Both the position numbers and the translations under genes were made by a program. Positions 1 to 57,911 of a stretch of DNA of 57,911 nt are shown here, piece after piece. The notes under the pieces are model-generated. The model did not search any database. It was given only the letters and a program-made list of their open reading frames with translations, and was not told the origin of the DNA. Positions within the stretch are counted from its first letter, which is position 1, and each line of letters opens with the position of its first letter. Source of the DNA: Vicinamibacteria bacterium (GTDB lineage: Bacteria > Acidobacteriota > Vicinamibacteria > Vicinamibacterales > CAVVIG01); assembly GCA_041485905.1 (NCBI GenBank), contig JBGPKK010000006.1, positions 1 through 57,911 of the forward strand. The letters are read 5' to 3'.

Positions 1-979
1 CGTCGACGCCGGGGTTGGCTCCGCCGAGGCGATCGCTCATGCCGCGATCGAGGCCGCGCGCATCCAGCGTGTAAATCCGCGCGTTGGCGCGGGCCGCGAG
101 ACTGACGGCGTCCTGCACCTGAGGCCACGCCTCCTCGGCGACGAAGCCTTCGGACATCAGCAGTACGGTCTTCCGACCTTCGATCTTTGCCAGACCATCC
201 ATCAGCGTCTTGAGAATCTGAAGGGTTTGAGCCGACTCCGCGCGGCCGGCGTTGGCTAGGCGCTGGGCTTTCGATTGAACTTCCTCGGTGGCCACGCGAC
301 ATTGGTCCCTGTCGTCTGCGCAGGCACGGCGAACGGCTTCGTCGAGCACTGTCGAGTCGCTGTTGAAGACGATGCGCACCGCTTCGATCTCAGACATACG
401 CGGCCATGCACGTTCCTCGAACAGGCGCGCGTTCGATTTCATGTTCGGCTTCGCATTCCGAAGCGCCTTGAGCAGCTCCTCGCGGTCGCTCGTGAGCCGG
501 TTGTTCACCATCCGTCCGCTCATCACGATCCCACCGACGTCGCCGTCATGGAACTGCCGCGAGAACAGGGTGGTGGCGGCATCCTGGGTTCGTTTGAAGC
601 CGGACGGCGTCATGTGTGCATCGTCGAAGACGACCACGAAGAGTCGACGATCGGTCTGGGATGACGACTCACCACCCATCGACGGTCTGTTTGCCTGACC
701 TGATAAGGTCCGCCCTACGGGTCGATTTGGAGTATCGGTGACGTGCAGATACAACTGCTGGATCTGCTGCGGTCTGCCTTCCTCCTGCACGTCGAAATCT
801 TCGAGAGCGAGATCGCTGACAAACGCCCCGTTCCTGTCCTGAACGACCACGTCCACCTCGACGAGATCGGTCGAGCCGCGGAAGGCAGGCGGAGCCTGCG
901 GCGGCGTTTGCGGCGCGGCGCGGACGGCCGCCGCAAGGGCCATCGCCGCGGCGATCGTGCCGATCGTCTTCCGTGTCAT
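1..979 (-). CDS. VWA domain-containing exported protein (acidobacterial VWFA-related); 3' end runs off the window
   Basis: Not in ORF track because it has no stop in the window. Manual translation from ATG 979: MTRKTIGTIAAAMALAAAVRAAPQTPPQAPPAFRGSTDLVEVDVVVQDRNGAFVSDLALEDFDVQEEGRPQQI...LFVVVFDDAHM...IEGRKTVLLMSEGF, typical of this family. Confidence 0.85.
   Translation of the reverse strand, partial: MTRKTIGTIAAAMALAAAVRAAPQTPPQAPPAFRGSTDLVEVDVVVQDRNGAFVSDLALEDFDVQEEGRPQQIQQLYLHVTDTPNRPVGRTLSGQANRPSMGGESSSQTDRRLFVVVFDDAHMTPSGFKRTQDAATTLFSRQFHDGDVGGIVMSGRMVNNRLTSDREELLKALRNAKPNMKSNARLFEERAWPRMSEIEAVRIVFNSDSTVLDEAVRRACADDRDQCRVATEEVQSKAQRLANAGRAESAQTLQILKTLMDGLAKIEGRKTVLLMSEGFVAEEAWPQVQDAVSLAARANARIYTLDARGLDRGMSDRLGGANPGVD
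693..718 (-). repeat. GTAG-type REP-like palindrome inside the VWA coding sequence
   Basis: Minus strand GTAGGGCGGACCTTATCAGGTCAGGC; same family as the copies at 21969-22046. Confidence 0.6.
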
Positions 980-986
980 TCCCGTA

Positions 987-1823
987 TCATTTCGCCGAGA
1001 TGTCCGCGACCACCAGGTCGAACTTCTTCCGATCCTTCCGCTCGAGCCACGCGAGCTTCATGCCGTCCGGAGACCAGGCGGGGAGCACGGCATTCTTCGG
1101 GCCGGCAAGTTCCTGTTTGCGCCCCTGCTCGTCCATCACCATCAGCGGACCGCCGTCGCGTTTCGTGAAGGCGATCAGCTTGAGCGGAGCAGGAGCCCAT
1201 CCCCAGTTGATGCCAGGGGTGACGCCTTCATTGATCCATTCGCCGAGCGTTGTCCCTTTAAGCTTCAAGGACCAGATGTGGACCACCTGCGACTGGTCCG
1301 AAATGGCGCCGGCCTCTTCGGCGCTCGTTCCCGGGACTCCACCGCGGCCGCTGGCGTCGCCACCGCCGCCCTTCGCGAGCGCGCCGACCGCGGCTGTGGC
1401 CCGCTTGGTTTCCTCTCGCTCCTCGACAGCGATCTTGAAAGTCGCAGACGCGGGCGAGGCCAGCCCTGATTTCCAGAGGTGGTACTGTAACGCCCACAAC
1501 GGCTGATCGCCCACGCTCTTCAGCGACTTCGACGGAACCGATATCACGTAGTGCTTCGTTGATTTGACGGCGCCCTGACGGTCCTTATCAACGGTCTGCA
1601 GGTAGATGTCCTTGCCGTCGGCCGGCCACGCGATCGAGGTGACCTGGCCTTTCAGTCTATCGGTGTCGACCTCGACGATCGTCTGCGGCGTGCCGAGGAC
1701 GGCTTGCCGCGCATCGACTCCCGCCTGCTGATTGCCTTGTTGCAGGAAGCCCTGTCGTACGTAATGTCCGGCTTCCGCCGGACCGGTGACGATGAGCGTT
1801 GCGATGAGACTGACAGCAAGCAT
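987..1823 (-). CDS. Exported protein with TolB/PD40-like beta-propeller repeats
   Basis: Signal peptide MLAVSLIATLIV; SIAWPADGK and PAWSPDGMKLAW motifs; GGAG upstream of ATG 1823. Confidence 0.7.
   Translation of the reverse strand: MLAVSLIATLIVTGPAEAGHYVRQGFLQQGNQQAGVDARQAVLGTPQTIVEVDTDRLKGQVTSIAWPADGKDIYLQTVDKDRQGAVKSTKHYVISVPSKSLKSVGDQPLWALQYHLWKSGLASPASATFKIAVEEREETKRATAAVGALAKGGGGDASGRGGVPGTSAEEAGAISDQSQVVHIWSLKLKGTTLGEWINEGVTPGINWGWAPAPLKLIAFTKRDGGPLMVMDEQGRKQELAGPKNAVLPAWSPDGMKLAWLERKDRKKFDLVVADISAK
1757..1784. repeat. REP-like palindrome read in frame as GPAEAGHYVR
   Basis: GTACGTAATGTCCGGCTTCCGCCGGACC; related to 27299-27330 and 51711-51734. Confidence 0.6.
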
Positions 1824-1836
1824 GATCGTTCTCCAG

Positions 1837-3822
1837 TCAGCGCGCGACGCGGGCCAGCGCACGTTTTGCGTCCTCGAACGACGGCTCCAGCTTCACCGCT
1901 TCACGATATTCCGCGGACGCGCGCTCGAGGTCTCCTTTGGCCTCCGCCACCTGCGCGAGACCAAAATGCATGCGCGAGGGCCGGTAGCCCATTCGCAGCA
2001 GCGCTTCGAACTGCGGTTCCGCTTCGGCGAACCGGGCCGTCCGCATGGCGAGGCTCGCGAGGTGCACGCGCGCCTGCGGGTCGGAGCCGTTGGTGCGGGC
2101 CGCGGCGGTGTACTCCGCGAGCGCCTGTCTCGCGTCACCCTGCTTTTCGTAAATCATGCCACGGACGAGCGCGACATCTGAAGTGCCAGGCTCGATCCGC
2201 GCCGCCTCGCTCGCTTTCTGTAAAGCGTGCGCCGTGTCTCCCTGGGTCAGGTAGGCGCGGGCAGCCGACAGCGCCGGCGCCGCACTCTGCGGGTTGAGCA
2301 CGCCTGCCGCCGCGTATTCACCCAGCGCGCGATCGACGTCGCCCTTCGCCCCGTACGCGTCGCCGAGAAACAGATGCAGCTCGTACGAGCGTTCGTTCAC
2401 CATGAGCAGGCGCTTGAACTGCGTGATCGCGAGATCGGTCTGTTTGCGAGACAGTGCATCCATCGCGCGGCTGAGCTGTGCGCGGAACGTCTCCGCCGCC
2501 GCGATCATATCTTTAGGATCTGCGCCCCGAACGCCCGGCGAGGGAGCCGCGATGCCGACGTAGCCGAGGCTGCGAAGCCGCGCCAGTGTTTCCGGATCCG
2601 GTTGTGGCGCGTTGGCCGTCGCAGCCGATCCAAAGGCGCCGGCGACCTTCGTCAACTCCCCGGACAGACCGTTGGCGAGTGGACCACGCGCGCCGATGGC
2701 GTTTTTCAGTTCGGCCTTGTCGGCCCGCATGTCGTAGAGCTCCGGCCGAGGCGCATCGATGTACTTCCAGGCGCCGACGCGTATCGATCGCAGCTCGCTC
2801 CAGCCGTAGTGCCATTTCGGATAGAACGTCTCCGCGTAAGACGAAGGCGGATCGCTGCGCGGTTTGCCGCCGATCGGCGGGAGCACGTTTTCTCCGTCGA
2901 TGCGTGCAGGAGCCCTGACCCCGGCGGCAGCCGCCAAGGTCGGCAGCACGTCAATCGCGCGAACCTGTTCGGGGACCGTCGTCCCCGCGCGCTCGTGCCC
3001 GGGCAGCCGCATGATCCACGGGACGCGCAGCACCGGCTCGTAGAGCAAGAGGCCGTGCTCCTGCTCGCCGTGTTCTCCAAGACTCTCGCCGTGATCCGCG
3101 ATGACGGAGACGATCGTCCGGTCGAGGCGCCCCGACTGCGCGAGCCCGTCCACCAGCTTGCCGATACACGAATCGACGTAGGCGATCTCGCCGTCGTACG
3201 GTGCGGCCTTGAACCGCGCGCCGAACGGCGGCGGCGCACTGTATGGCGCATGGGCGTCGTAGAAATGGACCCACGCAAAAAACGGCTGTGCATCGCCGCG
3301 GCCCAGCCACTTGAGTGCCGCGTTCGTCACGACGTCGCACCGGCGCTGGACCTGCAGCTTCATGCCGTCGCTGAATCCCGAAAAATCGGCGTCGAAAGTA
3401 TCGAAGCCCTGCGCGAAGCCATACGGAGCAGCCAGGATGAATGCGCCGACGAATCCGCCCGTCCGGTAGCCCTGCGCCTTGAACATCTCCGCCATCAGCG
3501 TCGCATCGGCGGGGATGGGCGTAGTGGCGTTATCGCGGACGCCGAACCGTGCGGGGTACATGCCGGTGAGAATCGCGGCGTGCGCCGGCCCGGTCAGCGG
3601 CGCCTGCGTCGTGGCGTCCGCGAACCGCACGCCCTCGCGCGCCAGGCGGTCCAGCACCGGGGTTGATCCTCGCGCGTACCCGTACGCTCCGACATGATCG
3701 GCGCGAACGGTGTCGATCGTGACGAGCAGAACATTGGGACGCGGCCGAGGTTGGGACAACAGAATCGCTGTGCCCGTGACGATCGCCGCGACGAAGGTAC
3801 TGGCGAGCTCTGTCCCCTTCAC
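1837..3822 (-). CDS. Sulfatase-like hydrolase/transferase with C-terminal TPR repeats
   Basis: NVLLVTIDTVRADH, PLTGPAH, WVHFYDAHAPY, ADHGE, LRSLGYV, then TPR-like helices. Confidence 0.9.
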   Translation of the reverse strand: MKGTELASTFVAAIVTGTAILLSQPRPRPNVLLVTIDTVRADHVGAYGYARGSTPVLDRLAREGVRFADATTQAPLTGPAHAAILTGMYPARFGVRDNATTPIPADATLMAEMFKAQGYRTGGFVGAFILAAPYGFAQGFDTFDADFSGFSDGMKLQVQRRCDVVTNAALKWLGRGDAQPFFAWVHFYDAHAPYSAPPPFGARFKAAPYDGEIAYVDSCIGKLVDGLAQSGRLDRTIVSVIADHGESLGEHGEQEHGLLLYEPVLRVPWIMRLPGHERAGTTVPEQVRAIDVLPTLAAAAGVRAPARIDGENVLPPIGGKPRSDPPSSYAETFYPKWHYGWSELRSIRVGAWKYIDAPRPELYDMRADKAELKNAIGARGPLANGLSGELTKVAGAFGSAATANAPQPDPETLARLRSLGYVGIAAPSPGVRGADPKDMIAAAETFRAQLSRAMDALSRKQTDLAITQFKRLLMVNERSYELHLFLGDAYGAKGDVDRALGEYAAAGVLNPQSAAPALSAARAYLTQGDTAHALQKASEAARIEPGTSDVALVRGMIYEKQGDARQALAEYTAAARTNGSDPQARVHLASLAMRTARFAEAEPQFEALLRMGYRPSRMHFGLAQVAEAKGDLERASAEYREAVKLEPSFEDAKRALARVAR

Positions 3823-6284
3823 CGCGGTGGCTCGATCCGGGAGAGTCGATCGAGCAGTTCGGGAGAACCAGGCAGCACCGCGAGCCCGGCGCGCAACGCT
3901 TGAATCGCCAGCGCGGGCTGCGACAGGCGGACGTAGATGTCGGCGAGTGCGAGGTGCACGGGCACAATCGTCGGATCGACGAACGCCGCGCGCCGCCAGG
4001 CGGTAATTGCCTGACGGTCGTCGCCGGCCCCGTGATACGCCCAGCCGAGAAAGAACGCCGTGGATGCGTTTTGCGGCTCAGTCGAAAGCGATGTCTGGAA
4101 CGCCGAGACGGCCGATGGGTAATCTGCGGCGGCGAGCCTCTCGAGTCCTTTCTTCGCCGCGGCCGCGCCGGCCGAGGACGCACTTTGCAATCCAGTCGCG
4201 TATTGGCGCGCGAGCGCACCGTTGACGACAAGCCGTGGATCGAACGATCGGCTGCCGATCGATTCGTCCGCGACGGGCGGCCTGCGGCCCGCACGCACTT
4301 CGACTTCGCGTACGACTTGCGCTGCGGTCTCACCTCCACTGGTGACTGTGGCGCGCACCAGGTACGTGCCCGCCGGCACACTTTGCAACGCCAGCTCGAT
4401 GCGCGCTTCCCGGATGACGCCGCCAGTTGTCGGCTGCACGTCCTGCAGATCCGCCGTTCCTGACGTGACGGCCGTCTGCTGACCGATCGGCGCGAGATCG
4501 ACCGTGATCCTGACGTCGCGAACCTGATCGGGCGTGCGGCCGTACACCGCAAGCACGCCGCTCAAGCCGTCGCCCGTGTAGGCGGTTGGCCGCACCGGCA
4601 GCTCGCCGCGTGTGGAGCTGAGGATGAGATCACCCGTGGCGAGCGCCGGGCCGTCGAGCGCGCGAGACGTGAATCGTCTATCGGCGCTGCCGACGAGACC
4701 TCCGGGTTCGCGCACGATAGCGCGCATGAGGTACTCGCCGGACGGCAATTCGAACTGCACGCGATACATGCCGGTCCCGGTCGTAGCCGCCTGGTCGCGG
4801 TGCTCGGGCAGCGCGATCGTATCGGTGCCGCTGGCCGCAATGCGGCCATCAGCCGCCGACCGGACGACGAACACGACGTCGGCGGAGCGAGACTGCCTGT
4901 CCGACGCGAGCGGCAGGTCTGCCGCCAGGCTGAGGATCACGCGCTGCATGCCCTGCGCAGCGCCGCGGAGCAGGTAGGTCGTGTATTGAACCGGGAGCCC
5001 CTGTTGCGGGAACGGCGCGGCGAGCGCGCGATCGATGGCCTGGCGTCGATCCAGGCGCGACGCGGGATCGACAAGCGCGTAACCGGTTCTGGTGCCGGCG
5101 GTCGCGCCGCTGCGCGCAACGTGGACTTTCACGCGCCGGTACTGTCCTGGATCTTTCACCGCGTTGTCGCTCGGCGTGAAGCCGACGAGGTAATAGTCCT
5201 GCGACTGCGCCGCGACGGAGGCGAACACCTGATCGGCGCGGAGACCGGCGTCGTTGGCAAAGAGGCCGTCGGTTTCCGCCGCGAGACCGGCCAGCGGGCC
5301 GACCCTGTCGAGAATCCCGGTTGCTTGATCGCCTCCCGTCGGCTCGTTGACGGTGAAATCTGACTCGCGCCGGTTGACGTCGACGGCGTAGATGACGCTG
5401 TAGGACTGCGCGGCGGCGGCGGCCACATCTTCCAGCTCACGCCTGACGTTGTCGTCGTAAAAGCCCTCGGAAATGAAGATGACCGACTTGCGTCCCTCGA
5501 TCTCCCGCATCTGCCGCATCATGTCGCGCAGCAGGCCAAGCACGCGGCGGGTTTCGGCATCGGCGGTCTTGACGATCGCCAGCGCATCTTCTTTGACGAT
5601 CGCTTTCAGCGTCAGCTCATTGCCTGCCTGCTTCTTGGCGTCGCTGCCGAGCTCTGTTTCGACGCGAAGCTCGACACGCCTCAGCATTTCGTCGCTACCG
5701 CGCGTGATCTGAAAGGCTTCATCGACCTGCATCCCGCCGAGCGGGCCGCGTGTGGTCGGCTGCGCCAGGCCGCGGACCTTGGTCAACTCGGCTGCCACCT
5801 GCTGCGCGTTTGCCGTGAAGCCGATCTGCGGTCCCGGTCCAGGGAGGGCGTTGACGGCGACGCGATCGCCGGGATGAAACCTTGTCTGCAGGAACCGCTG
5901 GGCGGCCGCGCGGGCTCGCTGCTCGTTGCCAGGCGCGATGTGCTGTTGATCGAAAACGAAGACGTACAGGTGCCCGCGTGGGGCGCCTTGATTCGTGGAG
6001 ACCTCACCGCCAACCGTATGGCTCGCGGCCTCCGCGTACGATTCGGTCGGTCCCTCGATGTGCTGGAAGAAGACCACCGGGCGCGAGGCGCCGTTTTCTT
6101 CCACGTCGATCTCGCTTTGTTTGAGATCGCGAACCGGGCGGCCGTCGCTGTCCGTGACGCGCACGTCCAGCCGCACGAGCTCGACGCCCGCTTTGAACGA
6201 CGGTGGGACTTGATCGGGAGGGGCCTGGGCCGCGACCGCAGATATCAGACCCGCCGCCGCCGCACACGCGAGCAGGGCTCTCAT
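3819..6284 (-). CDS. VWA domain protein with C-terminal TPR repeats
   Basis: Signal peptide MRALLACAAAAG; FKAGVELVRLDVRVTD; EGRKSVIFISEGF; YYLVGF; TPR C-terminus. Start trimmed to ATG 6284. Confidence 0.85.
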   Translation of the reverse strand: MRALLACAAAAGLISAVAAQAPPDQVPPSFKAGVELVRLDVRVTDSDGRPVRDLKQSEIDVEENGASRPVVFFQHIEGPTESYAEAASHTVGGEVSTNQGAPRGHLYVFVFDQQHIAPGNEQRARAAAQRFLQTRFHPGDRVAVNALPGPGPQIGFTANAQQVAAELTKVRGLAQPTTRGPLGGMQVDEAFQITRGSDEMLRRVELRVETELGSDAKKQAGNELTLKAIVKEDALAIVKTADAETRRVLGLLRDMMRQMREIEGRKSVIFISEGFYDDNVRRELEDVAAAAAQSYSVIYAVDVNRRESDFTVNEPTGGDQATGILDRVGPLAGLAAETDGLFANDAGLRADQVFASVAAQSQDYYLVGFTPSDNAVKDPGQYRRVKVHVARSGATAGTRTGYALVDPASRLDRRQAIDRALAAPFPQQGLPVQYTTYLLRGAAQGMQRVILSLAADLPLASDRQSRSADVVFVVRSAADGRIAASGTDTIALPEHRDQAATTGTGMYRVQFELPSGEYLMRAIVREPGGLVGSADRRFTSRALDGPALATGDLILSSTRGELPVRPTAYTGDGLSGVLAVYGRTPDQVRDVRITVDLAPIGQQTAVTSGTADLQDVQPTTGGVIREARIELALQSVPAGTYLVRATVTSGGETAAQVVREVEVRAGRRPPVADESIGSRSFDPRLVVNGALARQYATGLQSASSAGAAAAKKGLERLAAADYPSAVSAFQTSLSTEPQNASTAFFLGWAYHGAGDDRQAITAWRRAAFVDPTIVPVHLALADIYVRLSQPALAIQALRAGLAVLPGSPELLDRLSRIEPPR

Positions 6285-6288
6285 GGGG

Positions 6289-8511
6289 TCAGTGTCGTGC
6301 GGCGCGTTGACGACCCGAGGGCGGCTCGGCAAACGTCCGCCGCGACTGCGCGCGCACCGCGTCAGCCTGTTGCCGGTTCCCGAACATCGTCCAGAGATGG
6401 GCGGCGAGGGCGTAGGTGTCGGCCGTCGGCGTGACGCGAATCATCTCGTCGATCATTTTTGTCGCCGCCTCCGAACGTCCGCTCGCCTGATACAGCATCG
6501 CCAGGCCCGCGCGCGCCCGCGAGTTCTGCGGAAAGTACTTCAGCTCTTCGATGAATTGCAGTTCCGCCTCCGGGTACCGCTCCAGACGGCCGAGCGTGTC
6601 GGCGGTGTAAAAGTGCAGCTCGTTGATCTGCAGGGTGCCCTTGCGATTCAGCTCGGCGATCGCGTCCTGGAACAGCGGCAGCGCCTCGGCGTACTTCCCT
6701 TGATCGTAGAGCAGCCGTGCGTCGATGTAGATCGGCAGCGGCAGCGTCGGGTCGGCCTCGCGGGCCAGCTTCGCCTGTTCGCGCGCCTCGTCGACATCGT
6801 GCCTGGCGAGCGCAATCTTCGCGAGCAGTTCGTGGGCCGACGCGCGGCCGCGGGCGTCGCGCTCGGCCGCCACGCTCGCCGCCAGCTCCGCGTGTGCGCG
6901 CGCGTCATCGAGTTTCTTCAGCTTGAGCAGCGCCGCGGCGGCGCCGAGATACGCGTTGGAAAACGTCGGTTTCAGCTCGATGATGTGCTTGTAGGCGTCG
7001 ACGGCCTGGTCGAACCGTTCCGCGCGGATCGAGAACGTCGCAAGCTGATCCCAGACGTCGATCATCCCGGGATCCTCGCGAAGAATGCGCCGCAGCAATG
7101 CCGTCGCCTGGCCCCAGTTGCGCTCGCCCGCGAATTCAACGGCCTGGCGATACGTATCGAGAATCTCGCGCTTGTCCTTCGGGTCGGGGAGTGTGTCGCC
7201 CGACGCCTTCGTCACGTCTGTTTGAGCGCCGACGTAGCCGAGCGCCTGCAGCCGTTCGCGATCCTCGGCCGACACTTCGGCCGGTGCTTCGATAGGGACG
7301 CCTGCAATCAACCGTCCGAGGGCGCCTCTGAGCGCGTCGGTTGTCTGCGCGCGCCCGCGGTCCTCGACGATGTTCTGCCGCTCGTGCGGATCGCGATCGA
7401 GATCGTAGAGCTCTTCTGTGGGCGCCTTGATGTAGCGATACCGATCTTCAGTGAGCGCGGTCAGCTCGCTCCAGCCGAAGTGGTAGCGCGCGTATAACGC
7501 TTCCGAGTAGACCGCCTGCTCAGACAGACGACCGGTGCCGTCGAGCACCGGCTTCAGGGATCGCCCCCGCAGGCTGCCGGGAATCGGCGCCTTGGCCAGT
7601 GCCAGAATCGTGGGCGCCACGTCGATGTGCTGCACCACGTCGCGGATGCGCCGGCCGCTACCGGCGCCGCCGGCCTGCTTCACGATGAGCGGGACGTGAA
7701 TGGCTTCGTCGTACACGAACAGTCCGTGCTCCTGTTCGCCGTGATCGCCAAGTCCTTCACCGTGATCGGACAACAGGACGATGGTCGACCGATCGTAGAG
7801 CTGGTGCGATTTGAGGTAGCGAATCAAACGGCCGACGATCTCGTCCGCGTACGCGATCTCGCCGTCGTAGGGTTCGTACTCGGCGTACTGAGACGGAGGC
7901 GAATACGGCTTGTGCGGCTCGTACAGGTGGAGGAACAAGAACACCCGCTGCGATCCCTGTTGATCGAGCCATCGCTCGGCGATGGCTTCCGACAGGGAGC
8001 CGTCGCGCTGCACCTGCCCGATCGTCAGCTCCGGAGAGCTCGGCGGCATGTCGCCGTCGAAAAAATCGAATCCCTGATTGATGCCCGTCTCCTTGCGGAG
8101 CACGTAGGCCGACACGATGCCGCCCGTCGTGTAGCCGCGCTCGCGAAGCATTTGCGGCAGCAGCCGCTCGCCGCTCTTCACGACGAAGCCGATGTTGTCG
8201 CGGACGCCGGTCTCGAATGGCAGGCGGCCCGACAGGAGGGAGACGTGGGCCGGCAGCGTCTGCGGGGCGTGCGAATAGGCGCGCTCGAAGACCGCCCCGT
8301 CGGCGGCCAGGCCGTCAATCGCGGGCGTCCTCACGTTCTTGTAGCCGTACGCCGGCAGGTGATCGGCTCTGAGCGTGTCGATGGAGATGAGGATGATGGG
8401 GCCGTTGACCGGCGCGGAGGCGCGCGCGTAGCGCCATCCGCCGACCGCCGCGAGGGAGGTGCCGAGCGCCGCCAGGACCAGAATGAAGGTGTACCGAAAA
8501 GGACGAGCCAC
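6289..8511 (-). CDS. Sulfatase-like hydrolase/transferase with TPR repeats (paralogue of 1837-3822)
   Basis: ILISIDTLRADH, PQTLPAH, HLYEPHKPY, SDHGEGLG, LQALGYV, TPR tail. Confidence 0.9.
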   Translation of the reverse strand: MARPFRYTFILVLAALGTSLAAVGGWRYARASAPVNGPIILISIDTLRADHLPAYGYKNVRTPAIDGLAADGAVFERAYSHAPQTLPAHVSLLSGRLPFETGVRDNIGFVVKSGERLLPQMLRERGYTTGGIVSAYVLRKETGINQGFDFFDGDMPPSSPELTIGQVQRDGSLSEAIAERWLDQQGSQRVFLFLHLYEPHKPYSPPSQYAEYEPYDGEIAYADEIVGRLIRYLKSHQLYDRSTIVLLSDHGEGLGDHGEQEHGLFVYDEAIHVPLIVKQAGGAGSGRRIRDVVQHIDVAPTILALAKAPIPGSLRGRSLKPVLDGTGRLSEQAVYSEALYARYHFGWSELTALTEDRYRYIKAPTEELYDLDRDPHERQNIVEDRGRAQTTDALRGALGRLIAGVPIEAPAEVSAEDRERLQALGYVGAQTDVTKASGDTLPDPKDKREILDTYRQAVEFAGERNWGQATALLRRILREDPGMIDVWDQLATFSIRAERFDQAVDAYKHIIELKPTFSNAYLGAAAALLKLKKLDDARAHAELAASVAAERDARGRASAHELLAKIALARHDVDEAREQAKLAREADPTLPLPIYIDARLLYDQGKYAEALPLFQDAIAELNRKGTLQINELHFYTADTLGRLERYPEAELQFIEELKYFPQNSRARAGLAMLYQASGRSEAATKMIDEMIRVTPTADTYALAAHLWTMFGNRQQADAVRAQSRRTFAEPPSGRQRAARH

Positions 8512-8538
8512 GGTTACCTGCTTCGTGCTCAGGGTTGC

Positions 8539-9483
8539 TTACTTGAGCTGTTCGAGAGCAGTCCTCGCCTGCGCCGCCTCGGGCGACGTGGGATCGATCG
8601 CGATCACCTGCGTCATCGTCTTCCTCGCGCCCTCTTTGTCGCCCTTGCTCATCGCGATCGTGCCCAGCTTGAACAGCGGCTTGCCCCACGAGGTGTCGGC
8701 GGCGACCGCCTTCTGGTACAACCGCACGGCTTCATCCGTCTGGTTCTTGGCGACCTTGATCTCGGCGAGGTTGTAGAACACGTCCCGGTTCGCCAGAGGC
8801 GCGTCGGCGGCCCGCGTCAGCGCCTGTTCTGCGGCCTGCACGTCGCCCTTGTCCAGATTCGTCAGCGCGATGCCGACCACCGCCTTCTGATTGTCCGGCT
8901 CGATTTTCAGCAGATCGGTGTACGCCGCAAGGGCCTTGTCGTATTGCTTCAGGTTCCGATACGCCGCGGCGATCTGCAGGTTGACGACCGTCAGCGACGG
9001 CGCGACCGTCAGGATGGTTCGGTAGATTCCCACTGCGTCCTCGAACTTCTTCTGGTTGTACAGCGCGTCGGCGGCCGCGAGCTGCTGCTGAAGATCCTTC
9101 GCCGTCACGCCTTCGATGCCCGCCGGCGGCCGGACGACGGCCTTTTGCAGCGTGAAGATCAGCGGAGGATTGGGCGTCCCGGTCCGTACGATGTTCAGCT
9201 CCGTGAACTGCGATTGAAATCCAGGTGCGTCGGCGGTGAACATCCATTCGCCCCGCGCCAACCCGATGAGCGCGAAGCGCCCTTTGTCGTCGGTGGTGGC
9301 TGTGAGGGAACCCAGCGGCGCGTCAGGATTCTCAGCCCGAACCGTGGCGCCTTTGATCGGCTGACCCCCAGTGTCTTTCACGATGCCGCCGGCGCGGGCG
9401 ACCTGTGCGCCGGCTGCGCCTGCCCATCCGAGGAAGAGCGCGGCGGCGACGACGACCCGGAAGAAACCAAGACGGTGACGCAT
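8539..9483 (-). CDS. Exported carboxypeptidase-regulatory-like domain + TPR protein
   Basis: Signal peptide; GIVKDTGGQPIKGATV...TDDKGRF; TPR repeats; start at ATG 9483. Confidence 0.8.
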   Translation of the reverse strand: MRHRLGFFRVVVAAALFLGWAGAAGAQVARAGGIVKDTGGQPIKGATVRAENPDAPLGSLTATTDDKGRFALIGLARGEWMFTADAPGFQSQFTELNIVRTGTPNPPLIFTLQKAVVRPPAGIEGVTAKDLQQQLAAADALYNQKKFEDAVGIYRTILTVAPSLTVVNLQIAAAYRNLKQYDKALAAYTDLLKIEPDNQKAVVGIALTNLDKGDVQAAEQALTRAADAPLANRDVFYNLAEIKVAKNQTDEAVRLYQKAVAADTSWGKPLFKLGTIAMSKGDKEGARKTMTQVIAIDPTSPEAAQARTALEQLK

Positions 9484-9604
9484 CTTCACACCCCTGGGAA
9501 AACTGCCCATCACAAGCTCAGTATATCTTGGATGTTCGCGCCCGCACCGCGCCGAAAGTGCAACTTCTTTTTCGTGTTTTCGTGGCTGCGCTTCGTCGGT
9601 CGAG

Positions 9605-10030
9605 CTACAGCAGCCAGGTGGGCTGGTACAGCAGGACGTAGACGAGCACGCCGGTGACCGATACGTAGAGCCAGATCGGAAGCGTCCAGCGCGCGATGCG
9701 GCGATGTTGCGGATAGCGGCCCTTCAGGCCGCGGGAGAGGGTGATGATGGCGAGCGGCAACACGGACGCGGCCAGCGTCACGTGCGTGATCAGAATCGTG
9801 AAATAGAGCGGCCGAACGAAGCCCTGCCGGGTAAACCGGACCGAACCGACCTGCGCGTGATACACGAGATAGCAAATCAGAAACAGCGACGAGGTGACGA
9901 ACGCGGCGATCATGAACCGCCGGTGCTGATTGATCCGGTGCGCCCGCATCATGAGGTAGCCGACGGTCAGCAAAATGCCGGACAGGCCGTTGAGCGTCGC
10001 GTTGACCGCGGGCAGGTCGTGGATGCTCAC
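9605..10030 (-). CDS. DUF420 (CtaM/YozB-like) oxidase assembly membrane protein
   Basis: LPAVNATLNG, HRRFM, FLICYLVYH, HRRIARWTLPIWLYVSVTG; adjacent to ctaB. Confidence 0.85.
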   Translation of the reverse strand: MSIHDLPAVNATLNGLSGILLTVGYLMMRAHRINQHRRFMIAAFVTSSLFLICYLVYHAQVGSVRFTRQGFVRPLYFTILITHVTLAASVLPLAIITLSRGLKGRYPQHRRIARWTLPIWLYVSVTGVLVYVLLYQPTWLL

Positions 10031-10036
10031 GTCCCG

Positions 10037-10945
10037 CTACGCCTTGTCGAGAATCATCGCGATCCAGAGGAGCGGCAGGTAAATGATGGACGCGAAGAAG
10101 AGCGCCCGTGCGGAACTGTCGCCTCGCGCGCGCGCGAAGCGGGCGGACAGGTAGAGAAGCGCGCCGCCAAGCACGAGTGCGATCGCGAAATACGCCGGCC
10201 CGCTCACACCGATCGCGGTTGGCACCAGGCTGATCGGCACGAGCGAGGCGGCGTAGGTGACCGCCTGCCGGCCCGTGCTTCGTCCATCGGGTTCAATGAC
10301 CGGCAGCATCGGAAAGCCCGCCTTCCCGTAGTCATCTCGGTACAGCCAGGCGATGGCCATGAAGTGCGGGATCTGCCACAGGAACACGATCGCGAAGAGC
10401 GCCGCCCCTCCCATCGACAACGATCCGTGGGCGGCGGTCCATCCGATCAGCGGCGGCAGGGCGCCCGGCACCGCGCCGACCAGCGTGGCGAACGAGGAGC
10501 GGCGCTTCAACGGCGTGTAGACGATGAGATAGATGACGAGCGTCGCGGCGGCGAGCGAGGCGGCGAGCAGGTTGGCGCGCGCCGCCAGGAGGGCGAGGCC
10601 GCCGGCCGCCAGCGCGAGTCCGAAGATGCGTGCATCGGCTGGCGGGACGCGGCCGTCCGGCAGCGGACGCATCCGGGTGCGCCGCATGAGCGCATCGGTG
10701 TCGCGCTCGTACACCTGATTCAGCACGGCCGCGCCGCCGGCCACCAAGGCGGTGCCCGTCACCGCCTGCGCCATCGGCCAGAGTTGCGGCCCGCCCGGCG
10801 CGCCGAGGTAATAACCGGCCGCGCTCGTCGCGACGACGAGAAAAGTCAGGCGCGGTTTGGTGAGCGCAAAGTAGTCGGACACGCGGGTCGACCCACGGCC
10901 GACCTCGAGGGGGACGGATACGGCATCCAGGGGCGCGTCTTTCAC
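10037..10945 (-). CDS. ctaB: Protoheme IX farnesyltransferase (heme O synthase)
   Basis: LTKPR, NQVYERDTDALMRRTRMRPLP, YTPLKR, WQIPHF, DDYGKAGFPMLP. Confidence 0.95.
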   Translation of the reverse strand: MKDAPLDAVSVPLEVGRGSTRVSDYFALTKPRLTFLVVATSAAGYYLGAPGGPQLWPMAQAVTGTALVAGGAAVLNQVYERDTDALMRRTRMRPLPDGRVPPADARIFGLALAAGGLALLAARANLLAASLAAATLVIYLIVYTPLKRRSSFATLVGAVPGALPPLIGWTAAHGSLSMGGAALFAIVFLWQIPHFMAIAWLYRDDYGKAGFPMLPVIEPDGRSTGRQAVTYAASLVPISLVPTAIGVSGPAYFAIALVLGGALLYLSARFARARGDSSARALFFASIIYLPLLWIAMILDKA

Positions 10946-12144
10946 GTACGGGCCCCGCCGTGTGTCACCGCAGAGGACGCGGAGGTCGCAGAGCTCAGTC
11001 CCACATGTCTCGGCGTCCTCAGCGGTTGCGGCACGCGCTCGTCAGCGAACTTCCCGCGCCAGCTTCTGAGCGTCAACACGAGCGAGGTCGCGAGCACCAG
11101 CGCACCGCAGACGACGTGCACGCTGTTGATCCAGATGTCGCGCTGGCTCAGGACCGTCAGCGCTCCAAGTGTCACCTGCACGCCGACGAGCGCGAGGAGC
11201 AGCGCCGCCGGTCGGGTGAGCTCCCGGCGTTCGCCATGGCGACGCCAGATGTACGCGCACGTCGCGAGCACGCCAAGCACGACGACAAGCGCCCCGACGC
11301 GGTGCGAGAAATGAATCGCGATCTTCGGATCCCAATGCGTCGGCAGCAGATGGCCGAACATCAACGGAAAATCCGGTATCGCGAGACCCGCGCCCGTATG
11401 CCTCATCGTCGCGCCCAGCAGAATCTGGATGTAGATCAGACCGGTGGCCGTGGTGGCGGCTTTTCGAAGCGTTTCATCATTCTTATGGCTCGCGGGGCCC
11501 CACCCCCGCTCGCTGAAGACCTCGCGCTCGAGCGTAGTCTCTCGCGCTCGGGTAAGGGGCACCCGGCCGCCATCCCGCTCGCTGAAGACGCTTTCCAATG
11601 CTCGTGGGGCCCCACCCCCACTCGCCTCGCTCGCGCTTCGGCGCTCGCGAGAGCTGCGGGCGCTGCGCTCGAGCGTAGTCTCTCGCGCTCGGCTGGACCC
11701 ATAGCCGTCAATCCACCCGGGCGACGTGACGAGCGCGATCGAGACGACGAGGCAGAAGAAGATTTCCGCAAGCCCCGCATGTGCGGTGGAAATCGCCGCC
11801 GGCAGGAAAAACAGGACCGTCAGCCCACCCAACACGCCTTGTGCGATGACGGCGCCAAGCGCGGCGACGCCGAGCCACTTCATCCAGCGGCGCGGCTCCT
11901 GCAGCCACAGCCACACGGCGAGAATGATTGAGAGAAATCCGACGGTGCTGGCAATCAGTCGATGGCCGTGCTCGTAGAGGATGCCTCCGACCCACTTCGA
12001 GGGAGGGAACGTGAACATGCTCCAGCCGTACGTCGTCGGCCAGTCAGGAACGGCGAGACCCGAGGCGGTGCTCGTGACGAGGCTGCCCGCGAGCACGAGG
12101 AGCACCGTGCAGCCGGCGAGGAACTGCGCGAACCTGTGGAGCAT
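10942..12144 (-). CDS. ctaA: Heme A synthase (COX15/CtaA) carrying a repeat-derived in-frame insertion of about 70 aa
   Basis: GLAVPDWP...YEHGHR...AH and GLAIPDFP...HFSHR...VH duplicated halves. Confidence 0.9.
   Translation of the reverse strand: MLHRFAQFLAGCTVLLVLAGSLVTSTASGLAVPDWPTTYGWSMFTFPPSKWVGGILYEHGHRLIASTVGFLSIILAVWLWLQEPRRWMKWLGVAALGAVIAQGVLGGLTVLFFLPAAISTAHAGLAEIFFCLVVSIALVTSPGWIDGYGSSRARETTLERSARSSRERRSASEASGGGAPRALESVFSERDGGRVPLTRARETTLEREVFSERGWGPASHKNDETLRKAATTATGLIYIQILLGATMRHTGAGLAIPDFPLMFGHLLPTHWDPKIAIHFSHRVGALVVVLGVLATCAYIWRRHGERRELTRPAALLLALVGVQVTLGALTVLSQRDIWINSVHVVCGALVLATSLVLTLRSWRGKFADERVPQPLRTPRHVGLSSATSASSAVTHGGART
11478..11697. repeat. Composite palindromic repeat element inserted in frame in ctaA
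   Basis: Contains two GGGGCCCCACCCCC motifs and two copies of GCGCTCGAGCGTAGTCTCTCGCGCTCGG; near-identical units occur intergenically at 13116-13248. Confidence 0.85.
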
Positions 12145-12149
12145 TTGTG

Positions 12150-12250
12150 TCTGGTGGGTCAGGCGAGTCTGGCAGGTCCGGCAGGTTGGTCGGGTAGCTG
12201 AGATAAGCGACCCACCTGGCCTACCCGACCCGCCTGGCCTACCCGACCTC
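12150..12250. repeat. Inverted array of degenerate 9-mers
   Basis: GGCAGGTCC-like units followed by reverse-complement GACCCACCT/GGCCTACCC units; same style as 28135-28215. Confidence 0.6.
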
Positions 12251-12260
12251 TGGCCGGCGT

Positions 12261-13058
12261 TCAGTCCGTCGCCGACGCGCCGGCTGGTGCTTTGAACGTG
12301 AAATTGACTTCCTTGGTCTCTTTCTGGCCGAGCGTCACGCTCTGCGTCATGGCGCCGAGCTTTTCATGCCACGCCTCGATCGTGTAGGTGCCGGGCGGCA
12401 ACGACTTCAGCTCGAACTTGCCGTCCTTGTCGGTGGTCGCGAAATACGGATGGTCGAGCACGCCGATGTACGCGTTCATCCAGCCGTGCACGTCGCACTT
12501 GAAAGGCACCATGACCTCCTTCGCGGTGAAGGTGTGGGTCGTCTTCATTCCCTGGATCGGCTGCCCGGTGTTGAATTCCTGATTGTTCTTGGGGAGCGCA
12601 TGGATGTTGTGCAGCGTCGGATCGCTGTTGAGGATCTCGAGCGGCTGGCCGACGCGGATGCCGAACACGTGCGGATGATAGCGGCAGTCGTGCTGATCGA
12701 TCTTTGCCGGCTCCGTCGGCGTGTCGTAGATGTAGTTGCCGAGACCGTCCTTCACGTACACGAACACATTCGCCAGATGTCCGTCGCTGACGGAGTAGGT
12801 TGCCTGGAACTGCGGGCTCGTGTTGGCCTTGACGCAGACCGGATCCGCGTTCATTCTGATCGGCTCGTTCTTCGGCGCGGTACCCTCGAGCATCGCCATG
12901 CCCTTGACGTCGCCCGCAGTGGATGTGTCGACCTTGGAGGCCGCGGGGGTCCCCGCCGGTACCGAGGGTTCCGCTGATTTGCTGCCGCCCCCGCATGCGA
13001 CGAGCGACGCGGCGAGCGCCAGACCGAACGTGGTGACCCAGATGCTGCTTGGACGCAT
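12261..13058 (-). CDS. Lipoprotein with cupredoxin-like and carboxypeptidase-regulatory-like domains
   Basis: Lipobox LVAC; DQHDCRYHPH, HNIH, KCDVHGWM; C-terminal TDKDGKF..LPPGTYTIEAWHE. Confidence 0.75.
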   Translation of the reverse strand: MRPSSIWVTTFGLALAASLVACGGGSKSAEPSVPAGTPAASKVDTSTAGDVKGMAMLEGTAPKNEPIRMNADPVCVKANTSPQFQATYSVSDGHLANVFVYVKDGLGNYIYDTPTEPAKIDQHDCRYHPHVFGIRVGQPLEILNSDPTLHNIHALPKNNQEFNTGQPIQGMKTTHTFTAKEVMVPFKCDVHGWMNAYIGVLDHPYFATTDKDGKFELKSLPPGTYTIEAWHEKLGAMTQSVTLGQKETKEVNFTFKAPAGASATD

Positions 13059-13115
13059 TGAATTCTCCTCAAGAAGAGCGCAAAAAACGCAAATTAGACC
13101 GACCTTTAATCATAC

Positions 13116-13248
13116 CTTATGCGCGTGGGGCCCCACCCCCACGCGCTAAAGACCTCGCGCTCGAGCGTAGACTCTCGCGCTCGGGTGAATGCTCCGGCCC
13201 CACCTCCGCGTAAAGACCTCGCGCTCGAGCGTAGACTCTCGCGCTCGG
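13116..13248. repeat. Intergenic copy of the ctaA-type palindromic element, with two identical 36-bp units
   Basis: AAGACCTCGCGCTCGAGCGTAGACTCTCGCGCTCGG at 13149-13184 and 13213-13248, preceded by hairpin GCGCGTGGGG-CCCCAC-CCCCACGCGC. Confidence 0.85.
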
Positions 13249-14667
13249 CTACTGTCCGGCTTCGCGCAGTTTTCGCTCGACGCGATCTTCGATCCAGTGC
13301 GAATCCCACCATTCGACCGGATTCACCGGATGACCGTTGACGAGCATCGTGAAGTGCAGGTGATCCCCGCCCGCCAGTCCCGTCATGCCGCTTCGCCCGA
13401 TCGTCTGGCCTTTGGTGACCGTGTCGCCGACTTTCACCTCGAACGCCGACAGATGGCCGTACAGCGACTGCACGCCCATGCCGTGATCGAGGATCACGCA
13501 GTTGCCGTAGATGCCGAGCCAGCTCGCGTGCAGGACCGTGCCGTTATTGGCCGCGACGACCGCCACGTTGCTGGTGACGGCGAGATCGAAGCCGAGATGG
13601 ACCTGCCGATCGACTTCCCTGCCCTTGTAGAAATAGGTCCGCTGATCGGCAAACGACGCTTCGACCTGCGAGTTGCCGAGCTGCACGAACGGGCCGTTCC
13701 ACAACCGCATCGGTGAGCTCTTCGCTGCGAGGGCCGAGATTTCGTCGGTGTTGATCTTGCGCAGCTCGCCGTTGATCTTGAGAAACGCCGGCAGCATGTC
13801 GTCGCCGGCGGCCGGCGGCGTCGTCTTCAGCTCCGGCGAATGCGCCAGGATCTCCGGCACCACGCGGTTCAGGAACTTGTCATCGAGCTCGATGTGGCTC
13901 TTCTTGAACGGCTTCTCGAACACCTTGTCGACGAAGGTGGCCCGTGTCTCGTTACCGGCCTCGTCACGGGCGAAGGCGACGATGGGCGCGTTCAGTTTTT
14001 GATCGTAGAGGAGCGCGAAGAATGCGACCTTGAGCCCGGCATCAATGCTGCCAGGGCCGCCAGGGCCGCCGCCTGCCGCACCCACTTCAGCACGCGCGAA
14101 GCCCGGATATTCGACGTCTCCGACACGCACGCCCGATTGCACGTCGGTCGGCGTCGCTCGGTACACGACCATTTCCGATCCGCCGTGGTTGACGTAGTGA
14201 TGCGTGGACAGTGCGGCGATGCGCGGAGGTTCGAGACGGACCTGGATGTCCCTGCTGGTTGTCGCGGACACCGTCCGCAGTCCCAGAAACGACGGGCGCG
14301 CCGCCGTGACGACGATGCGCGCGGCGCCCGCCTGCAGTTGCGGAACGCTCTGCTTGCCGAACGGCCGCGACACCCGCAGGCGGTTCGGCTCGGTCGGGGC
14401 GACGGTCCCTGCCTGGCCGCGATCGAGCCTGGAGATGTCGAAGAGCGGCGTCGTCCGGCCGTTTTGTTCGAGCGTGATGGTCAGGGCCGTGAATCGCGCG
14501 TTGGGCGCTTCGGCCGTGACCTCCAGCGTTCCGCTCTGACCGACGACGCGTTCGGGTTTGTCGATCGTCAGACGTGGAGGTGCGGCGCGGCCGGCGACGA
14601 CGTACGCGCCACAGAAGCTCAGGAGCGCGAGGACGACGAGCGCAGCGAGCCAACGCATGGACTCCAT
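13249..14667 (-). CDS. M23 family metallopeptidase
   Basis: HLGFD (HxxxD), YGNCVILDHG, LYGHLS, HLHF (HxH); N-terminal anchor. Confidence 0.92.
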   Translation of the reverse strand: MESMRWLAALVVLALLSFCGAYVVAGRAAPPRLTIDKPERVVGQSGTLEVTAEAPNARFTALTITLEQNGRTTPLFDISRLDRGQAGTVAPTEPNRLRVSRPFGKQSVPQLQAGAARIVVTAARPSFLGLRTVSATTSRDIQVRLEPPRIAALSTHHYVNHGGSEMVVYRATPTDVQSGVRVGDVEYPGFARAEVGAAGGGPGGPGSIDAGLKVAFFALLYDQKLNAPIVAFARDEAGNETRATFVDKVFEKPFKKSHIELDDKFLNRVVPEILAHSPELKTTPPAAGDDMLPAFLKINGELRKINTDEISALAAKSSPMRLWNGPFVQLGNSQVEASFADQRTYFYKGREVDRQVHLGFDLAVTSNVAVVAANNGTVLHASWLGIYGNCVILDHGMGVQSLYGHLSAFEVKVGDTVTKGQTIGRSGMTGLAGGDHLHFTMLVNGHPVNPVEWWDSHWIEDRVERKLREAGQ

Positions 14668-14708
14668 AATACAAAGTTTGGTACAATTAAGGGTTCTCGT
14701 CGGTACGT

Positions 14709-14783
14709 GGCGGTATCGTCTAGGGGTCAGGACACGTGGTTCTCAGCCACGGGACCGGGGTTCGATTCCCCGTACCGCTACCA
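14709..14783 (+). tRNA. tRNA-Glu (anticodon CTC)
   Basis: Acceptor GGCGGTA/TACCGCT, anticodon arm CGTGG-TTCTCAG-CCACG, T arm CGGGG-TTCGATT-CCCCG, encoded CCA. Confidence 0.97.
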
Positions 14784-14924
14784 GATAAGTTGGTAAGCCG
14801 GCCACACCTGCGAGCAGGTGCCCGATCGAGGCTTCCCCTGGGGCGTCGCCTGCGGGCGCATCTCACGCTCCACCTCCTCACCACTTCTCGAGCACCCGTT
14901 ATATGATTTGCGGCTCGCATACAC

Positions 14925-15695
14925 ATGGCTCCGATCGTCAAAGTCAGCGTCGTGATCCCGGCCTATAATGAGGCGCGCCGGATCGCCGCGACCATCCACG
15001 ACGCGCAGAGCTATTTCGAGAGCCGGAATCTCGCGTACGAGATAGTCGTATCCGCCGAGGGCACCGACGGAACACGCGAAGTGGCTGCGGCCCTGGGCCG
15101 CAACAATCCGGCAATCACCGTGATCGGAAGCCCGGCCCGGCGCGGCAAGGGGCGCGGCATCCGGGAAACGATCCGGCTGACGACCGGCGATATCGTCGGC
15201 TTCGTGGACGCTGACCACAAGACGCCGATGCGGGCGTTCGACGACTTCGCCGTCCTGCTGCAGCAGGGTTACGACCTGGTCATCGGATCGCGGGGATTGC
15301 CGGGCGCGGTCATCGAGCGTCCTCAGCCGTTACACCGCCGTATCGGCTCGCGCGGGTTCGCGCTCTTCATGCACGCGGTCGTCGGCCTTCGAGACTATTC
15401 GGATACGCAGTGCGGCTTCAAGTTCTTCCGCCGTCAGATCGCGATCGATCTTTTTTCACGTCAACGGATCGACGGGTACATGTTCGACGTCGAAATCCTG
15501 TACCTTGCCAGCAAGGCGGGCTACCGGATCGGGCAGGTGCCCGTCCAATGGCGCGACGACGGCGACAGCCGGCTCCAGTTGGTGATGGGAAACGCCAGGA
15601 ACTTCGCCGACATTCTCCGGATCCGGTTCGGCGCGTGTCCCGCCGCCGCGGCGCCCGAGAGCGACCGCGTCCGCTCGGGCGAAGTCGCCCCGTGA
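14925..15695 (+). CDS. GT2 polyprenol-phosphate glycosyltransferase (Dpm1/Alg5/GtrB-like)
   Basis: SVVIPAYNE, GKGRGI, FVDAD, IGSR, DTQCGFKFF, FDVEIL. Confidence 0.92.
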   Translation: MAPIVKVSVVIPAYNEARRIAATIHDAQSYFESRNLAYEIVVSAEGTDGTREVAAALGRNNPAITVIGSPARRGKGRGIRETIRLTTGDIVGFVDADHKTPMRAFDDFAVLLQQGYDLVIGSRGLPGAVIERPQPLHRRIGSRGFALFMHAVVGLRDYSDTQCGFKFFRRQIAIDLFSRQRIDGYMFDVEILYLASKAGYRIGQVPVQWRDDGDSRLQLVMGNARNFADILRIRFGACPAAAAPESDRVRSGEVAP

Positions 15696-16453
15696 CCAGC
15701 CGGGCGACGGCCAATCAGCGCGCGCGCTGGCCCAAGACATTCGACGCCCTCACGCCCGAGCAGGAGCGCATCCGCGACGATTTCATGAAGCGGTGGCTGG
15801 AGGTGCTGCCACAGCGGTATGGGGCGATCGAGCGGTTCAACCACAGGTACCCGATCCAGGCGTGGGCTCGGCATGGCCGCTCACACGAGGAGGGACGCGT
15901 TCGTACGCTGGAGATCGGCGCTGGTCTTGGCGCCCACATCGGCTACGAGGATCTCTCGCATCAGGATTATCACGTGCTCGAGATGCGGCAGAACCTGGTC
16001 AGTGTGCTCCGGCAGCGCTACCCGGCGGTCCACGCAGTCCTGGGCAATGCCGAGGAGTCGATGCCATTTGTAGATCAGTACTTTCACCGCATCGTCATCG
16101 TTCACGTGCTCGAGCATCTGTGCAACCTGCCGCGCGCGCTTGCGGAGATCGACCGGGTGCTCGGGCCATCCGGAGCGCTTTGTGTCGTCGCGCCGTGCGA
16201 AGGGAGCCTTGCGTATTCGCTGGCCCGCCGGATCTCGGCGCAGCGTATTTTCGAGAAGACGTACCGCACACCCTACGCGTGGTTCATCGAGCGTGAACAC
16301 GTGAATACGTACGACGAGGTTCGGAACGAACTGGCCAGAAGATTCCGGATCGTCGAAGAGGTGCGCTGGCCCCTGCCGGGTCTTCCGCTCGCCATGAACC
16401 TCGTCGTTGGACTGACGATGGTCCGACGAACACGGGCTGGAGCCGCCGGATGA
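15692..16453 (+). CDS. Class I SAM-dependent methyltransferase
   Basis: TLEIGAGLG, HVLEHL; GTG start overlaps the upstream stop. Confidence 0.85.
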   Translation: MTSRATANQRARWPKTFDALTPEQERIRDDFMKRWLEVLPQRYGAIERFNHRYPIQAWARHGRSHEEGRVRTLEIGAGLGAHIGYEDLSHQDYHVLEMRQNLVSVLRQRYPAVHAVLGNAEESMPFVDQYFHRIVIVHVLEHLCNLPRALAEIDRVLGPSGALCVVAPCEGSLAYSLARRISAQRIFEKTYRTPYAWFIEREHVNTYDEVRNELARRFRIVEEVRWPLPGLPLAMNLVVGLTMVRRTRAGAAG

Positions 16454-16905
16454 TCGGCGTCCCGTGGCGAGTCCTCTTCCGGATTCGCGTGCTGCTCGCG
16501 GCAGCCTTTCTCCTCTGGGCCGGCCTCAGTGCTGGCATGCGGCCCTTTCTTGCGGATTGGCGATCGTCGGCTGCCAAGGGCGATCGAGCGGACATTATTT
16601 CGCGTGAAGCGACACGATTTGCGCTTCTGGTCGGATCGCTGCCGGCTGGAGGAACTGTCGGATACCTGCCGACGGACCATTGGCCGGCCGCAGACGACGT
16701 GCGCCGCTTCTACCTGGCCGAGTACGCGTTGACGCCGAGGATCGTCGTGATCGGAACGGCCCCCGAATTTGTCATCGTGGTTCCCGAAGCCTCGGTCGAA
16801 GATGGTGAGAGCGTGGGGACCGCGGCTCGCGATCCTCGACTTGCCGGGTTCGTGCTGTACCAGCGCTTCAGCAACGGCGTGCGAATCTTCAGGCGGTTCG
16901 CGTGA
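16450..16905 (+). CDS. Hypothetical membrane-anchored protein
   Basis: N-terminal hydrophobic helix; YALTPRIV motif; 4-nt overlaps on both sides. Confidence 0.65.
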   Translation: MIGVPWRVLFRIRVLLAAAFLLWAGLSAGMRPFLADWRSSAAKGDRADIISREATRFALLVGSLPAGGTVGYLPTDHWPAADDVRRFYLAEYALTPRIVVIGTAPEFVIVVPEASVEDGESVGTAARDPRLAGFVLYQRFSNGVRIFRRFA

Positions 16906-18314
16906 CCGTCGGATCACTTCTGGCGCTCCTTGTGCCGGCGTTGGCCGCGTACTTGGTCCTCAGACGATTGTGGGGCGGTTCGCGCGCGCGGCTGGGCCGG
17001 GCTCTTGCAGCGGCCACGGCACCCGGGCTCGGAATCGGATTCGCGTCGTGCGTCTATTTCTTGTTGCTATTGTTGACGCGGAATCACCACAGCGCTGTCC
17101 GTCTGGATGCCGGCTTCTGGATCCTGTCTACTGTCGGCTTGCTAGCTTACGACGTGATCGCGCCGGGCGCGTCCCGGCAGCGCGCCAACGCTGAAGACGA
17201 CGCTGCGGCCCGCGCCTCCTGGGGACCGGCGCTGGTCGTCACGGTTGCAGGCCTGCTCGCTCTGTCGGCGCTCGCGGCAGCATCGTTCTGGCTGCACTGG
17301 ACTCTCAATCCTCACGGCGAATGGGACGCCTGGGCCATCTGGAATCTCCGAGCGCGATCGCTGTTGACGGGGGCGGACTGGACCGCGCCGTTTTCCGCGG
17401 CCATTGGCTGGTCGCACCCCGACTACCCACTGCTCGTGCCGCTGACGGTCGCCCGCAGTTGGGCGTACTCGGGGAGAGAGAGCACTGTGGTTCCCGCCGT
17501 CATCGCGTTGATTTTCTCCATGTCGTCGATTGCAGTGGTCGTGATTTCAGTCGGTCGACTGCGAGGCTGGACCGTCGGCCTGTTGAGCGGCATGGCTCTG
17601 CTCATCGCGAGAACGTACGTCTTTCAGAGCTCCTGCCAATGCGCGGATCAGCCGATCGGGTTCTTTATTCTTGTCGCGATCGTTTTCCTCACGATGAGCC
17701 AGGGGGAGATCGACCCACGACCGTTCCTGGTGACGGGCGGCGCGGCGGCTGGCCTCGCGGCGTGGACCAAAAACGAAGGGGCGCTTCTGCTCGTGCTGAT
17801 TTTCCTGGTCGCGAGCGTCCTCGCGCGCCGCGGTCGGGCGTTACTGAGCCTCACGGCAGGCGCGGCGGTGCCGGTATTGGTGCTCGCGATCTTCAAGGCC
17901 GGGCTGTCACCATCCAACTACCTCTTCGATCAACAGACTATTGGCGAGATCGCGGGCAAGATCTTCGCCACGGGCCGATCGGCGATCGTGATCGATCAGT
18001 TTGTGCGACGCATTCCCGCATGGGGAGAGGTGCCCGGCGGCGCGCTGGCAGGCCTTGGACTTGCCGTGGCGCTGACCGCATCGCCGGATCGGCGCTCCGC
18101 TGGTCGCGCCGCGTTCGCCCTGATGCTTGTCTGCGCGATGTTCATTGGCTACGGTCTGGTTTACCTGATCACACCTGCACCCCTGGAATGGCAGATAGCG
18201 ACGTCGTTCGACCGCCTGTTGACGCAGCTCTGGCCAACAACAGTCTGGGCTGCGTTCCAGCTTTCGAGCAGCGGTCCATCGCGTGAAGCCGGCTCCAGTC
18301 GTCGAGTGACATGA
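16902..18314 (+). CDS. Polytopic membrane protein, probable GT-C glycosyltransferase
   Basis: More than 10 TM segments; WDAWAIWNLRAR, HPDYPLLVP, WTKNEG. Confidence 0.7.
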   Translation: MTVGSLLALLVPALAAYLVLRRLWGGSRARLGRALAAATAPGLGIGFASCVYFLLLLLTRNHHSAVRLDAGFWILSTVGLLAYDVIAPGASRQRANAEDDAAARASWGPALVVTVAGLLALSALAAASFWLHWTLNPHGEWDAWAIWNLRARSLLTGADWTAPFSAAIGWSHPDYPLLVPLTVARSWAYSGRESTVVPAVIALIFSMSSIAVVVISVGRLRGWTVGLLSGMALLIARTYVFQSSCQCADQPIGFFILVAIVFLTMSQGEIDPRPFLVTGGAAAGLAAWTKNEGALLLVLIFLVASVLARRGRALLSLTAGAAVPVLVLAIFKAGLSPSNYLFDQQTIGEIAGKIFATGRSAIVIDQFVRRIPAWGEVPGGALAGLGLAVALTASPDRRSAGRAAFALMLVCAMFIGYGLVYLITPAPLEWQIATSFDRLLTQLWPTTVWAAFQLSSSGPSREAGSSRRVT

Positions 18315-19753
18315 CAGCACTCGGGAGAGGGGGACGAACGGCTGCCATTTCAGCCGTCTGCTTCCTGATCCTTGCGGTCGCCTTCTTCGCTCGAACAACG
18401 GGTATCCACATTGACGAGAGCAATTACCTGAAGCTCGCGCTGGTCGCGCCGTATGGCGACAGCGCGAGCACAGGAAAGCCGTTCCTGTTCTACCTGTCCA
18501 ACTACTTCTTCATGCACAGCATCGGATTCGCCTTCGGCCCGTTGAGGCCCATTTCGCTGCATCTTGCGTACATCGGCTTCTTTTTGGTGTCCCTGGCCTG
18601 GGCTGTTCCGGCGGCGGCTCGAAACCAGTCGTCGTCAGAGTCGTTGGCACGAGCGATCGTCCTGCTGGCCTCTCCGCTCGTGCTCTTGAACGCCACGTCG
18701 CTCATGATGGAGTCGGCTGCTCTCCCGCTCCTCACGTTCACGCTCGGGTGCATTCTCAGAGACAGCCCGGACGATCCTGACAGCGCCCCGCGGCTGCTAC
18801 TCGCCGTTGCCAGTGCGCTGGCCACCGCCGTGAAATCGACAACCATTCCGGCCCTGCTTCTCCTGGCGTTGGCCTTCCGCGGACGGCTGAAGAGCCGGGC
18901 CCATTTCATCCCCATTGGGATCGCCGCGGGACTTGCGTTGAATTACTTGGGTCTCCGGGGAATTGGCCCGAACGGGAATTTCGTATACGGAGGGCCTGCC
19001 GAGGTCTTTTCGACGACAGTGCTGATGGATCGATCGCTGAGCCGTGCAGGATCCTATGTTGGAACGTGGTTTTTCTTCGCAGGGATCGGCTTCGCAATCG
19101 CTGCAGCGTTGCGTCCATCCGAGGCGTTGAAAAATCGTGAGTTCCTGATCCTGACGCTCGGCTCTCTGGCCGGAGTCTTTCTGTTTCAGCTCGTCTCAGT
19201 GTTTCAGTTTGCCCGATATTGCTACCCTGTCATGTGGGCGGCTCTGCTCGGTGTGTGGCTGCTCATCGAGCTCGAGAATCGCGCGTTGGTGGGCTTACTG
19301 ATAGCTTTGCAGTTGGTTCAAGCCGTGCCGCTCTTCACGCATTCGATCGACCGCTTCAGACTGTGGCCGCCGTTGGTCACCGGGGAGTTGGTCGAATCGG
19401 GTGGCACGATTTTCACCGGATTCCCCATTTATGGGATGACGGCCTGGCAGCTCGTTCGCGACAACCGTCCCTGCGTTTGGATCAACTCGGAACATGGTGA
19501 GAAGAACGAGGTCCTCGACCAGTTCGTGAGATCGACGTTTCCAGGCGCCACCATCCTCCGTTCGAGCATCTTCGAGATCGCACGCGATCGTTCGTGCTCG
19601 CTCTCGAATACCGTTCGCTTCTGGAGAGAACACGTCGATGGTCCGGACGCCCCCTGCATAACGGGCTGCAGACGCTGTGAGTTCCAACGAGTCGACTATT
19701 TCGCTGTCATGCGGGGCTGGGTAAGAAATCAGACGTGCTGGCCGCGGCGCTGA
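18311..19753 (+). CDS. Polytopic membrane protein, probable GT-C (ArnT/PMT-like) glycosyltransferase
   Basis: IDESNY after TM1, GKP, many TM segments, ARY; Cys-rich C-terminal tail. Confidence 0.6.
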   Translation: MTALGRGGRTAAISAVCFLILAVAFFARTTGIHIDESNYLKLALVAPYGDSASTGKPFLFYLSNYFFMHSIGFAFGPLRPISLHLAYIGFFLVSLAWAVPAAARNQSSSESLARAIVLLASPLVLLNATSLMMESAALPLLTFTLGCILRDSPDDPDSAPRLLLAVASALATAVKSTTIPALLLLALAFRGRLKSRAHFIPIGIAAGLALNYLGLRGIGPNGNFVYGGPAEVFSTTVLMDRSLSRAGSYVGTWFFFAGIGFAIAAALRPSEALKNREFLILTLGSLAGVFLFQLVSVFQFARYCYPVMWAALLGVWLLIELENRALVGLLIALQLVQAVPLFTHSIDRFRLWPPLVTGELVESGGTIFTGFPIYGMTAWQLVRDNRPCVWINSEHGEKNEVLDQFVRSTFPGATILRSSIFEIARDRSCSLSNTVRFWREHVDGPDAPCITGCRRCEFQRVDYFAVMRGWVRNQTCWPRR

Positions 19754-19869
19754 CTGCCGGCAGAACAAGACATTCCCCGAACACCGGGGAAACCGACTAC
19801 CACGCCTTGACATTCCCGTCCTTCACTCCCTGGACAAGTCTGCCGCTACAATGGCGCTGACAGATCCGT

Positions 19870-21303
19870 ATGGAAATGATCGTCGTCGGCATCGTTCTGC
19901 TCGTGGCGACGCTCGGCCTGCGAGGGGCGAGTGGGAACCGCTACGTGCGCGGCAGGCTGCTCGTGTCGAGCATGCTTATCGCCGTGTACGTCCTGGCAGC
20001 GATGTCGGCGAAATATCTGCTCTCGCCGGACACGGCGCTGCTGGTTCGCACCGTTCAGCCGCTGCTCCTCGCTTTCGCGCTGATCAACGTCGTCGTCGCG
20101 CTGGCCATCAACCCGTGGCGATCGGATCGCATTCCCGATCGGTTTCCCAACATCGTGCAGGACGCGATCGTCATTGCGCTCTTCGGGATCGCCGCGACGC
20201 TCATCCTGCAGGAAAGGATTCTCGCCACCAGCGCGGTCGGCGCCGTCGTCATCGGCCTCGCGCTGCAGGATACGCTCGGCAACCTGTTTGCCGGCCTCGC
20301 GATCCAGGTCGAGAAGCCGTTCCGGGTCGGTCAGTGGGTGAACGTCGCCGGGAAGGATGGCCTCGTCAGCGAGATTACCTGGCGGGCGACGAAGATCCGG
20401 ACCAAGGCGGGCAACTTCGTCGTCGTGCCGAACAGCGCGCTGGCGCGCGACACCATCACGAATTACTCGGAGCCGATCGTCGAGTCGCGGCTGGAGGTGG
20501 ACGTCGGCGTCAGCTACGACATTCCGCCGAACAAGGTCAAAGCAGTCATCCGCGACGCGATTCGGGACGAGCCGCTGCTGGCGGCGGGCCACGAGCCGGA
20601 GGTGCTCATCGCCGACTTCGCGGCGTACGCGGTGACCTATCGGATTCGCGTGTGGACCGCAGACTTCGCCGCCGACGAGCACCTGCGCGATCGGGTGCGC
20701 TCGCGCGTGTATTACGCGTTCCGCCGGACGGGGGTCGAGATCCCCTATCCGACGCAGGTCGAAATTCGGCGCGACCTGACGGCGCCGCCGCCGCCCGACC
20801 CGGCGCTGGTCCAGGCGGCCCTTGGCGCGGTGGCGATCCTGGCGCCGCTCAGCGACGAGCAGCGCGCCGAACTGGCACGCCGGTCGAGGCTGCGCGAGTA
20901 TGCGGCTGGCGAGGCGATCGTTCGCCAGGGGGCGGCCGGCAGCTCCATGTTCGTGATCCAGGACGGAGAGGCGGTGGTGACCCTGGCTGCGCCGCGACGC
21001 GAGGTGGCCCACCTCAAGGCGGGCGACTTCTTCGGCGAGATGTCGCTGCTGACCGGCGATCCCCGCAGCGCCACGGTGACCGCGGTCACCGATTGCGCGG
21101 TGCTCGAAATTACAGTCGAGGATTTCAGAGGGCTGGTGCTCGCCGATCCGGCGGTCGTCGAGCGCGTCGCCCTGGCCGCGTCGACGCGTGGCGCCGAACT
21201 CGAACGCCACCGGGCGGAGGGCCTTGCGGCGCCGGCCGGAAGCGAGCCGCCGCACACCTTCGTGGCCCGCGTTCGCCGGTTTCTACATCTGGCCGCTTCT
21301 TGA
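19870..21303 (+). CDS. MscS-family mechanosensitive channel with C-terminal cyclic-nucleotide-binding domain
   Basis: IGLALQDTLGNLFAG, PFRVGQWV, VPNS, GVEIPYP; cNMP motif FFGEMSLLTGDPRSATV. Confidence 0.92.
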   Translation: MEMIVVGIVLLVATLGLRGASGNRYVRGRLLVSSMLIAVYVLAAMSAKYLLSPDTALLVRTVQPLLLAFALINVVVALAINPWRSDRIPDRFPNIVQDAIVIALFGIAATLILQERILATSAVGAVVIGLALQDTLGNLFAGLAIQVEKPFRVGQWVNVAGKDGLVSEITWRATKIRTKAGNFVVVPNSALARDTITNYSEPIVESRLEVDVGVSYDIPPNKVKAVIRDAIRDEPLLAAGHEPEVLIADFAAYAVTYRIRVWTADFAADEHLRDRVRSRVYYAFRRTGVEIPYPTQVEIRRDLTAPPPPDPALVQAALGAVAILAPLSDEQRAELARRSRLREYAAGEAIVRQGAAGSSMFVIQDGEAVVTLAAPRREVAHLKAGDFFGEMSLLTGDPRSATVTAVTDCAVLEITVEDFRGLVLADPAVVERVALAASTRGAELERHRAEGLAAPAGSEPPHTFVARVRRFLHLAAS

Positions 21304-21326
21304 CGTACCACATCCGATTCCCACAC

Positions 21327-21959
21327 CTACCGTCGGTATTCCCGATATCCCTGTTCGTAGCCCCGCTGAAACGCCGCCCGATAGTCCTGCTTGTACTGAT
21401 CGCGTGATCCGTAGCGGCTGTCGTAGTCGTGGTCGCCTTCGCGGTACCGCTTCGGTCGCCGGAAATCGTTGATCTCGCGATCGCGCGCATCTCGAAGTCC
21501 GGCTTCGAGACCGTCGCGGTAGCCGGTCTGCGCGGCCCCCGACCCGTACACTCCCCGCGTGTTTGGATAGCCATCGGGCGCTGTCACGGGCGGATAAATC
21601 CTGCCGCCGCCGCTGCGGTCGTAGCGCGCCACCCGGTTGTACCCTTCTGCGTAACCCGCCTGATACCCGTCCCGAAAAAAGCGGCGGTATCCGTTGCGAT
21701 CGCCGTAGCCGCGGTATCCGCTGTCGGCGTTGCGGTAATCGCTGTCGCGGTCAACCCGGAAGTCGCGACGATCGCGCGCGTCGCGCTCGCCGCGCTGCTG
21801 TCCGTCGCGGAAGCCGTTGTCGTACGCGAGCCGCTCGACGTCGCGGGAGTCGCGTTGAGCGGGATAACCGTATCGGGCCTGAGCGGCACAGGCCGTCGAA
21901 ATCGTCGATAAGCCGATCGTGACCAAGATAGCCGGCACCGATCGTTGTGGTTTGAACAT
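21327..21959 (-). CDS. Exported G/Y/R/D-rich repeat protein
   Basis: Signal peptide followed by two helical repeats (AYDNGFRDG...GYQAGYAEGY and GYRDGLEAG...FQRGYEQGY); start at ATG 21959. Confidence 0.75.
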   Translation of the reverse strand: MFKPQRSVPAILVTIGLSTISTACAAQARYGYPAQRDSRDVERLAYDNGFRDGQQRGERDARDRRDFRVDRDSDYRNADSGYRGYGDRNGYRRFFRDGYQAGYAEGYNRVARYDRSGGGRIYPPVTAPDGYPNTRGVYGSGAAQTGYRDGLEAGLRDARDREINDFRRPKRYREGDHDYDSRYGSRDQYKQDYRAAFQRGYEQGYREYRR

Positions 21960-21968
21960 GGGCTGAAC

Positions 21969-22046
21969 CCTCAAATCGGCGGACCTGATAGCGTCCGCCC
22001 TACGTACCTCAAAATCGGCGGACCTGATGAGGTCCACCCACGTACC
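21969..22046. repeat. Two tandem REP-like units of about 39 bp
   Basis: AATCGGCGGACCTGATAGCGTCCGCCCTACGTACC and AATCGGCGGACCTGATGAGGTCCACCCACGTACC. Confidence 0.8.
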
Positions 22047-22054
22047 TGCCGCAC

Positions 22055-22070
22055 TTCAAGCGGGATGCCA
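22055..22070 (-). promoter_or_regulatory. Putative sigma-54 promoter for 21327-21959
   Basis: Minus strand TGGCATCCCGCTTGAA (GG-N10-GA, near consensus TGGCAC-N5-TTGC). Confidence 0.5.
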
Positions 22071-22147
22071 CCGAGAGCGGTTGGTTTTGTTGAGGAAAAT
22101 GGCGCGAAGGAACGCGCGTGTCCTCTGACGACGACGGCTCGTCCGCC

Positions 22148-22654
22148 CTATTCCGCCCAGAGGAGCATGCGCGCCCCCGAGACCGGGATGTCAGTCGATT
22201 CGAAGATCAGGCCGGGCCCGCGCCGTTCGATGTCGGCCGGTGACACGCGGATGCGTTGTTTGAGGGCGGAGTCGGCGTCGACGATGCTGACGCCAAACCG
22301 GCTTCCTGGCGGGGCCAGGCGATAGACCCAGAACGGAAAGCTCGCCTGAACGATTTCCTCCTCGCCTGGAGAATAGACGAGCAGATGAATTGAAGTGACT
22401 TCCGAGTGCGCCGGGGGTGAGGCCTGCACGTCACGGACGACAGCGTCCGATCCGGCCTTCATTTCGACGAGAGCAGACTGGCCCGCAAACCGCGCGCGTG
22501 CCCGCCCGAACTGCGCGGCCGCGCTTTCGGCGGACGACGACTCACGGTGCACGTGTTGAGAAATCCAGTACACGACGCCGCCTGCGAGCGCAAGGCAGAA
22601 GACGATCGCGATGACGATCGTCGCGATGAGGATTGACGGCCAGGTCTTCTTCAT
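22148..22654 (-). CDS. Hypothetical membrane-anchored protein
   Basis: MKKTWPSILIATIVIAIVFCLALAGG; ATG overlaps the upstream stop (ATGA). Confidence 0.75.
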   Translation of the reverse strand: MKKTWPSILIATIVIAIVFCLALAGGVVYWISQHVHRESSSAESAAAQFGRARARFAGQSALVEMKAGSDAVVRDVQASPPAHSEVTSIHLLVYSPGEEEIVQASFPFWVYRLAPPGSRFGVSIVDADSALKQRIRVSPADIERRGPGLIFESTDIPVSGARMLLWAE

Positions 22655-23832
22655 TTCGTCAGCCGGCGCGCTTGGTCGGCAGTGGCGCCGTCGTTGTCTG
22701 CGTCGCACAGGGTGGCGGCCATCTGAAACTCCTGGCGCGCGGCGGCAGGCTTCCCGGCTTTGAGCGACAGTTTGCCGAGCTCGAAATACGCGCGGCCGTG
22801 CACCCACTTTCGTCCTTCTGATGAGACGGCCTGTCGAAGATCTTGTTCCGCCTCGGCGGGTCGGCCCAGTGCCGCCCGCGCCGCGCCGCGTTTGTAGAAC
22901 CACAACGCGTCCTCTCCGAACATCCTGACGCGCTGGTCGCTCGCGAACCGCGACATACCGTCGGTCAGAACGCGTTCCGCGTCCGCCGGCCGGCCGGCGC
23001 GCAGGCTCGTCGCCCCCGTTTCCAGCCACATCAGCCGATTGCGTGGATACTGCTGTCGCAGCACCGCCAACTGCCTGAGCGCATCGTCGTACCGCCTCTC
23101 GCGGTTGTATATGAGGAGGAGCGCGAAACGCGCGTCCGTCTGATTTTCGCCTGCATAGGAGGCCGCTTCCTCCACCATGAGCATGCCGCGCTCTTTTCCG
23201 CCCCCGAAGCCGGCCATGTAGGCGATCCAGCGCGCCGGCAGCGCGAGCACCGACACGATGTAGCGATACGATCCGACGACCAGCCCGGCGTCCTTTCGGC
23301 GCGCGTCGATCTCCAGGACCTTTTCATGCTCTTCGTAGGCTTCGCGCGCCGATCGAAAAGCCCCGAGCGCACGGCCTTCGACCGTGGCGACATACGACGC
23401 CCGCAGGCCGAGGGCCGCGCCCACTTGATAATGGCCGTCCGCATCCCGCGGGTTGGCTTCGATTCTCTTGCGGCCGAGCGCCAATGCCCGATCGATCGCG
23501 TCGCGAAAGGCGGCGGCGGTGGCTGGCGGCGGCGGTTCCGGCGGCGCGTTCGCGCGGCTGACGCGGCCCACGTAATCGTCGACCGTCATGGTTCCGCGGC
23601 GATACGTGATGCCCAGCCACAGGATCGTCGCCAACCCTCGATAGGCCGCTGCGTCTTGTGGATCGGCCGCGATCGCCTGACGAAACGTCGCCATTGCCTG
23701 ATCGTGATCCAGGTTGAAGAGCTCGGCCGACGCCCGCGCCCTGAGCGCGTCCGATTCGCGGTTGGCCATCGCCGATGGCGCGGTCAGACCGGCCACCACG
23801 ACGATGACGACCGCGCGGACCAACCAGTTCAT
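22651..23832 (-). CDS. Exported TPR protein
   Basis: Signal peptide; repeated TPR-like helices. Confidence 0.8.
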   Translation of the reverse strand: MNWLVRAVVIVVVAGLTAPSAMANRESDALRARASAELFNLDHDQAMATFRQAIAADPQDAAAYRGLATILWLGITYRRGTMTVDDYVGRVSRANAPPEPPPPATAAAFRDAIDRALALGRKRIEANPRDADGHYQVGAALGLRASYVATVEGRALGAFRSAREAYEEHEKVLEIDARRKDAGLVVGSYRYIVSVLALPARWIAYMAGFGGGKERGMLMVEEAASYAGENQTDARFALLLIYNRERRYDDALRQLAVLRQQYPRNRLMWLETGATSLRAGRPADAERVLTDGMSRFASDQRVRMFGEDALWFYKRGAARAALGRPAEAEQDLRQAVSSEGRKWVHGRAYFELGKLSLKAGKPAAARQEFQMAATLCDADNDGATADQARRLTK

Positions 23833-23877
23833 GGCGACATCTTACGTTCGGCCCCCCCCAAAGCGCCCGTTCGTCAC

Positions 23878-23907
23878 TTGCGCCCGCTTGTGCCTTCTGC
23901 ATACAAT
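23878..23907 (+). promoter_or_regulatory. Putative sigma-70 promoter of the oxidase operon
   Basis: TTGCGC-N18-TACAAT. Confidence 0.45.
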
Positions 23908-24014
23908 CTCACCGCTCGACACGACGTGTACGGCCGGCGGGGCCGAGGGTTCCCGCGCGACACAAGAAGCGCCTGCGGCCATCAGAAAACCGCGCCTGCG
24001 GCCAAGAGAGAGAC

Positions 24015-25790
24015 ATGGACAACGCAACGACCGTCGGAGCCGTGGCGCATGGGCACGCCCACGAGCATCCGCACGAAGAGCTCCCCTTCTGGCGAAAATA
24101 CATTTTTTCGGTCGATCACAAGACGATCGGCATCCAGTACGCCTTCACCGGCCTGCTCTTTCTGCTGTTCGGTTTCTGCCTGATGATGATCATGCGGTTT
24201 CAGCTGGCCTACCCGGGCCATCCGATTCCGCTGATCGGCAACTGGTTCGGTCCTGACAAGGCGCCGGGCGGCATCATGCTGCCGGAGTTCTACAACCAGC
24301 TCGGCGCCATGCACGGCACCATCATGGTGTTTCTGGGCGTCGTGCCGCTTGCCGTCGGCGGCTTCGGCAACTTCGTGGTGCCGCTGCAGATTGGCGCGCC
24401 GGACATGGCGTTCCCCAAGCTCAACATGGCGAGCTACTGGGTGTATTTCCTCGGCGGCGTCACGATGGTTGCCAGCTTCTTCGTCCCCAACGGCGCGGCG
24501 CAATCGGGCTGGACGTCTTACCCTCCGCTGTCCGTGATCGTCCAGGGCGGCGGGCAGACGATGTGGCTGATCGGCATGGTCTTCCTGATCACGTCGTCGC
24601 TGCTCGGGTCGGTGAACTTCATCGTGACGATCGTGCAGCTGCGGGCCAAGGGTCTCACCTTCATGCGCCTGCCGTTTTTCGTCTGGGCGCAGCTGGTCAC
24701 CGCGTTCCTGCTGCTGCTCGCGTTTCCTCCGCTCGAAGCGGCCGGCGTCCTGCAGTTGATGGACCGTCTGGCGGGCACCAGTTTTTTCATGCCGAGCGGC
24801 CTCGTCATCAGCGGCAAAGTGCTGACGGTCGCGGGCGGCGGCAATCCGATCCTGTGGCAGCATCTCTTCTGGTTCCTGGCCCACCCCGAGGTGTACGTAC
24901 TGGTTCTGCCCGCGATGGGCATCGTGAGCGAGGTCATCGCGAACAACACGCGCAAGCCGCTGTGGGGGTATCGCGCGCTGGTGTACTCGATCGTGTTTCT
25001 CGGCTTCATGTCGTTCATCGTCTGGGCGCATCACATGTTCATGACCGGCATGGGCACGACGATGAGTGCCTTCTTCCAGACGACGACGATGATTATCTCG
25101 ATTCCGTCGGTCGTTATCCTGACAGCGCTGCTGCTGTCGCTGTGGGGCGCGTCAATCCGCTTCACGACGCCGATGCTCTTCGCGCTGGCGTTTCTCCCCA
25201 TGTTCGGGATCGGCGGGCTGACCGGTCTGCCTTTGGGGCTCGCGCCGCCGGACATCCACCTGCACGACACCTACTACGTGATCGGACACTTCCACTACGT
25301 CGTCGCGCCGGGGACGATCTTCGCGCTCTTTGCGGGCATCTACTACTGGTTCCCGAAGGCGACGGGCAGGAAGATGAACGACCTGCTCGGCCAGATTCAT
25401 TTCTGGGGATCGTTCATCTGCATCAACACCGTCTTCATGCCGATGTTTATTCAGGGGTTGGGCGGCATGAACCGCCGGATGTACGACGGCGGCATGCTGT
25501 ACGGGCACAACGCGAACCTGTTGAAGTGGAACGTGGTGATCGGGTTCGCCGCCTGGGGGCTCGGTCTCTTCCAGATTCCGTTCATTATCAATTTCTTCTC
25601 GAGTATCAAGTGGGGCACGCTCGTCGATCGCAATCCGTGGCAAGCGACGACGCTGGAGTGGTCGGCGCCCTCGCCGCCGGGCCACGGCAACTTTCTGACC
25701 GAGCCGATCGTGTACCGCGGACCGTACGAGTACAGCATGCCGGGGGCCGCCACCGACTTCACGCCGCAGTTCGAGCCGGAACGGGCATGA
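24015..25790 (+). CDS. ctaD: Cytochrome c oxidase subunit I (type A)
   Basis: SVDHKTIG, MHGTIMVF, DMAFP, WFLAHPEVY, WAHHMF, HDTYYVIGHFHYV, MNRR. Confidence 0.97.
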   Translation: MDNATTVGAVAHGHAHEHPHEELPFWRKYIFSVDHKTIGIQYAFTGLLFLLFGFCLMMIMRFQLAYPGHPIPLIGNWFGPDKAPGGIMLPEFYNQLGAMHGTIMVFLGVVPLAVGGFGNFVVPLQIGAPDMAFPKLNMASYWVYFLGGVTMVASFFVPNGAAQSGWTSYPPLSVIVQGGGQTMWLIGMVFLITSSLLGSVNFIVTIVQLRAKGLTFMRLPFFVWAQLVTAFLLLLAFPPLEAAGVLQLMDRLAGTSFFMPSGLVISGKVLTVAGGGNPILWQHLFWFLAHPEVYVLVLPAMGIVSEVIANNTRKPLWGYRALVYSIVFLGFMSFIVWAHHMFMTGMGTTMSAFFQTTTMIISIPSVVILTALLLSLWGASIRFTTPMLFALAFLPMFGIGGLTGLPLGLAPPDIHLHDTYYVIGHFHYVVAPGTIFALFAGIYYWFPKATGRKMNDLLGQIHFWGSFICINTVFMPMFIQGLGGMNRRMYDGGMLYGHNANLLKWNVVIGFAAWGLGLFQIPFIINFFSSIKWGTLVDRNPWQATTLEWSAPSPPGHGNFLTEPIVYRGPYEYSMPGAATDFTPQFEPERA

Positions 25791-25850
25791 AGCGTGAAAT
25801 GCACGATGCAGAATGCTCAATGCATTTTGCATTCAACGTTTTGCATTACA
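25791..25850. repeat. Inverted heptamer array (AATGCAG / TGCATTY)
   Basis: aaatgcac gatgcag aatgctc aatgcattttgcattc; same family at 35984-36040. Confidence 0.65.
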
Positions 25851-25857
25851 GACCATC

Positions 25858-26442
25858 ATGAATATTCCGTACACAGTTGAAGAACGACCCGACACCGGGT
25901 TGGCGAACGGCAGGCTCGGCATCTGGTTGTTTCTGGCCTCCGAGGTGATGTTGTTCGGGGCCCTGTTCTCGACCTACATCATCCTGCGCGTCGGCGCGCT
26001 CGAATGGCCGCACGGCGAGTTGAGCATCACGCTGGGCGCCATCAACACCGTCATCCTCATCTCGTCATCGGTGACCATGGTGATGGCGTGGGCGTCGCTG
26101 AAGATGCGCGAGTGGGGCAAGCACCGCCTCTACCTGGCCCTGACGTTCGTGCTGGCGCTGGTCTTCTTGATCAACAAGTACTTCGAGTACTCGGCCCACC
26201 TCGCGGGGGGTGAAGGCCCCTGGCACAGCACCTTCCTGGCGATCTACTTCACGCTGACCGGTCTGCACGGCCTGCACATCGTCTGCGGGATGATCGTGAT
26301 GGGGTACTTCCTGGGCCCCGGCGCGAAGATGTGGAAGACGAGCCCGGAACAGTTCGTGAACCGGATCGAGTACACGGGGTTGTACTGGCACTTCGTGGAC
26401 CTTGTGTGGATCTTTCTGTTCCCGGTGTTGTATTTGTTGTAG
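25858..26442 (+). CDS. ctaE: Cytochrome c oxidase subunit III
   Basis: WLFLASEVMLFGALF, NTVILISSS, YFTLTGLHGLH, YWHFVDLVWIFLF. Confidence 0.95.
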   Translation: MNIPYTVEERPDTGLANGRLGIWLFLASEVMLFGALFSTYIILRVGALEWPHGELSITLGAINTVILISSSVTMVMAWASLKMREWGKHRLYLALTFVLALVFLINKYFEYSAHLAGGEGPWHSTFLAIYFTLTGLHGLHIVCGMIVMGYFLGPGAKMWKTSPEQFVNRIEYTGLYWHFVDLVWIFLFPVLYLL

Positions 26443-26507
26443 GGGCGGGGTTGAAACCCCGCCCCTGCGCGATGGGTGTGTAGCGACCGGTCTTTAGACC
26501 GGTCCGG
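26439..26507 (+). repeat. Pair of GTAG-type REP hairpins
   Basis: GTAG-GGGCGGGG-TTGAAA-CCCCGCCCC and GTAG-CGACCGGTC-TTTA-GACCGGTC; the first supplies the ctaE TAG stop. Confidence 0.75.
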
Positions 26508-26516
26508 AGCCAAGGA

Positions 26517-26858
26517 ATGCATTCTGATCCGGCTGCAATCAAGAAAAGCGTGCGCGGGTACTTCATGATCGGCGCCGCGCTGCTGGTGTTTACAGGCATC
26601 ACCGTGGCCGCCAACCGGTTCCACTTCGTGGTCCCCGTGGCGATCACCGTGGCGTTGATCATTGCGGCCATGAAGGGATCGATGGTTGCGGCGGTGTTCA
26701 TGCACCTCAACCACGAGAAGCGCTGGATCTACGGCGCTTTGCTGCTGACGGTCGTCTTCTTCATCGTCTTGATGTTCGTGCCGTTGCTGACGGTGCTCGA
26801 TCACATCGGGACGCCGCTCGACACGCTGCGCGCGGCGGGAGAGCGCGCGGGGCATTGA
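26517..26858 (+). CDS. ctaF: Cytochrome c oxidase subunit IV
   Basis: Three TM segments; KGSMVAAVFMHL. Confidence 0.85.
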   Translation: MHSDPAAIKKSVRGYFMIGAALLVFTGITVAANRFHFVVPVAITVALIIAAMKGSMVAAVFMHLNHEKRWIYGALLLTVVFFIVLMFVPLLTVLDHIGTPLDTLRAAGERAGH

Positions 26859-26859
26859 G

Positions 26860-27057
26860 ATGTCGCTGAGGGCGTTTCATCTGCTGTTCATCGCGTTGTC
26901 GGTCATCCTGGCGGCGTTCTGCGCCGCGTGGGCGATGGGCCAATACCGCGTGGATCACCGGCCGCTGTTGATCGCGGGCGCCATCGCCTCGCTCGCCGCT
27001 GCGTGCGTCCTGGCAGTCTACGGCACGGCGTTTCAGCGGAAGACGCGGAACTTGTAG
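26860..27057 (+). CDS. Small two-TM protein in the oxidase operon
   Basis: MSLRAFHLLFI; 1 nt after ctaF. Confidence 0.7.
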   Translation: MSLRAFHLLFIALSVILAAFCAAWAMGQYRVDHRPLLIAGAIASLAAACVLAVYGTAFQRKTRNL

Positions 27058-27064
27058 GCGGGGG

Positions 27065-27349
27065 ATGCTGCGCAAGGGCCTGTTCACAGCCGTTCTCGTC
27101 GTCGCTTCCGGCGCGCCGCGCGCGGTCCTCGCCTGTCCGGTGTGCTTCGGCCAGAGCGACTCGCCGATGGCCTGGAGCGTGAACATGGGCATCTTCGCGA
27201 TGCTGGTGGTGGTCGGCGGCGTCATGGTCGGCTTCGCGAGCTTTTTCGTGCATCTCTTCCGGCGGGCCCGTCTCGCCGAACAATCCTGTCCGGCTGAAGT
27301 AGGTCCGGTTAAAGCCGGACCCCACGTACGATACGGGGGAACGGTGTAA
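27065..27349 (+). CDS. Small membrane protein with CPVC motif
   Basis: Signal-like N-terminus, ACPVCFG, one TM; stop overlaps the ctaC start. Confidence 0.7.
   Translation: MLRKGLFTAVLVVASGAPRAVLACPVCFGQSDSPMAWSVNMGIFAMLVVVGGVMVGFASFFVHLFRRARLAEQSCPAEVGPVKAGPHVRYGGTV
27299..27330. repeat. REP-like palindrome read in frame as VGPVKAGPHVR
   Basis: GTAGGTCCGGTTAAAGCCGGACCCCACGTACG. Confidence 0.65.
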
Positions 27350-28134
27350 TGCTGAACTATCTCGGGTTGCCGGCGGCCGCATCGTCGCATGCCGGCGAAA
27401 TCGATCAGATGATGGTGCTGGTGCACTGGCTCATGCTCGTGCTGTTTGTCGGCTGGGGCGCGTTCTTTCTGTTCGTGCTCGTCCGGTTCCGGCGCGGCGC
27501 CAACCCGAAGGCGAACTACGCCGGCGCGAAAGGGAAGTTCGCCAAGTCAACCGAGGTTGCGGTGGCCGTCGTGGAGATCGCGCTGCTGGTCTTCTATGCC
27601 ATTCCCGCGTGGGCGACGCGCGTCAGGCAGTTCCCCTCGGAAAACGAAGCCACGGTTGTGCGCGTGGTCGGCGAGCAGTTCGCGTGGAACATCCACTATG
27701 CGGGGCCGGACGGCAAATTCGGGCGCACCGACGTGAAGCTCGTGTCTGCTGACAATCCTCTCGGCCTCGACCGCACCGATCCCAACGCCAAGGACGACAT
27801 CAGCGCGCCCAACCAGATGCACGTGCCGGTCAATCGTCCCGTGCTCGTCCACCTCTCGAGCAAGGACGTCATCCACAGCTTCGGCCTTTACGAAATGCGG
27901 GTGAAGCAGGACGCGATTCCGGGGATGCAGATTCCGGTCTGGTTCATTCCGACGGTGACGACGAGCGAGATGCGTCAGAAGCTGGGCAAGGCCGATTTCG
28001 ACTATGAAATCGCCTGCTCGCAGCTGTGCGGATTGGGCCACTACCGCATGCGCGGCTTCCTCACCGTGGACAGCGCCGAGGATTTCAGCAAGTGGATCGC
28101 CGATCAGGAGAAGGAACTCAAGGCCGGAAATTAG
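27349..28134 (+). CDS. ctaC: Cytochrome c oxidase subunit II (CuA), no fused cytochrome c
   Basis: Two TM segments, QFAW, DVIHSF, KQDAIPG, CSQLCGLGHYRM. Confidence 0.95.
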   Translation: MLNYLGLPAAASSHAGEIDQMMVLVHWLMLVLFVGWGAFFLFVLVRFRRGANPKANYAGAKGKFAKSTEVAVAVVEIALLVFYAIPAWATRVRQFPSENEATVVRVVGEQFAWNIHYAGPDGKFGRTDVKLVSADNPLGLDRTDPNAKDDISAPNQMHVPVNRPVLVHLSSKDVIHSFGLYEMRVKQDAIPGMQIPVWFIPTVTTSEMRQKLGKADFDYEIACSQLCGLGHYRMRGFLTVDSAEDFSKWIADQEKELKAGN

Positions 28135-28215
28135 AGGTCGGGTGGGTCGGGTAGGGCAGGTGGGCCGCGTTTAAACCCACCAGACCTACCTGACCCCACC
28201 AGACCTACCTGACCC
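28135..28215. repeat. Inverted array of degenerate 9-mers
   Basis: GGTGGGTCG-like units, then GACCTACCT-like units. Confidence 0.65.
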
Positions 28216-28217
28216 AA

Positions 28218-29303
28218 GTGATCCGCCCCGTCAAGACGATCGACGCGCACGCGGCCGGCGAGCCTCTCCGCCTGATCGTCGACGGGTGTCCAGCCCCGCA
28301 GGGGCGCACGATGCTCGAGAAGCGCGAGTGGATGAGGAGGAAACAGGATCACCTCCGCCGCGCGTTGATGCTCGAACCGCGTGGCCACGCCGATATGTCC
28401 GGCGCGCTTCTCACCGAACCGGTCTCGCCCGGCTCCCACGTCGGCGTGCTGTTCATGCACAACGACGGCTACAGCACCATGTGCGGCCACGCCGTCATCG
28501 CAGTGGCCACGATCGCGCTCGAGCGCGGTCTACTCGTGCCCGGCGGCGACGGGCGAACGATCGTCTTCGACTCGCCGGCGGGTACCGTTCGCGCCACAGC
28601 GAGTCTAGCGCCTGCGGCCACGCCTCGCGCGCGTGAGCGCACAGCTCGCGAGGCGTCGGCGAGCGGGGGTGGGGCCCCGCGAGAAGGTCATGAATGCCGT
28701 GACACCAAAGTCGAGCGCGTCGCGTTCGAGAACGTCCCCTCCTTTGTGCTCCATCCCGGACTCGTCGTGAAGCTCGGGAGCCGGCAGATTCGCGCTGACA
28801 TCGCATTCGGCGGAGCCTTTTACGCCATCGTCGACAGCGAGGCCGTCGGTCTGCCCATCGATGCGGCGCACGTTCCAGAGCTCCGCCGCGTTGGGATGGA
28901 CATCATGCGCGCGATCGAAACCGCGCACCAGATCACGCACCCGCTCGAGCCGGAGCTGGGTGGGATTGACGGCACGATCTTTACGGGGCCGCCCGACGAT
29001 TCGCGGGCCGATTTGAGAAACGTGACGATCTTCGCCGGCGGCCAGGTCGACCGCTCACCCTGCGGCACCGGCACGGCGGCGGTGATGGCGGTGATCGACG
29101 CCATGGGATTGCTCGGCGACGACAGATCCTTCGTGCACGAGAGCGTCGTCGGCACGCTGTTCAACGGCAGGGTGACTGGACGGACCCAGGTGGGCGAGTA
29201 TCACGCGATCGTGGCGGAGATAGACGGATCGGCGTGGATCACCGGGGAGCACACGTTTCTGATTGACGAAGACGATCCGCTCAGGGAGGGATTTCACCTA
29301 TAG
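28218..29303 (+). CDS. Proline racemase / hydroxyproline epimerase family protein with in-frame repeat insertion
   Basis: DAHAAGEPLR, LEPRGH, TMCGH, DRSPCGTG (Cys/Cys catalytic pair). Confidence 0.92.
   Translation: MIRPVKTIDAHAAGEPLRLIVDGCPAPQGRTMLEKREWMRRKQDHLRRALMLEPRGHADMSGALLTEPVSPGSHVGVLFMHNDGYSTMCGHAVIAVATIALERGLLVPGGDGRTIVFDSPAGTVRATASLAPAATPRARERTAREASASGGGAPREGHECRDTKVERVAFENVPSFVLHPGLVVKLGSRQIRADIAFGGAFYAIVDSEAVGLPIDAAHVPELRRVGMDIMRAIETAHQITHPLEPELGGIDGTIFTGPPDDSRADLRNVTIFAGGQVDRSPCGTGTAAVMAVIDAMGLLGDDRSFVHESVVGTLFNGRVTGRTQVGEYHAIVAEIDGSAWITGEHTFLIDEDDPLREGFHL
28608..28696. repeat. ctaA-type palindromic element inserted in frame in the proline racemase gene
   Basis: 28659-28683 GCGAGCGGGGGTGGGGCCCCGCGAG is the exact reverse complement of 11489-11513. 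Confidence 0.8.
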
Positions 29304-29365
29304 GGCAAAGAGCATAGCGCATAGGGCATAGCCCCTTTACCCTCAGCCCTTTGCCCTCAGCCCTT
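29302..29365. repeat. Inverted heptamer array between convergent genes (possible terminator)
   Basis: AGGGCAW-like x4, then GCCCTYW-like x4-5. Confidence 0.65.
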
Positions 29366-31120
29366 CTAGTATCCGATCGCGAGTCCGTCCTTCCGCGGAT
29401 CCGAGCCGCCCATGAGCACGCCGGTGCGCGGATCGATCAGGATGCCCTGAAATCCGCCGAACGCGCCGATGCTTTCCGAGACGTGGTGACCGCGCCGGGT
29501 GAGACCCGTCCTGGCCGACTGTGTCACCGCACTCTCGACCAACAGGCCGTCGCTTCCGTGATGGACGCGCGCCGCCTCGCCGGCCTCCTGAATGTTCATC
29601 CCGAAGTCGATGAGATTCATCAGCACCTGGGTGTGTCCCTGCGCCTGGTGGTCGCCGCCCATGACCCCGAACGACACCCACGGTTGGCCGCCCTTCATGA
29701 CGAACGACGGCACGAGCGTGTGCATCGGCCGCTTGTGCGGCGCGATGCGATCGGGATGTCCCGGCGTGAGCGTGAACAGCGCACCGCGGTTGTGCAGCGC
29801 GATTCCGGTGTCGCCGGCGACGATGCCCGATCCGAATTCGGAGAAGAGCGACTGGATCAATGAGACGACATTGCCGCTGCCGTCGGCGACCGTCATGTAG
29901 ATGGTGTCGCCATGATCGCGGCCCGTCAGATTCTCGCCACGCTCATCCCGGTCCGTGCCTGATGCCACGCGCGAGATGACCGCGGGACCGTATCGCTCGG
30001 CTGCGTGCGCGGGGTTGATCTCTTTACGGCGGACGGCCGCGTACTCCTTGGAGATCAGCGTCTTGAGCACGGCCGGCGGAACATCAGCCGGGTCCGCCAG
30101 GTACGCCGCGCGATCCGCGAACGCGATCCGCTTGGCTTCCACGAGCAGGTGCAGGTATTCCGCCGAGTTGTGGCCGAGCGACGCGAGGTCGAACCCTTCG
30201 AGAATGTTCAGCATCTCGAGCGTCACGAAACCCTGAGTGTTCGGCGGCAACTCAAAGACGTCGTAGCCGCGGTAGGTGGTCGAGATCGGCTGCACCCAGT
30301 CGGACGTGTGTGCGCTGAAGTCGCGGGCCTCGAGCAGGCCGTCGCGCGCCTTCATGTCGGCGACGATCGCGGCGGCAATGGGCCCTTTGTAAAAGGCGTC
30401 CCGTCCGCCGGACGCGATTTGCTGCAGCGTCGCGGCGAGGTTCGGATTCGCGAAGATCTCGCCCGGCCGCGGGGCGCGCCCGCGCGGCAGGAACGTCCGC
30501 GCGGCGGCCGGATCGGCGGCGAGCTTGCCCGCGGCAGCGACCCACTGCCCGCTGATGATTTCCGACACCGCGTAACCGTTCCTGGCGTAGTCGATCGCCG
30601 GGGCGAGCAGGCGGGACAGCGGCATCGTGCCGTACGCGGACAGCAGCGCGTCCCAGCCATCGACGACCCCGGGGACGGTCACGGAGTACACGCCGCTCGT
30701 GGGAATGGTGGCCAGCCCGCGCGCGGCGAATGCTTCCGGCGTCGCGGCGTAGGCCGATCGACCGCTCGCGTTCAGTCCGCGCAGCGCCTTCGCCTTCGCG
30801 TCGTAGACGATCGCAAACAGATCGCCGCCGATGCCGGTCATCGTCGGCTCGACGACCGCGAGCACCGAGGCCGCGGCGATGGCCGCGTCGATCGCGTTGC
30901 CGCCATCCTGCAGCACCTTGAGGCCCGCGGCCGACGCCAGCGGCTGGCTTGTCGCAATCATGCCGTGACGTGCCATCACGACCGATCGCGTCGAATGAGG
31001 ATTGGCCGCCGGGCGATCGCCGGGGTGCGGGAGAGGAGAGCCCGCTCGTTGAGCCGATGACGCGTCCATGATAGCAATGCCCAGCAATGCTGCCGGAAGA
31101 CCGAGCGCGAGAGATTTCAT
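29366..31120 (-). CDS. ggt: Gamma-glutamyltransferase
   Basis: GGNAIDAA, GIGGD, ELPPNTQG, GDTIYM (Thr nucleophile), KRPMHT, GVMGG, SDPRKDG; start at ATG 31120. Confidence 0.95.
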   Translation of the reverse strand: MKSLALGLPAALLGIAIMDASSAQRAGSPLPHPGDRPAANPHSTRSVVMARHGMIATSQPLASAAGLKVLQDGGNAIDAAIAAASVLAVVEPTMTGIGGDLFAIVYDAKAKALRGLNASGRSAYAATPEAFAARGLATIPTSGVYSVTVPGVVDGWDALLSAYGTMPLSRLLAPAIDYARNGYAVSEIISGQWVAAAGKLAADPAAARTFLPRGRAPRPGEIFANPNLAATLQQIASGGRDAFYKGPIAAAIVADMKARDGLLEARDFSAHTSDWVQPISTTYRGYDVFELPPNTQGFVTLEMLNILEGFDLASLGHNSAEYLHLLVEAKRIAFADRAAYLADPADVPPAVLKTLISKEYAAVRRKEINPAHAAERYGPAVISRVASGTDRDERGENLTGRDHGDTIYMTVADGSGNVVSLIQSLFSEFGSGIVAGDTGIALHNRGALFTLTPGHPDRIAPHKRPMHTLVPSFVMKGGQPWVSFGVMGGDHQAQGHTQVLMNLIDFGMNIQEAGEAARVHHGSDGLLVESAVTQSARTGLTRRGHHVSESIGAFGGFQGILIDPRTGVLMGGSDPRKDGLAIGY

Positions 31121-31133
31121 GACGTGCCGCCTC

Positions 31134-31454
31134 TCAGAGTTGAAGATGCACGCGCGCCAGCCGCTCGAGCAGCTGCGGCAGCGTCTCGGTGCCGAGCGCA
31201 AAGGCGCCGAGCTCCGGCGCCCACGAGAGTTTATAACTCTTCGCCATGGCCGAGACCCAGATTTGCCGGACGGGAGCGTTGGGCGAGACGACGAACCGCG
31301 CCTCGGACGGCTCCTCGAAGAGGAGGTTCAGGACGCCGTCCTGCATCTCGATTTCGAAGCCTTCGTTGTCGGCGGGCGCCATGAGCGCGCGGCGTGCCTG
31401 CTCGATCGCTGCATCGCTCTTGACGCGGAATTCCTGTTCGGTGAGAGCAGCCAT
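31134..31454 (-). CDS. cyaY: Frataxin-like iron donor CyaY
   Basis: LTEQEF, DGVLNL, FVVSPNAPVRQIWVSA. Confidence 0.88.
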   Translation of the reverse strand: MAALTEQEFRVKSDAAIEQARRALMAPADNEGFEIEMQDGVLNLLFEEPSEARFVVSPNAPVRQIWVSAMAKSYKLSWAPELGAFALGTETLPQLLERLARVHLQL

Positions 31455-31456
31455 GG

Positions 31457-32359
31457 CTACTGCGCATTCGGGAGCTTGTCGGCGTCCCCGACGTAGCTCT
31501 TGCGCGCTCGCGCCGTCATCCCCGGCTGCTTCATCCGGATCGTCAGTTTGTGCACCTTGCCGTCGAGCAACGGCGGCGTGAAACCGATCACGTACTGGCC
31601 GTGCAGCTCCTGGGCGACCCGCGTGAAGGTGGGCGCCAGGTCGGTGGTCTTCTTCAACTCGAAATAGCCCCCGCCCGTCTCATCGGCAATCTTCTTCAAT
31701 CCGCTGTCCGGCTTGCTGCGCACCATCCGCTGACCATCGAAGTAATTGCTCTCGAGGCCAATCGCGTACACCATCACTTCTTCGGCGCGGGCCCGGTCCA
31801 TCACTGTCCCCAGCCGCACCCGGCTTTCCGTGTCGTCGCCGTCGGTAAAGACGAGCACCACCCGTCGTCCCGACTTCCCGTGCAGCTCGTCGAGGCTGAG
31901 CGACACCGCGTCCCAAAGCCGCGTGCCGTTGCCGTAATCGAGCTCCTTGACCGCAGTCACGAGCTCGTCGCGATTGTTCGTGAAGTGCGAGCTGATGAAG
32001 ATCTTGTCGTTGAACGCGCCCACGCGGCCCTTGTCTGCCGGAAGGAGCCGGATCAGGAACTGCTCGGCCGCGCTCTTCAGCAGCGCGATCGACGCGGTCA
32101 TGCTTCCGCTCGTATCCAGCATGACGACAACGGTGACCGGCTGAATGTCGTCCTGGAAAAACACCACCGGCTGTGGCTTGTCGTTGTCGAGGACCTCGAA
32201 GTCCTCTTTGACGAGGCTCGGCACGAGGCGGCCCTGCCCGTCGGTGACGGTCGCGAACACCGACACGATTTGAGTGCCGCCCTTGAAGGTTGGCTGCTGC
32301 TGCGCCGCGATCGCGGCGGCGAACAGAATCGAGCAGACGAGGCCGATCCGCAGGCTCAT
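31457..32359 (-). CDS. Exported VWA domain protein with intact MIDAS
   Basis: LDTSGSM, GTRLWDA, FTDGDD, VYAIG, ETGG. Confidence 0.9.
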   Translation of the reverse strand: MSLRIGLVCSILFAAAIAAQQQPTFKGGTQIVSVFATVTDGQGRLVPSLVKEDFEVLDNDKPQPVVFFQDDIQPVTVVVMLDTSGSMTASIALLKSAAEQFLIRLLPADKGRVGAFNDKIFISSHFTNNRDELVTAVKELDYGNGTRLWDAVSLSLDELHGKSGRRVVLVFTDGDDTESRVRLGTVMDRARAEEVMVYAIGLESNYFDGQRMVRSKPDSGLKKIADETGGGYFELKKTTDLAPTFTRVAQELHGQYVIGFTPPLLDGKVHKLTIRMKQPGMTARARKSYVGDADKLPNAQ

Positions 32360-32379
32360 GTCCTCAGCTTACCGCAATC

Positions 32380-32680
32380 GGCAGCTGACCTGTCGTCGAG
32401 TCGCCGAGCACGACAATCTGCCGTCGGGGGTCGACCCAGAAAAATGTGTTGTCGACTCCCGCCCAGCTGAAGCTGCCAGCCGTGCGTCCGTCCGGCGATG
32501 TGGGACGCGCCGCCAATTGAAACCCCAGGCCCCAGGTGTCGCGTCCGGCGCCCAGCGGGAACGGGTTCGTCCGCGCGGCGTCGACCGCCGGGACCTCCTT
32601 GCGCTCCGACCGCGGAATCGAGCCGTTGAACCAGGGCGGTTGCGCCGGCGGCGGACAGGGGTCGGCGGTGCGGCTGGAGA
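32380..32680 (-). pseudogene. Remnant of a beta-lactamase-family serine hydrolase
   Basis: N-terminal-like LSAAGATALVQRLDSAV, a +1 frameshift to ERKEVPAV, then directly C-terminal WGLGF...GSFSWAGVDNTFFWVDP; SxxK core missing. Confidence 0.7.
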
Positions 32681-32702
32681 ACCGGTAGAATCTATCCCCG
32701 AC

Positions 32703-32758
32703 TTGACCGGTCGGATATCCCGGAGTACACTGGATTCTCATCCTGAGACTGAGTCTCA
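32703..32758 (+). promoter_or_regulatory. Sigma-70 promoter followed by a Fur-like operator
   Basis: TTGACC-N17-TACACT; perfect 7-1-7 palindrome TGAGACT-G-AGTCTCA at 32744-32758 upstream of the iron permease. Confidence 0.7.
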
Positions 32759-32781
32759 ATTTACAAGGCACGCGCATCATC

Positions 32782-33594
32782 ATGCTCCAGGCGCTCGTCA
32801 TCACGCTTCGCGAAGGACTCGAGGCGTTTCTCATTGTCGCCATCAGCCTCGCGTACCTGCGCAACTCCGGCCGGAGGCCGCTGACCAAGGCGGTGCACTG
32901 GGGCATCGTTGTGGCGATCGGCGTGAGCGCGCTCGGCGGCTACTTGCTCTACAACGCGGCCAATCAGGAATGGCTCGACGGCCCTCTCGCGCTGATCGCC
33001 GCCGCATCGGTCACGTGGATGGTCGTGCACATGTGGCGCGCCGGACGCCGGATGAAAGGCAACATCGAAGATCGTCTGCAATCGTCGAGCGTGCGCCCGG
33101 GCACGGCCGCGTTCACCGGCGTGTTTCTCTTTACAGTGCTGATGGTGAGCCGCGAGGGGATTGAGACGGCCCTGCTGCTGATGCAGCTGCGTGAGACCGT
33201 GCACCTCGCGATGGGCGCCGTGGTTGGCGTACTCGGCGCCGCCGGCGTCGCATGGCTGTGGTCGCGCTACGGGCGGCGCGTCAATCTCGCGTTGTTCTTC
33301 CAGGTGACGGCGATTTTCCTCTTCGTGTTCGTCGTGCAGCTCCTGATTCAGGGCACGCACGAGATGTCCGAGCAGGGCTTTCTGCCCTATAGCGCGACGA
33401 TTCACGAGCGTACCGAAGCGTGGGGACCTGATAGTCCCCTGGGTCATCTGCTGACGTATCTGCTCGTGATCCTGCCGCTCGGCTGGCTGCTGATCAAGGC
33501 GCTCTTTTCCGAACGAGCCGTGTTCCAGCGTCCGGCCGGCCCGAAGTCTGCGATCTCCGACGCACCGGCCGCCCAACATTCCGCCGCACGTTAG
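32782..33594 (+). CDS. FTR1/EfeU-family iron permease
   Basis: Two REGxE motifs (LREGLEA, SREGIET); about 7 TM segments. Confidence 0.93.
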   Translation: MLQALVITLREGLEAFLIVAISLAYLRNSGRRPLTKAVHWGIVVAIGVSALGGYLLYNAANQEWLDGPLALIAAASVTWMVVHMWRAGRRMKGNIEDRLQSSSVRPGTAAFTGVFLFTVLMVSREGIETALLLMQLRETVHLAMGAVVGVLGAAGVAWLWSRYGRRVNLALFFQVTAIFLFVFVVQLLIQGTHEMSEQGFLPYSATIHERTEAWGPDSPLGHLLTYLLVILPLGWLLIKALFSERAVFQRPAGPKSAISDAPAAQHSAAR

Positions 33595-33632
33595 CCGCCC
33601 GCCCGCACCGGGAACCGCTACAATTCTTCGCG

Positions 33633-34727
33633 TTGCCGAACCAGACGCCGTCGAATCGGCGCACGTACATCGACTGGGCGCGCGGCATCGCCGTCCTGCT
33701 GATGATCGAGGCGCACACGTTCGACGCGTGGACACGGCCTGCCGTGCGCGCGTCGGCGGCGTTCCGCAAAGCGAACATTCTCGGCGGTCTGGCCGCGCCG
33801 CTCTTTCTCTGGCTGGCCGGCGTCGGCGTCGCGATGTCGGCGGCGGCCGTCACGCGCCGCTCCGGTCGCCGCGCAGACGGGGTCTACGCGGTCTGCCGCC
33901 GCGGCCTCGAGATTTTTGTCCTGGCCTTCCTTTTCCGGCTGCAGGGTCTGATCGTCAGCCCCGGCGGTCACATCGTGACCCTCTTTCGCGTGGACATCCT
34001 GAATATCATGGGGCCGTCCATGGTCGCCGCCGGCCTCATCTGGTGGATCAGCGACAGGCCCGCGGTGCAGGTCGGCGTTTACGCAGCCATCGCCTGCGCC
34101 TTGGCGATGCTGACGCCGATCGTCCGCGTGTCCCCGCTGGTCGGCACATTACCGATGGTGGTTCAGTGGTACTTGCGGCCGTACGCGGACCTGACGTTGT
34201 TCACGGTGTTTCCGTGGGCGGGATTTGTGTTCGCCGGCGCCGCATGCGGCGTGCTGCTCTCCGCCGCGCGTGACCCGAACCGAGAGCGGCGCCTGCACGT
34301 GTCGCTTGCGCTCGCCGGCGTCGCGATCCTCGTGCTGGGAGACTACACGGCTTCGTTGCCGTCCATTTATCAGCAGTCGTCATTCTGGACGAGCTCGCCC
34401 ACCTACTTCGCGATCCGCGTCGGTGTTCTGCTGCTGATTCTGTCCGCGATGTTCGCGCTGGCGCGCGGGCTGGAGCCGCGCGGCGTTCTGCTGGGTCCTC
34501 TCGCACGATTCGGCCGCGAGTCGCTGTTCGTCTATTGGATCCACGTCGAGCTGGTGTACGGCTACGCGACCTGGCCGATTCGCCACCGCCTGCCGATCGC
34601 GGGCACCTTCGTGGCGTACGTGCTGTTCACCGCGCTGATGTACGGGGCCGTTGTCGCAAAAGGACGGTTCGTGGAGACGTGGCGGGCCCGCCACCAGGCG
34701 CCGCGCCCTCGAACCGTGACGGCCTGA
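33633..34727 (+). CDS. Membrane acyltransferase (DUF1624 / HGSNAT-like)
   Basis: IDWARGIAVLLMIEAH, AAPLFL, DILNIMG, FPWAGF, GRESLFVYWIH. Confidence 0.8.
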   Translation: MPNQTPSNRRTYIDWARGIAVLLMIEAHTFDAWTRPAVRASAAFRKANILGGLAAPLFLWLAGVGVAMSAAAVTRRSGRRADGVYAVCRRGLEIFVLAFLFRLQGLIVSPGGHIVTLFRVDILNIMGPSMVAAGLIWWISDRPAVQVGVYAAIACALAMLTPIVRVSPLVGTLPMVVQWYLRPYADLTLFTVFPWAGFVFAGAACGVLLSAARDPNRERRLHVSLALAGVAILVLGDYTASLPSIYQQSSFWTSSPTYFAIRVGVLLLILSAMFALARGLEPRGVLLGPLARFGRESLFVYWIHVELVYGYATWPIRHRLPIAGTFVAYVLFTALMYGAVVAKGRFVETWRARHQAPRPRTVTA

Positions 34728-34834
34728 GTGCTACAGGCCTCACGTCAGTTGCCAGAACTCCTTGGTTACGAGATACTATTCCCGTTTTTGAAGCTTCCAC
34801 GCGGGCCTTCCAGAAGCGTTCGGGACCAGAACCT

Positions 34835-35977
34835 ATGATCAACGTCGCCGCGATTCGGATGCAGCAGTTCGGGGTGCAGTTCTACCAGGCCTCGCTGACG
34901 GCCAGTGATATCGACAAGCTCGTGCGGTTCGAAGTCCTCAGCTACGGCGACAGCGCGCAACCCCCGGTGCGAGGGGGTAAGCAGCGGTTCGGCGCGCCGG
35001 CCTCGAAAGTGAATTGGGATCTGCTCGAGCGGCGCATCGCATCGAACGAAAAGGCGTACCAGCGTCAAATCATCCGCCGCAAGATCGACGAGCTGGTGCA
35101 GTACTACGAGCAATGCCGTCAGGCGCGCGACCTGCCGTCGATTCCCGGCGCGGTGATTATCTCGTGCGACGAAAAGCTGAGCTTCCAGGCGGCGGGCGAG
35201 GATTCGCGCGTCGGCATCCTGAAAGTCCCCGAGCGCGAAGGCATCCTGCGCGCGATCGACGGCCAGCACCGGCTGCTGGCGCTGCATGCGGACATCGATC
35301 GCTTTCAAGGCGAGGATTTCAGCGTCCCGGCGATCATTTTCGACCGCCTGCCGGAAGATCACGTCGTGCAGATGTTTGTGACGATCAACGCGAAGCACAC
35401 GCGGCTGAATGCGTCGCACCTGGTCAGCCTGTCGGGCCGGCAGCTCTATAAAGACGAGAACCTCGCAACGGCGCACGACGTCGTGCGGGCGCTCAACGAC
35501 CGCGAAGACTCGCCGCTCTACGACGAAATCAAGCTGCTTGGCGTCGGCCGGGGGCGCGTCGCCCAGGCGCCGCTGGCGCAGGAGCTGAAGAAGCTGTTCT
35601 CCACCGACGCCTTCGGCGGCGTGCGCAAGACGAGCGATTTTCACGAGGACGCGAAAAAGTTCTTCGTCAACTACTTCAAGCAGATCGCGCTGGTGTTCGG
35701 CGGCGCGTGGAACGGCCGCAAGTACAGCATCAAGTCGGCGTCGGCGCTGCGTGCGTTTGTGCGGGTCGCTCCAGACGTCATCCGCCGGCTCGATCAGGAG
35801 CACGCGGATCGCGCGGACTTCCGGGCCATCGGCCGTGCGATCGCGCCGTGGGGCCGGCGCATCGGCGATCTCCGCTTCGAGACCGAAGGCGCATGGAAGC
35901 GAGCGGGGACGACCGTCGATTCGCTGGTGAAAGAGCTTCGGCTCGCGCTCCAGTATCCCGAAGGCGCTGCCGTCTGA
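34835..35977 (+). CDS. DGQHR domain protein (DndB-related)
   Basis: YQR, IPGAVII, AIDGQHRLLAL, FVTINAK; start ATG 34835 after a TTGCCA-N17-GATACT promoter-like site. Confidence 0.9.
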   Translation: MINVAAIRMQQFGVQFYQASLTASDIDKLVRFEVLSYGDSAQPPVRGGKQRFGAPASKVNWDLLERRIASNEKAYQRQIIRRKIDELVQYYEQCRQARDLPSIPGAVIISCDEKLSFQAAGEDSRVGILKVPEREGILRAIDGQHRLLALHADIDRFQGEDFSVPAIIFDRLPEDHVVQMFVTINAKHTRLNASHLVSLSGRQLYKDENLATAHDVVRALNDREDSPLYDEIKLLGVGRGRVAQAPLAQELKKLFSTDAFGGVRKTSDFHEDAKKFFVNYFKQIALVFGGAWNGRKYSIKSASALRAFVRVAPDVIRRLDQEHADRADFRAIGRAIAPWGRRIGDLRFETEGAWKRAGTTVDSLVKELRLALQYPEGAAV

Positions 35978-35983
35978 CGGCTG

Positions 35984-36040
35984 AAATGCACCATGTGAAA
36001 TGCAGAATGCATTTGCATTTTGCATTCGGCATTCTGCATT
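35984..36040. repeat. Inverted heptamer array (AATGCAG / TGCATTY)
   Basis: aaatgcag aatgcatttgcattttgcattcggcattctgcatt. Confidence 0.7.
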
Positions 36041-36043
36041 GAC

Positions 36044-37129
36044 ATGGGCACGCTGCTTATAACCGGCGGCGCGGGATTCATCGGCTCCAACCTCGTCCAG
36101 CACGCGCTCGATCACACCGATGACCGCATCGTCGTGGTCGACAAGCTGACCTACGCAGGAAGCCTGGTCAGCCTCGAGCGGCCGCTCCAGGATCGGCGCG
36201 TGAGCTTCGTGCACGCGGATATCGCCGACGGCGACGCGATGGCGCGGGCGTTCCGCGACGCGCGTCCCGACGCCGTCCTGAACCTGGCCGCCGAGACGCA
36301 CGTCGATCGGTCGATCGACGGTCCGCGTCCGTTCATCGACACGAACATCATCGGTACGTTCGTGCTGCTGGAGCTGTCGCGGCAGCTCGTGGCCGAGCGT
36401 CCCGCTGCCGCGCGCGGCGGCTTCCGGTTCCTGCATGTCTCGACCGACGAGGTGTACGGGACGCTGGGGCCGAGCGGATTATTCAGCGAGGAGACCGCGT
36501 ACGCGCCGAACTCACCGTATGCGGCGAGCAAAGCGGCGGCCGATCATCTGGTCCGCGCGTATCACCACACATACGGCCTGGCGGCGCTGATTACGAACTG
36601 CTCCAACAACTACGGTCCGTTCCAGTACCCGGAAAAGCTGATTCCGCTGACGATCCTCAACGCGCTGGAGGGCAAGCCGCTGCCGATCTACGGCGACGGC
36701 GGCAACGTGCGCGACTGGCTGCACGTCGACGATCACTGCGCAGGCATCCTCCTCGTGCTCGAAAGAGGACGCGCCGGCGAACGGTATAATATCGGCGGCG
36801 GCAACGAGCGAACCAACATGGAGATCGTCGATCGCATCTGCGACGCGCTCCAGAGGTTGCGGCCGCCCTCGTCCAACCCCGCATTGACGAACCGATCGAG
36901 CTACCGCGATCTGAAGACCTTCGTTCCCGATCGACCCGGTCACGATCGACGCTACGCCATCGATGCGTCGAAAATCCGCCGGGATCTGGGCTGGTCGCCG
37001 CGCCACCGGTTCGAGGACGCCCTGACCGACACCGTCCGCTGGTACCTCGAGCATCGCGACTGGTGCGACGCGGTGCAAGCTGGCCGCTACGACCGTGAGC
37101 GACTCGGTCTCGGAGAGCGTCAGGGGTGA
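36044..37129 (+). CDS. rfbB: dTDP-glucose 4,6-dehydratase
   Basis: [49 protein letters not shown]. Confidence 0.97.
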
Positions 37130-38001
37130 TAAAGGGCATCATCCTTGCCGGCGGATCGGGGTCGCGGTTGCACCCGCTGACGCGCGCCGTGAGCAAGCAG
37201 CTCATGCCCATCTACAACAAGCCGATGGTGTACTACCCGATCTCGACGTTGATGCTGTCGGGGATCCGGCAGATCCTCGTCATCACCACGCCGCACGAGC
37301 AGGAGGGTTTCAGACGGCTGCTAGGCGACGGATCGGAAATCGGCCTGCAGATCGAGTATGCCGCGCAGCCGAGCCCCGACGGCCTCGCGCAGGCGTTCAT
37401 CATCGGCCGGACGTTCATCGGGAGCGACCGCGTGACGCTGGCGCTGGGCGACAATATTTTTTATGGCGCGCATTTCTCCGATTACCTGCGCAGCGCCGCG
37501 GCGCGCGAGACGGGCGCGACGGTGTTCGGGTATCAGGTCCGCGACCCGGAACGCTACGGCGTCGTCGAGCTCGATGCCTCGGGCCGCCCCGTCAGTCTCG
37601 AAGAGAAACCGGCCAAGCCCAGATCGTCGTACGCCGTGACCGGCTTGTACTTCTACGACAACAAGGTCGTCGACATCGCGGCGCGGCTGCGCCCGTCGCC
37701 ACGCGGCGAGCTCGAAATCACCGACATCAACCGGCAGTACCTCGAGCGGTCCGAGCTTCACGTCGAAAAGCTCGCGCGCGGCATCGCGTGGCTCGACACT
37801 GGTACCCATGAATCCCTCATGCAGGCATCCAACTACATTCATGCCATCGAAGAGCGCCAGGGTCTGATGGTGGCCTGCCTGGAGGAGATTGCGTACCGCA
37901 TGGGGTATATCACCGCCGCCGATCTGGGACGGCTGGCGCGGACGATGGAGTCGAGCGGCTACGGCCGGTACCTCCTCCGCGTGCTCGAACAGGAGTCTTA
38001 A
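37126..38001 (+). CDS. rfbA: Glucose-1-phosphate thymidylyltransferase
   Basis: [41 protein letters not shown]. Confidence 0.97.
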
Positions 38002-38163
38002 CAGCCCGTGGTGCAGCCCCATCTGCATTCGAACGGCGAGGCATCCCGGCTGGCTGCGTTGCTTCTCCCTCAAATATTCCCGATATTCTCGGTCGTCGCG
38101 CCTTGCCAGCCGGGCGCCTCGCCGTTCTCGGTGCGACGATGGCGTCGCACCACGGGCTGTTAA
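37998..38163. mobile_element. MITE-like element (166 bp)
   Basis: Perfect 17-bp terminal inverted repeat TTAACAGCCCGTGGTGC / GCACCACGGGCTGTTAA; internal arms GAACGGCGAGGC / GCCTCGCCGTTC and CCCGGCTGGC / GCCAGCCGGG. Confidence 0.75.
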
Positions 38164-38164
38164 C

Positions 38165-38722
38165 GTGCGGTTTGTACCGACCGAGCTGCCCGACGTCATC
38201 GTCGTCGAGCCGGACGTTCACCGCGACGGACGCGGCTTCTTCCTGGAAACCTATCACGCCGAGAAGTATCGCGGCGGCGGCATCCACGGCCCGTTCATCC
38301 AGGACAACCATTCGCAGTCGGTGGCCGGGACGCTTCGAGGGCTTCACCTGCAGATGCCGCGCCCGCAAGGGAAGCTGATTCGCGTCATCCAGGGCGAGAT
38401 CTTCGACGTGGCGGTGGACGTCAGGCGGGGATCCCCCACGTTCGGCCGCTGGGTGGGCGTCACGATTTCCGCGGACAACTTCAAGCAGTGCTACGTGCCG
38501 CCTGGCTTCGCCCACGGGTTCTCGGTCGTGAGCCCGATGGCGCAGGTCGAGTACAAGTGCACGGCCCTGTACGATCCGGCGAGCGAGATCGGCGTCGCAT
38601 GGAACGATCCGGCGCTGGCGATCGCCTGGCCCGTTGCCGAACCGCTGCTGTCGGATCGCGATCGGCGTCATCCGACGTTGGCCCAGATTCTCGACGTCCT
38701 GCCCGAATGGAGCCGATCGTGA
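38165..38722 (+). CDS. rfbC: dTDP-4-dehydrorhamnose 3,5-epimerase
   Basis: [34 protein letters not shown]; GTG start at 38165. Confidence 0.95.
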
Positions 38723-38763
38723 AGTAGTGTGGATCTTCACTCCTACCCGCAGCTCGTGACAGA

Positions 38764-38858
38764 TGTGTAAGATCAGCGACAAACTCGTTGTCGGCTGAAC
38801 ACGGGCCTCCGCACAAATCCTTGATTTCCTTTGAAAAACATGCCGGTACGCCGCTTGC
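38764..38858 (+). promoter_or_regulatory. Sigma-54 promoter with IHF site and candidate enhancer
   Basis: CGGTACGCCGCTTGC (GG 38845-46, GC 38857-58); IHF match AATCAAGGATTTG on the minus strand at 38814-38826; TGT-N10-ACA at 38766-38781. Confidence 0.65.
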
Positions 38859-38869
38859 CCTTCGGGTAA

Positions 38870-38970
38870 GCACAGTCGCTGGTCTGATTACGGCAGGGCG
38901 CCGTGAATGCTGGGGGAGCCAGACCAGTGAGGCGAAGGGGCATCGCAATGACGCGATGCCCTTTTGTTTT
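38870..38970 (+). ncRNA. Candidate small RNA or structured leader of about 100 nt
   Basis: 11-bp stem 38876-86/38920-30 enclosing a second hairpin, followed by an intrinsic terminator. Confidence 0.5.
38935..38970 (+). terminator. Intrinsic terminator
   Basis: AAGGGGCATCGC-AATGAC-GCGATGCCCTTT followed by TGTTTT. Confidence 0.85.
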
Positions 38971-39002
38971 GTACGGGCTAAGATGCCACGCTCAGCGCAG
39001 AT

Positions 39003-39764
39003 ATGAGAGTGGATCTGAACGCCGACCTCGGCGAGTCGTTTGGCGCCTACGTGATCGGCAACGACGCCGCGCTGATGCGCTCGATCACGTCGGCATCGGT
39101 CGCGGCCGGATTTCACGGCGGCGATCCTTCAGTCCTGCGGCGCACGATCCGCCTCGCGAAATCGCACGGCGTGGCGATCGGCGCGCATCCGGGCTTTCCA
39201 GATCTCGTTGGCTTCGGCCGGCGGGAGCTTCAGGTTGACGCGTCGGAAGCCGAGGACTTCGTGCTGTATCAGATTGCCGCCGTGGCGGGCGTTGCGGCTG
39301 CCGAAGGTGTGAAGCTGCAGCACGTCAAGCCGCACGGGGCGTTGTTCAACATGGCCGTGCGGAATGTGGGACTTGCCACGGCGATCGCGAGAGCGGTGGC
39401 GGCATTTGACGCCTCGCTGATTCTCTTTGGTTTACCCGGATCCGAGATTCTCAACGCCGGCCGCACCGCGGGCCTTCGCGTTGCCGCCGAGGTTTTTGCC
39501 GATCGCGCGTACGAGGCGGACGGATCGTTGACGCCACGTAGTAGACCGGGCTCGGTGATTCACGACCCGGCGGCCGTCCTCTCCCGCGTCCTTGGAATGA
39601 TTCAGAATCGCGCGGTCGCCGCGGTCGACGGCAAGGTTGTGCCGCTCGAGGCCGACACGATCTGCATCCATGGCGACACGCCGGGAGCGGAAGACCTCGC
39701 CGCCAGACTGCGCGCCGGCCTCGAGGCGGCAGGCGTGGCGGTGAAGGCCATTGGATTGCCGTAA
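39003..39764 (+). CDS. pxpA: 5-oxoprolinase subunit A (LamB/YcsF)
   Basis: DLNADLGESFG, GFHGGDP, GAHP, HVKPHGALFN, EVFADRAY, CIHGD. Confidence 0.93.
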   Translation: MRVDLNADLGESFGAYVIGNDAALMRSITSASVAAGFHGGDPSVLRRTIRLAKSHGVAIGAHPGFPDLVGFGRRELQVDASEAEDFVLYQIAAVAGVAAAEGVKLQHVKPHGALFNMAVRNVGLATAIARAVAAFDASLILFGLPGSEILNAGRTAGLRVAAEVFADRAYEADGSLTPRSRPGSVIHDPAAVLSRVLGMIQNRAVAAVDGKVVPLEADTICIHGDTPGAEDLAARLRAGLEAAGVAVKAIGLP

Positions 39765-39880
39765 CGACGCACTGGCGAAACACTGCGGCCGTCGATCTGT
39801 TCTTCGGTTGTTGCAACGGACAGCCGTGACAGCCGCCGCGTCGCGGATGGTCGATCCGATACAGCTGAGAGCTCGAATGA

Positions 39881-41602
39881 CTACCCACCGTTGTTCCTGA
39901 GCGCCCTTCGGAGGATTTTTCCCACCATCGTTTTCGGCAGGTCGTTGCGAAATTCGATTCGTGACGGCACCTTGTACGGCGCGACGCGCTCGCGGCAGAA
40001 CGCCCGCAGCTCGGCTTCCGTCGCTTTCTGGCCCGCGCGCAACACGACCCAGGCCTTCACGGCTTCGCCTTTGACCGGATCCGTCACGCCGGCGACGCCG
40101 ACCTCGGCGATCGCGGGATGCGACGCCAGGACTTCCTCGATCTCTCGCGGCCACACCTGATACCCGCTCGTTTTAATCAGGTCTTTCTTGCGATCGACGA
40201 TGAACAGGTAGCCGTCTTCGTCGAGGTAGCCGAGATCGCCGGTGTGCAGCCATACGCGGCTGAGGGAAGGCGTCTCGGCGTGGTCGCGCAGCACGATCGC
40301 CGTTTCTTCAGGACGGTTCCAGAATCCCGACATCAGTTGTGGCGCGGAAAGCGCGATCTCGCCGACCTCGCTTGCAGGCAGCGGTCGATTGCCTTCCTCG
40401 GCATCGAAGATGCGGACGTGCACGTCGGGAAGCGGCATGCCCACCGACCCCAGTTTGTTCGGCCCATCGACGGGGTTCACGCAGAGTGCCATCATCGCCT
40501 CGGTCAGCGAGTAGCCCTCGACAATCCGGCCGCCGGTCAGCGATTCGAATCGCCGCTTCGTGTCTGCCAGCAGGGCGGCTGCGCCCGAGAAGCAGATCTT
40601 GATCGATTTGAAGTCGACCTTGCCGCTTTGCACATCCGGGTGGTTGAGCAGCGCGACGTACATCGTGGGCACGCCGTTGAAGAACGCCGGCTTCACGCGG
40701 CGAATGGTGGCCAGCAGATCGGCCAGGTCACGGGGATTGGGGACGAGCGCGACCGGATTGCCGTTCACCAACGCCAGAGCTTGGATGCCCACGTTGGCGT
40801 AAACATGGAACAACGGCAGCGGCGCCAGGATGACGTCTCGCTCACCGCCGAGGACTGACTCGGTCCAGGCCTTCACCTGCAGGCCGGTGAAGACGTACGC
40901 GCGGTGCGCGCCCAGCGCGCCTTTCGGAGTACCGGTGGTGCCGCCGCTCATCAACAGGACCGCGGGATCGGCCGCTGTGAGTGTGGCGCGGGTCGGCCGG
41001 CGCCCGTCGTTGATCCGCAGCAGGCGTGCGAAGTCGTGATCGCCAGGGGCGAGGTCGATGCGATCGCCCTCGCGTGTCTCCCGGGCGATCGTAAACATCA
41101 ACCGCAGAACGGCCGGAAAGTGATCCTTGATGTTCGTAGCGATGATATGGCGCAGGGGTGTGCGGCCCTGCAGCGGCTTCACGCGCGCGTAAAACCGGGT
41201 CAGTGTGACGATCGTCTCGATCCCGTGCTCACCGAGCGGCCCTTCCAGCTCACGCTCCGTGTAGGTCGGGTTCAGGGGCGCGACGATTGCCCCCAGCTTC
41301 CAGGCGCCGAACTGAGCGATCAGGAATTGTGGACAGTTGGGAAGGAGCAGCGCGATCCGATCGCCGCGCCGGATCCCCAGGGTTTCGAATGCGCACGCGC
41401 ACGCGTCGCTCAGGCGTTCGAGCGCGCCCCACGTGATCGTGGACCCTTTGAAAAGGATCGCCGGGCGATCGGATCGATCTCGCGCGGCGTCAGCCAGGTA
41501 ATCGACCAGCGTCCGGGTCGGATACGGCGCCAGCGTCCGCGGCACGCCAGGGTCGTAATGATCAAGCCATGGGGCGGTTGGGGTTGTCGAGTTCAACGAC
41601 AC
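39881..41602 (-). CDS. Long-chain fatty acid-CoA ligase
   Basis: SGGTTGTPKG, PLFHVY, EGYSLTE, WLHTGDLG, DRKKDLI, PKTMVGKILRR. Confidence 0.92.
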   Translation of the reverse strand: MSLNSTTPTAPWLDHYDPGVPRTLAPYPTRTLVDYLADAARDRSDRPAILFKGSTITWGALERLSDACACAFETLGIRRGDRIALLLPNCPQFLIAQFGAWKLGAIVAPLNPTYTERELEGPLGEHGIETIVTLTRFYARVKPLQGRTPLRHIIATNIKDHFPAVLRLMFTIARETREGDRIDLAPGDHDFARLLRINDGRRPTRATLTAADPAVLLMSGGTTGTPKGALGAHRAYVFTGLQVKAWTESVLGGERDVILAPLPLFHVYANVGIQALALVNGNPVALVPNPRDLADLLATIRRVKPAFFNGVPTMYVALLNHPDVQSGKVDFKSIKICFSGAAALLADTKRRFESLTGGRIVEGYSLTEAMMALCVNPVDGPNKLGSVGMPLPDVHVRIFDAEEGNRPLPASEVGEIALSAPQLMSGFWNRPEETAIVLRDHAETPSLSRVWLHTGDLGYLDEDGYLFIVDRKKDLIKTSGYQVWPREIEEVLASHPAIAEVGVAGVTDPVKGEAVKAWVVLRAGQKATEAELRAFCRERVAPYKVPSRIEFRNDLPKTMVGKILRRALRNNGG

Positions 41603-41672
41603 AACGTAAAACGAAAACCGTCAAACGTAAAGAGATTGCTCGCCGGCCGCTTTACGTTCTGCGTCTTACGTT
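41602..41672. repeat. Inverted heptamer array (AAACGTA / TTACGTT)
   Basis: aacgtaaaacgaaaaccgtcaaacgtaaa ... tttacgttctgcgtcttacgtt. Confidence 0.55.
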
Positions 41673-42631
41673 GCTGATTGCGGAGCCAGGAGCATCAGGA
41701 GCAGCGCCTTCTGGCAGTGCAGCCGGTTCTCGGCCTGGTCGAACACGATCGACGCCGGCGATTCGAAGACGTCGCTCGTGACTTCCTCGCCCCGATGCGC
41801 CGGCAGGCAATGCATGAAGAACGCGCCGGGCTTGGCGAGCGACATCAGATCCTCGTTGACCTGGTACGCCGCGAACGCCCGGCGGCGGACCTCGGCTTCC
41901 GCCTCTTTTCCCATCGACGTCCAGGTATCGGTGTAGACCGCATCGACGCCGGCCACGGCGTCGGCCGCCTCGTTGAACAGCCGAAGCCGTGCGCCATGCG
42001 ACGCGGCGTGGGTCGATTGCTGGACCACCGTGTCTGGCAGCTGGTAGCCGTCAGGACTGGCGACGTGCAGGTTGACGCCCAGCAGCGCGGACGCGTGCGC
42101 CAGCGACGTGGCCACGTTGTTCCCGTCGCCGACATACGCAATCGTCCGGCCGCGCAGCGCGCCCCAGTGCTCGCCCAGCGTCAGGAAATCGGCAACGACC
42201 TGGCACGGGTGCTCGTTGTCGGTGAGCGCGTTGATGACATGCATGCGGCACGCGCAGGCCGCAAACTGCTCGAGCACCTGGTGCGAGAACGTCCGGATCA
42301 CCACGGCGTCGATCCATCGCTCGAGGGTGCGCGCGACGTCGACGATTGCCTCGCGCTGTCCGAGCGCGGCGTCCGGCTGCAGACCGATGACCGTGCCGCC
42401 AAGCTCTCGGACCGCGATCTCGAACGTCGTGCGCGTCCGCAGCGACGATTTTTCGAACAGCATCGCCACGTATCGGCCGCCGAGCGCCGCGGCCGTCGGC
42501 GCCTGCGGACCCAGCACCCGGTCAGCCTTGATCCGCGCAGCCAGCTCCAGACACCGCTCGAGATCGGCGGCGTCCAGGTCGAGGACCGAGAGGAAATCCT
42601 TTCGAGGAGTGACCGAGGCTGAGTTGGGCAT
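41666..42631 (-). CDS. argF: Ornithine carbamoyltransferase
   Basis: KSSLRTR, HPCQ, GDGNNV, DTWTSMG, HCLP, QAENR. Confidence 0.95.
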   Translation of the reverse strand: MPNSASVTPRKDFLSVLDLDAADLERCLELAARIKADRVLGPQAPTAAALGGRYVAMLFEKSSLRTRTTFEIAVRELGGTVIGLQPDAALGQREAIVDVARTLERWIDAVVIRTFSHQVLEQFAACACRMHVINALTDNEHPCQVVADFLTLGEHWGALRGRTIAYVGDGNNVATSLAHASALLGVNLHVASPDGYQLPDTVVQQSTHAASHGARLRLFNEAADAVAGVDAVYTDTWTSMGKEAEAEVRRRAFAAYQVNEDLMSLAKPGAFFMHCLPAHRGEEVTSDVFESPASIVFDQAENRLHCQKALLLMLLAPQSAT

Positions 42632-42640
42632 AACAGATCC

Positions 42641-42725
42641 TGGAATCTGGTCATCTGGTCATTTGGTCATTTGGTCATTCAATCGATCGATCAATCAATG
42701 ACCAGATGACCAGATGACCAAATTC
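42641..42725. repeat. Inverted octamer array
   Basis: (TGGTCATY)x4, a short AATCGATCGATCAATCA spacer, then (ATGACCAR)x3. Confidence 0.8.
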
Positions 42726-42736
42726 ATGATTGTCCG

Positions 42737-44002
42737 TCAGGTTCGGTAATCCGCGTTGATGCGTACGTATTCCGCGCTCAGGTCGCACGTCCAGACAGTC
42801 GACGTCGCATTCCCGACGCCGAGGTCCAGCGACAGGTCGATCTCTTTCCGTTTCAGATACTCGGCCGCTCGAGGCGCAGCCTCGTCGTGCGGTCGCCCGT
42901 CCTCGAACAGCACGGCAGGACCGATCCGGACCGACGCGCGCGACAGATCGAACGCCACGCCCGCACGACCGGCAACCGCGATCAGGCGGCCCCAATTGGG
43001 ATCGCCGCCGTGGATGGCGGTTTTCACGAGCAGCGAGTTGGCGATCGCCTTCGCCGTCCGCCGCGCCTGGTCGGCCGACCGGGCGCCGGTGACCGTCACT
43101 GTCACCAGTTTCGTGGCCCCCTCGCCGCCGCGCACGATCCCGAGCGCCAGCTCGCGGCAGACGGTCCGCAGGCCGTCGACGAATACACCGTAGCTCGCCT
43201 CGTCCACGACTCCGCCGCCGGCGCCGTTGGCGAGCAGCATCACACAATCGTTGGTTGAGCATTCGCCGTCGACGGTGATGGCGTTGAACGTGTCGTTCAC
43301 CGCCTCGCCGAGCGCGCGGTCGAGCAGCGCTCTCGGCACCGACGCATCGGTTGCCACAAACGCGAGCATCGTCGCCATCATCGGCTCGATCATGCCCGCG
43401 CCTTTGGCCATGCCCCCAATGCCGATCGTCCGGCCGCCGATCGTGATCTGGACCGCCGCTTCTTTGGGAAACGGATCGGTCGTCATAATCGCGCGGGCCG
43501 CCGCGCCACCCTGATCCGCGCTGAGCGCGGCACTCGCCGCCGCCAGTCCTGCTGTGATCTTCGCGATCGGCAGCGAGACACCGATCACGCCGGTCGAAGC
43601 GACGAGCACCTGCTCGGTCGGGCAGCCGACCAGACGCGCGGTCTGCTCCGCCATCTCTCGGGCCACCTGCAGCCCCTCGTCGCCCGTACAGGCGTTGGCG
43701 CAGCCGCTGTTGACGATGATGGCGCGCGCGATGCCGCCCGAACGCGCGAGGTGCTCGCGGGAAACGAGAATCGGCGCTGCCTGGGCGAGGTTCGTGGTGA
43801 ACACGGCTGCCGCCGTCGCCGGGACGTCTGAGACGAGCAAGGCAAGGTCGAGCGGCGCAGGCGTGGAGGGGACGTTCGAGGCCGGTGGCTCACTGCTTCG
43901 CTTGATCCCGGCGCTGACCCCGGCGGCCCGGAAGCCTTGCGGCGTGGTGACGCCGCCGCCTGCCCCGAGCGGCGTCGAGGGGCTGATGGTGCCGATCGTC
44001 AT
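42737..44002 (-). CDS. argJ: Ornithine acetyltransferase ArgJ
   Basis: VFTTN, NSGCANACTG, STGVIG, IMTTD, KGAGMIEPMMATML, STND, EGATK, DPNWGR; start at ATG 44002. Confidence 0.96.
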   Translation of the reverse strand: MTIGTISPSTPLGAGGGVTTPQGFRAAGVSAGIKRSSEPPASNVPSTPAPLDLALLVSDVPATAAAVFTTNLAQAAPILVSREHLARSGGIARAIIVNSGCANACTGDEGLQVAREMAEQTARLVGCPTEQVLVASTGVIGVSLPIAKITAGLAAASAALSADQGGAAARAIMTTDPFPKEAAVQITIGGRTIGIGGMAKGAGMIEPMMATMLAFVATDASVPRALLDRALGEAVNDTFNAITVDGECSTNDCVMLLANGAGGGVVDEASYGVFVDGLRTVCRELALGIVRGGEGATKLVTVTVTGARSADQARRTAKAIANSLLVKTAIHGGDPNWGRLIAVAGRAGVAFDLSRASVRIGPAVLFEDGRPHDEAAPRAAEYLKRKEIDLSLDLGVGNATSTVWTCDLSAEYVRINADYRT

Positions 44003-44523
44003 GCGTAGCGCGCGGCGGAGTCGGCCGCAGCCACGGCTGGCCTGACCCGGGCGTCGAGCGGCATCACCATCGCGTACTGCCCGCAGCGGCGGAATTGCGG
44101 GCACTTCATGCAGTCGGTGAACACCTTCTCGATCAGCCACAGGTGCGGCACGATCGAGAAGCCCATGCCGATGAAATATCCCGGGGCGTGCGTGAAGGCG
44201 CAGAGTTTTTCGTACCCGTCGTGCCGCGCGCGCCGCCGCAGCTCGTCGACGATGGCGGTCCCCACGCCGCTGCCGCGCTCGGCTCCGTCGACGGCGAGCG
44301 ATCGCACCTCTGCGACATGAGCGCTGAGTGGCGCCAGCTCCGCGCAGCCGACGATATTTCGTCCGCGCACGGCGAGCACGAATCGATCGGCGTGCGCTTC
44401 GATCTCGGTCAGCGTCCGCGGCAGCAGACGCCCCTCTTCGAGGTTCGCCAGAATCAAGGCATGGACGCGTTTCGCGTTCGACGCCTCCGCCGGTCGAATC
44501 GTGACTGCAGCGCGACGCCTCAT
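43999..44523 (-). CDS. argA: Short GNAT N-acetylglutamate synthase
   Basis: LLPR, AEVRSLAV, GSGVG, KVFTDCMKC; position within the arg operon. Confidence 0.8.
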   Translation of the reverse strand: MRRRAAVTIRPAEASNAKRVHALILANLEEGRLLPRTLTEIEAHADRFVLAVRGRNIVGCAELAPLSAHVAEVRSLAVDGAERGSGVGTAIVDELRRRARHDGYEKLCAFTHAPGYFIGMGFSIVPHLWLIEKVFTDCMKCPQFRRCGQYAMVMPLDARVRPAVAAADSAARYA

Positions 44524-45734
44524 GCGGGGCCTCCGTCGGCCTCGACCAGGCCGAGCGCGGCATCGAGCCGTGCCAGTCCCTCGTCGAGCTCGTCTACGGT
44601 GATGATGAGCGGCGGCAGCAGTCGAACGACGGTTCCCGCCGTGCGATTGACGACGACGCCTTGCGACAGCGCCGCGGGCACGACGGCCGCGGCGTCACGG
44701 TTCAGCTCGATCCCCCAGATAAGCCCGCCGCCCCTGACGTCCTTGACGATCGGGTGCGCGGCAGCGATCCCTTTGAGCCGTTGTTCGACGTGGCGGCCGA
44801 CGCGCCCGATGTGCGCGAGCAGGCCGCCTCCCACCAGTTCGTCCAGCACGCACAGCGCGGCGCGGCAGGCGAGAAGGTTTCCACCGTAGGTGCTCCCGTG
44901 GTCGCCGAAGGAAATCGTGTGCGCGACCTCTTCGCTGATGAGCGCGGCGCCGATCGGCACGCCGCCGCCCAGCGCCTTCCCGAGCGACATCAGATGCGGC
45001 TTCAGACCGATGGCCGCCGAGTAAAACGGATAGCCGGTTCGTCCGAGTCCGCTCTGCACTTCATCCGCGATGAGCAGCGCGCCGGTGCGATGGCACGCGT
45101 CCATGATGGCCGCGCCGAATGCCGGGGTCAGCGGCCGGATGCCGCCTTCGCCCTGGATCGGCTCGACGATGATCGCCCCAGTTGCATTCGAGACCGCCAC
45201 CTTGAGGGCCGCTGGATCGTTCGCCGGAACAAATCGAACGCCGGCGAGGAGCGGCTCGAACGGCGCGCGGTAGTGCTCGTCAGACGTGACGGACAGCGAT
45301 CCGAACGTGCGCCCGTGAAACGACCCGTCGAGCGCGATGATCTCGGGCCGCGATTCGCCGCGGGTGTACCAAAAGCGCCGCGCGAACTTCAGGCACGCTT
45401 CAACGGCCTCGGTGCCGCTGTTGCAGAAGAATGCGCGCGGCAGGCCGGAGAGGTTCGCCAGGCGCTCGGCGAGCTGACCCTGCAGCGGGTGATAAAAGAG
45501 GTTCGACGTGTGCATCAAGGTCTGCGCCTGATCCGCAATCGCGCGCGCCAGACCCGGATGCGCATGGCCCAGGGCGGCGACGCCGATCCCGGACAGCAGA
45601 TCCAGATACTCGCGGCCTTCGGCGTCGTACAGCCGCACGCCCGCACCACGGACGAACGTCACGGGCGCGCGGCGATAGGTCTGCAGAACGTGTCGGGCTT
45701 CGAGCGCTTGAACGTCGGCTATTACTGTCGTCAT
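44520..45734 (-). CDS. argD: Acetylornithine aminotransferase
   Basis: NSGTEAVE, FHGRT, EPIQGEGG, DEVQSGLGRTG, GKALGGG, TYGGN. Confidence 0.95.
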   Translation of the reverse strand: MTTVIADVQALEARHVLQTYRRAPVTFVRGAGVRLYDAEGREYLDLLSGIGVAALGHAHPGLARAIADQAQTLMHTSNLFYHPLQGQLAERLANLSGLPRAFFCNSGTEAVEACLKFARRFWYTRGESRPEIIALDGSFHGRTFGSLSVTSDEHYRAPFEPLLAGVRFVPANDPAALKVAVSNATGAIIVEPIQGEGGIRPLTPAFGAAIMDACHRTGALLIADEVQSGLGRTGYPFYSAAIGLKPHLMSLGKALGGGVPIGAALISEEVAHTISFGDHGSTYGGNLLACRAALCVLDELVGGGLLAHIGRVGRHVEQRLKGIAAAHPIVKDVRGGGLIWGIELNRDAAAVVPAALSQGVVVNRTAGTVVRLLPPLIITVDELDEGLARLDAALGLVEADGGPA

Positions 45735-46561
45735 ATTCGGATGCTCTCGCTTCTGTCTGTCACGAGCCGCGTGGCTTGGGATGGCACGCGTGGGCCCGCC
45801 GCCGCGGCAAGCGCGTCCGGGTCGCGCCCATCGACAATCACCACGTCGTCCACGTCGTTGGCCAGGGCCTCCTGGCAGGCGCGCAGCTTGGCCATCATCC
45901 CGGCCGTCGCGGTGCCGTTCGCCAGAAGCTCGGCGATCGCCCTGTCATGGAGCGACGGGATCGTCACGCCGTCCGCCCCGAGGACTCCCGGTGTCGTCCC
46001 CGCGATCACCAGCCGCCTGGCCCGGAGCCGCGCCGCCAGATGACCCGCGAACGTGTCCGCGTTGACGTTCAGGAGCCGGCCGTCCCGTCCCACGCCGATG
46101 GAGGCGATGACGGGGACGAAGCCCCCTTGCAGCAACGTGTGCACGATCCGCGTATCGGCGCCAGCCGCCGGTATGCCAACCCGGCCGAGATCGACGAGGC
46201 GGCCGTCGAGCGTGCGATGAAGCGGCGCCACTTCCGACAAGCCGCACGCGCCATCCGCTCCGGTCAGGCCCACCGCCGCCACGCCCGCGGCCGTCAGGGC
46301 GGCGACCAGTCGCGTGTTCACCAAGCCCGCGAGCACCGACACGACGACGGTCAAAGTCGGGTCGTCGGTGATGCGCAGCCCCTCGACCTGCCGGTTTTCG
46401 ATACCGGCGGCTTTCAGCGCGGCGTCGATCTCGCGGCCGCCCCCGTGGACGACAACGAGCGGTGTCGAGACCGCGATCTCCCGGATGGCGGTCACGATAG
46501 GGTGCAGGCGCTCCGGATTCTCGAGCAGCTCGCCGCCAAACTTCAGAACGAGCGGTCTCAC
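45731..46561 (-). CDS. argB: Acetylglutamate kinase
   Basis: LKFGG, VHGGG, GLRITD, NVNAD, GMMAKL; GTG start near 46561. Confidence 0.93.
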   Translation of the reverse strand: MRPLVLKFGGELLENPERLHPIVTAIREIAVSTPLVVVHGGGREIDAALKAAGIENRQVEGLRITDDPTLTVVVSVLAGLVNTRLVAALTAAGVAAVGLTGADGACGLSEVAPLHRTLDGRLVDLGRVGIPAAGADTRIVHTLLQGGFVPVIASIGVGRDGRLLNVNADTFAGHLAARLRARRLVIAGTTPGVLGADGVTIPSLHDRAIAELLANGTATAGMMAKLRACQEALANDVDDVVIVDGRDPDALAAAAGPRVPSQATRLVTDRSESIRI

Positions 46562-46575
46562 GACCGCACCCGACA

Positions 46576-46632
46576 AAGTCTCAAGTCTGCAGTCTGAAGT
46601 CTGCCGGGCTTCAGCCTTGAGACTTCGTACTT
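46576..46632. repeat. Inverted heptamer array (AGTCTGA / AGACTT)
   Basis: aagtctc aagtctg cagtctg aagtctg ... cagccttgagacttcgtactt. Confidence 0.6.
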
Positions 46633-46658
46633 CCGCACGGCTCTGCGCGCCGCAGGCG

Positions 46659-47711
46659 CTACCACAGCGCGGTTCGCTCGTCGACACCCAGCATCACGTT
46701 CAGGTTCTGGACCGCCTGGCCCGACGCCCCCTTGAGCAGGTTGTCGATCACCGACACGAGCACCGCGCGGCCTGACGGGTCGACGCGCCAGCCGATGTCG
46801 CAGAAGTTGGTGTGCGCGACGTGCTTGATTTCGGGCAGCGACGATCCGACCAGCCTGACGAAGGGCGCGGCGGCGTACGCCTGCTGATAGATCTCGGCAA
46901 GTTTGTCTTCAGTCGTGCCGGGCGCCAGGCGCACGTACATCGTCGAGAGAATCCCGCGATCGAGCGGCACCAGGTGCGGCACAAACGTCACGGTCGACGG
47001 TCTGTGGGCCGCCGACGCGATCCCCTGCTCGATTTCCGCCGCGTGGCGATGGCTGAACACGCCGTACGCCACGACGCTACCGTGGCACTCGGAGAAGTGC
47101 GTCCGCTCGGACGCCGTCTTGCCCGCGCCCGACACGCCGGACTTGGCGTCGACGATGATGTCGCCGGCAGCCGCGAGCAGGCCGGCGCCGGCCAGCGGCG
47201 CGAGCGGGAGGAGCGCGGCGGTGGGATAGCAGCCCGGGTTCGCCACGAGCCGCGCCTGACCGACCGCGTCGCGCTCCAGCTCCGTGAGCCCGTACGCGAT
47301 CCCCGCCGGCATTCGGTGGGTTTCGGGATACCAGTGCGCGCGCTGGCCCTCGTCCGTCAGCCGGAAGGCGCCGGACAGATCGATGACGCGCACGCCCGCG
47401 TCCACCAGCGCGGGCGCGAGCTCGGCGGCCGCGGCGTCGGGCAGCGCCAGGAAGACCACATCGGCTTCGCGCAGCGTTGCAGGCGAGAGCGGCGTGATGT
47501 CGCCGTTCCACAGCCGCGCGAGCCCGGGCAGCTTTCTCGACGCGGTCGCCCCCGACGACATCGCGGCCGTGAGGCTGACCCACGGGTGGCGCGACAGCAG
47601 GCGCAGCAGCTCCTGGCCGGTGTAGCCGGTCGCACCGGCGACGGCAACGCGGGCGGGCGCCGTGGCGCCGGGCGCCGGCGTCGATGATCCTGGTTGCACA
47701 AGTGTATGCAT
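46659..47711 (-). CDS. argC: N-acetyl-gamma-glutamyl-phosphate reductase
   Basis: GATGYTG, DLSGAFR, NPGCYPT, SGVSGAG, DNLLKGASGQAVQN. Confidence 0.96.
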   Translation of the reverse strand: MHTLVQPGSSTPAPGATAPARVAVAGATGYTGQELLRLLSRHPWVSLTAAMSSGATASRKLPGLARLWNGDITPLSPATLREADVVFLALPDAAAAELAPALVDAGVRVIDLSGAFRLTDEGQRAHWYPETHRMPAGIAYGLTELERDAVGQARLVANPGCYPTAALLPLAPLAGAGLLAAAGDIIVDAKSGVSGAGKTASERTHFSECHGSVVAYGVFSHRHAAEIEQGIASAAHRPSTVTFVPHLVPLDRGILSTMYVRLAPGTTEDKLAEIYQQAYAAAPFVRLVGSSLPEIKHVAHTNFCDIGWRVDPSGRAVLVSVIDNLLKGASGQAVQNLNVMLGVDERTALW

Positions 47712-47733
47712 CGAAAGGTATATTTATACACAC
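47695..47733. promoter_or_regulatory. Putative ARG box(es)
   Basis: Minus strand TGTATAAATATAC plus adjacent TGCATAC in the AT-rich argC/argR divergent region. Confidence 0.55.
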
Positions 47734-47819
47734 ACGACACGGTTGGATCAATAGAAATCGATGTATAGTAACAAAACTGCGCACCCGGAAATCGTCGGCG
47801 CAGTTGTGTTACGAGCCAC

Positions 47820-48272
47820 ATGAAAGCGCGCCGTCAGGCCGTCATTCTCGAGCTCATCGATCGCGACGCGCTTCACAGCCAGGAGCAGCTGCGCCGGCGC
47901 CTGCACCAGCGCGGCTTCGAGGCGACCCAGGCGACCATTTCGCGCGATATCAAAGAGCTCGGGCTGGTCAAGCGCTCCGGCGACGGCGCCTACCAGCGGA
48001 TGGGCGTCGACGCCACGAATCCGGAAACCGCCCTCGCGGCGCTCGAGCGGGCGGCGGCGCAGTTCCTTCGCCGGGCCGACCGCGTCCAGCAACTCGTCCT
48101 CCTGCGCACGGGCCGCGGAGAGGCGCAGGCGCTCGCCGAAGCGATCGATCGCGCGCAGCTGCCCGAGGCCGTCGGGACGCTCGGGGGCGAGGACACCATT
48201 CTCATCATCGCGCGTGACGCGCGGCGGGCGGCCGCGCTGATCAAGCGGCTGGAGAAGCTCGCCGGGACCTAG
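47820..48272 (+). CDS. argR: Arginine repressor
   Basis: SQEQL, TQATISRDIKELG, GTLGGEDT. Confidence 0.95.
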   Translation: MKARRQAVILELIDRDALHSQEQLRRRLHQRGFEATQATISRDIKELGLVKRSGDGAYQRMGVDATNPETALAALERAAAQFLRRADRVQQLVLLRTGRGEAQALAEAIDRAQLPEAVGTLGGEDTILIIARDARRAAALIKRLEKLAGT

Positions 48273-48302
48273 AGTGGTGGCGGAGGGGAGTGAGCACTCA
48301 GA

Positions 48303-49514
48303 ATGCAACGCATCGTGTTGGCGTACTCGGGCGGGCTGGATACATCGGTCGCCATTCCCTGGATGGCTGAAAAGTACGACGCCGAGATCATTGCCGTAAC
48401 GATGGATCTCGGCCAGGGCCAGGAGCTCGAAGAGGTGCGGGACCGCGCGCTGGCGGCCGGCGCGGTGCGGGCCCACGTCCTGGATCTGCGCGAGGAGTTT
48501 GCGCGCGAGTACGTGCTCCCGGCGCTGAAGGCCGACGCCATCTACGAAGACCGGTATCCGATGGCGACCGCGCTCGGCCGTCCGCTGATCGCGCAAAAGC
48601 TCGTCGAGATCGCCGGCATCGAGCAGGCGACCGCCGTTGCGCACGGATGCACCGGCAAGGGCAACGACCAGGTCCGCCTCGACGTCACCACTCGCGCGCT
48701 CGGTCCCTCGCTCCAGGTCATTGCGCCGGCGCGTGTCTGGGGCATGACGCGCGCGGACGAGATCGAATACGCACGCACGCGCGGCATTCCCGTCCCCGCC
48801 ACCATGGACAGCCCCTACAGTACGGACACGAATCTCTGGGGCCGATCCATCGAATGCGGCGTGCTGGAGGATCCCTGGCACGAGCCGCCCGACGATGTCT
48901 ACTCGCTGACCAGGTCGCCCGCTGAATGTCCCGACGATCCGGCGTACGTTGAGCTCACGTTCGAGGGCGGGATGCCGACCGCCATCAACGGGGTGCCGAT
49001 GCCGTTCGTCGATCTGATCGCGAGCCTCGGCACCATTGCGGGCGCGCACGGCGTCGGTCGGATCGACATGGTCGAAAACCGGCTGGTCGGCATCAAATCG
49101 CGCGAAATCTACGAGGCTCCCTCAGCCGTTGTCCTGCACGCGGCGCACAAGGAGCTGCAGAAGCTGGTGACGACGAGAGACCTCGATCGCCTCGCGCGCT
49201 TTGTGAGCCTTCAGTACGCCGACCTCGTCTACAACGGCCTGTGGTTCACGCCGGCGCGTGAGGCGCTGGACGCGTTCGTCGAGAAAGTACAGGAGCGCGT
49301 CACGGGCGCCGTGCGCCTCAAGCTCTTCAAAGGCGACTGCCGCATCGTCGGCCGCCAGTCGCCGTTCGCCCTGTACGATCACGGGCTCGCGACCTACGAC
49401 GCCGGCGACACCTTCGATCAATCGGCCGCCGAAGGATTCATCAAGATCTTCGGGCTACCAGTCGAATTGAGCGCGCGCAAAGCTCCGACAGTCGACAGAC
49501 GACTGACCGACTGA
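48303..49514 (+). CDS. argG: Argininosuccinate synthase
   Basis: AYSGGLDTS, HGCTGKGNDQVR, ENRLVGIKSREIYE. Confidence 0.97.
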   Translation: MQRIVLAYSGGLDTSVAIPWMAEKYDAEIIAVTMDLGQGQELEEVRDRALAAGAVRAHVLDLREEFAREYVLPALKADAIYEDRYPMATALGRPLIAQKLVEIAGIEQATAVAHGCTGKGNDQVRLDVTTRALGPSLQVIAPARVWGMTRADEIEYARTRGIPVPATMDSPYSTDTNLWGRSIECGVLEDPWHEPPDDVYSLTRSPAECPDDPAYVELTFEGGMPTAINGVPMPFVDLIASLGTIAGAHGVGRIDMVENRLVGIKSREIYEAPSAVVLHAAHKELQKLVTTRDLDRLARFVSLQYADLVYNGLWFTPAREALDAFVEKVQERVTGAVRLKLFKGDCRIVGRQSPFALYDHGLATYDAGDTFDQSAAEGFIKIFGLPVELSARKAPTVDRRLTD

Positions 49515-49521
49515 CGACCTG

Positions 49522-50904
49522 ATGACTAATCTGTGGTCTGGAAGATTCGAGACGGCGCCCGACGAGGCGGCATTCGACTTCGGCTCCTCGTTTCGTTTCG
49601 ATCGGCGTCTCTTCGAAGACGACGTCACGGGGAGCGCGGCGTGGGCGAGGGCGCTCGCGGCGGCCGGCGTGCTCTCGCGCGATGAAGCGCGCCAGATCGA
49701 CGCGGCGCTCGCCGACATCCTCGAGCGAGGCCGCTCGGAACCGGCTTTCGTCGACGGCCCCGACGAAGACGTCCACAGCTTCGTGGAACGGCTGCTCGTC
49801 GAGCGGCTGGGAGACGCGGGGCGCCGCCTGCACACGGGCCGATCGCGGAACGAGCAGGTGTCGGTCGACCTGCGGCTCTATCTGCAGCGCCGCATCCCGC
49901 TCCTGCAGCGCGGCGTCGAAGGGTGCGCCGCGGCGCTCGTGCATCAGGCTTCCGCAGCGGGCGACGCGCTGATGCCGTCGTATACCCACATGCGGCCGGC
50001 GCAGCCGATTCTCGTCGCGCATTTCTTCCTGGCCCACGTCGCGGCACTCCGGCGCGATCACGATCGGCTGGGCGGCGCGCGTGCCGAAGCCGACGCCTTG
50101 CCGCTGGGGTCCGGCGCGATTGCGGGGACGAGCTACGAGATCGACGTCCAGCTGCTCGCGCGCGACTTGGGCTTCTCGCGTATCGTCACCAACAGTATCG
50201 ACGCCTCGTCGGACCGCGACTTCGCGGCGACTTTCCTCTACGCGTGCGCCGTAACGATGGTGCACCTGAGCCGATTGGCCGAAGACCTCATCATCTTCTG
50301 CGGCGACGAACACCATTTTTTTGACCTGTCCGATGCGCTCAGCACCGGCAGCAGCATGATGCCGCAGAAGAAGAATCCGGATCCGCTGGAGCTCGTGCGC
50401 GGCAAAACGGGACGCTCCCTCGGTCATCTGTTCGCGCTGCTCACGACGCTGAAGGGACTGCCGAGCGGGTACAACAAAGACCTGCAGGAAGACAAGCAGG
50501 CCGTGTTCGACGCCGAAGACACGCTCGCGGGCAGTCTGGCCGTCGTTCGGTCGGTGATCGACGGCCTCACCCTCAACCGCCAGCGCGCTGAAGCCGCGGC
50601 ATCAGGCTTGCTCCTGGCGACCGACGTCGCGGATTATCTGGTGGGCCGCGGGGTGCCGTTCCGGCGCGCGCACGAGATCGTCGGAACGCTGGTGCGCAAG
50701 CTCCTGGCGGAGGGCCGCGAATTCGGGTCGCTGACGATGGGCGAGTGGCGTGCAGCGAGTGACCGGTTCGATGCGGACGTCGTCAGCCGCGTGACGCCCC
50801 GCGTGTCGGTGGGGGCGAAGCGGACGCCCCAATCGACCGCCCCCGACGCGGTCGCGGCCGCGTTGACGGAAGTCGGGGAGTGGCTGGCCCGGTCGGGTGG
50901 TTAG
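49522..50904 (+). CDS. argH: Argininosuccinate lyase
   Basis: LWSGRF, HTGRSRNEQV, TGSSMMPQKKNPD, YNKDLQEDK. Confidence 0.97.
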   Translation: MTNLWSGRFETAPDEAAFDFGSSFRFDRRLFEDDVTGSAAWARALAAAGVLSRDEARQIDAALADILERGRSEPAFVDGPDEDVHSFVERLLVERLGDAGRRLHTGRSRNEQVSVDLRLYLQRRIPLLQRGVEGCAAALVHQASAAGDALMPSYTHMRPAQPILVAHFFLAHVAALRRDHDRLGGARAEADALPLGSGAIAGTSYEIDVQLLARDLGFSRIVTNSIDASSDRDFAATFLYACAVTMVHLSRLAEDLIIFCGDEHHFFDLSDALSTGSSMMPQKKNPDPLELVRGKTGRSLGHLFALLTTLKGLPSGYNKDLQEDKQAVFDAEDTLAGSLAVVRSVIDGLTLNRQRAEAAASGLLLATDVADYLVGRGVPFRRAHEIVGTLVRKLLAEGREFGSLTMGEWRAASDRFDADVVSRVTPRVSVGAKRTPQSTAPDAVAAALTEVGEWLARSGG

Positions 50905-51003
50905 GCCGCGCGACGGTATTGCCACTCGGAAACCAGCTCTGCTAGTATGGCAGCGCCTTTCGCAACTCCTTCCCCGCCAGCGAGGTTCGTTCGGGAGATT
51001 TTG

Positions 51004-51714
51004 ATGCAGCAGCGCCAGCTTCGGCTTGGTGACATTCTGGACGATTACTGTCCGCGTGAACGGCGTGTCACCAACCATGTCATCGTCGCCATGATCGGAC
51101 CGGATGTGAAGCAGACGCGCTGCTCCACGTGCGACACCGGGCACGAATACAAACACGCGAAAGTGCCGCGCCAACGCCGGAAGTCTGAAACTCCGGCGGC
51201 CCTCTATTCGCAGGTTCTTGCAGGCGGACCGAAGCGGGTCGTCCATGAGCCCGAGCCGGACGCCGAGCCGTCGGCGGTGGCCACACCCGACGGCGCCGAT
51301 TCGGCCGCGCCGGAACCGCAGGAGGAACAGGAGCCGATCCACGGGCAGCAGGCGCGCGAGGATTCCCCTGAGTCCGGCGGCGACAACGAGCCGGAGGAAC
51401 CGGAAGAACAGGCGGATCTCGAAGAAGGCCCGGTGCATCGGCCGCTGATTCGCGCCACGCTGCCGCGGCCCGAAGGGACGCCACCGCCATCGCGCCCAGC
51501 CCCCGAGTTCACCATCCGGCAACCGACAGGGCGCCAGGGCCGGTTTCGTCCGCGCCATCAACGCGATCAACGCGGCCCCTCGCCGTTTCCCGGCAACCGT
51601 TCGGGCAACATGTCCGGCGGCGGTATGCCGCGGCAAGGGCAAGGCGGCGGACGTCCGCCGATGATGTCCCGCTCAGGAAAGCGGCACGATCCGGGACGCA
51701 AGCGTTCGAAGTAG
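51004..51714 (+). CDS. Hypothetical protein: Cys/His N-terminal domain plus disordered tail
   Basis: DDYCPRERRVTNH...RCSTCDTGH; GGGAG upstream of ATG 51004. Confidence 0.75.
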   Translation: MQQRQLRLGDILDDYCPRERRVTNHVIVAMIGPDVKQTRCSTCDTGHEYKHAKVPRQRRKSETPAALYSQVLAGGPKRVVHEPEPDAEPSAVATPDGADSAAPEPQEEQEPIHGQQAREDSPESGGDNEPEEPEEQADLEEGPVHRPLIRATLPRPEGTPPPSRPAPEFTIRQPTGRQGRFRPRHQRDQRGPSPFPGNRSGNMSGGGMPRQGQGGGRPPMMSRSGKRHDPGRKRSK

Positions 51715-51734
51715 TGTCCGGCTCCAGCCGGACC
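51711..51734 (+). repeat. GTAG-type REP
   Basis: GTAGTGTCCGGCTCCAGCCGGACC; supplies the TAG stop of the upstream gene. Confidence 0.75.
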
Positions 51735-51741
51735 CACACCC

Positions 51742-52515
51742 ATGCCTGACCTTTCCGGCAAACACGGACTCATCGTCGGCGTCGCCAACAAACGTTCGAT
51801 CTCCTGGGCGATTGCGCAGGCTGCGGCAGCCGCCGGCGCACGGCTCGCGCTGACCTACCAGGGCGAACGGCTCGAGGAGAATGTCCGGGACCTCGCAGAA
51901 AAACTCGAGTCGCCGATCGTGATGCCGCTGGACGTGACCAGCGATCAGCAGATCGCCGATGTCGCGGCCACTCTCGATCGCGAGTTCGGGGGCCTCGACT
52001 TTCTCGTGCACGGCGCGGCGTTCGCGCCGAAGGCCGAGTTGGACAGCCCGTTCGTGCAGACGTCGCGCGACGGTTTTCGAATCGCGCTCGACGTGAGCGC
52101 GTACTCGCTGATTGCGCTGACGCGAGCGGTCTTCCCGCTGATGGAGCGCCGCGGTGGAGGAAGCGTGCTGACCCTCACGTACATCGGCAGCCAGCGCGTG
52201 GTCACCAACTACAACGTGATGGGTGTGGCCAAGGCCGCCCTCGAGGCATCGGTTCGGTACCTCGCCAGCGATTTGGGACCGAAGAACATTCGCGTGAACG
52301 CCGTGTCGGCCGGTCCGATCAAGACGCTCGCTGCCATGGGAATCAAGGATTTTTCAAGCGTGCGTCAGGTCTATGACGGGCACGCGCCGCTTCGGCGCAA
52401 CGTCGAGTTGAGCGAAGTCGCCGACGCCGCGCTTTTTCTGCTGAGTCCCCAATCGCGCGGCATCACAGGCGAGATCCTCTTCGTTGATGCCGGATTCCAC
52501 GTCACCGGCATCTAG
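51742..52515 (+). CDS. fabI: Enoyl-ACP reductase
   Basis: GVANKRSI, SAYSL, YNVMGVAKAALE, SAGPIKTLAA. Confidence 0.96.
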   Translation: MPDLSGKHGLIVGVANKRSISWAIAQAAAAAGARLALTYQGERLEENVRDLAEKLESPIVMPLDVTSDQQIADVAATLDREFGGLDFLVHGAAFAPKAELDSPFVQTSRDGFRIALDVSAYSLIALTRAVFPLMERRGGGSVLTLTYIGSQRVVTNYNVMGVAKAALEASVRYLASDLGPKNIRVNAVSAGPIKTLAAMGIKDFSSVRQVYDGHAPLRRNVELSEVADAALFLLSPQSRGITGEILFVDAGFHVTGI

Positions 52516-52519
52516 TTGG

Positions 52520-52615
52520 AAACTGAAAACTTAAGACTCAAAACTTAAAAGGACAACGACAACGTTCCACGACACTCCGAGTCCTTTTAAGTTTTCAGTT
52601 CTAAGTTCTAAGTTC
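52520..52615. repeat. Inverted heptamer array (AAACTTA / TAAGTTC)
   Basis: aaactga aaactta agactca aaactta ... taagttt tcagttc taagttc taagttc. Confidence 0.8.
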
Positions 52616-52843
52616 ATGGCGATGAGGCGCGCGCGCGGCGCGCTGTTGAGGCTCGTGCGACGGCGCTCGCTTGCGTTCATCGCCGGAGCGGCACTGCTCC
52701 TCCCGGCCGCGTGGGTCGAATTCGGCAGCCGCGACGCCGCGTGGTGGGTCGACGGCCTCAGTCTCGTCGCAGGCGCCACGGGGGCCGCACTTCTGTGGAC
52801 CGCAGCAGTCGGCCTGCGGCCGGACTGGATCGATCGAACTTAG
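52616..52843 (+). CDS. Small two-TM hypothetical protein
   Basis: 75 aa, two hydrophobic helices, ends LRPDWID. Confidence 0.6.
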   Translation: MAMRRARGALLRLVRRRSLAFIAGAALLLPAAWVEFGSRDAAWWVDGLSLVAGATGAALLWTAAVGLRPDWIDRT

Positions 52844-52931
52844 AACTTAGAACTGCGAACTCAGAATGAAAACAAAGAAGCCCGCCGACGGTCGCAGTTC
52901 TTCTCAGTTCTAAGTTCTCAGTTCTAAGTTC
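52836..52931. repeat. Inverted heptamer array (GAACTTA / TAAGTTC)
   Basis: gaactta gaactta gaactgc gaactca ... tcagttc taagttc tcagttc taagttc. Confidence 0.8.
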
Positions 52932-52932
52932 C

Positions 52933-54924
52933 TCAGAGGATTCCGATCGCTGCCCGGTCGAGATCGGTCGCCGACATCTCTTCCGGACTCGACGGGTGCG
53001 CAGGAAGGCTATCGGGCGACGGACGATGCCGTTTGCGGCTCGTTTTGTCACGGTACATCCGGCTGTCGGCCGTCGCGACCAGCGCCTCGTACGAATCGCC
53101 GTCATGCGGGAACACCGCGGCGCCCGCGCTGATGGCCAGTGGCTGGATTTGACCAGGTCGCACCTCGAAGCGCAGGTCGTCGATCGCGTGCTGCAGGTCC
53201 AGGCGCTTCCTTTCCGCTTCCTCACCGCCACAGCCTGGCAGCACCACGATGAACTCGTCGCCCGCGTACCGGACGCAGATGTCGTAGGGACGGATCACCG
53301 CCTGCAGCGCGCCGCCCACTTCGCGGAGCGCGCGATCGCCGACGTAATGGCCGTACGTGTCGTTGATTTCCTTGAAGCCGTCGAGGTCCATGACGAGGAG
53401 CGACACTTCGGTGCCGAGGCGGCCCGCGCGCGCGAGCTCACGCGTCAGGTGCGTGAACATGAACCGGGTGTTGGGCAGTCCGGTCAACGGATCGGTGAGC
53501 GAATCTTCCTGCGTCTGCTCGAAGACGATCGAATGATGGATGACGGCAGCGGCCTGTTCCGAAATGCGGTCCAGCAGCCGTCGATGATCGTCGGTGTAGA
53601 CCGACGGGTCGGTGTGGTAGACGGCCAGCGTGCCGATGAAATGGTCGTTGAACACGAGCGGACCGACGAGCGCGGACTGCAGTGAGGTTCTCGCGTTGGT
53701 CCGGCCGGCGGCTTCCAGATCGGTCTCAGGACGGGCGTTCACGAGCGGCCGCCGGTTGCGCGCCACCCATCCGGTCAGGCCCTGCCCCTCGCGTATCGTC
53801 AGTTGCTTGATCAGCTCAGCGTCGGTGCCGGTGGAAAAGCGGCAGCGCAGGACGCCGGTGTCCTCGACGGGCAGGAAGAGCGCGCAGCACGAAAACGGGA
53901 CGAGGTTGCTCAGCTTCGACGCGATGAGCGCCATCGTGTCCGCGACCCCGAGACTGCTGCCCATGGCCTGCGCGATCTCGTACAGGGCGTAAATCTCGCG
54001 GTGCGCGAGGGCGATGTCGTGGAAGACGCGGCTGGACTGGCTGGGCGTGTCGCCGACCGGTTGGGAGGGTGGGACGACCGCGAGCGACGAGTCCACACGC
54101 GTGAGCCGCAGGGGTTGCTGCTCGCTGGCCTCCGCATCGGCGGCCAGCGCCGGATACAAGCGGATGAAGGTCTCCACGATTTTCGGATCCAGAGCCTTTC
54201 CGCTTTCCTGCCGCAGCAGATCGAGCGCGGTGTCGACGGTGACGCGCCGTTGGTACGGGCGGTCAGAGGTGACGGCATCGAAGTAGTCCACCAGGGACAG
54301 GATGCGAGCGCCGAGCGGAATCCTGTCGCCGGCCAGACCCGCCGGGTACCCGTTACCGTCCCACCGTTCGTGATGGCACAGAATCAACGGCGCCACCGGA
54401 TACGGGAAGGGCACGCCGCCGATGATTTCGGCGCCGACCTGCGGGTGCATCCGGATCTTCTGGAACTCCTCCTGTGTCAGCGGGCCGGGTTTCGAGAGGA
54501 TGTGCTCGGGCACGGCGAGTTTCCCGATATCGTGCAGCAGCGAGGCGGTCTTGACGCCCTGGATGTCGGTCTCCGACATCCCGAGCGCCCTGGCCAGTCC
54601 CGCGGCCAACACCTGCATCCGCCGGACGTGACGTTGGCCGATTTCGTCTTTCGCGTCGATGGCGAGGGCGAGCGCTTCGATGGTCGCCAGGTGAAGATCC
54701 GACATCTGCTGCACGTGGTGTTGCTGGTCTTCGATGCGCCCCAGAAAGAGCGTGTACGCGCGATAGGCGAGAAAGAGGGAGGCGGCCACGAGCGCGACGA
54801 TCCAGTAGCCGCTGCGCGCGATGAGCGAATGCGGCGCGAATGCGACCGCCAGGGCGGTGGCGCCGGCGAGCACGCTGCCGAGGTATAGACGCGCCGCGAG
54901 CGGCAGATTCTTCATCGTGTGCAT
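52933..54924 (-). CDS. HD-GYP + GAF + GGDEF c-di-GMP signalling protein
   Basis: LLHDIGK, HHERWDGNGYP, GAF (GLTGWVA), DPLTGLPN, NDTYGH, RYAGDEF. Confidence 0.92.
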   Translation of the reverse strand: MHTMKNLPLAARLYLGSVLAGATALAVAFAPHSLIARSGYWIVALVAASLFLAYRAYTLFLGRIEDQQHHVQQMSDLHLATIEALALAIDAKDEIGQRHVRRMQVLAAGLARALGMSETDIQGVKTASLLHDIGKLAVPEHILSKPGPLTQEEFQKIRMHPQVGAEIIGGVPFPYPVAPLILCHHERWDGNGYPAGLAGDRIPLGARILSLVDYFDAVTSDRPYQRRVTVDTALDLLRQESGKALDPKIVETFIRLYPALAADAEASEQQPLRLTRVDSSLAVVPPSQPVGDTPSQSSRVFHDIALAHREIYALYEIAQAMGSSLGVADTMALIASKLSNLVPFSCCALFLPVEDTGVLRCRFSTGTDAELIKQLTIREGQGLTGWVARNRRPLVNARPETDLEAAGRTNARTSLQSALVGPLVFNDHFIGTLAVYHTDPSVYTDDHRRLLDRISEQAAAVIHHSIVFEQTQEDSLTDPLTGLPNTRFMFTHLTRELARAGRLGTEVSLLVMDLDGFKEINDTYGHYVGDRALREVGGALQAVIRPYDICVRYAGDEFIVVLPGCGGEEAERKRLDLQHAIDDLRFEVRPGQIQPLAISAGAAVFPHDGDSYEALVATADSRMYRDKTSRKRHRPSPDSLPAHPSSPEEMSATDLDRAAIGIL

Positions 54925-54966
54925 CGTTTACCGTGGGTATTGATAAATCTTCGCGGCGGCGTTTTC

Positions 54967-56316
54967 TCAGGCGTCCTGCTGCCCGCGCTTGGCCGACCGG
55001 GCCTCGGGTTCCAGGGCGTACTCGACGATCTTGCGATAGAGAGTGCCCCGGCTGATGTCGAGCACGCGCGCCGCCTCTTTCTTGTTCCATTTCACCGCTT
55101 CGAGCACCCGCACGATGTGCGCGCGCTCGGCGTCGGCGAGTGACGGCAGTTGATCGCTCGGCTGATCGCGCACCGGCCCCGTGGCGTGCAGGAACTCGAC
55201 GTCGCTCGCGCCGATCGTGTGGCCGGGCGCCGACAGCGCCGCGCGCGAGACGGTGCTTTCGAGCTCGCGGATGTTCCCCGGCCAGGAGTACGCCGCGAGC
55301 AGCTCGAGCGCCTCGCGCGAGAACGCCTTGCTGTCGAGCGGAATCCCCTGCGCGGCGCAGTAGCGGCCGAGAAACCGGTTGGCCAGCACCGGGATGTCCA
55401 CTTGACGCTCGCGCAGCGACGGCAGCCGGATCGCGAAAGCGTTGACGCGGTAATAGAGATCCTCGCGGAACCGGTTGTCGCGCACGAACTGCTCGAGCGG
55501 CCGGTTGGTCGCCGAAATGAGGCGGAAATCGACCGAGATCGATTTGTGGCCGCCGAGCCGCTCGAACTTTCGCTCTTCGAGCACCCGCAGCAGCTTGGCC
55601 TGCGCGATAAGCGACATGTCGCCGATTTCGTCGAGGAAGAGCGTCCCTTCGTCGGCCAGCTCGAGGCGGCCGGGCTTGCGGTCGTGCGCGCCGGTGAACG
55701 CGCCCTTCTCGTAGCCGAAGATTTCCGACTCGAACAGCGTGTCGGGCAGGGCCGCGCAGTTGACCGCCTGGAACTTCGCCACGCTTCGATGGCTCAGCTC
55801 GTGAATCATCCGCGCGACGACTTCTTTGCCCGAGCCGGTCGGTCCGAGGATCAGCACCGAGATGTCCGACTTGGCGGCGGTGCGGATCCACTCGAACACG
55901 ATCAACATCTTCTCGTCGCGGCCGATCATCTCGCGGAACCGCTGGACGGAGGGGGATTGATCTTCCGTGCTGACGGCGGCGCGCCGTTCGAGGAATCCAT
56001 CGAGGAGGTCGGCGAGGACGGGGTCCGCCGGACGCGCGGCTGCGTACTGCGGAGGCGTGCCGGCCACGATTCGCGCCACGCCGAAATCGGCGAGCCCGCG
56101 CACGCAGTGCTCGACGTCCTGCCGCAGCCGGCCGAAGGTCTGCATGAGCGATTCGACGTCGAAGCTCTCATCCGGGCGCGCGCTCAGATACCGGAGGATG
56201 CCCCCCCGCAGCGGCGACTGGACCAACGTTCGAAAGCGCACGTCGGGATCGGCCGCGTCGGCGGGCCGCGCCGAGGCGGCGCTGACGCGCCGCGCGCTGA
56301 ATGTCAGGTCATCCAT
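54967..56316 (-). CDS. Sigma-54-dependent activator (bEBP) with atypical N-terminus
   Basis: GPTGSGKE, ESEIFGYEKGAFTGA, FLDEIG, WPGNIRELE, Fis-type HTH. Confidence 0.93.
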   Translation of the reverse strand: MDDLTFSARRVSAASARPADAADPDVRFRTLVQSPLRGGILRYLSARPDESFDVESLMQTFGRLRQDVEHCVRGLADFGVARIVAGTPPQYAAARPADPVLADLLDGFLERRAAVSTEDQSPSVQRFREMIGRDEKMLIVFEWIRTAAKSDISVLILGPTGSGKEVVARMIHELSHRSVAKFQAVNCAALPDTLFESEIFGYEKGAFTGAHDRKPGRLELADEGTLFLDEIGDMSLIAQAKLLRVLEERKFERLGGHKSISVDFRLISATNRPLEQFVRDNRFREDLYYRVNAFAIRLPSLRERQVDIPVLANRFLGRYCAAQGIPLDSKAFSREALELLAAYSWPGNIRELESTVSRAALSAPGHTIGASDVEFLHATGPVRDQPSDQLPSLADAERAHIVRVLEAVKWNKKEAARVLDISRGTLYRKIVEYALEPEARSAKRGQQDA

Positions 56317-56332
56317 GAAATGTGTCTGAACC

Positions 56333-56384
56333 CTTAACTTCTAACTTCTAACTTCTAACTTCTAACTTCTAACTTCCGACTTCC
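56333..56384. repeat. Heptamer tandem (TAACTTC)x6
   Basis: Six perfect copies plus a degenerate one; overlaps the stop of 56369-56821. Confidence 0.85.
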
Positions 56385-56821
56385 CGAGGCCCCGAAGGGG
56401 CCGAGGGCCGTCCCCCGCCGCGGTAGTACTCGTTCTGATATCGGTCGATGAGGGCCTTCATCTTGACGGCGTCGCCCTTGCGATGCCCGTGGCACCGGAT
56501 CGGATCGGTGCCGCCCGTTGTCTCGATCAGCACGTCGGACAACACCAGCTTCGTGTCGATCTTCACCGACGCGACGTGCGCCAGATGAATCGATTCTTCC
56601 TGCCGGCCAATCCAGCGCGGCGTGTACTGCACGACGCTTTCAGGCGAGATCAGCACCTGCGTCGGAAACAGATGATTGCCCGAGCTCAGGCGGCTCGCGC
56701 GAAACACGTCCCCGGCGGCAAAGGGGCGGCCTTTGCGCCACACGATCCACGCGAGGATGCCGACGATGGCCAGAGCGGTGACGACCGTTGGGACGACCCA
56801 GCTCGGATAGCTACTCATCAC
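56369..56821 (-). CDS. Membrane-anchored protein with bacterial PH-like domain
   Basis: One TM; FRASRL..GNHLFP, VASVKIDT, IETTGG. Confidence 0.7.
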   Translation of the reverse strand: MMSSYPSWVVPTVVTALAIVGILAWIVWRKGRPFAAGDVFRASRLSSGNHLFPTQVLISPESVVQYTPRWIGRQEESIHLAHVASVKIDTKLVLSDVLIETTGGTDPIRCHGHRKGDAVKMKALIDRYQNEYYRGGGRPSAPSGPREVGS

Positions 56822-56861
56822 CGCAGATGTTAAGCTATTTCACCTTCTAAGGAGATTCCCG

Positions 56862-57911
56862 TTGCCGTATCGCGCTCCCGGGTCGTCGGGTAAGTCCCGC
56901 CAGCAGTTCCTGAGCGGCAAACCGATTCGCTATTATCGGCCCCGCGGCAGCGCCGACATCCGTCATCTCATCGACGAAGGATTTCAGGCGTTCAACGCCG
57001 GCCGCCTGTCGGAAGCGTGCCAGATTTTCGCCGATAAGATGCTGGCGCCGGAAAACGACACCACGATCGGCCTGACCATCGCCGGAGCGCTGACGCCGGC
57101 CGGGCTGGGCGGCTGCGTGATCGAAATGATGGACCGCGGGCTCGTCGACTTCATCATCTCGACGGGGGCGAACCTCTATCACGACCTGCACTACGCGCTG
57201 AATTTTACGCTGCGGCGCGGGTCGCCCTTCGTCAACGACGTCGAGCTGTACGAACAGGGGATCATCCGCATCTACGACGTCCTGTTCCCGGCGGACGTGC
57301 TGCTCGAAACCGACGCCTACGTCCGCGACTTCATCGTCCGATCCGGCCTGAACGCTCCAACCTCGACGTCAGAATTCCATTATCGCCTCGGCCGCGATCT
57401 GCTCGAACGCTATCCCGGGTGTGAGGAACATTCCCTCGTCGCGCGTGCGGCGGTGGCCGGCGTGCCGATTTACACCTCGTCGCCCGGCGACAGCTCGATC
57501 GGCATGAACATCGCCTATCACGAGCTGATGAACGACAGCCATTTCATGATCGATCCCAACAAGGACGTCAACGAAGTATGCGCCATCGTGCTGGCCGGCA
57601 AGCAGAATGGCTGCGTCATTCTCGGCGGCGGATCGCCGAAGAACTTCTACCTGCAGGCGCAGCCGACCCTGTGGGAGGTCTACGGTATCCCCAAGGGCGG
57701 CAACGACTACTTCATCCAGATCACCACCGATTCGGTGGTCTGGGGCGGGCTCTCCGGCGCGACGCCCGCTGAAGCCGTGAGCTGGGGCAAAGTGAATCCC
57801 GGCGTCTTGTCCGACACCGTCGTCGCATACAGCGACTCGACGATCGCGTTTCCGCTGTTTTGCGAGTACGCGGTGGGATCGCCCAACGGCCGGCGGCCCC
57901 GCAAGGAGCTC
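56862..57911 (+). CDS. Deoxyhypusine synthase-like (homospermidine synthesis) protein; 3' end runs off the window
   Basis: Not in ORF track. AAGGAG then TTG 56862; AFNAGRL, AGALTPAG, STGANLYHD, SPGDSSIG, GGGSPKNF, GGLSGATPAEAVSWGKV. Confidence 0.92.
   Translation, partial: MPYRAPGSSGKSRQQFLSGKPIRYYRPRGSADIRHLIDEGFQAFNAGRLSEACQIFADKMLAPENDTTIGLTIAGALTPAGLGGCVIEMMDRGLVDFIISTGANLYHDLHYALNFTLRRGSPFVNDVELYEQGIIRIYDVLFPADVLLETDAYVRDFIVRSGLNAPTSTSEFHYRLGRDLLERYPGCEEHSLVARAAVAGVPIYTSSPGDSSIGMNIAYHELMNDSHFMIDPNKDVNEVCAIVLAGKQNGCVILGGGSPKNFYLQAQPTLWEVYGIPKGGNDYFIQITTDSVVWGGLSGATPAEAVSWGKVNPGVLSDTVVAYSDSTIAFPLFCEYAVGSPNGRRPRKEL

Follow-up and report, generated by a model that had tools for sequence, protein, structure and literature searches.

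The heme A synthase gene ctaA of a Vicinamibacteria bacterium (assembly GCA_041485905.1, contig JBGPKK010000006.1) is longer than those of its relatives, and the question is what the additional DNA is and how the enzyme came to carry it. We analysed a stretch of 57,911 nucleotides, called the window here, in which ctaA occupies 10942..12144 on the minus strand as an open reading frame (ORF) of 400 codons including the insert. Assignment of the product to the COX15/CtaA family is secure: in a Pfam search PF02628 matched it in three stretches (E 8.8e-38), covering both four-helix halves with the conserved histidines and glutamate present, and the heme A synthase structure PDB 6a2j matches both halves as well. 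Residues E58, H59, H61, R62, H122, H249, H278, H281 and H343 are invariant in an alignment of 41 sequences. The source genome (G000) has ctaA at a single locus. The next gene in the ORF list, 10037..10945 on the minus strand, is a putative ctaB, named protoheme IX farnesyltransferase-like from reading its sequence, and its GTG start overlaps the ctaA stop by 4 nt (10942-10945). Since the two overlap, ctaA must be translated to its end, and this favours an open ctaA frame.

A preliminary description of this DNA had proposed an in-frame repeat insertion of about 70 amino acids between the two halves of CtaA, and such an insertion is indeed present. In an empty-site alignment with a same-genus genome (G001) and six other relatives, the inserted segment (SRARETT...GPASHKN) spans 11479..11694 on the minus strand. 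It measures 216 nt, or 72 stop-free codons with a net charge of +4, and its limits are uncertain by a few bases that the alignment with the same-genus empty site leaves unassignable. A protein alignment and the helices of an AF2 model place it between the two four-helix halves, that is, between TM4 and TM5. The segment is absent from ctaA in 18 of 19 relatives, the same-genus genome included, and in the nineteenth (G021) another repeat occupies this CtaA linker. It is likewise missing from the best 120 database homologues, which are 298-383 aa long versus 400 aa here. Orthologues thus have empty sites. We saw neither a target-site duplication nor a terminal inverted repeat at the ctaA junctions, including in the comparison with the G001 empty site. 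Nor, in a comparison with MITEs, do terminal inverted repeats join the ends of the repeat. The G001 empty site contains 13 nt identical to an arm of the repeat's HP2' hairpin (CCGAGCGCGAGAG), which could be a footprint, or could point to homology-guided copying as opposed to clean insertion.

Could the segment be an assembly artefact, or ctaA a decaying pseudogene? The source is a metagenome-assembled genome (MAG) in 305 contigs, and repeats break contigs; arrays of this one lie at the ends of contigs C12, C212, C219 and C274. The left junction of the insert is bridged in a single sequencing run, X1, possibly that of the source sample. Against an artefact, contigs bridge the right junction without differences in X1, X4 and X5 and with one difference in X6, so that three further samples support it; the assemblies of four sequencing runs yield exact contigs that tile the insert, and no contig of these runs makes a joint that skips it. 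A pseudogene is at odds with the intact 400-codon frame, the conserved catalytic residues and the standing of this gene as the sole ctaA of its genome. We regard both ideas as largely refuted and scarcely credible. The objections foreseen in the preliminary description did not materialise, since orthologues lack the segment, assembled contigs support its junctions and, as shown below, other copies exist.

The insert is itself a composite of hairpin modules. The modules as first reported were written on the strand antisense to ctaA; read in the sense of the gene, all on the minus strand, the segment begins with the 5' copy of a hairpin, HP2' (CCGAGCGCGAGAGACTACGCTCGAGCGC..., 11661..11692), identified by module matches and an HP2' alignment. 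A long linker (11626..11660) follows, in which folding reveals a further GC hairpin whose loop is of TTCG type, and then a second type of hairpin, HP1' (11600..11625), with a GGGG-GUGGGG-CCCC core read as ASGGGAPR. Next come a degenerate partial unit, consisting of a decayed HP1' and a short linker, and a tail-like spacer (together 11552..11599); this part was recognised by a direct repeat, 11565-11589 versus 11496-11520, with 84% identity. The 3' copy of HP2' (11520..11551) is read as RARETTLERE, and the 3' copy of HP1' (11488..11513), assigned like the first by module matches and alignment, is read in a different frame as ERGWGPA. The segment closes with an A-rich tail (CATAAGAAT in sense, 11479..11487), whose only open frame reads H-K-N. 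Reading of the GGGGCCCC module in two frames of one protein, as ASGGGAPR and ERGWGPA, had been noted in the preliminary description and is correct. The linker type of 11626..11660 recurs elsewhere in the source genome, at C212:1588-1701. In the HP2' alignment, the two ctaA copies alone carry A at column 14. In the likely sequence of events, a copy of the repeat was inserted into the cytoplasmic linker between TM4 and TM5 once the lineage had diverged from its nearest sampled congener. The private base shared by the two HP2' copies suggests that the insert was then remodelled in place.

Comparison of copies defines the repeat unit. In the sense direction it consists of a short 5' arm, HP2', a variable linker, the GC-rich HP1' and an A-rich tail of 8-12 nt that is rich in stop codons. 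HP2' has the form CCGAG-xy-CGAGAGUCUACGCUCGAG-y'x'-CGAGG, with two tandem G.A/A.G internal loops whose pairs are conserved at 3-30/4-29 and 9-24/10-23; HP1' is built as stem, GGGG, loop GUGGGG, CCCC and stem. Units also form direct arrays of two to six, spaced 54-84 nt apart. The stems of HP2' covary: pairing is found in 88.9% of alignment cells versus 76.6% in shuffles, and the covariation score is 0.288 versus 0.109, a value that none of 500 shuffles attained. In 31 of 37 units the sense strand folds into the more stable structure. The form that is recognised may be the single-stranded sense strand, as RNA or as ssDNA. Counts of G.U versus A.C, tried as a strand test, gave no discrimination (HP2' 17 vs 20; HP1' 51 vs 68).

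The same family is present elsewhere in the window. GCGCTCGAGCGTAGWCTCTCGCGCTCGG occurs four times (11524, 11665, 13157 and 13221, all on the plus strand) versus 0.00 expected from shuffles, and GGGGCCCCACCCCC five times at up to two mismatches versus 0.63 expected. A repeat search and the ORF list place an intergenic two-unit array at 13107..13254 on the minus strand, starting directly after the stop of an M23-peptidase-like gene (13249-14667) and about 50 nt upstream of the ATG of the next gene (13058). Intergenic recurrence of the modules, as originally claimed, is thus confirmed: 13147-13184 and 13211-13248 are identical 38-nt units, one base off the ctaA copies (GTAGACT vs GTAGTCT). A second in-frame copy, of HP1' type with a different 5' module, lies on the plus strand at approximately 28595..28695 (HP1 core 28665-28678). 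Its host is a proline-racemase-family gene (28218-29303), in whose product the Pro_racemase profile is split into two stretches, the best resuming at residue 157. An Rfam search of window positions 10500-14000, with E up to 1, gave no family match on the repeat; two weak mir-3622 matches at 12151-12245 are due to chance and fall on another repeat.

Beyond the window, an nhmmer search of the 5.08-Mb source genome found 43 units at 31 loci, bearing out the claim of a dispersed repeat. An 18-mer of HP2 was detected in 10 of 41 relatives; G001 has 34 copies, G002 of the same genus has none, and G020 has 25 copies of the repeat. A 17-mer of the repeat was found in none of 150 other Acidobacteriota, and the more than 110 database stretches that carry the repeat come almost entirely from Acidobacteriota/Vicinamibacterales MAGs. 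The distribution is patchy within one family, and individual sites are polymorphic. At the start of trpE the repeat is present in G000 only among the genomes compared. The start of a macB-like gene is filled in G000 and G001 and empty in G002, G007, G010, G015 and G003. Conversely, a DnaE2 site (ALVN|VDL) holds the repeat in L084 and L085 but not in G000. Among the papers listed in a literature search for repeats of Acidobacteria or Vicinamibacteria, none describes this family, with the proviso that supplementary tables of PMC3733652 and PMC11893778 might include related elements. We consider it likely that the ctaA segment is a composite, some two and a half units long, of this lineage-restricted, dispersed, non-coding Vicinamibacterales repeat, carried as a neutral translated passenger.

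The position of copies relative to genes is far from random. Loci in sense to their neighbouring genes outnumber those in antisense 19 to 2 in G000 and 77 to 8 in other genomes, about 90% being sense. An ATG-initiated long ORF begins within 45 nt downstream of 26 of 62 HP1' sites, 18 of them at 11-17 nt; the antisense direction gives 2 of 62, and random positions give 155 of 2000. In other genomes, the first ATG is 13-17 nt away at 63 of 157 terminal sites. At trpE and the macB-like gene, this repeat-adjacent ATG is the native one. The tail ends at an ATGA in 22 of 34 copies versus 139 of 454 controls. As a strict insertion target ATGA would fit trpE, the macB-like gene, ctaA and uvrC; the DnaE2 site, where it is absent, does not fit, and as a general rule the target was rejected. 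The hairpin-to-ATG distance varies over 11-17 nt. At least two frames are closed by the tail in 32 of 54 start-adjacent copies versus 274 of 1917 controls. The idea that the element stays open in several frames was partly upheld: the 75-nt body is stop-free in all three frames in 21 of 54 start-adjacent copies, but high G+C makes stops rare anyway, so open frames are only partly the element's own property. Altogether, 51 of 219 HP1' sites are start-adjacent, and in 11 of these 51 the upstream ORF reads through the repeat to the TGA of ATGA, as at aroDE-trpE. Up to a quarter of HP1' sites lie inside ORFs, and 95 of 219 are neither start-adjacent nor within an ORF by crude ORF criteria; these class counts are approximate because genes were called by a GC3 heuristic, not a gene finder.

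Such features invite the view that the repeat is a host RNA device, not selfish DNA: the hairpins of this intercistronic module would stabilise or process operon mRNA, its stop-rich A tail would pass ribosomes on to the following start codon, and copies in coding regions, that in ctaA among them, would be accidental. The sense bias and the tight spacing between hairpin and ATG agree with this, as do the better folding of the sense strand, with its tandem G.A pairs, the read-through to ATGA and the closing of frames by the tail. However, orthologous junctions function without the repeat in most relatives, with presence patchy even within the genus; the sites inside ORFs, and two copies that lie antisense inside imuB, also count against it. 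Moreover, survivorship of start-adjacent insertions would give the same orientation bias without any RNA function. We consider an RNA device unlikely.

Insertion into ctaA is not an isolated case, and the claim that the repeat writes peptide into enzymes holds at the level of sequence. In-frame copies with Pfam domains on both sides, or with a domain split by the repeat, were found in DnaE2, UvrC, an amidase, MrfA helicase, ThiS-ThiG, proline racemase, Lhr, a kinase, ArsA, MetRS, MoaA and others. Such flanked or split domains were seen in 8 G000 proteins and in 15 of 20 proteins tested from other genomes, and the copies together use all three sense frames. The imuB-dnaE2 cassette is a hot spot, accounting for 33 of 174 HP2 cores in other genomes and 9 of 43 units in G000. 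When the 72-aa insert was compared with longer proteins, there was one match, DnaE2-like, among 543 candidates; the weakness of this search reflects the harsh E-values that short peptides receive in a database of 5.8 billion proteins.

What does the insert do to CtaA? The AF2 model with the insert keeps the eight-helix core (mean pLDDT 76.4). A helix is predicted fairly confidently for residues 149-175, with successive 10-residue blocks across 151-180 at pLDDT 79, 90 and 69, and residues 181-199 fall below 50. The insert is probably translated, and the cell most likely produces a CtaA with a 72-residue loop rich in Arg, Ser and Glu, part helical and part disordered, as a functionless passenger. 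It would persist because its length is a multiple of three, it has no stop in frame, and the length of this linker was already variable. The 72 residues might instead be an adaptive addition made from repeat DNA, such as a cytoplasmic loop serving regulation or the binding of a partner, and both the predicted helix and the recurrent use of this linker as an insertion point, with another repeat in G021, lend some colour to that idea. Yet among the genomes sampled the insert occurs in a single lineage, its peptide is simply what results from translating a repeat found in unrelated proteins and in different frames, and its composition is of low complexity with a stretch of very low pLDDT; an adaptive origin is very improbable.

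If the ctaA segment is a passenger copy of a dispersed repeat, what moves it? One candidate is a Y1 (HUH) transposase acting in trans, of the RAYT, TIRYT or TnpA kind, which would make the repeat REP-type or IS200/IS605-derived and would move it as ssDNA. The two conserved imperfect hairpins, with invariant loops, covarying stems and strand specificity, speak for such an enzyme, and the enrichment of ATGA at the tail end would correspond, on the opposite strand, to a TCAT target lying 5' of the HP1 end. G000 does encode three PF01797 (Y1) genes, and a link between REPs and RAYTs is described in PMC3733652. However, these genes are flanked by other repeats and not by HP1/HP2, PF01797 was not found in G001, G020 and G013, three of the five element-bearing genomes searched, and no TnpB was found. 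Within the repeat, GTAG is confined to the antisense strand of the HP2 loop and is not seen at the 5' foot of a palindrome, arrays are direct and not inverted dimers, the distance from tail to ATG is not constant, and ATGA is missing from the DnaE2 site. Movement by a Y1 enzyme is in our view rather improbable. The search for an Ssn-type GIY-YIG nuclease in G000 was negative, with PF01541 matching UvrC only. A candidate autonomous copy in L053, with HP1 and HP2 1.76 kb apart and a gene between them, proved to be two separate elements with an opposite-strand oxidase gene in between. Enzyme-driven mobility may well operate, but as no mobilising gene is tied to the repeat, it is from presence/absence patterns alone that the repeat looks mobile.

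A more speculative proposal, and a long shot, is that the repeat spreads without a resident HUH/Y1 enzyme, TnpB or Ssn-type nuclease, and that its concentration in the imuA-imuB-dnaE2 mutasome cassette, about one-fifth of units across genomes, is mechanistic, through error-prone gap-filling synthesis, and not mere tolerance. Copies would then be written by template switching at hairpins or by a hairpin-binding factor. If true, the repeat would represent a class of mobile DNA of its own, new and "translation-transparent", whose stop-rich tail and start-codon docking would allow it to live in operons and enzymes.

The preliminary description regarded the element as a possible undescribed system. 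This part did not stand, since palindromic repeats read in frame within genes are already on record for Rickettsia RPEs (PMC10969869) and for REPs, which occur inside coding regions, those of DnaE2 and uvr among them (PMC3733652; Di Nocera et al. 2013), and docking at start codons is documented for MIRUs (PMC12548453). With MIRUs the Vicinamibacterales repeat shares short units, direct tandem arrays in operon spacers (here at 54-84 nt spacing, co-oriented with flanking genes), the gene-sense direction and start-codon docking, with some copies in which a frame ends in the TGA of an ATGA overlapping the start (PMC12548453). It differs in having two strong GC hairpins and many copies deep inside genes, and upstream-gene read-through occurs in only the 11 of 51 start-adjacent copies. 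MIRUs, compared by description only, come from another phylum and presumably have another sequence; because the phylum differs, we do not file the repeat as a MIRU member. Like RPEs, it is palindromic, non-autonomous and found in frame in unrelated housekeeping genes of known proteins, at apparently fold-compatible sites (PMC10969869), as illustrated by the CtaA core retained in the AF2 model. Unlike RPEs, which are about 150 bp long with one long palindrome, its unit is made of two separate hairpins and a tail, and it combines a strong start-codon link with tandem arrays in a free-living soil/sediment acidobacterium. Since host and architecture differ, it is an analogue and not a member of the RPEs, which were likewise compared by description. 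The GC-rich hairpins, the preference for spacers between co-directional genes and the minority of copies within genes, notably DNA repair genes and dnaE2, recall REPs (PMC3733652); unlike REPs, it has no GTAG or CGTC tag at the palindrome foot, forms direct arrays instead of inverted dimers and flanks no RAYT/TIRYT gene. With the NTS/SRM repeats of Ssn GIY-YIG enzymes (Chenal et al. 2025, PMC11893778), it has in common an abundant hairpin with oriented non-palindromic flanks, but the NTS consensus is CGTC-tagged and unrelated, and UvrC is the only GIY-YIG match in G000. By analogy, then, the family is a known kind of element, MIRU-like across the genome in its sense orientation in operons, its direct arrays and its tail at or overlapping ATG(A), and RPE-like in its in-frame housekeeping copies.

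This one acidobacterial repeat family thus combines the behaviour of RPEs, as in-frame passengers of enzymes, with that of MIRUs, as elements docking at start codons. For annotation, the consequences of such repeats are inflated and split gene calls, broken MAG contigs and spurious "novel domains". The copies also point to places where an enzyme naturally tolerates insertion, the linker between the halves of CtaA being one. Recurrent invasion of imuB/dnaE2 and other repair genes echoes that reported for unrelated REPs (PMC3733652), and makes the family a concrete case in which to ask what draws hairpin repeats to repair genes.

The open reading frame (ORF) at 10942..12144 on the minus strand encodes a 400-residue protein that contains the peptide quoted in the preliminary description, and the product is a COX15/CtaA heme A synthase (PF02628, E 8.8e-38; match to PDB 6a2j). 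We aligned the sense strand to ctaA of G001, a relative of the same genus, and of six more relatives. This placed the extra DNA at 11479-11694 (sense on the minus strand), a segment of 216 nt, or 72 codons, with a net charge of +4. The segment is not a general feature of the orthologues: in a protein alignment with the genome of the window (G000), the linker is short in 18 of 19 relatives, and the best 120 homologues among 5.8 billion proteins have 298-383 residues versus 400 in this CtaA. In the 19th relative, G021 (locus L015), the same linker between TM4 and TM5 is occupied by a long insert that consists of another repeat (LILRQAQDERRVEGP units), so this linker is a recurrent permissive site. 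That insert has about four LSKRLILRQAQDERRVEGP units, with VVSLSNHEP... before them. The G000 insert is very unlikely to be an assembly error. Independent assemblies of four sediment metagenome runs gave contigs that tile the insert exactly, and none of them joins across an empty ctaA site. Runs X1, X4 and X5 bridge the right junction without any difference and X6 does so with one; the left junction is bridged in X1 only, a run that may be the source sample.

The insert is built from a repeat with many further copies, and a search with nhmmer found 43 units at 31 loci in G000 (5.08 Mb, 305 contigs, 64.7% G+C). Within the window, a 28-nt module occurs four times (11524, 11665, 13157 and 13221; 0.00 expected), and the GGGGCCCC module five times at up to two mismatches (0.63 expected). 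The modules had been said to recur between genes, and they do, in an array at 13107-13254 with two identical 38-nt stretches and a period of 64; this is not a multiple of three, unlike the periods of arrays inside ORFs (72, 84, 81 and 54 nt). As originally written, the modules represent the antisense strand of the unit. On the sense strand, the unit runs from a 5′ arm (GCAGCCTTCACC-like) through the hairpin HP2′ (consensus CCGAGGCCGAGAGTCTACGCTCGAGGCCGAGG), a short or long linker and the hairpin HP1′ (stem, GGGG, GUGGGG, CCCC, stem) to an A-rich tail (51% A). HP1′ is also joined to other 5′ modules, which brings the number of HP1 sites in G000 to 62. Two stem positions of HP2′ show clean compensatory change (GC 37 versus CG 23; CG 36 versus GC 24), and 88.9% of cells pair versus 76.6% in shuffles. 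Covariation scores 0.288 versus 0.109; 0 of 500 shuffles reach this value, and sliding the partners makes the signal collapse. Conserved tandem G.A/A.G pairs form two 2x2 internal loops on the sense strand; on the opposite strand they would become C.T mismatches. For 31 of 37 units the sense strand folds more stably, with a mean difference of 3.9 kcal/mol. Counts of G.U versus A.C did not tell the strands apart. No Rfam family matched the repeat. Directly upstream of the ctaA start, at 12151-12245, lies another palindromic repeat of GGTCGGGTAGGCCAGGTGGGTCG-like units, whose two weak mir-3622 matches in Rfam are due to chance; related PDLPDPP peptides are found upstream of ctaA in L020.

In sense order, the ctaA insert opens with HP2′ and a long linker that contains an extra hairpin. 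HP1′ (ASGGGAPR) comes next, followed by a tail-like spacer and a decayed partial unit. A short linker then connects the second HP2′ to the second HP1′ (ERGWGPA), and the tail CATAAGAAT, translated as H-K-N, completes the insert. One module is indeed read in two frames of the same protein, as had been noted. Both HP2′ copies share a private base (sense GAGAGACTACG) that is present in 0 of 70 other distinct aligned HP2′ sequences and absent from all other G000 copies; the two units are therefore related through duplication or conversion in place. The "empty" ctaA site of G001 (L002) reads CCGAGCGCGAGAG and then CTCGCG, 13 nt identical to the HP2′ arm, with the loop missing; possible origins are a footprint, homology-guided copying and chance in arginine/alanine codons.

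Other genes are interrupted in frame as well. Pfam domains flank the insert, or a Pfam match is split by it, in the DnaE2, UvrC, AmiC-like amidase, MrfA-type helicase, PSD-family, ThiS-ThiG and proline racemase proteins of G000. The last, identified by Pfam, is the second in-frame insertion of the window: an HP1′-type element with a different 5′ module at about 28595-28695 in a plus-strand proline-racemase-family gene (28218-29303), with the Pfam profile resuming at residue 157. Among 20 spanning ORFs tested in other genomes, DnaE2 accounts for six. Further interrupted proteins are Lhr, MrfA (two), a Ser/Thr kinase, ArsA, MetRS, MoaA, a pseudouridine synthase and an FAD oxidoreductase; in MnmA and PurL the element sits at the N-terminal edge, and three ORFs have no Pfam match. 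By sequence look-up, shared words turned up in an ArsA-like gene from a different genome, consistent with the ArsA insertion (L050). Across copies all three sense frames are used, so that HP2′ is read as RARESTLERE, AERESLRSSAR or PSARVYARARG and HP1′ as ASGGGAPR, RVGVGP or ERGWGPA. The repeat has a hot spot in the imuA-imuB-dnaE2 mutasome cassette. Its imuB-dnaE2 part holds 9 of the 43 G000 units (contig C28:22157-27579; L183, L177 and L187) and, in other genomes, 33 of 174 HP2 cores and 11 of 110 loci (L038, L065, L084, L085, L095, L100, L109, L110, L118, L132 and L133). G000 imuB alone has four insertion loci, two of them antisense, and its frame is still open. Two G000 contigs, C12 (1-121) and C212 (7590-7869), end inside one array and probably join; joined, they would put five or more 72-nt units, arrayed in frame, into a radical-SAM methylthiotransferase-like gene.

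The repeat is oriented with the genes: 19 of the G000 loci are sense and 2 antisense, 2 others have ORFs on both strands, 1 is without a nearby coding-like ORF and 4 lie too close to the end of a contig. The corresponding counts for other genomes (110 loci) are 77, 8, 14, 15 and 13. The ATG of a long coding-like ORF lies within 45 nt downstream of 26 of the 62 G000 HP1′ sites, 18 of them at 11-17 nt, versus 2 of 62 when the sites are read antisense and 155 of 2000 random positions; in other genomes the first ATG is at 13-17 nt in 63 of 157 terminal HP1′ sites. Empty sites at trpE and at a macB-like gene show that this ATG is native. In most relatives with a readable region upstream of trpE, aroE ends at the start or a few codons inside, and in G000 the element is directly 5′ of ATGA, with the AroD-AroE frame running through it to the TGA of ATGA; the macB-like gene starts with ATGAAC with and without the element. 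The tail closes at least two reading frames in 32 of 54 start-adjacent copies versus 274 of 1917 control start regions. Approximate counts, with genes called by a GC3 heuristic, divide 219 HP1′ sites with enough flank into 23 internal to arrays, 51 start-adjacent (11 reading through to ATGA), 50 inside long sense ORFs and 95 that fit neither of the last two classes.

The HP2 18-mer (up to one mismatch) is present in 10 of 41 relatives, with 34 copies in G001, 0 in G002 of the same genus, 25 in G020, 12 in G007 and 11 in G015; a 17-mer occurs in none of 150 further Acidobacteriota with a completeness of at least 90%. Occupied sites differ between genomes. This patchiness has the pattern of an element gained and lost. 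Matching public contigs are titled as Vicinamibacterales/Acidobacteriota MAGs. Two element-bearing loci (L086 and L094) come from a MAG labelled Betaproteobacteria, and could be mis-binned Vicinamibacterales contigs or horizontal transfer. A search for a mobiliser in G000 found three PF01797 (Y1) genes, flanked by other repeats; PF01797 had no match in the element-bearing G001, G020 and G013. One Y1 gene, RAYT/TIRYT-like (C13:46540-47260), has direct copies of a different repeat on both sides, with GGACCCTATTGGGTCCGGCG units and an CGGACCTCATAAGGTCCG hairpin before them. No TnpB was found, and the only GIY-YIG match in G000 is UvrC. The ctaA insert has neither terminal inverted repeats nor a target duplication. 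ATGA is enriched at the tail end (22 of 34 copies versus 139 of 454 controls); as a general insertion target it was rejected, given a DnaE2 site without ATGA.

In CtaA, an AF2 model from a 41-sequence alignment retains the eight-helix core (mean pLDDT 76.4), with residues 149-175 helical and residues 181-199 below 50. In the structure of Bacillus subtilis CtaA, the linker between the two halves is cytoplasmic. Here the insert follows TM4, and from the positive-inside rule, given the positively charged TM2-TM3 loop (RRWMK) and the +4 charge of the insert, we infer that it faces the cytoplasm. Most likely, CtaA tolerates the insert as a translated loop, since the conserved histidines and glutamate are intact, G000 has only one ctaA, and its stop overlaps the start of ctaB. 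Relatives L003, L007, L008, L015, L019 and L004 have CtaA C-terminal extensions with VRLKPDTT- or VRLQPD-like ends, as if a further hairpin repeat, located where the gene ends, were translated.

The ctaA feature is thus real, and the observation is confirmed. No description of this repeat family was found in the literature searched, and it fails the defining tests of REP/RAYT, NTS/Ssn and MITE. According to published accounts, MIRUs are mobile and insert at start codons, where an overlap of 4 nt keeps coupling intact (PMC12548453), many Rickettsia genes carry RPEs in frame (PMC10969869), and REPs are found inside genes, notably repair genes and DnaE2 (PMC3733652). As far as these accounts go, the family resembles MIRUs at start codons, RPEs in frame, and REPs in repair genes and DnaE2. 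The original reading of a mobile repeat writing peptide into enzymes was right in substance, but the system is not of an undescribed kind; by analogy with MIRUs, RPEs and intragenic REPs, this family is best regarded as a further member of a kind of element already known.

Follow-up and report, generated by a model that had tools for sequence, protein, structure and literature searches.

A probable sigma-54-dependent gene for a structured small RNA between rfbC and pxpA in a Vicinamibacteria bacterium

The DNA considered here is a stretch of 57,911 nt from a Vicinamibacteria bacterium (GCA_041485905.1 JBGPKK010000006.1), which we call the window. Within it, a gap of 280 nt separates the stop of rfbC (38722) from the ATG of pxpA (39003). 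The two genes and the features that we place between them, some observed and some predicted, are these.

38170 to 38722 (start approximate), plus strand: rfbC, dTDP-4-dehydrorhamnose 3,5-epimerase, the upstream neighbor (PF00908 at 2e-66).
38759 to 38768, plus strand: predicted enhancer (UAS) site 1, ACAGATGTGT (ACR-N4-YGT), the first half of a bipartite motif.
38779 to 38788, plus strand: predicted enhancer (UAS) site 2, ACAAACTCGT (ACR-N4-YGT), 20 bp (two helical turns) from site 1.
38815 to 38838, no strand assigned: three A/T tracts in 10-bp phase, AAA at 38815-38817, TTT at 38825-38827 and AAAAA at 38834-38838.
38845 to 38858, plus strand: sigma-54 promoter GGTACG-N4-TTGC, with the -24 GG at 38845-38846 and the -12 GC at 38857-38858.
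About 38870 to 38970, plus strand: predicted small RNA of about 100 nt, its start estimated and its end given by the terminator T-tract.
38876 to 38930, plus strand: predicted closing stem P1 of 11 bp, pairing 38876-38886 with 38920-38930 and enclosing both hairpins.
38888 to 38906, plus strand: predicted hairpin 1, stem ACGGC/GCCGU with loop AGGGC.
38909 to 38919, plus strand: predicted hairpin 2, GCU-GGGGG-AGC, within the nearly invariant block UGCUGGGG(G)AGCC.
38931 to 38970, plus strand: predicted intrinsic terminator (hairpin 38931-38968), with a stem rich in G+C, a loop of 6 nt and a TTTTGTTTT tail.
39003 to 39764, plus strand: pxpA, 5-oxoprolinase subunit A of the LamB/YcsF family (PF03746 at 1.4e-97; NCBIfam NF003814 at 355.5 bits, cut-off 226).

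Further upstream in the window, a DndB-like gene (PF14072) at 34535-35977 directly precedes rfbB-rfbA-rfbC, and gamma-glutamyltranspeptidase and arginine-biosynthesis genes are present elsewhere in it.

The promoter is the most sharply defined of these features. A sequence-only reading of this DNA had proposed GG-N10-GC, with GGTACG...TTGC, at 38845-38858, and it is located just there, the promoter sequence cGGTACGccgcTTGCc at 38844-38859 containing the GG at 38845-38846 and the GC at 38857-38858. For a comparison, 102 non-identical loci were pooled, and in 101 of them GG-N10-GC lies 3-14 nt 5' of the start of the RNA model, mostly 8-11 nt, so that GG and GC stand exactly 10 nt apart in the same register in 101/102 loci. 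With the columns anchored on GG in those 101, the promoter reads G(101) G(101) Y A(98) Y R N4 T(100) T(101) G(101) C(101), a pattern matching TGGCACG-N4-TTGCW, the sigma-54 consensus. A matrix built from the homologous promoters passes 23 sites in the 5.08-Mb genome, and the site at the RNA gene scores highest. A consensus scan of 38000-40000 gave no sigma-70-like promoter. The RNA would start near 38870, an estimate based on where conservation sets in and on promoter geometry, which puts the start about 12 nt past the -12 C.

The genome encodes rpoN, for which Sigma54_DBD is matched in the genome profile search as two pieces at contig ends, with 125 and 114 bits. Every sigma-54 promoter needs an ATP-dependent enhancer-binding protein for opening, and Sigma54_activat has 26 matches in the genome, 24 of them with E <1e-25, which amounts to about 24 enhancer-binding proteins.

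Upstream of the promoter there is a bipartite motif, ACR-N4-YGT-N10-ACR-N4-YGT, at 38759-38788, and at least 10 of its 12 positions are found in 76 of 101 loci as compared with 3.25 expected from shuffles. The TGT-N10-ACA at 38766-38781 that had been picked out from the sequence alone is indeed present, and turns out to be the inner part of this conserved motif. The start positions of the motif cluster near -75, -85, -96 and -106 from the -24 GG, in steps of about 10.5 bp, and the motif therefore keeps to one helix face, as a conserved, predicted upstream activator site with helical phasing. As a 34-nt element, the enhancer scores 36.1 bits here and 24.5 bits at the next best place in the 5.08-Mb genome, so it is unique in the genome, and none of the other sigma-54-like sites carries one. 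The single genomic copy suggests an activator with very few targets.

The same region had also been credited with an imperfect inverted repeat, and a 6-bp repeat CGACAA/TTGTCG does exist at 38777-38793, but its conservation does not hold up, arms of at least 5 occurring in 7 of the 76 loci against 5.0 expected. Since the shuffles show no enrichment, we reject this repeat as an RNA hairpin or as an operator. The repeat not being conserved beyond chance, the enhancer is to be read as a DNA motif and not as an RNA hairpin.

Between enhancer and promoter the composition is strongly periodic. Over the 101 loci, the A/T fraction peaks at -8/-9 (0.75-0.81), at -18/-19 (0.92-0.95) and at -28/-29 (0.75-0.76) from the GG, and between the three peaks it is 0.19-0.30. 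The sequence-only reading had seen an exact IHF consensus at 38814-38826, and WATCAA-N4-TTR is there, on the minus strand and among the tracts; as an IHF site it is not supported, since the consensus is present in 1 of 101 loci, the window's own, against a shuffle mean of 0.17. An IHF-assisted promoter of the WATCAR-N4-TTR kind is therefore set aside: its consensus is not conserved, the A/T tracts are kept instead, and so the conserved feature is the phased tracts. Lying as they do between enhancer and promoter, they are probably an intrinsic bend or the site of an architectural protein.

Downstream of the promoter, the plus strand folds over about 100 nt at -56.6 kcal/mol (z = -6.05), with none of 200 shuffles equally stable, and the minus strand folds more weakly, at -43.3 kcal/mol. 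The minimum-energy structure is also the centroid and takes up 29% of the ensemble, and no alternative or antiterminator fold is predicted for the RNA. The predicted architecture is a three-way junction closed by P1 and bearing two hairpins. An 11-bp stem enclosing a hairpin and a GGGGGAG stretch had been noticed beforehand; the stem and the G-rich stretch both stand, but there are two hairpins within the stem and not one. RNAalifold reproduces the structure from an alignment of 20 loci, with 8 of 34 pairs compensatory. In a 45-sequence alignment the paired cells make up 98.6%, and both sides have changed in 22 of the 34 pairs; these figures are generous, the alignment being fitted to the model and the related genomes non-independent. 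As controls on the pairing, none of 500 shuffles comes up to what is observed, and 4-11 such pairs are left when the partners are shifted by 1-3 columns.

The helices differ in how they vary, as per-helix statistics over 44 distinct sequences bring out. P1 has two-sided changes in 9 of 11 pairs, with 97.3% of its cells paired, and in the terminator (helices 4 and 5) compensatory changes occur in 11 of 13 stem pairs, so that as modeled here P1 and the terminator clearly covary. Hairpin 1 has 2 of 7 pairs compensatory, its stem turning into GUGGC/GCCAC in one family, and its loop differs between families. All three stem pairs of hairpin 2 are identical in 44/44 sequences. The block UGCUGGGG(G)AGCC that contains it is kept in every true homolog examined, tandem copies and paralogs included, with single-base changes in a few copies, and it is probably the recognition element or site of action of the RNA.

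The terminator's T-tract ends at 38970, 32 nt ahead of the pxpA ATG at 39003, which bears out the strong terminator first proposed there, and in 88 of 101 loci there are 7-10 T among the 14 nt that end the model match. A simple terminator consensus scan of 38000-40000 left this hairpin out, probably because the stem, as predicted, takes in part of the T-run. Homologs are 98-117 nt long and their aligned rows have gaps of 1 and 2 nt, and therefore a conserved reading frame is ruled out, in agreement with the initial impression that these 100 nt or so hold no convincing ORF. The locus thus has what is expected of a small RNA gene, namely its own promoter, an intrinsic terminator and a conserved structure, with no conserved frame.

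The genome has one copy of the RNA locus. When 41 related genomes were searched at the nucleotide level, 22 matched, among them 20 of the 24 further members of the same family and 1 of the 16 that belong to other families, at 76-94% identity, and nearly all of the matches run from the predicted RNA start to the terminator. When the 20 loci are aligned, the RNA aligns with a mean column identity of 84% and the flanking DNA does not align. A first covariance model, made from the 20-locus sequences, has hits in 82 of the 151 genomes sampled from the order, representing 13 of its 19 families; a broader model, from 45 sequences of several families, finds the RNA in 88 of the 151 and in 14 of the 19. 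Two families of the order remain at 0/12 each even with the broader model. The homolog search that had been suggested as a check therefore finds the RNA conserved in 82-88 of the 151 genomes.

Outside the order, about 140 sampled genomes of the phylum gave one weak match (in G257), which we discard as it is terminator-like only and is without the conserved core. To look further, a degenerate pattern of the core was run against 185,579 species genomes, matching at least 120 stretches, of which 80 were retrieved. A full-length model match is present in 63 of these 80, and 60 of the 63 are labeled Vicinamibacterales, Vicinamibacteria, Acidobacteriota or Acidobacteria gp6. The model matches none of the other 17 retrieved stretches, which belong to various other phyla and are taken as chance hits of the pattern. 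Among the genomes searched, the RNA family thus appears to be confined to Vicinamibacterales, an order (Acidobacteriota subdivision 6 in the record labels) known mostly from metagenome bins. Separately, the other 3 of the 63 carry Bifidobacterium-type labels, and these look like mislabeled bins.

The neighbors of the RNA are of interest for deciding what it serves. Among 20 same-family loci, 18 have rfbA-rfbC upstream and 14 have pxpA downstream, in each case on the same strand. Other families have, in place of rfbC, either a DndB-like gene (PF14072) or an M14 peptidase gene in divergent orientation upstream of the RNA, and in most of them pxpA still comes next. Since a DndB-like gene stands just before rfbB-rfbA-rfbC in the window, the ancestral order looks like DndB-like gene, RNA, pxpA. 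The gap from the RNA to pxpA is 11-108 nt in most loci, 32 nt here and 11-13 nt in three loci, and as this often leaves no room for a separate promoter, pxpA probably relies on read-through, either from the RNA promoter or from further upstream.

There are also arrangements in which the RNA is independent of pxpA. In two genomes the RNA occurs in tandem copies spaced by about 335 nt, and every copy has a GG-N10-GC promoter and a terminator to itself. In one genus there is an unlinked second paralog, situated between divergent OmpA-family and convergent dehydrogenase genes. At some loci the downstream gene is another one altogether (TonB-receptor-like, S-layer-like, M20 peptidase, flavoprotein, or a convergent SCO1). 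In G120, G163 and G021, pxpA is 4.5, 7.5 and 17 kb further downstream, and in G150 it is divergent from the RNA and 119 nt away; each of these four genomes has one copy of the RNA, which keeps its own promoter.

How these observations bear on other readings of the locus can now be considered. One is an attenuated leader for pxpA, which the sequence-only reading had itself named as the alternative. Such a leader would act in cis and much like a riboswitch, the sigma-54 promoter expressing pxpA, a ligand or protein gating the read-through, and the short RNA being a terminated by-product. The adjacency of RNA and pxpA speaks for it, persisting as it does across families though the upstream gene changes from rfbC to the DndB-like gene to the divergent M14 peptidase, and so do the short gaps with no sigma-70-like promoter found, and the form of the RNA, since the usual riboswitch layout is that of a compact three-way junction which contains invariant nucleotides and has a terminator behind it. 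A riboswitch, however, would gate by a competing fold, and no antiterminator is predicted, the 5' arm of the terminator not overlapping P1. The commonest downstream gene is pxpA, but with exceptions, inversions and orphan paralogs: each tandem copy has a promoter and terminator of its own, the paralogs have no co-directional downstream gene, unrelated genes follow where pxpA is not next, and in the four genomes where the RNA is uncoupled from pxpA it stays intact with no second copy placed before pxpA. Tandem copies, paralogs, and displaced or divergent pxpA genes argue for a trans-acting RNA over a leader, and we consider the leader unlikely.

Far less likely still is that there is no RNA gene here at all, and that what is conserved is a DNA-level signal, such as a terminator of the rfb/DndB operon plus regulatory sites, or else a small protein. 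A terminator is expected after rfbC, and mechanically called ORFs do overlap the interval (a plus-strand one of 72 aa at 38788-39006 and a minus-strand one of 56 aa at 38773-38943). Compensatory change in 22 of 34 pairs is a property of RNA, however, and it is the plus strand that folds better; at loci with a divergent upstream gene, such as those with the M14 peptidase, the block still has its promoter, and the short gaps and spread of lengths break any reading frame. We consider it probable, from the comparative sequence evidence, that 38759-38970 is an independent gene for a structured regulatory RNA of about 100 nt, with a sigma-54 promoter and an upstream enhancer.

As to how this gene may work, we propose that sigma-54 RNA polymerase would transcribe the RNA from the -24/-12 promoter at 38845-38858, starting near 38870. 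An ATP-dependent enhancer-binding protein would bind the element at 38759-38788, about 86 bp upstream of the -24, and the three phased A/T tracts would bend the DNA so as to join enhancer and promoter. Transcription would stop at the intrinsic terminator (38931-38970), with a minor fraction of read-through that may feed the downstream pxpA. Most likely the RNA would act in trans, as the output of one signaling pathway. Its G-rich loop may pair with C/U-rich mRNA sequences, or alternatively the RNA may bind a protein, and in either case it would work without Hfq or CsrA.

That last point comes from profile searches of the genome, rated 100% complete, in which Hfq (PF17209) and CsrA (PF02599) each have 0 matches. 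The two commonest partners of small RNAs are thereby removed, and with them the CsrA-sponge model. We accordingly reject dependence on Hfq, and likewise a CsrA sponge of the CsrB/RsmZ type, which would have many GGA motifs in its loops where this RNA has a single GGA-containing hairpin. A search for mRNA targets, by RNAduplex on 8-nt seeds (860 merged sites) and by exact complements of at least 10 nt, gave no convincing candidate. The longest genomic complements are 10-15 nt, mostly inside coding frames, and look like chance; the target energies are inflated by the G+C content (64.7% for the genome), and nothing rises above that background.

Whether the trans-acting RNA might bind or titrate a protein, as a decoy in the manner of CsrB, 6S or GlmY, and not pair with mRNAs at all, is a question raised by the core itself, of which about 40 nt, stems included, are nearly invariant, which exceeds what a seed needs. 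The rigid junction bearing two G-rich apical loops would suit a decoy, as would the lack of a convincing mRNA target in the genome complementarity scans. The best-known partners, CsrA and Hfq, are however the very ones not found, each RNA has one GGA-type motif only, and no candidate binding protein is conserved beside the gene except for the DndB-like one, which is of unclear relevance. We regard a protein decoy as rather unlikely, while giving it more weight than the pxpA leader.

Three candidates for the activator of the sigma-54 promoter were considered. In one genus, 8 of 12 sampled genomes have an RNA paralog near an operon that encodes an NtrC-type response regulator, the two being divergent and 0.2-1.4 kb apart. 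The response regulator beside the paralog in G110 has a 64%-identical ortholog in the genome studied here (on contig C158), followed by a gene for a Cache/HAMP sensor kinase. The paralogs beside the response regulator have another upstream repeat and are without the main enhancer motif, and the C158 ortholog occurs not only in 81 of 89 genomes with the RNA but also in 35 of 62 without it, so that it is unconvincing as the activator. Two further candidates are also unconvincing: a GAF-type activator on C193, in 60/89 RNA-positive versus 18/62 RNA-negative genomes, and one of response-regulator type on C68, in 66/89 versus 15/62, both picked by a four-genome presence/absence screen, so that their association is partly built in by the selection. 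None of the three tracks the distribution of the RNA cleanly.

Small RNAs under sigma-54 control are established in other phyla, and it is instructive to ask how close this one comes to them. In Vibrio, qrr1 and luxO are in an adjacent, divergent arrangement, and Qrr RNAs need Hfq. PMC4211561 describes the Qrr small RNAs of Vibrio as activated by LuxO and as having a conserved 32-nt core. The candidate resembles them in being a short RNA with a sigma-54 promoter, an upstream activator site, an intrinsic terminator and a long conserved core, in having one to several copies per genome, and in that one genus has an RNA copy adjoining, and divergent from, a response-regulator gene of the enhancer-binding kind. 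It differs in having no Rfam match in sequence or structure, in the lack of a detectable Hfq, in forming a closed three-way junction where Qrr is a row of stem-loops, and in its enhancer motif and phylum.

GlmY and GlmZ of Enterobacteria, controlled by GlrK-GlrR, sigma-54 and IHF, have a GlrR site and IHF sites upstream. They are like the present locus in the sigma-54 promoter, in palindromic sites of the TGT...ACA type and in having an architectural element before the promoter, and unlike it in that no Rfam match is obtained here and that the IHF consensus gives way to phased A/T tracts. In Pseudomonas, CrcZ (CbrA-CbrB) and NrsZ (NtrB-NtrC) are cases of a two-component enhancer-binding protein driving a sigma-54-dependent small RNA for carbon or nitrogen use, and the genes next to this RNA also have to do with amino acids and peptides (pxpA, peptidases). 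With about 400 nt, CrcZ uses A-rich motifs to titrate Hfq/Crc, whereas the RNA here is about 100 nt and G-rich, Hfq is not found and there is no match to an Rfam family. GlmY acts as a protein decoy (PMC7073468), and by analogy a role of that kind is possible for the present RNA.

The RNA matches no known family. Against Rfam 15 at gathering thresholds, the whole window has no match except a tRNA at 14709-14780, so the RNA family that went unrecognized at first sight is also absent from that collection. Allowing E up to 10 over 38650-39050 brings up STnc380 (RF02055) only, with 14.5 bits where the gathering score is 60 (E = 2.4); it is of similar length and its terminal hairpin aligns, but so far below the gathering score we reject it as a chance match. 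Literature searches found no paper on regulatory RNAs of Vicinamibacterales. The expectation of a sigma-54-driven small RNA gene with the layout of Qrr, CrcZ and GlmY is upheld by the promoter, the phased enhancer, the covarying structure and the lack of an Rfam match. On these comparisons, the predicted RNA is a new family inside a known kind of system, the sigma-54-dependent, enhancer-activated small RNA.

The gene extends the theme of sigma-54-dependent small RNAs and overturns nothing. What it adds is a candidate RNA family backed by more than 100 sequences and by covariation, and a locus that is a comparatively defined regulatory unit of enhancer, probable bend, sigma-54 promoter, structured RNA and terminator, whose homologous copies give a consensus for sigma-54 promoters in Vicinamibacterales. 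It is also a case of a small RNA in a lineage where neither Hfq nor CsrA is found, and a handle for finding the activator and its signal. We would go further only speculatively: the RNA could be the dedicated, possibly the sole, output of one enhancer-binding pathway in Vicinamibacterales, a regulon of a single promoter as with LuxO and Qrr, operating without Hfq or CsrA by way of a rigid three-way junction whose nearly invariant G-rich hairpin binds a protein, a ligand or C-rich mRNA sites, and coupling an environmental signal to the use of peptides, 5-oxoproline or glutamate in these abundant uncultured soil bacteria. If true, this would be the first sigma-54/small RNA circuit described in Acidobacteriota.

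The gene next to the RNA in most other families of Vicinamibacterales is a DndB-like gene, lying either upstream of the RNA or convergent with it. In the window, such a gene is followed directly on its 3' side by rfbB-rfbA-rfbC.

34535-35977, plus strand, DndB-like gene, 480 aa (PF14072, 2.3e-14)

Because a DndB-like gene directly adjoins the RNA in most other families, the rfb genes look like an insertion in the family of the source genome. The wider surroundings of the RNA locus are rich in genes of glutamate, proline and arginine metabolism (window 28194-31327 and 41669-47723), with genes for a proline racemase and a gamma-glutamyltranspeptidase upstream of the RNA and, downstream on the minus strand, an argF-argJ-argD-argB-argC-like cluster.

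At its 3' end, the RNA has the tail TTTTGTTTTGTAC, which is conserved at the same position in loci of the same family beyond what termination would need. In several loci, a -10-like TAnnAT box is present 8-9 nt 3' of the tail; in the window, tail and box lie within 38962-38985.

38979-38984, TAnnAT box, reading TAAGAT in the window

The box could be a promoter element of the downstream gene that overlaps the RNA terminator; no -35 partner for it was seen.

As to the sigma factor and its activators, the sigma-54 gene of the source genome is found in two pieces at two contig ends, and as far as can be told this split is an assembly break and not a defect of the gene. The window also encodes a further activator-domain protein.

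C32:6-269 and C267:5198-5461 (contigs of the source genome), the two pieces of the sigma-54 gene
Window ~55018-56034, minus strand, further Sigma54_activat gene

A candidate activator is the response regulator encoded on contig C158 of the same genome, and the divergent intergenic region upstream of its gene (L182, 2470-2616) contains ATGTCATTTTTACAT, a TGT...ACA palindrome with the core TTTACA. This could be an autoregulatory site of the response-regulator gene. The palindrome also resembles motifs upstream of the RNA paralogues.

Among the matches listed, 3 (L086, L124 and L125) place the RNA, at 85-98 bits and accompanied by its own sigma-54 promoter, in metagenome bins whose titles give the source as 'uncultured Bifidobacterium' or 'Bifidobacteriaceae'. 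Probably these labels are wrong, or the contigs are mis-binned.

The second RNA paralogue of genus g28 (L208, L210, L211, L214 and L216) adjoins an operon that includes genes for a response regulator and an OmpA-family protein. In place of the main enhancer, these loci have a different conserved element some 60-110 nt ahead of the RNA, made up of GGAAAAAA...GGAAAAATTTACA-type direct repeats. The two RNA paralogues of this genus are probably under different regulation.
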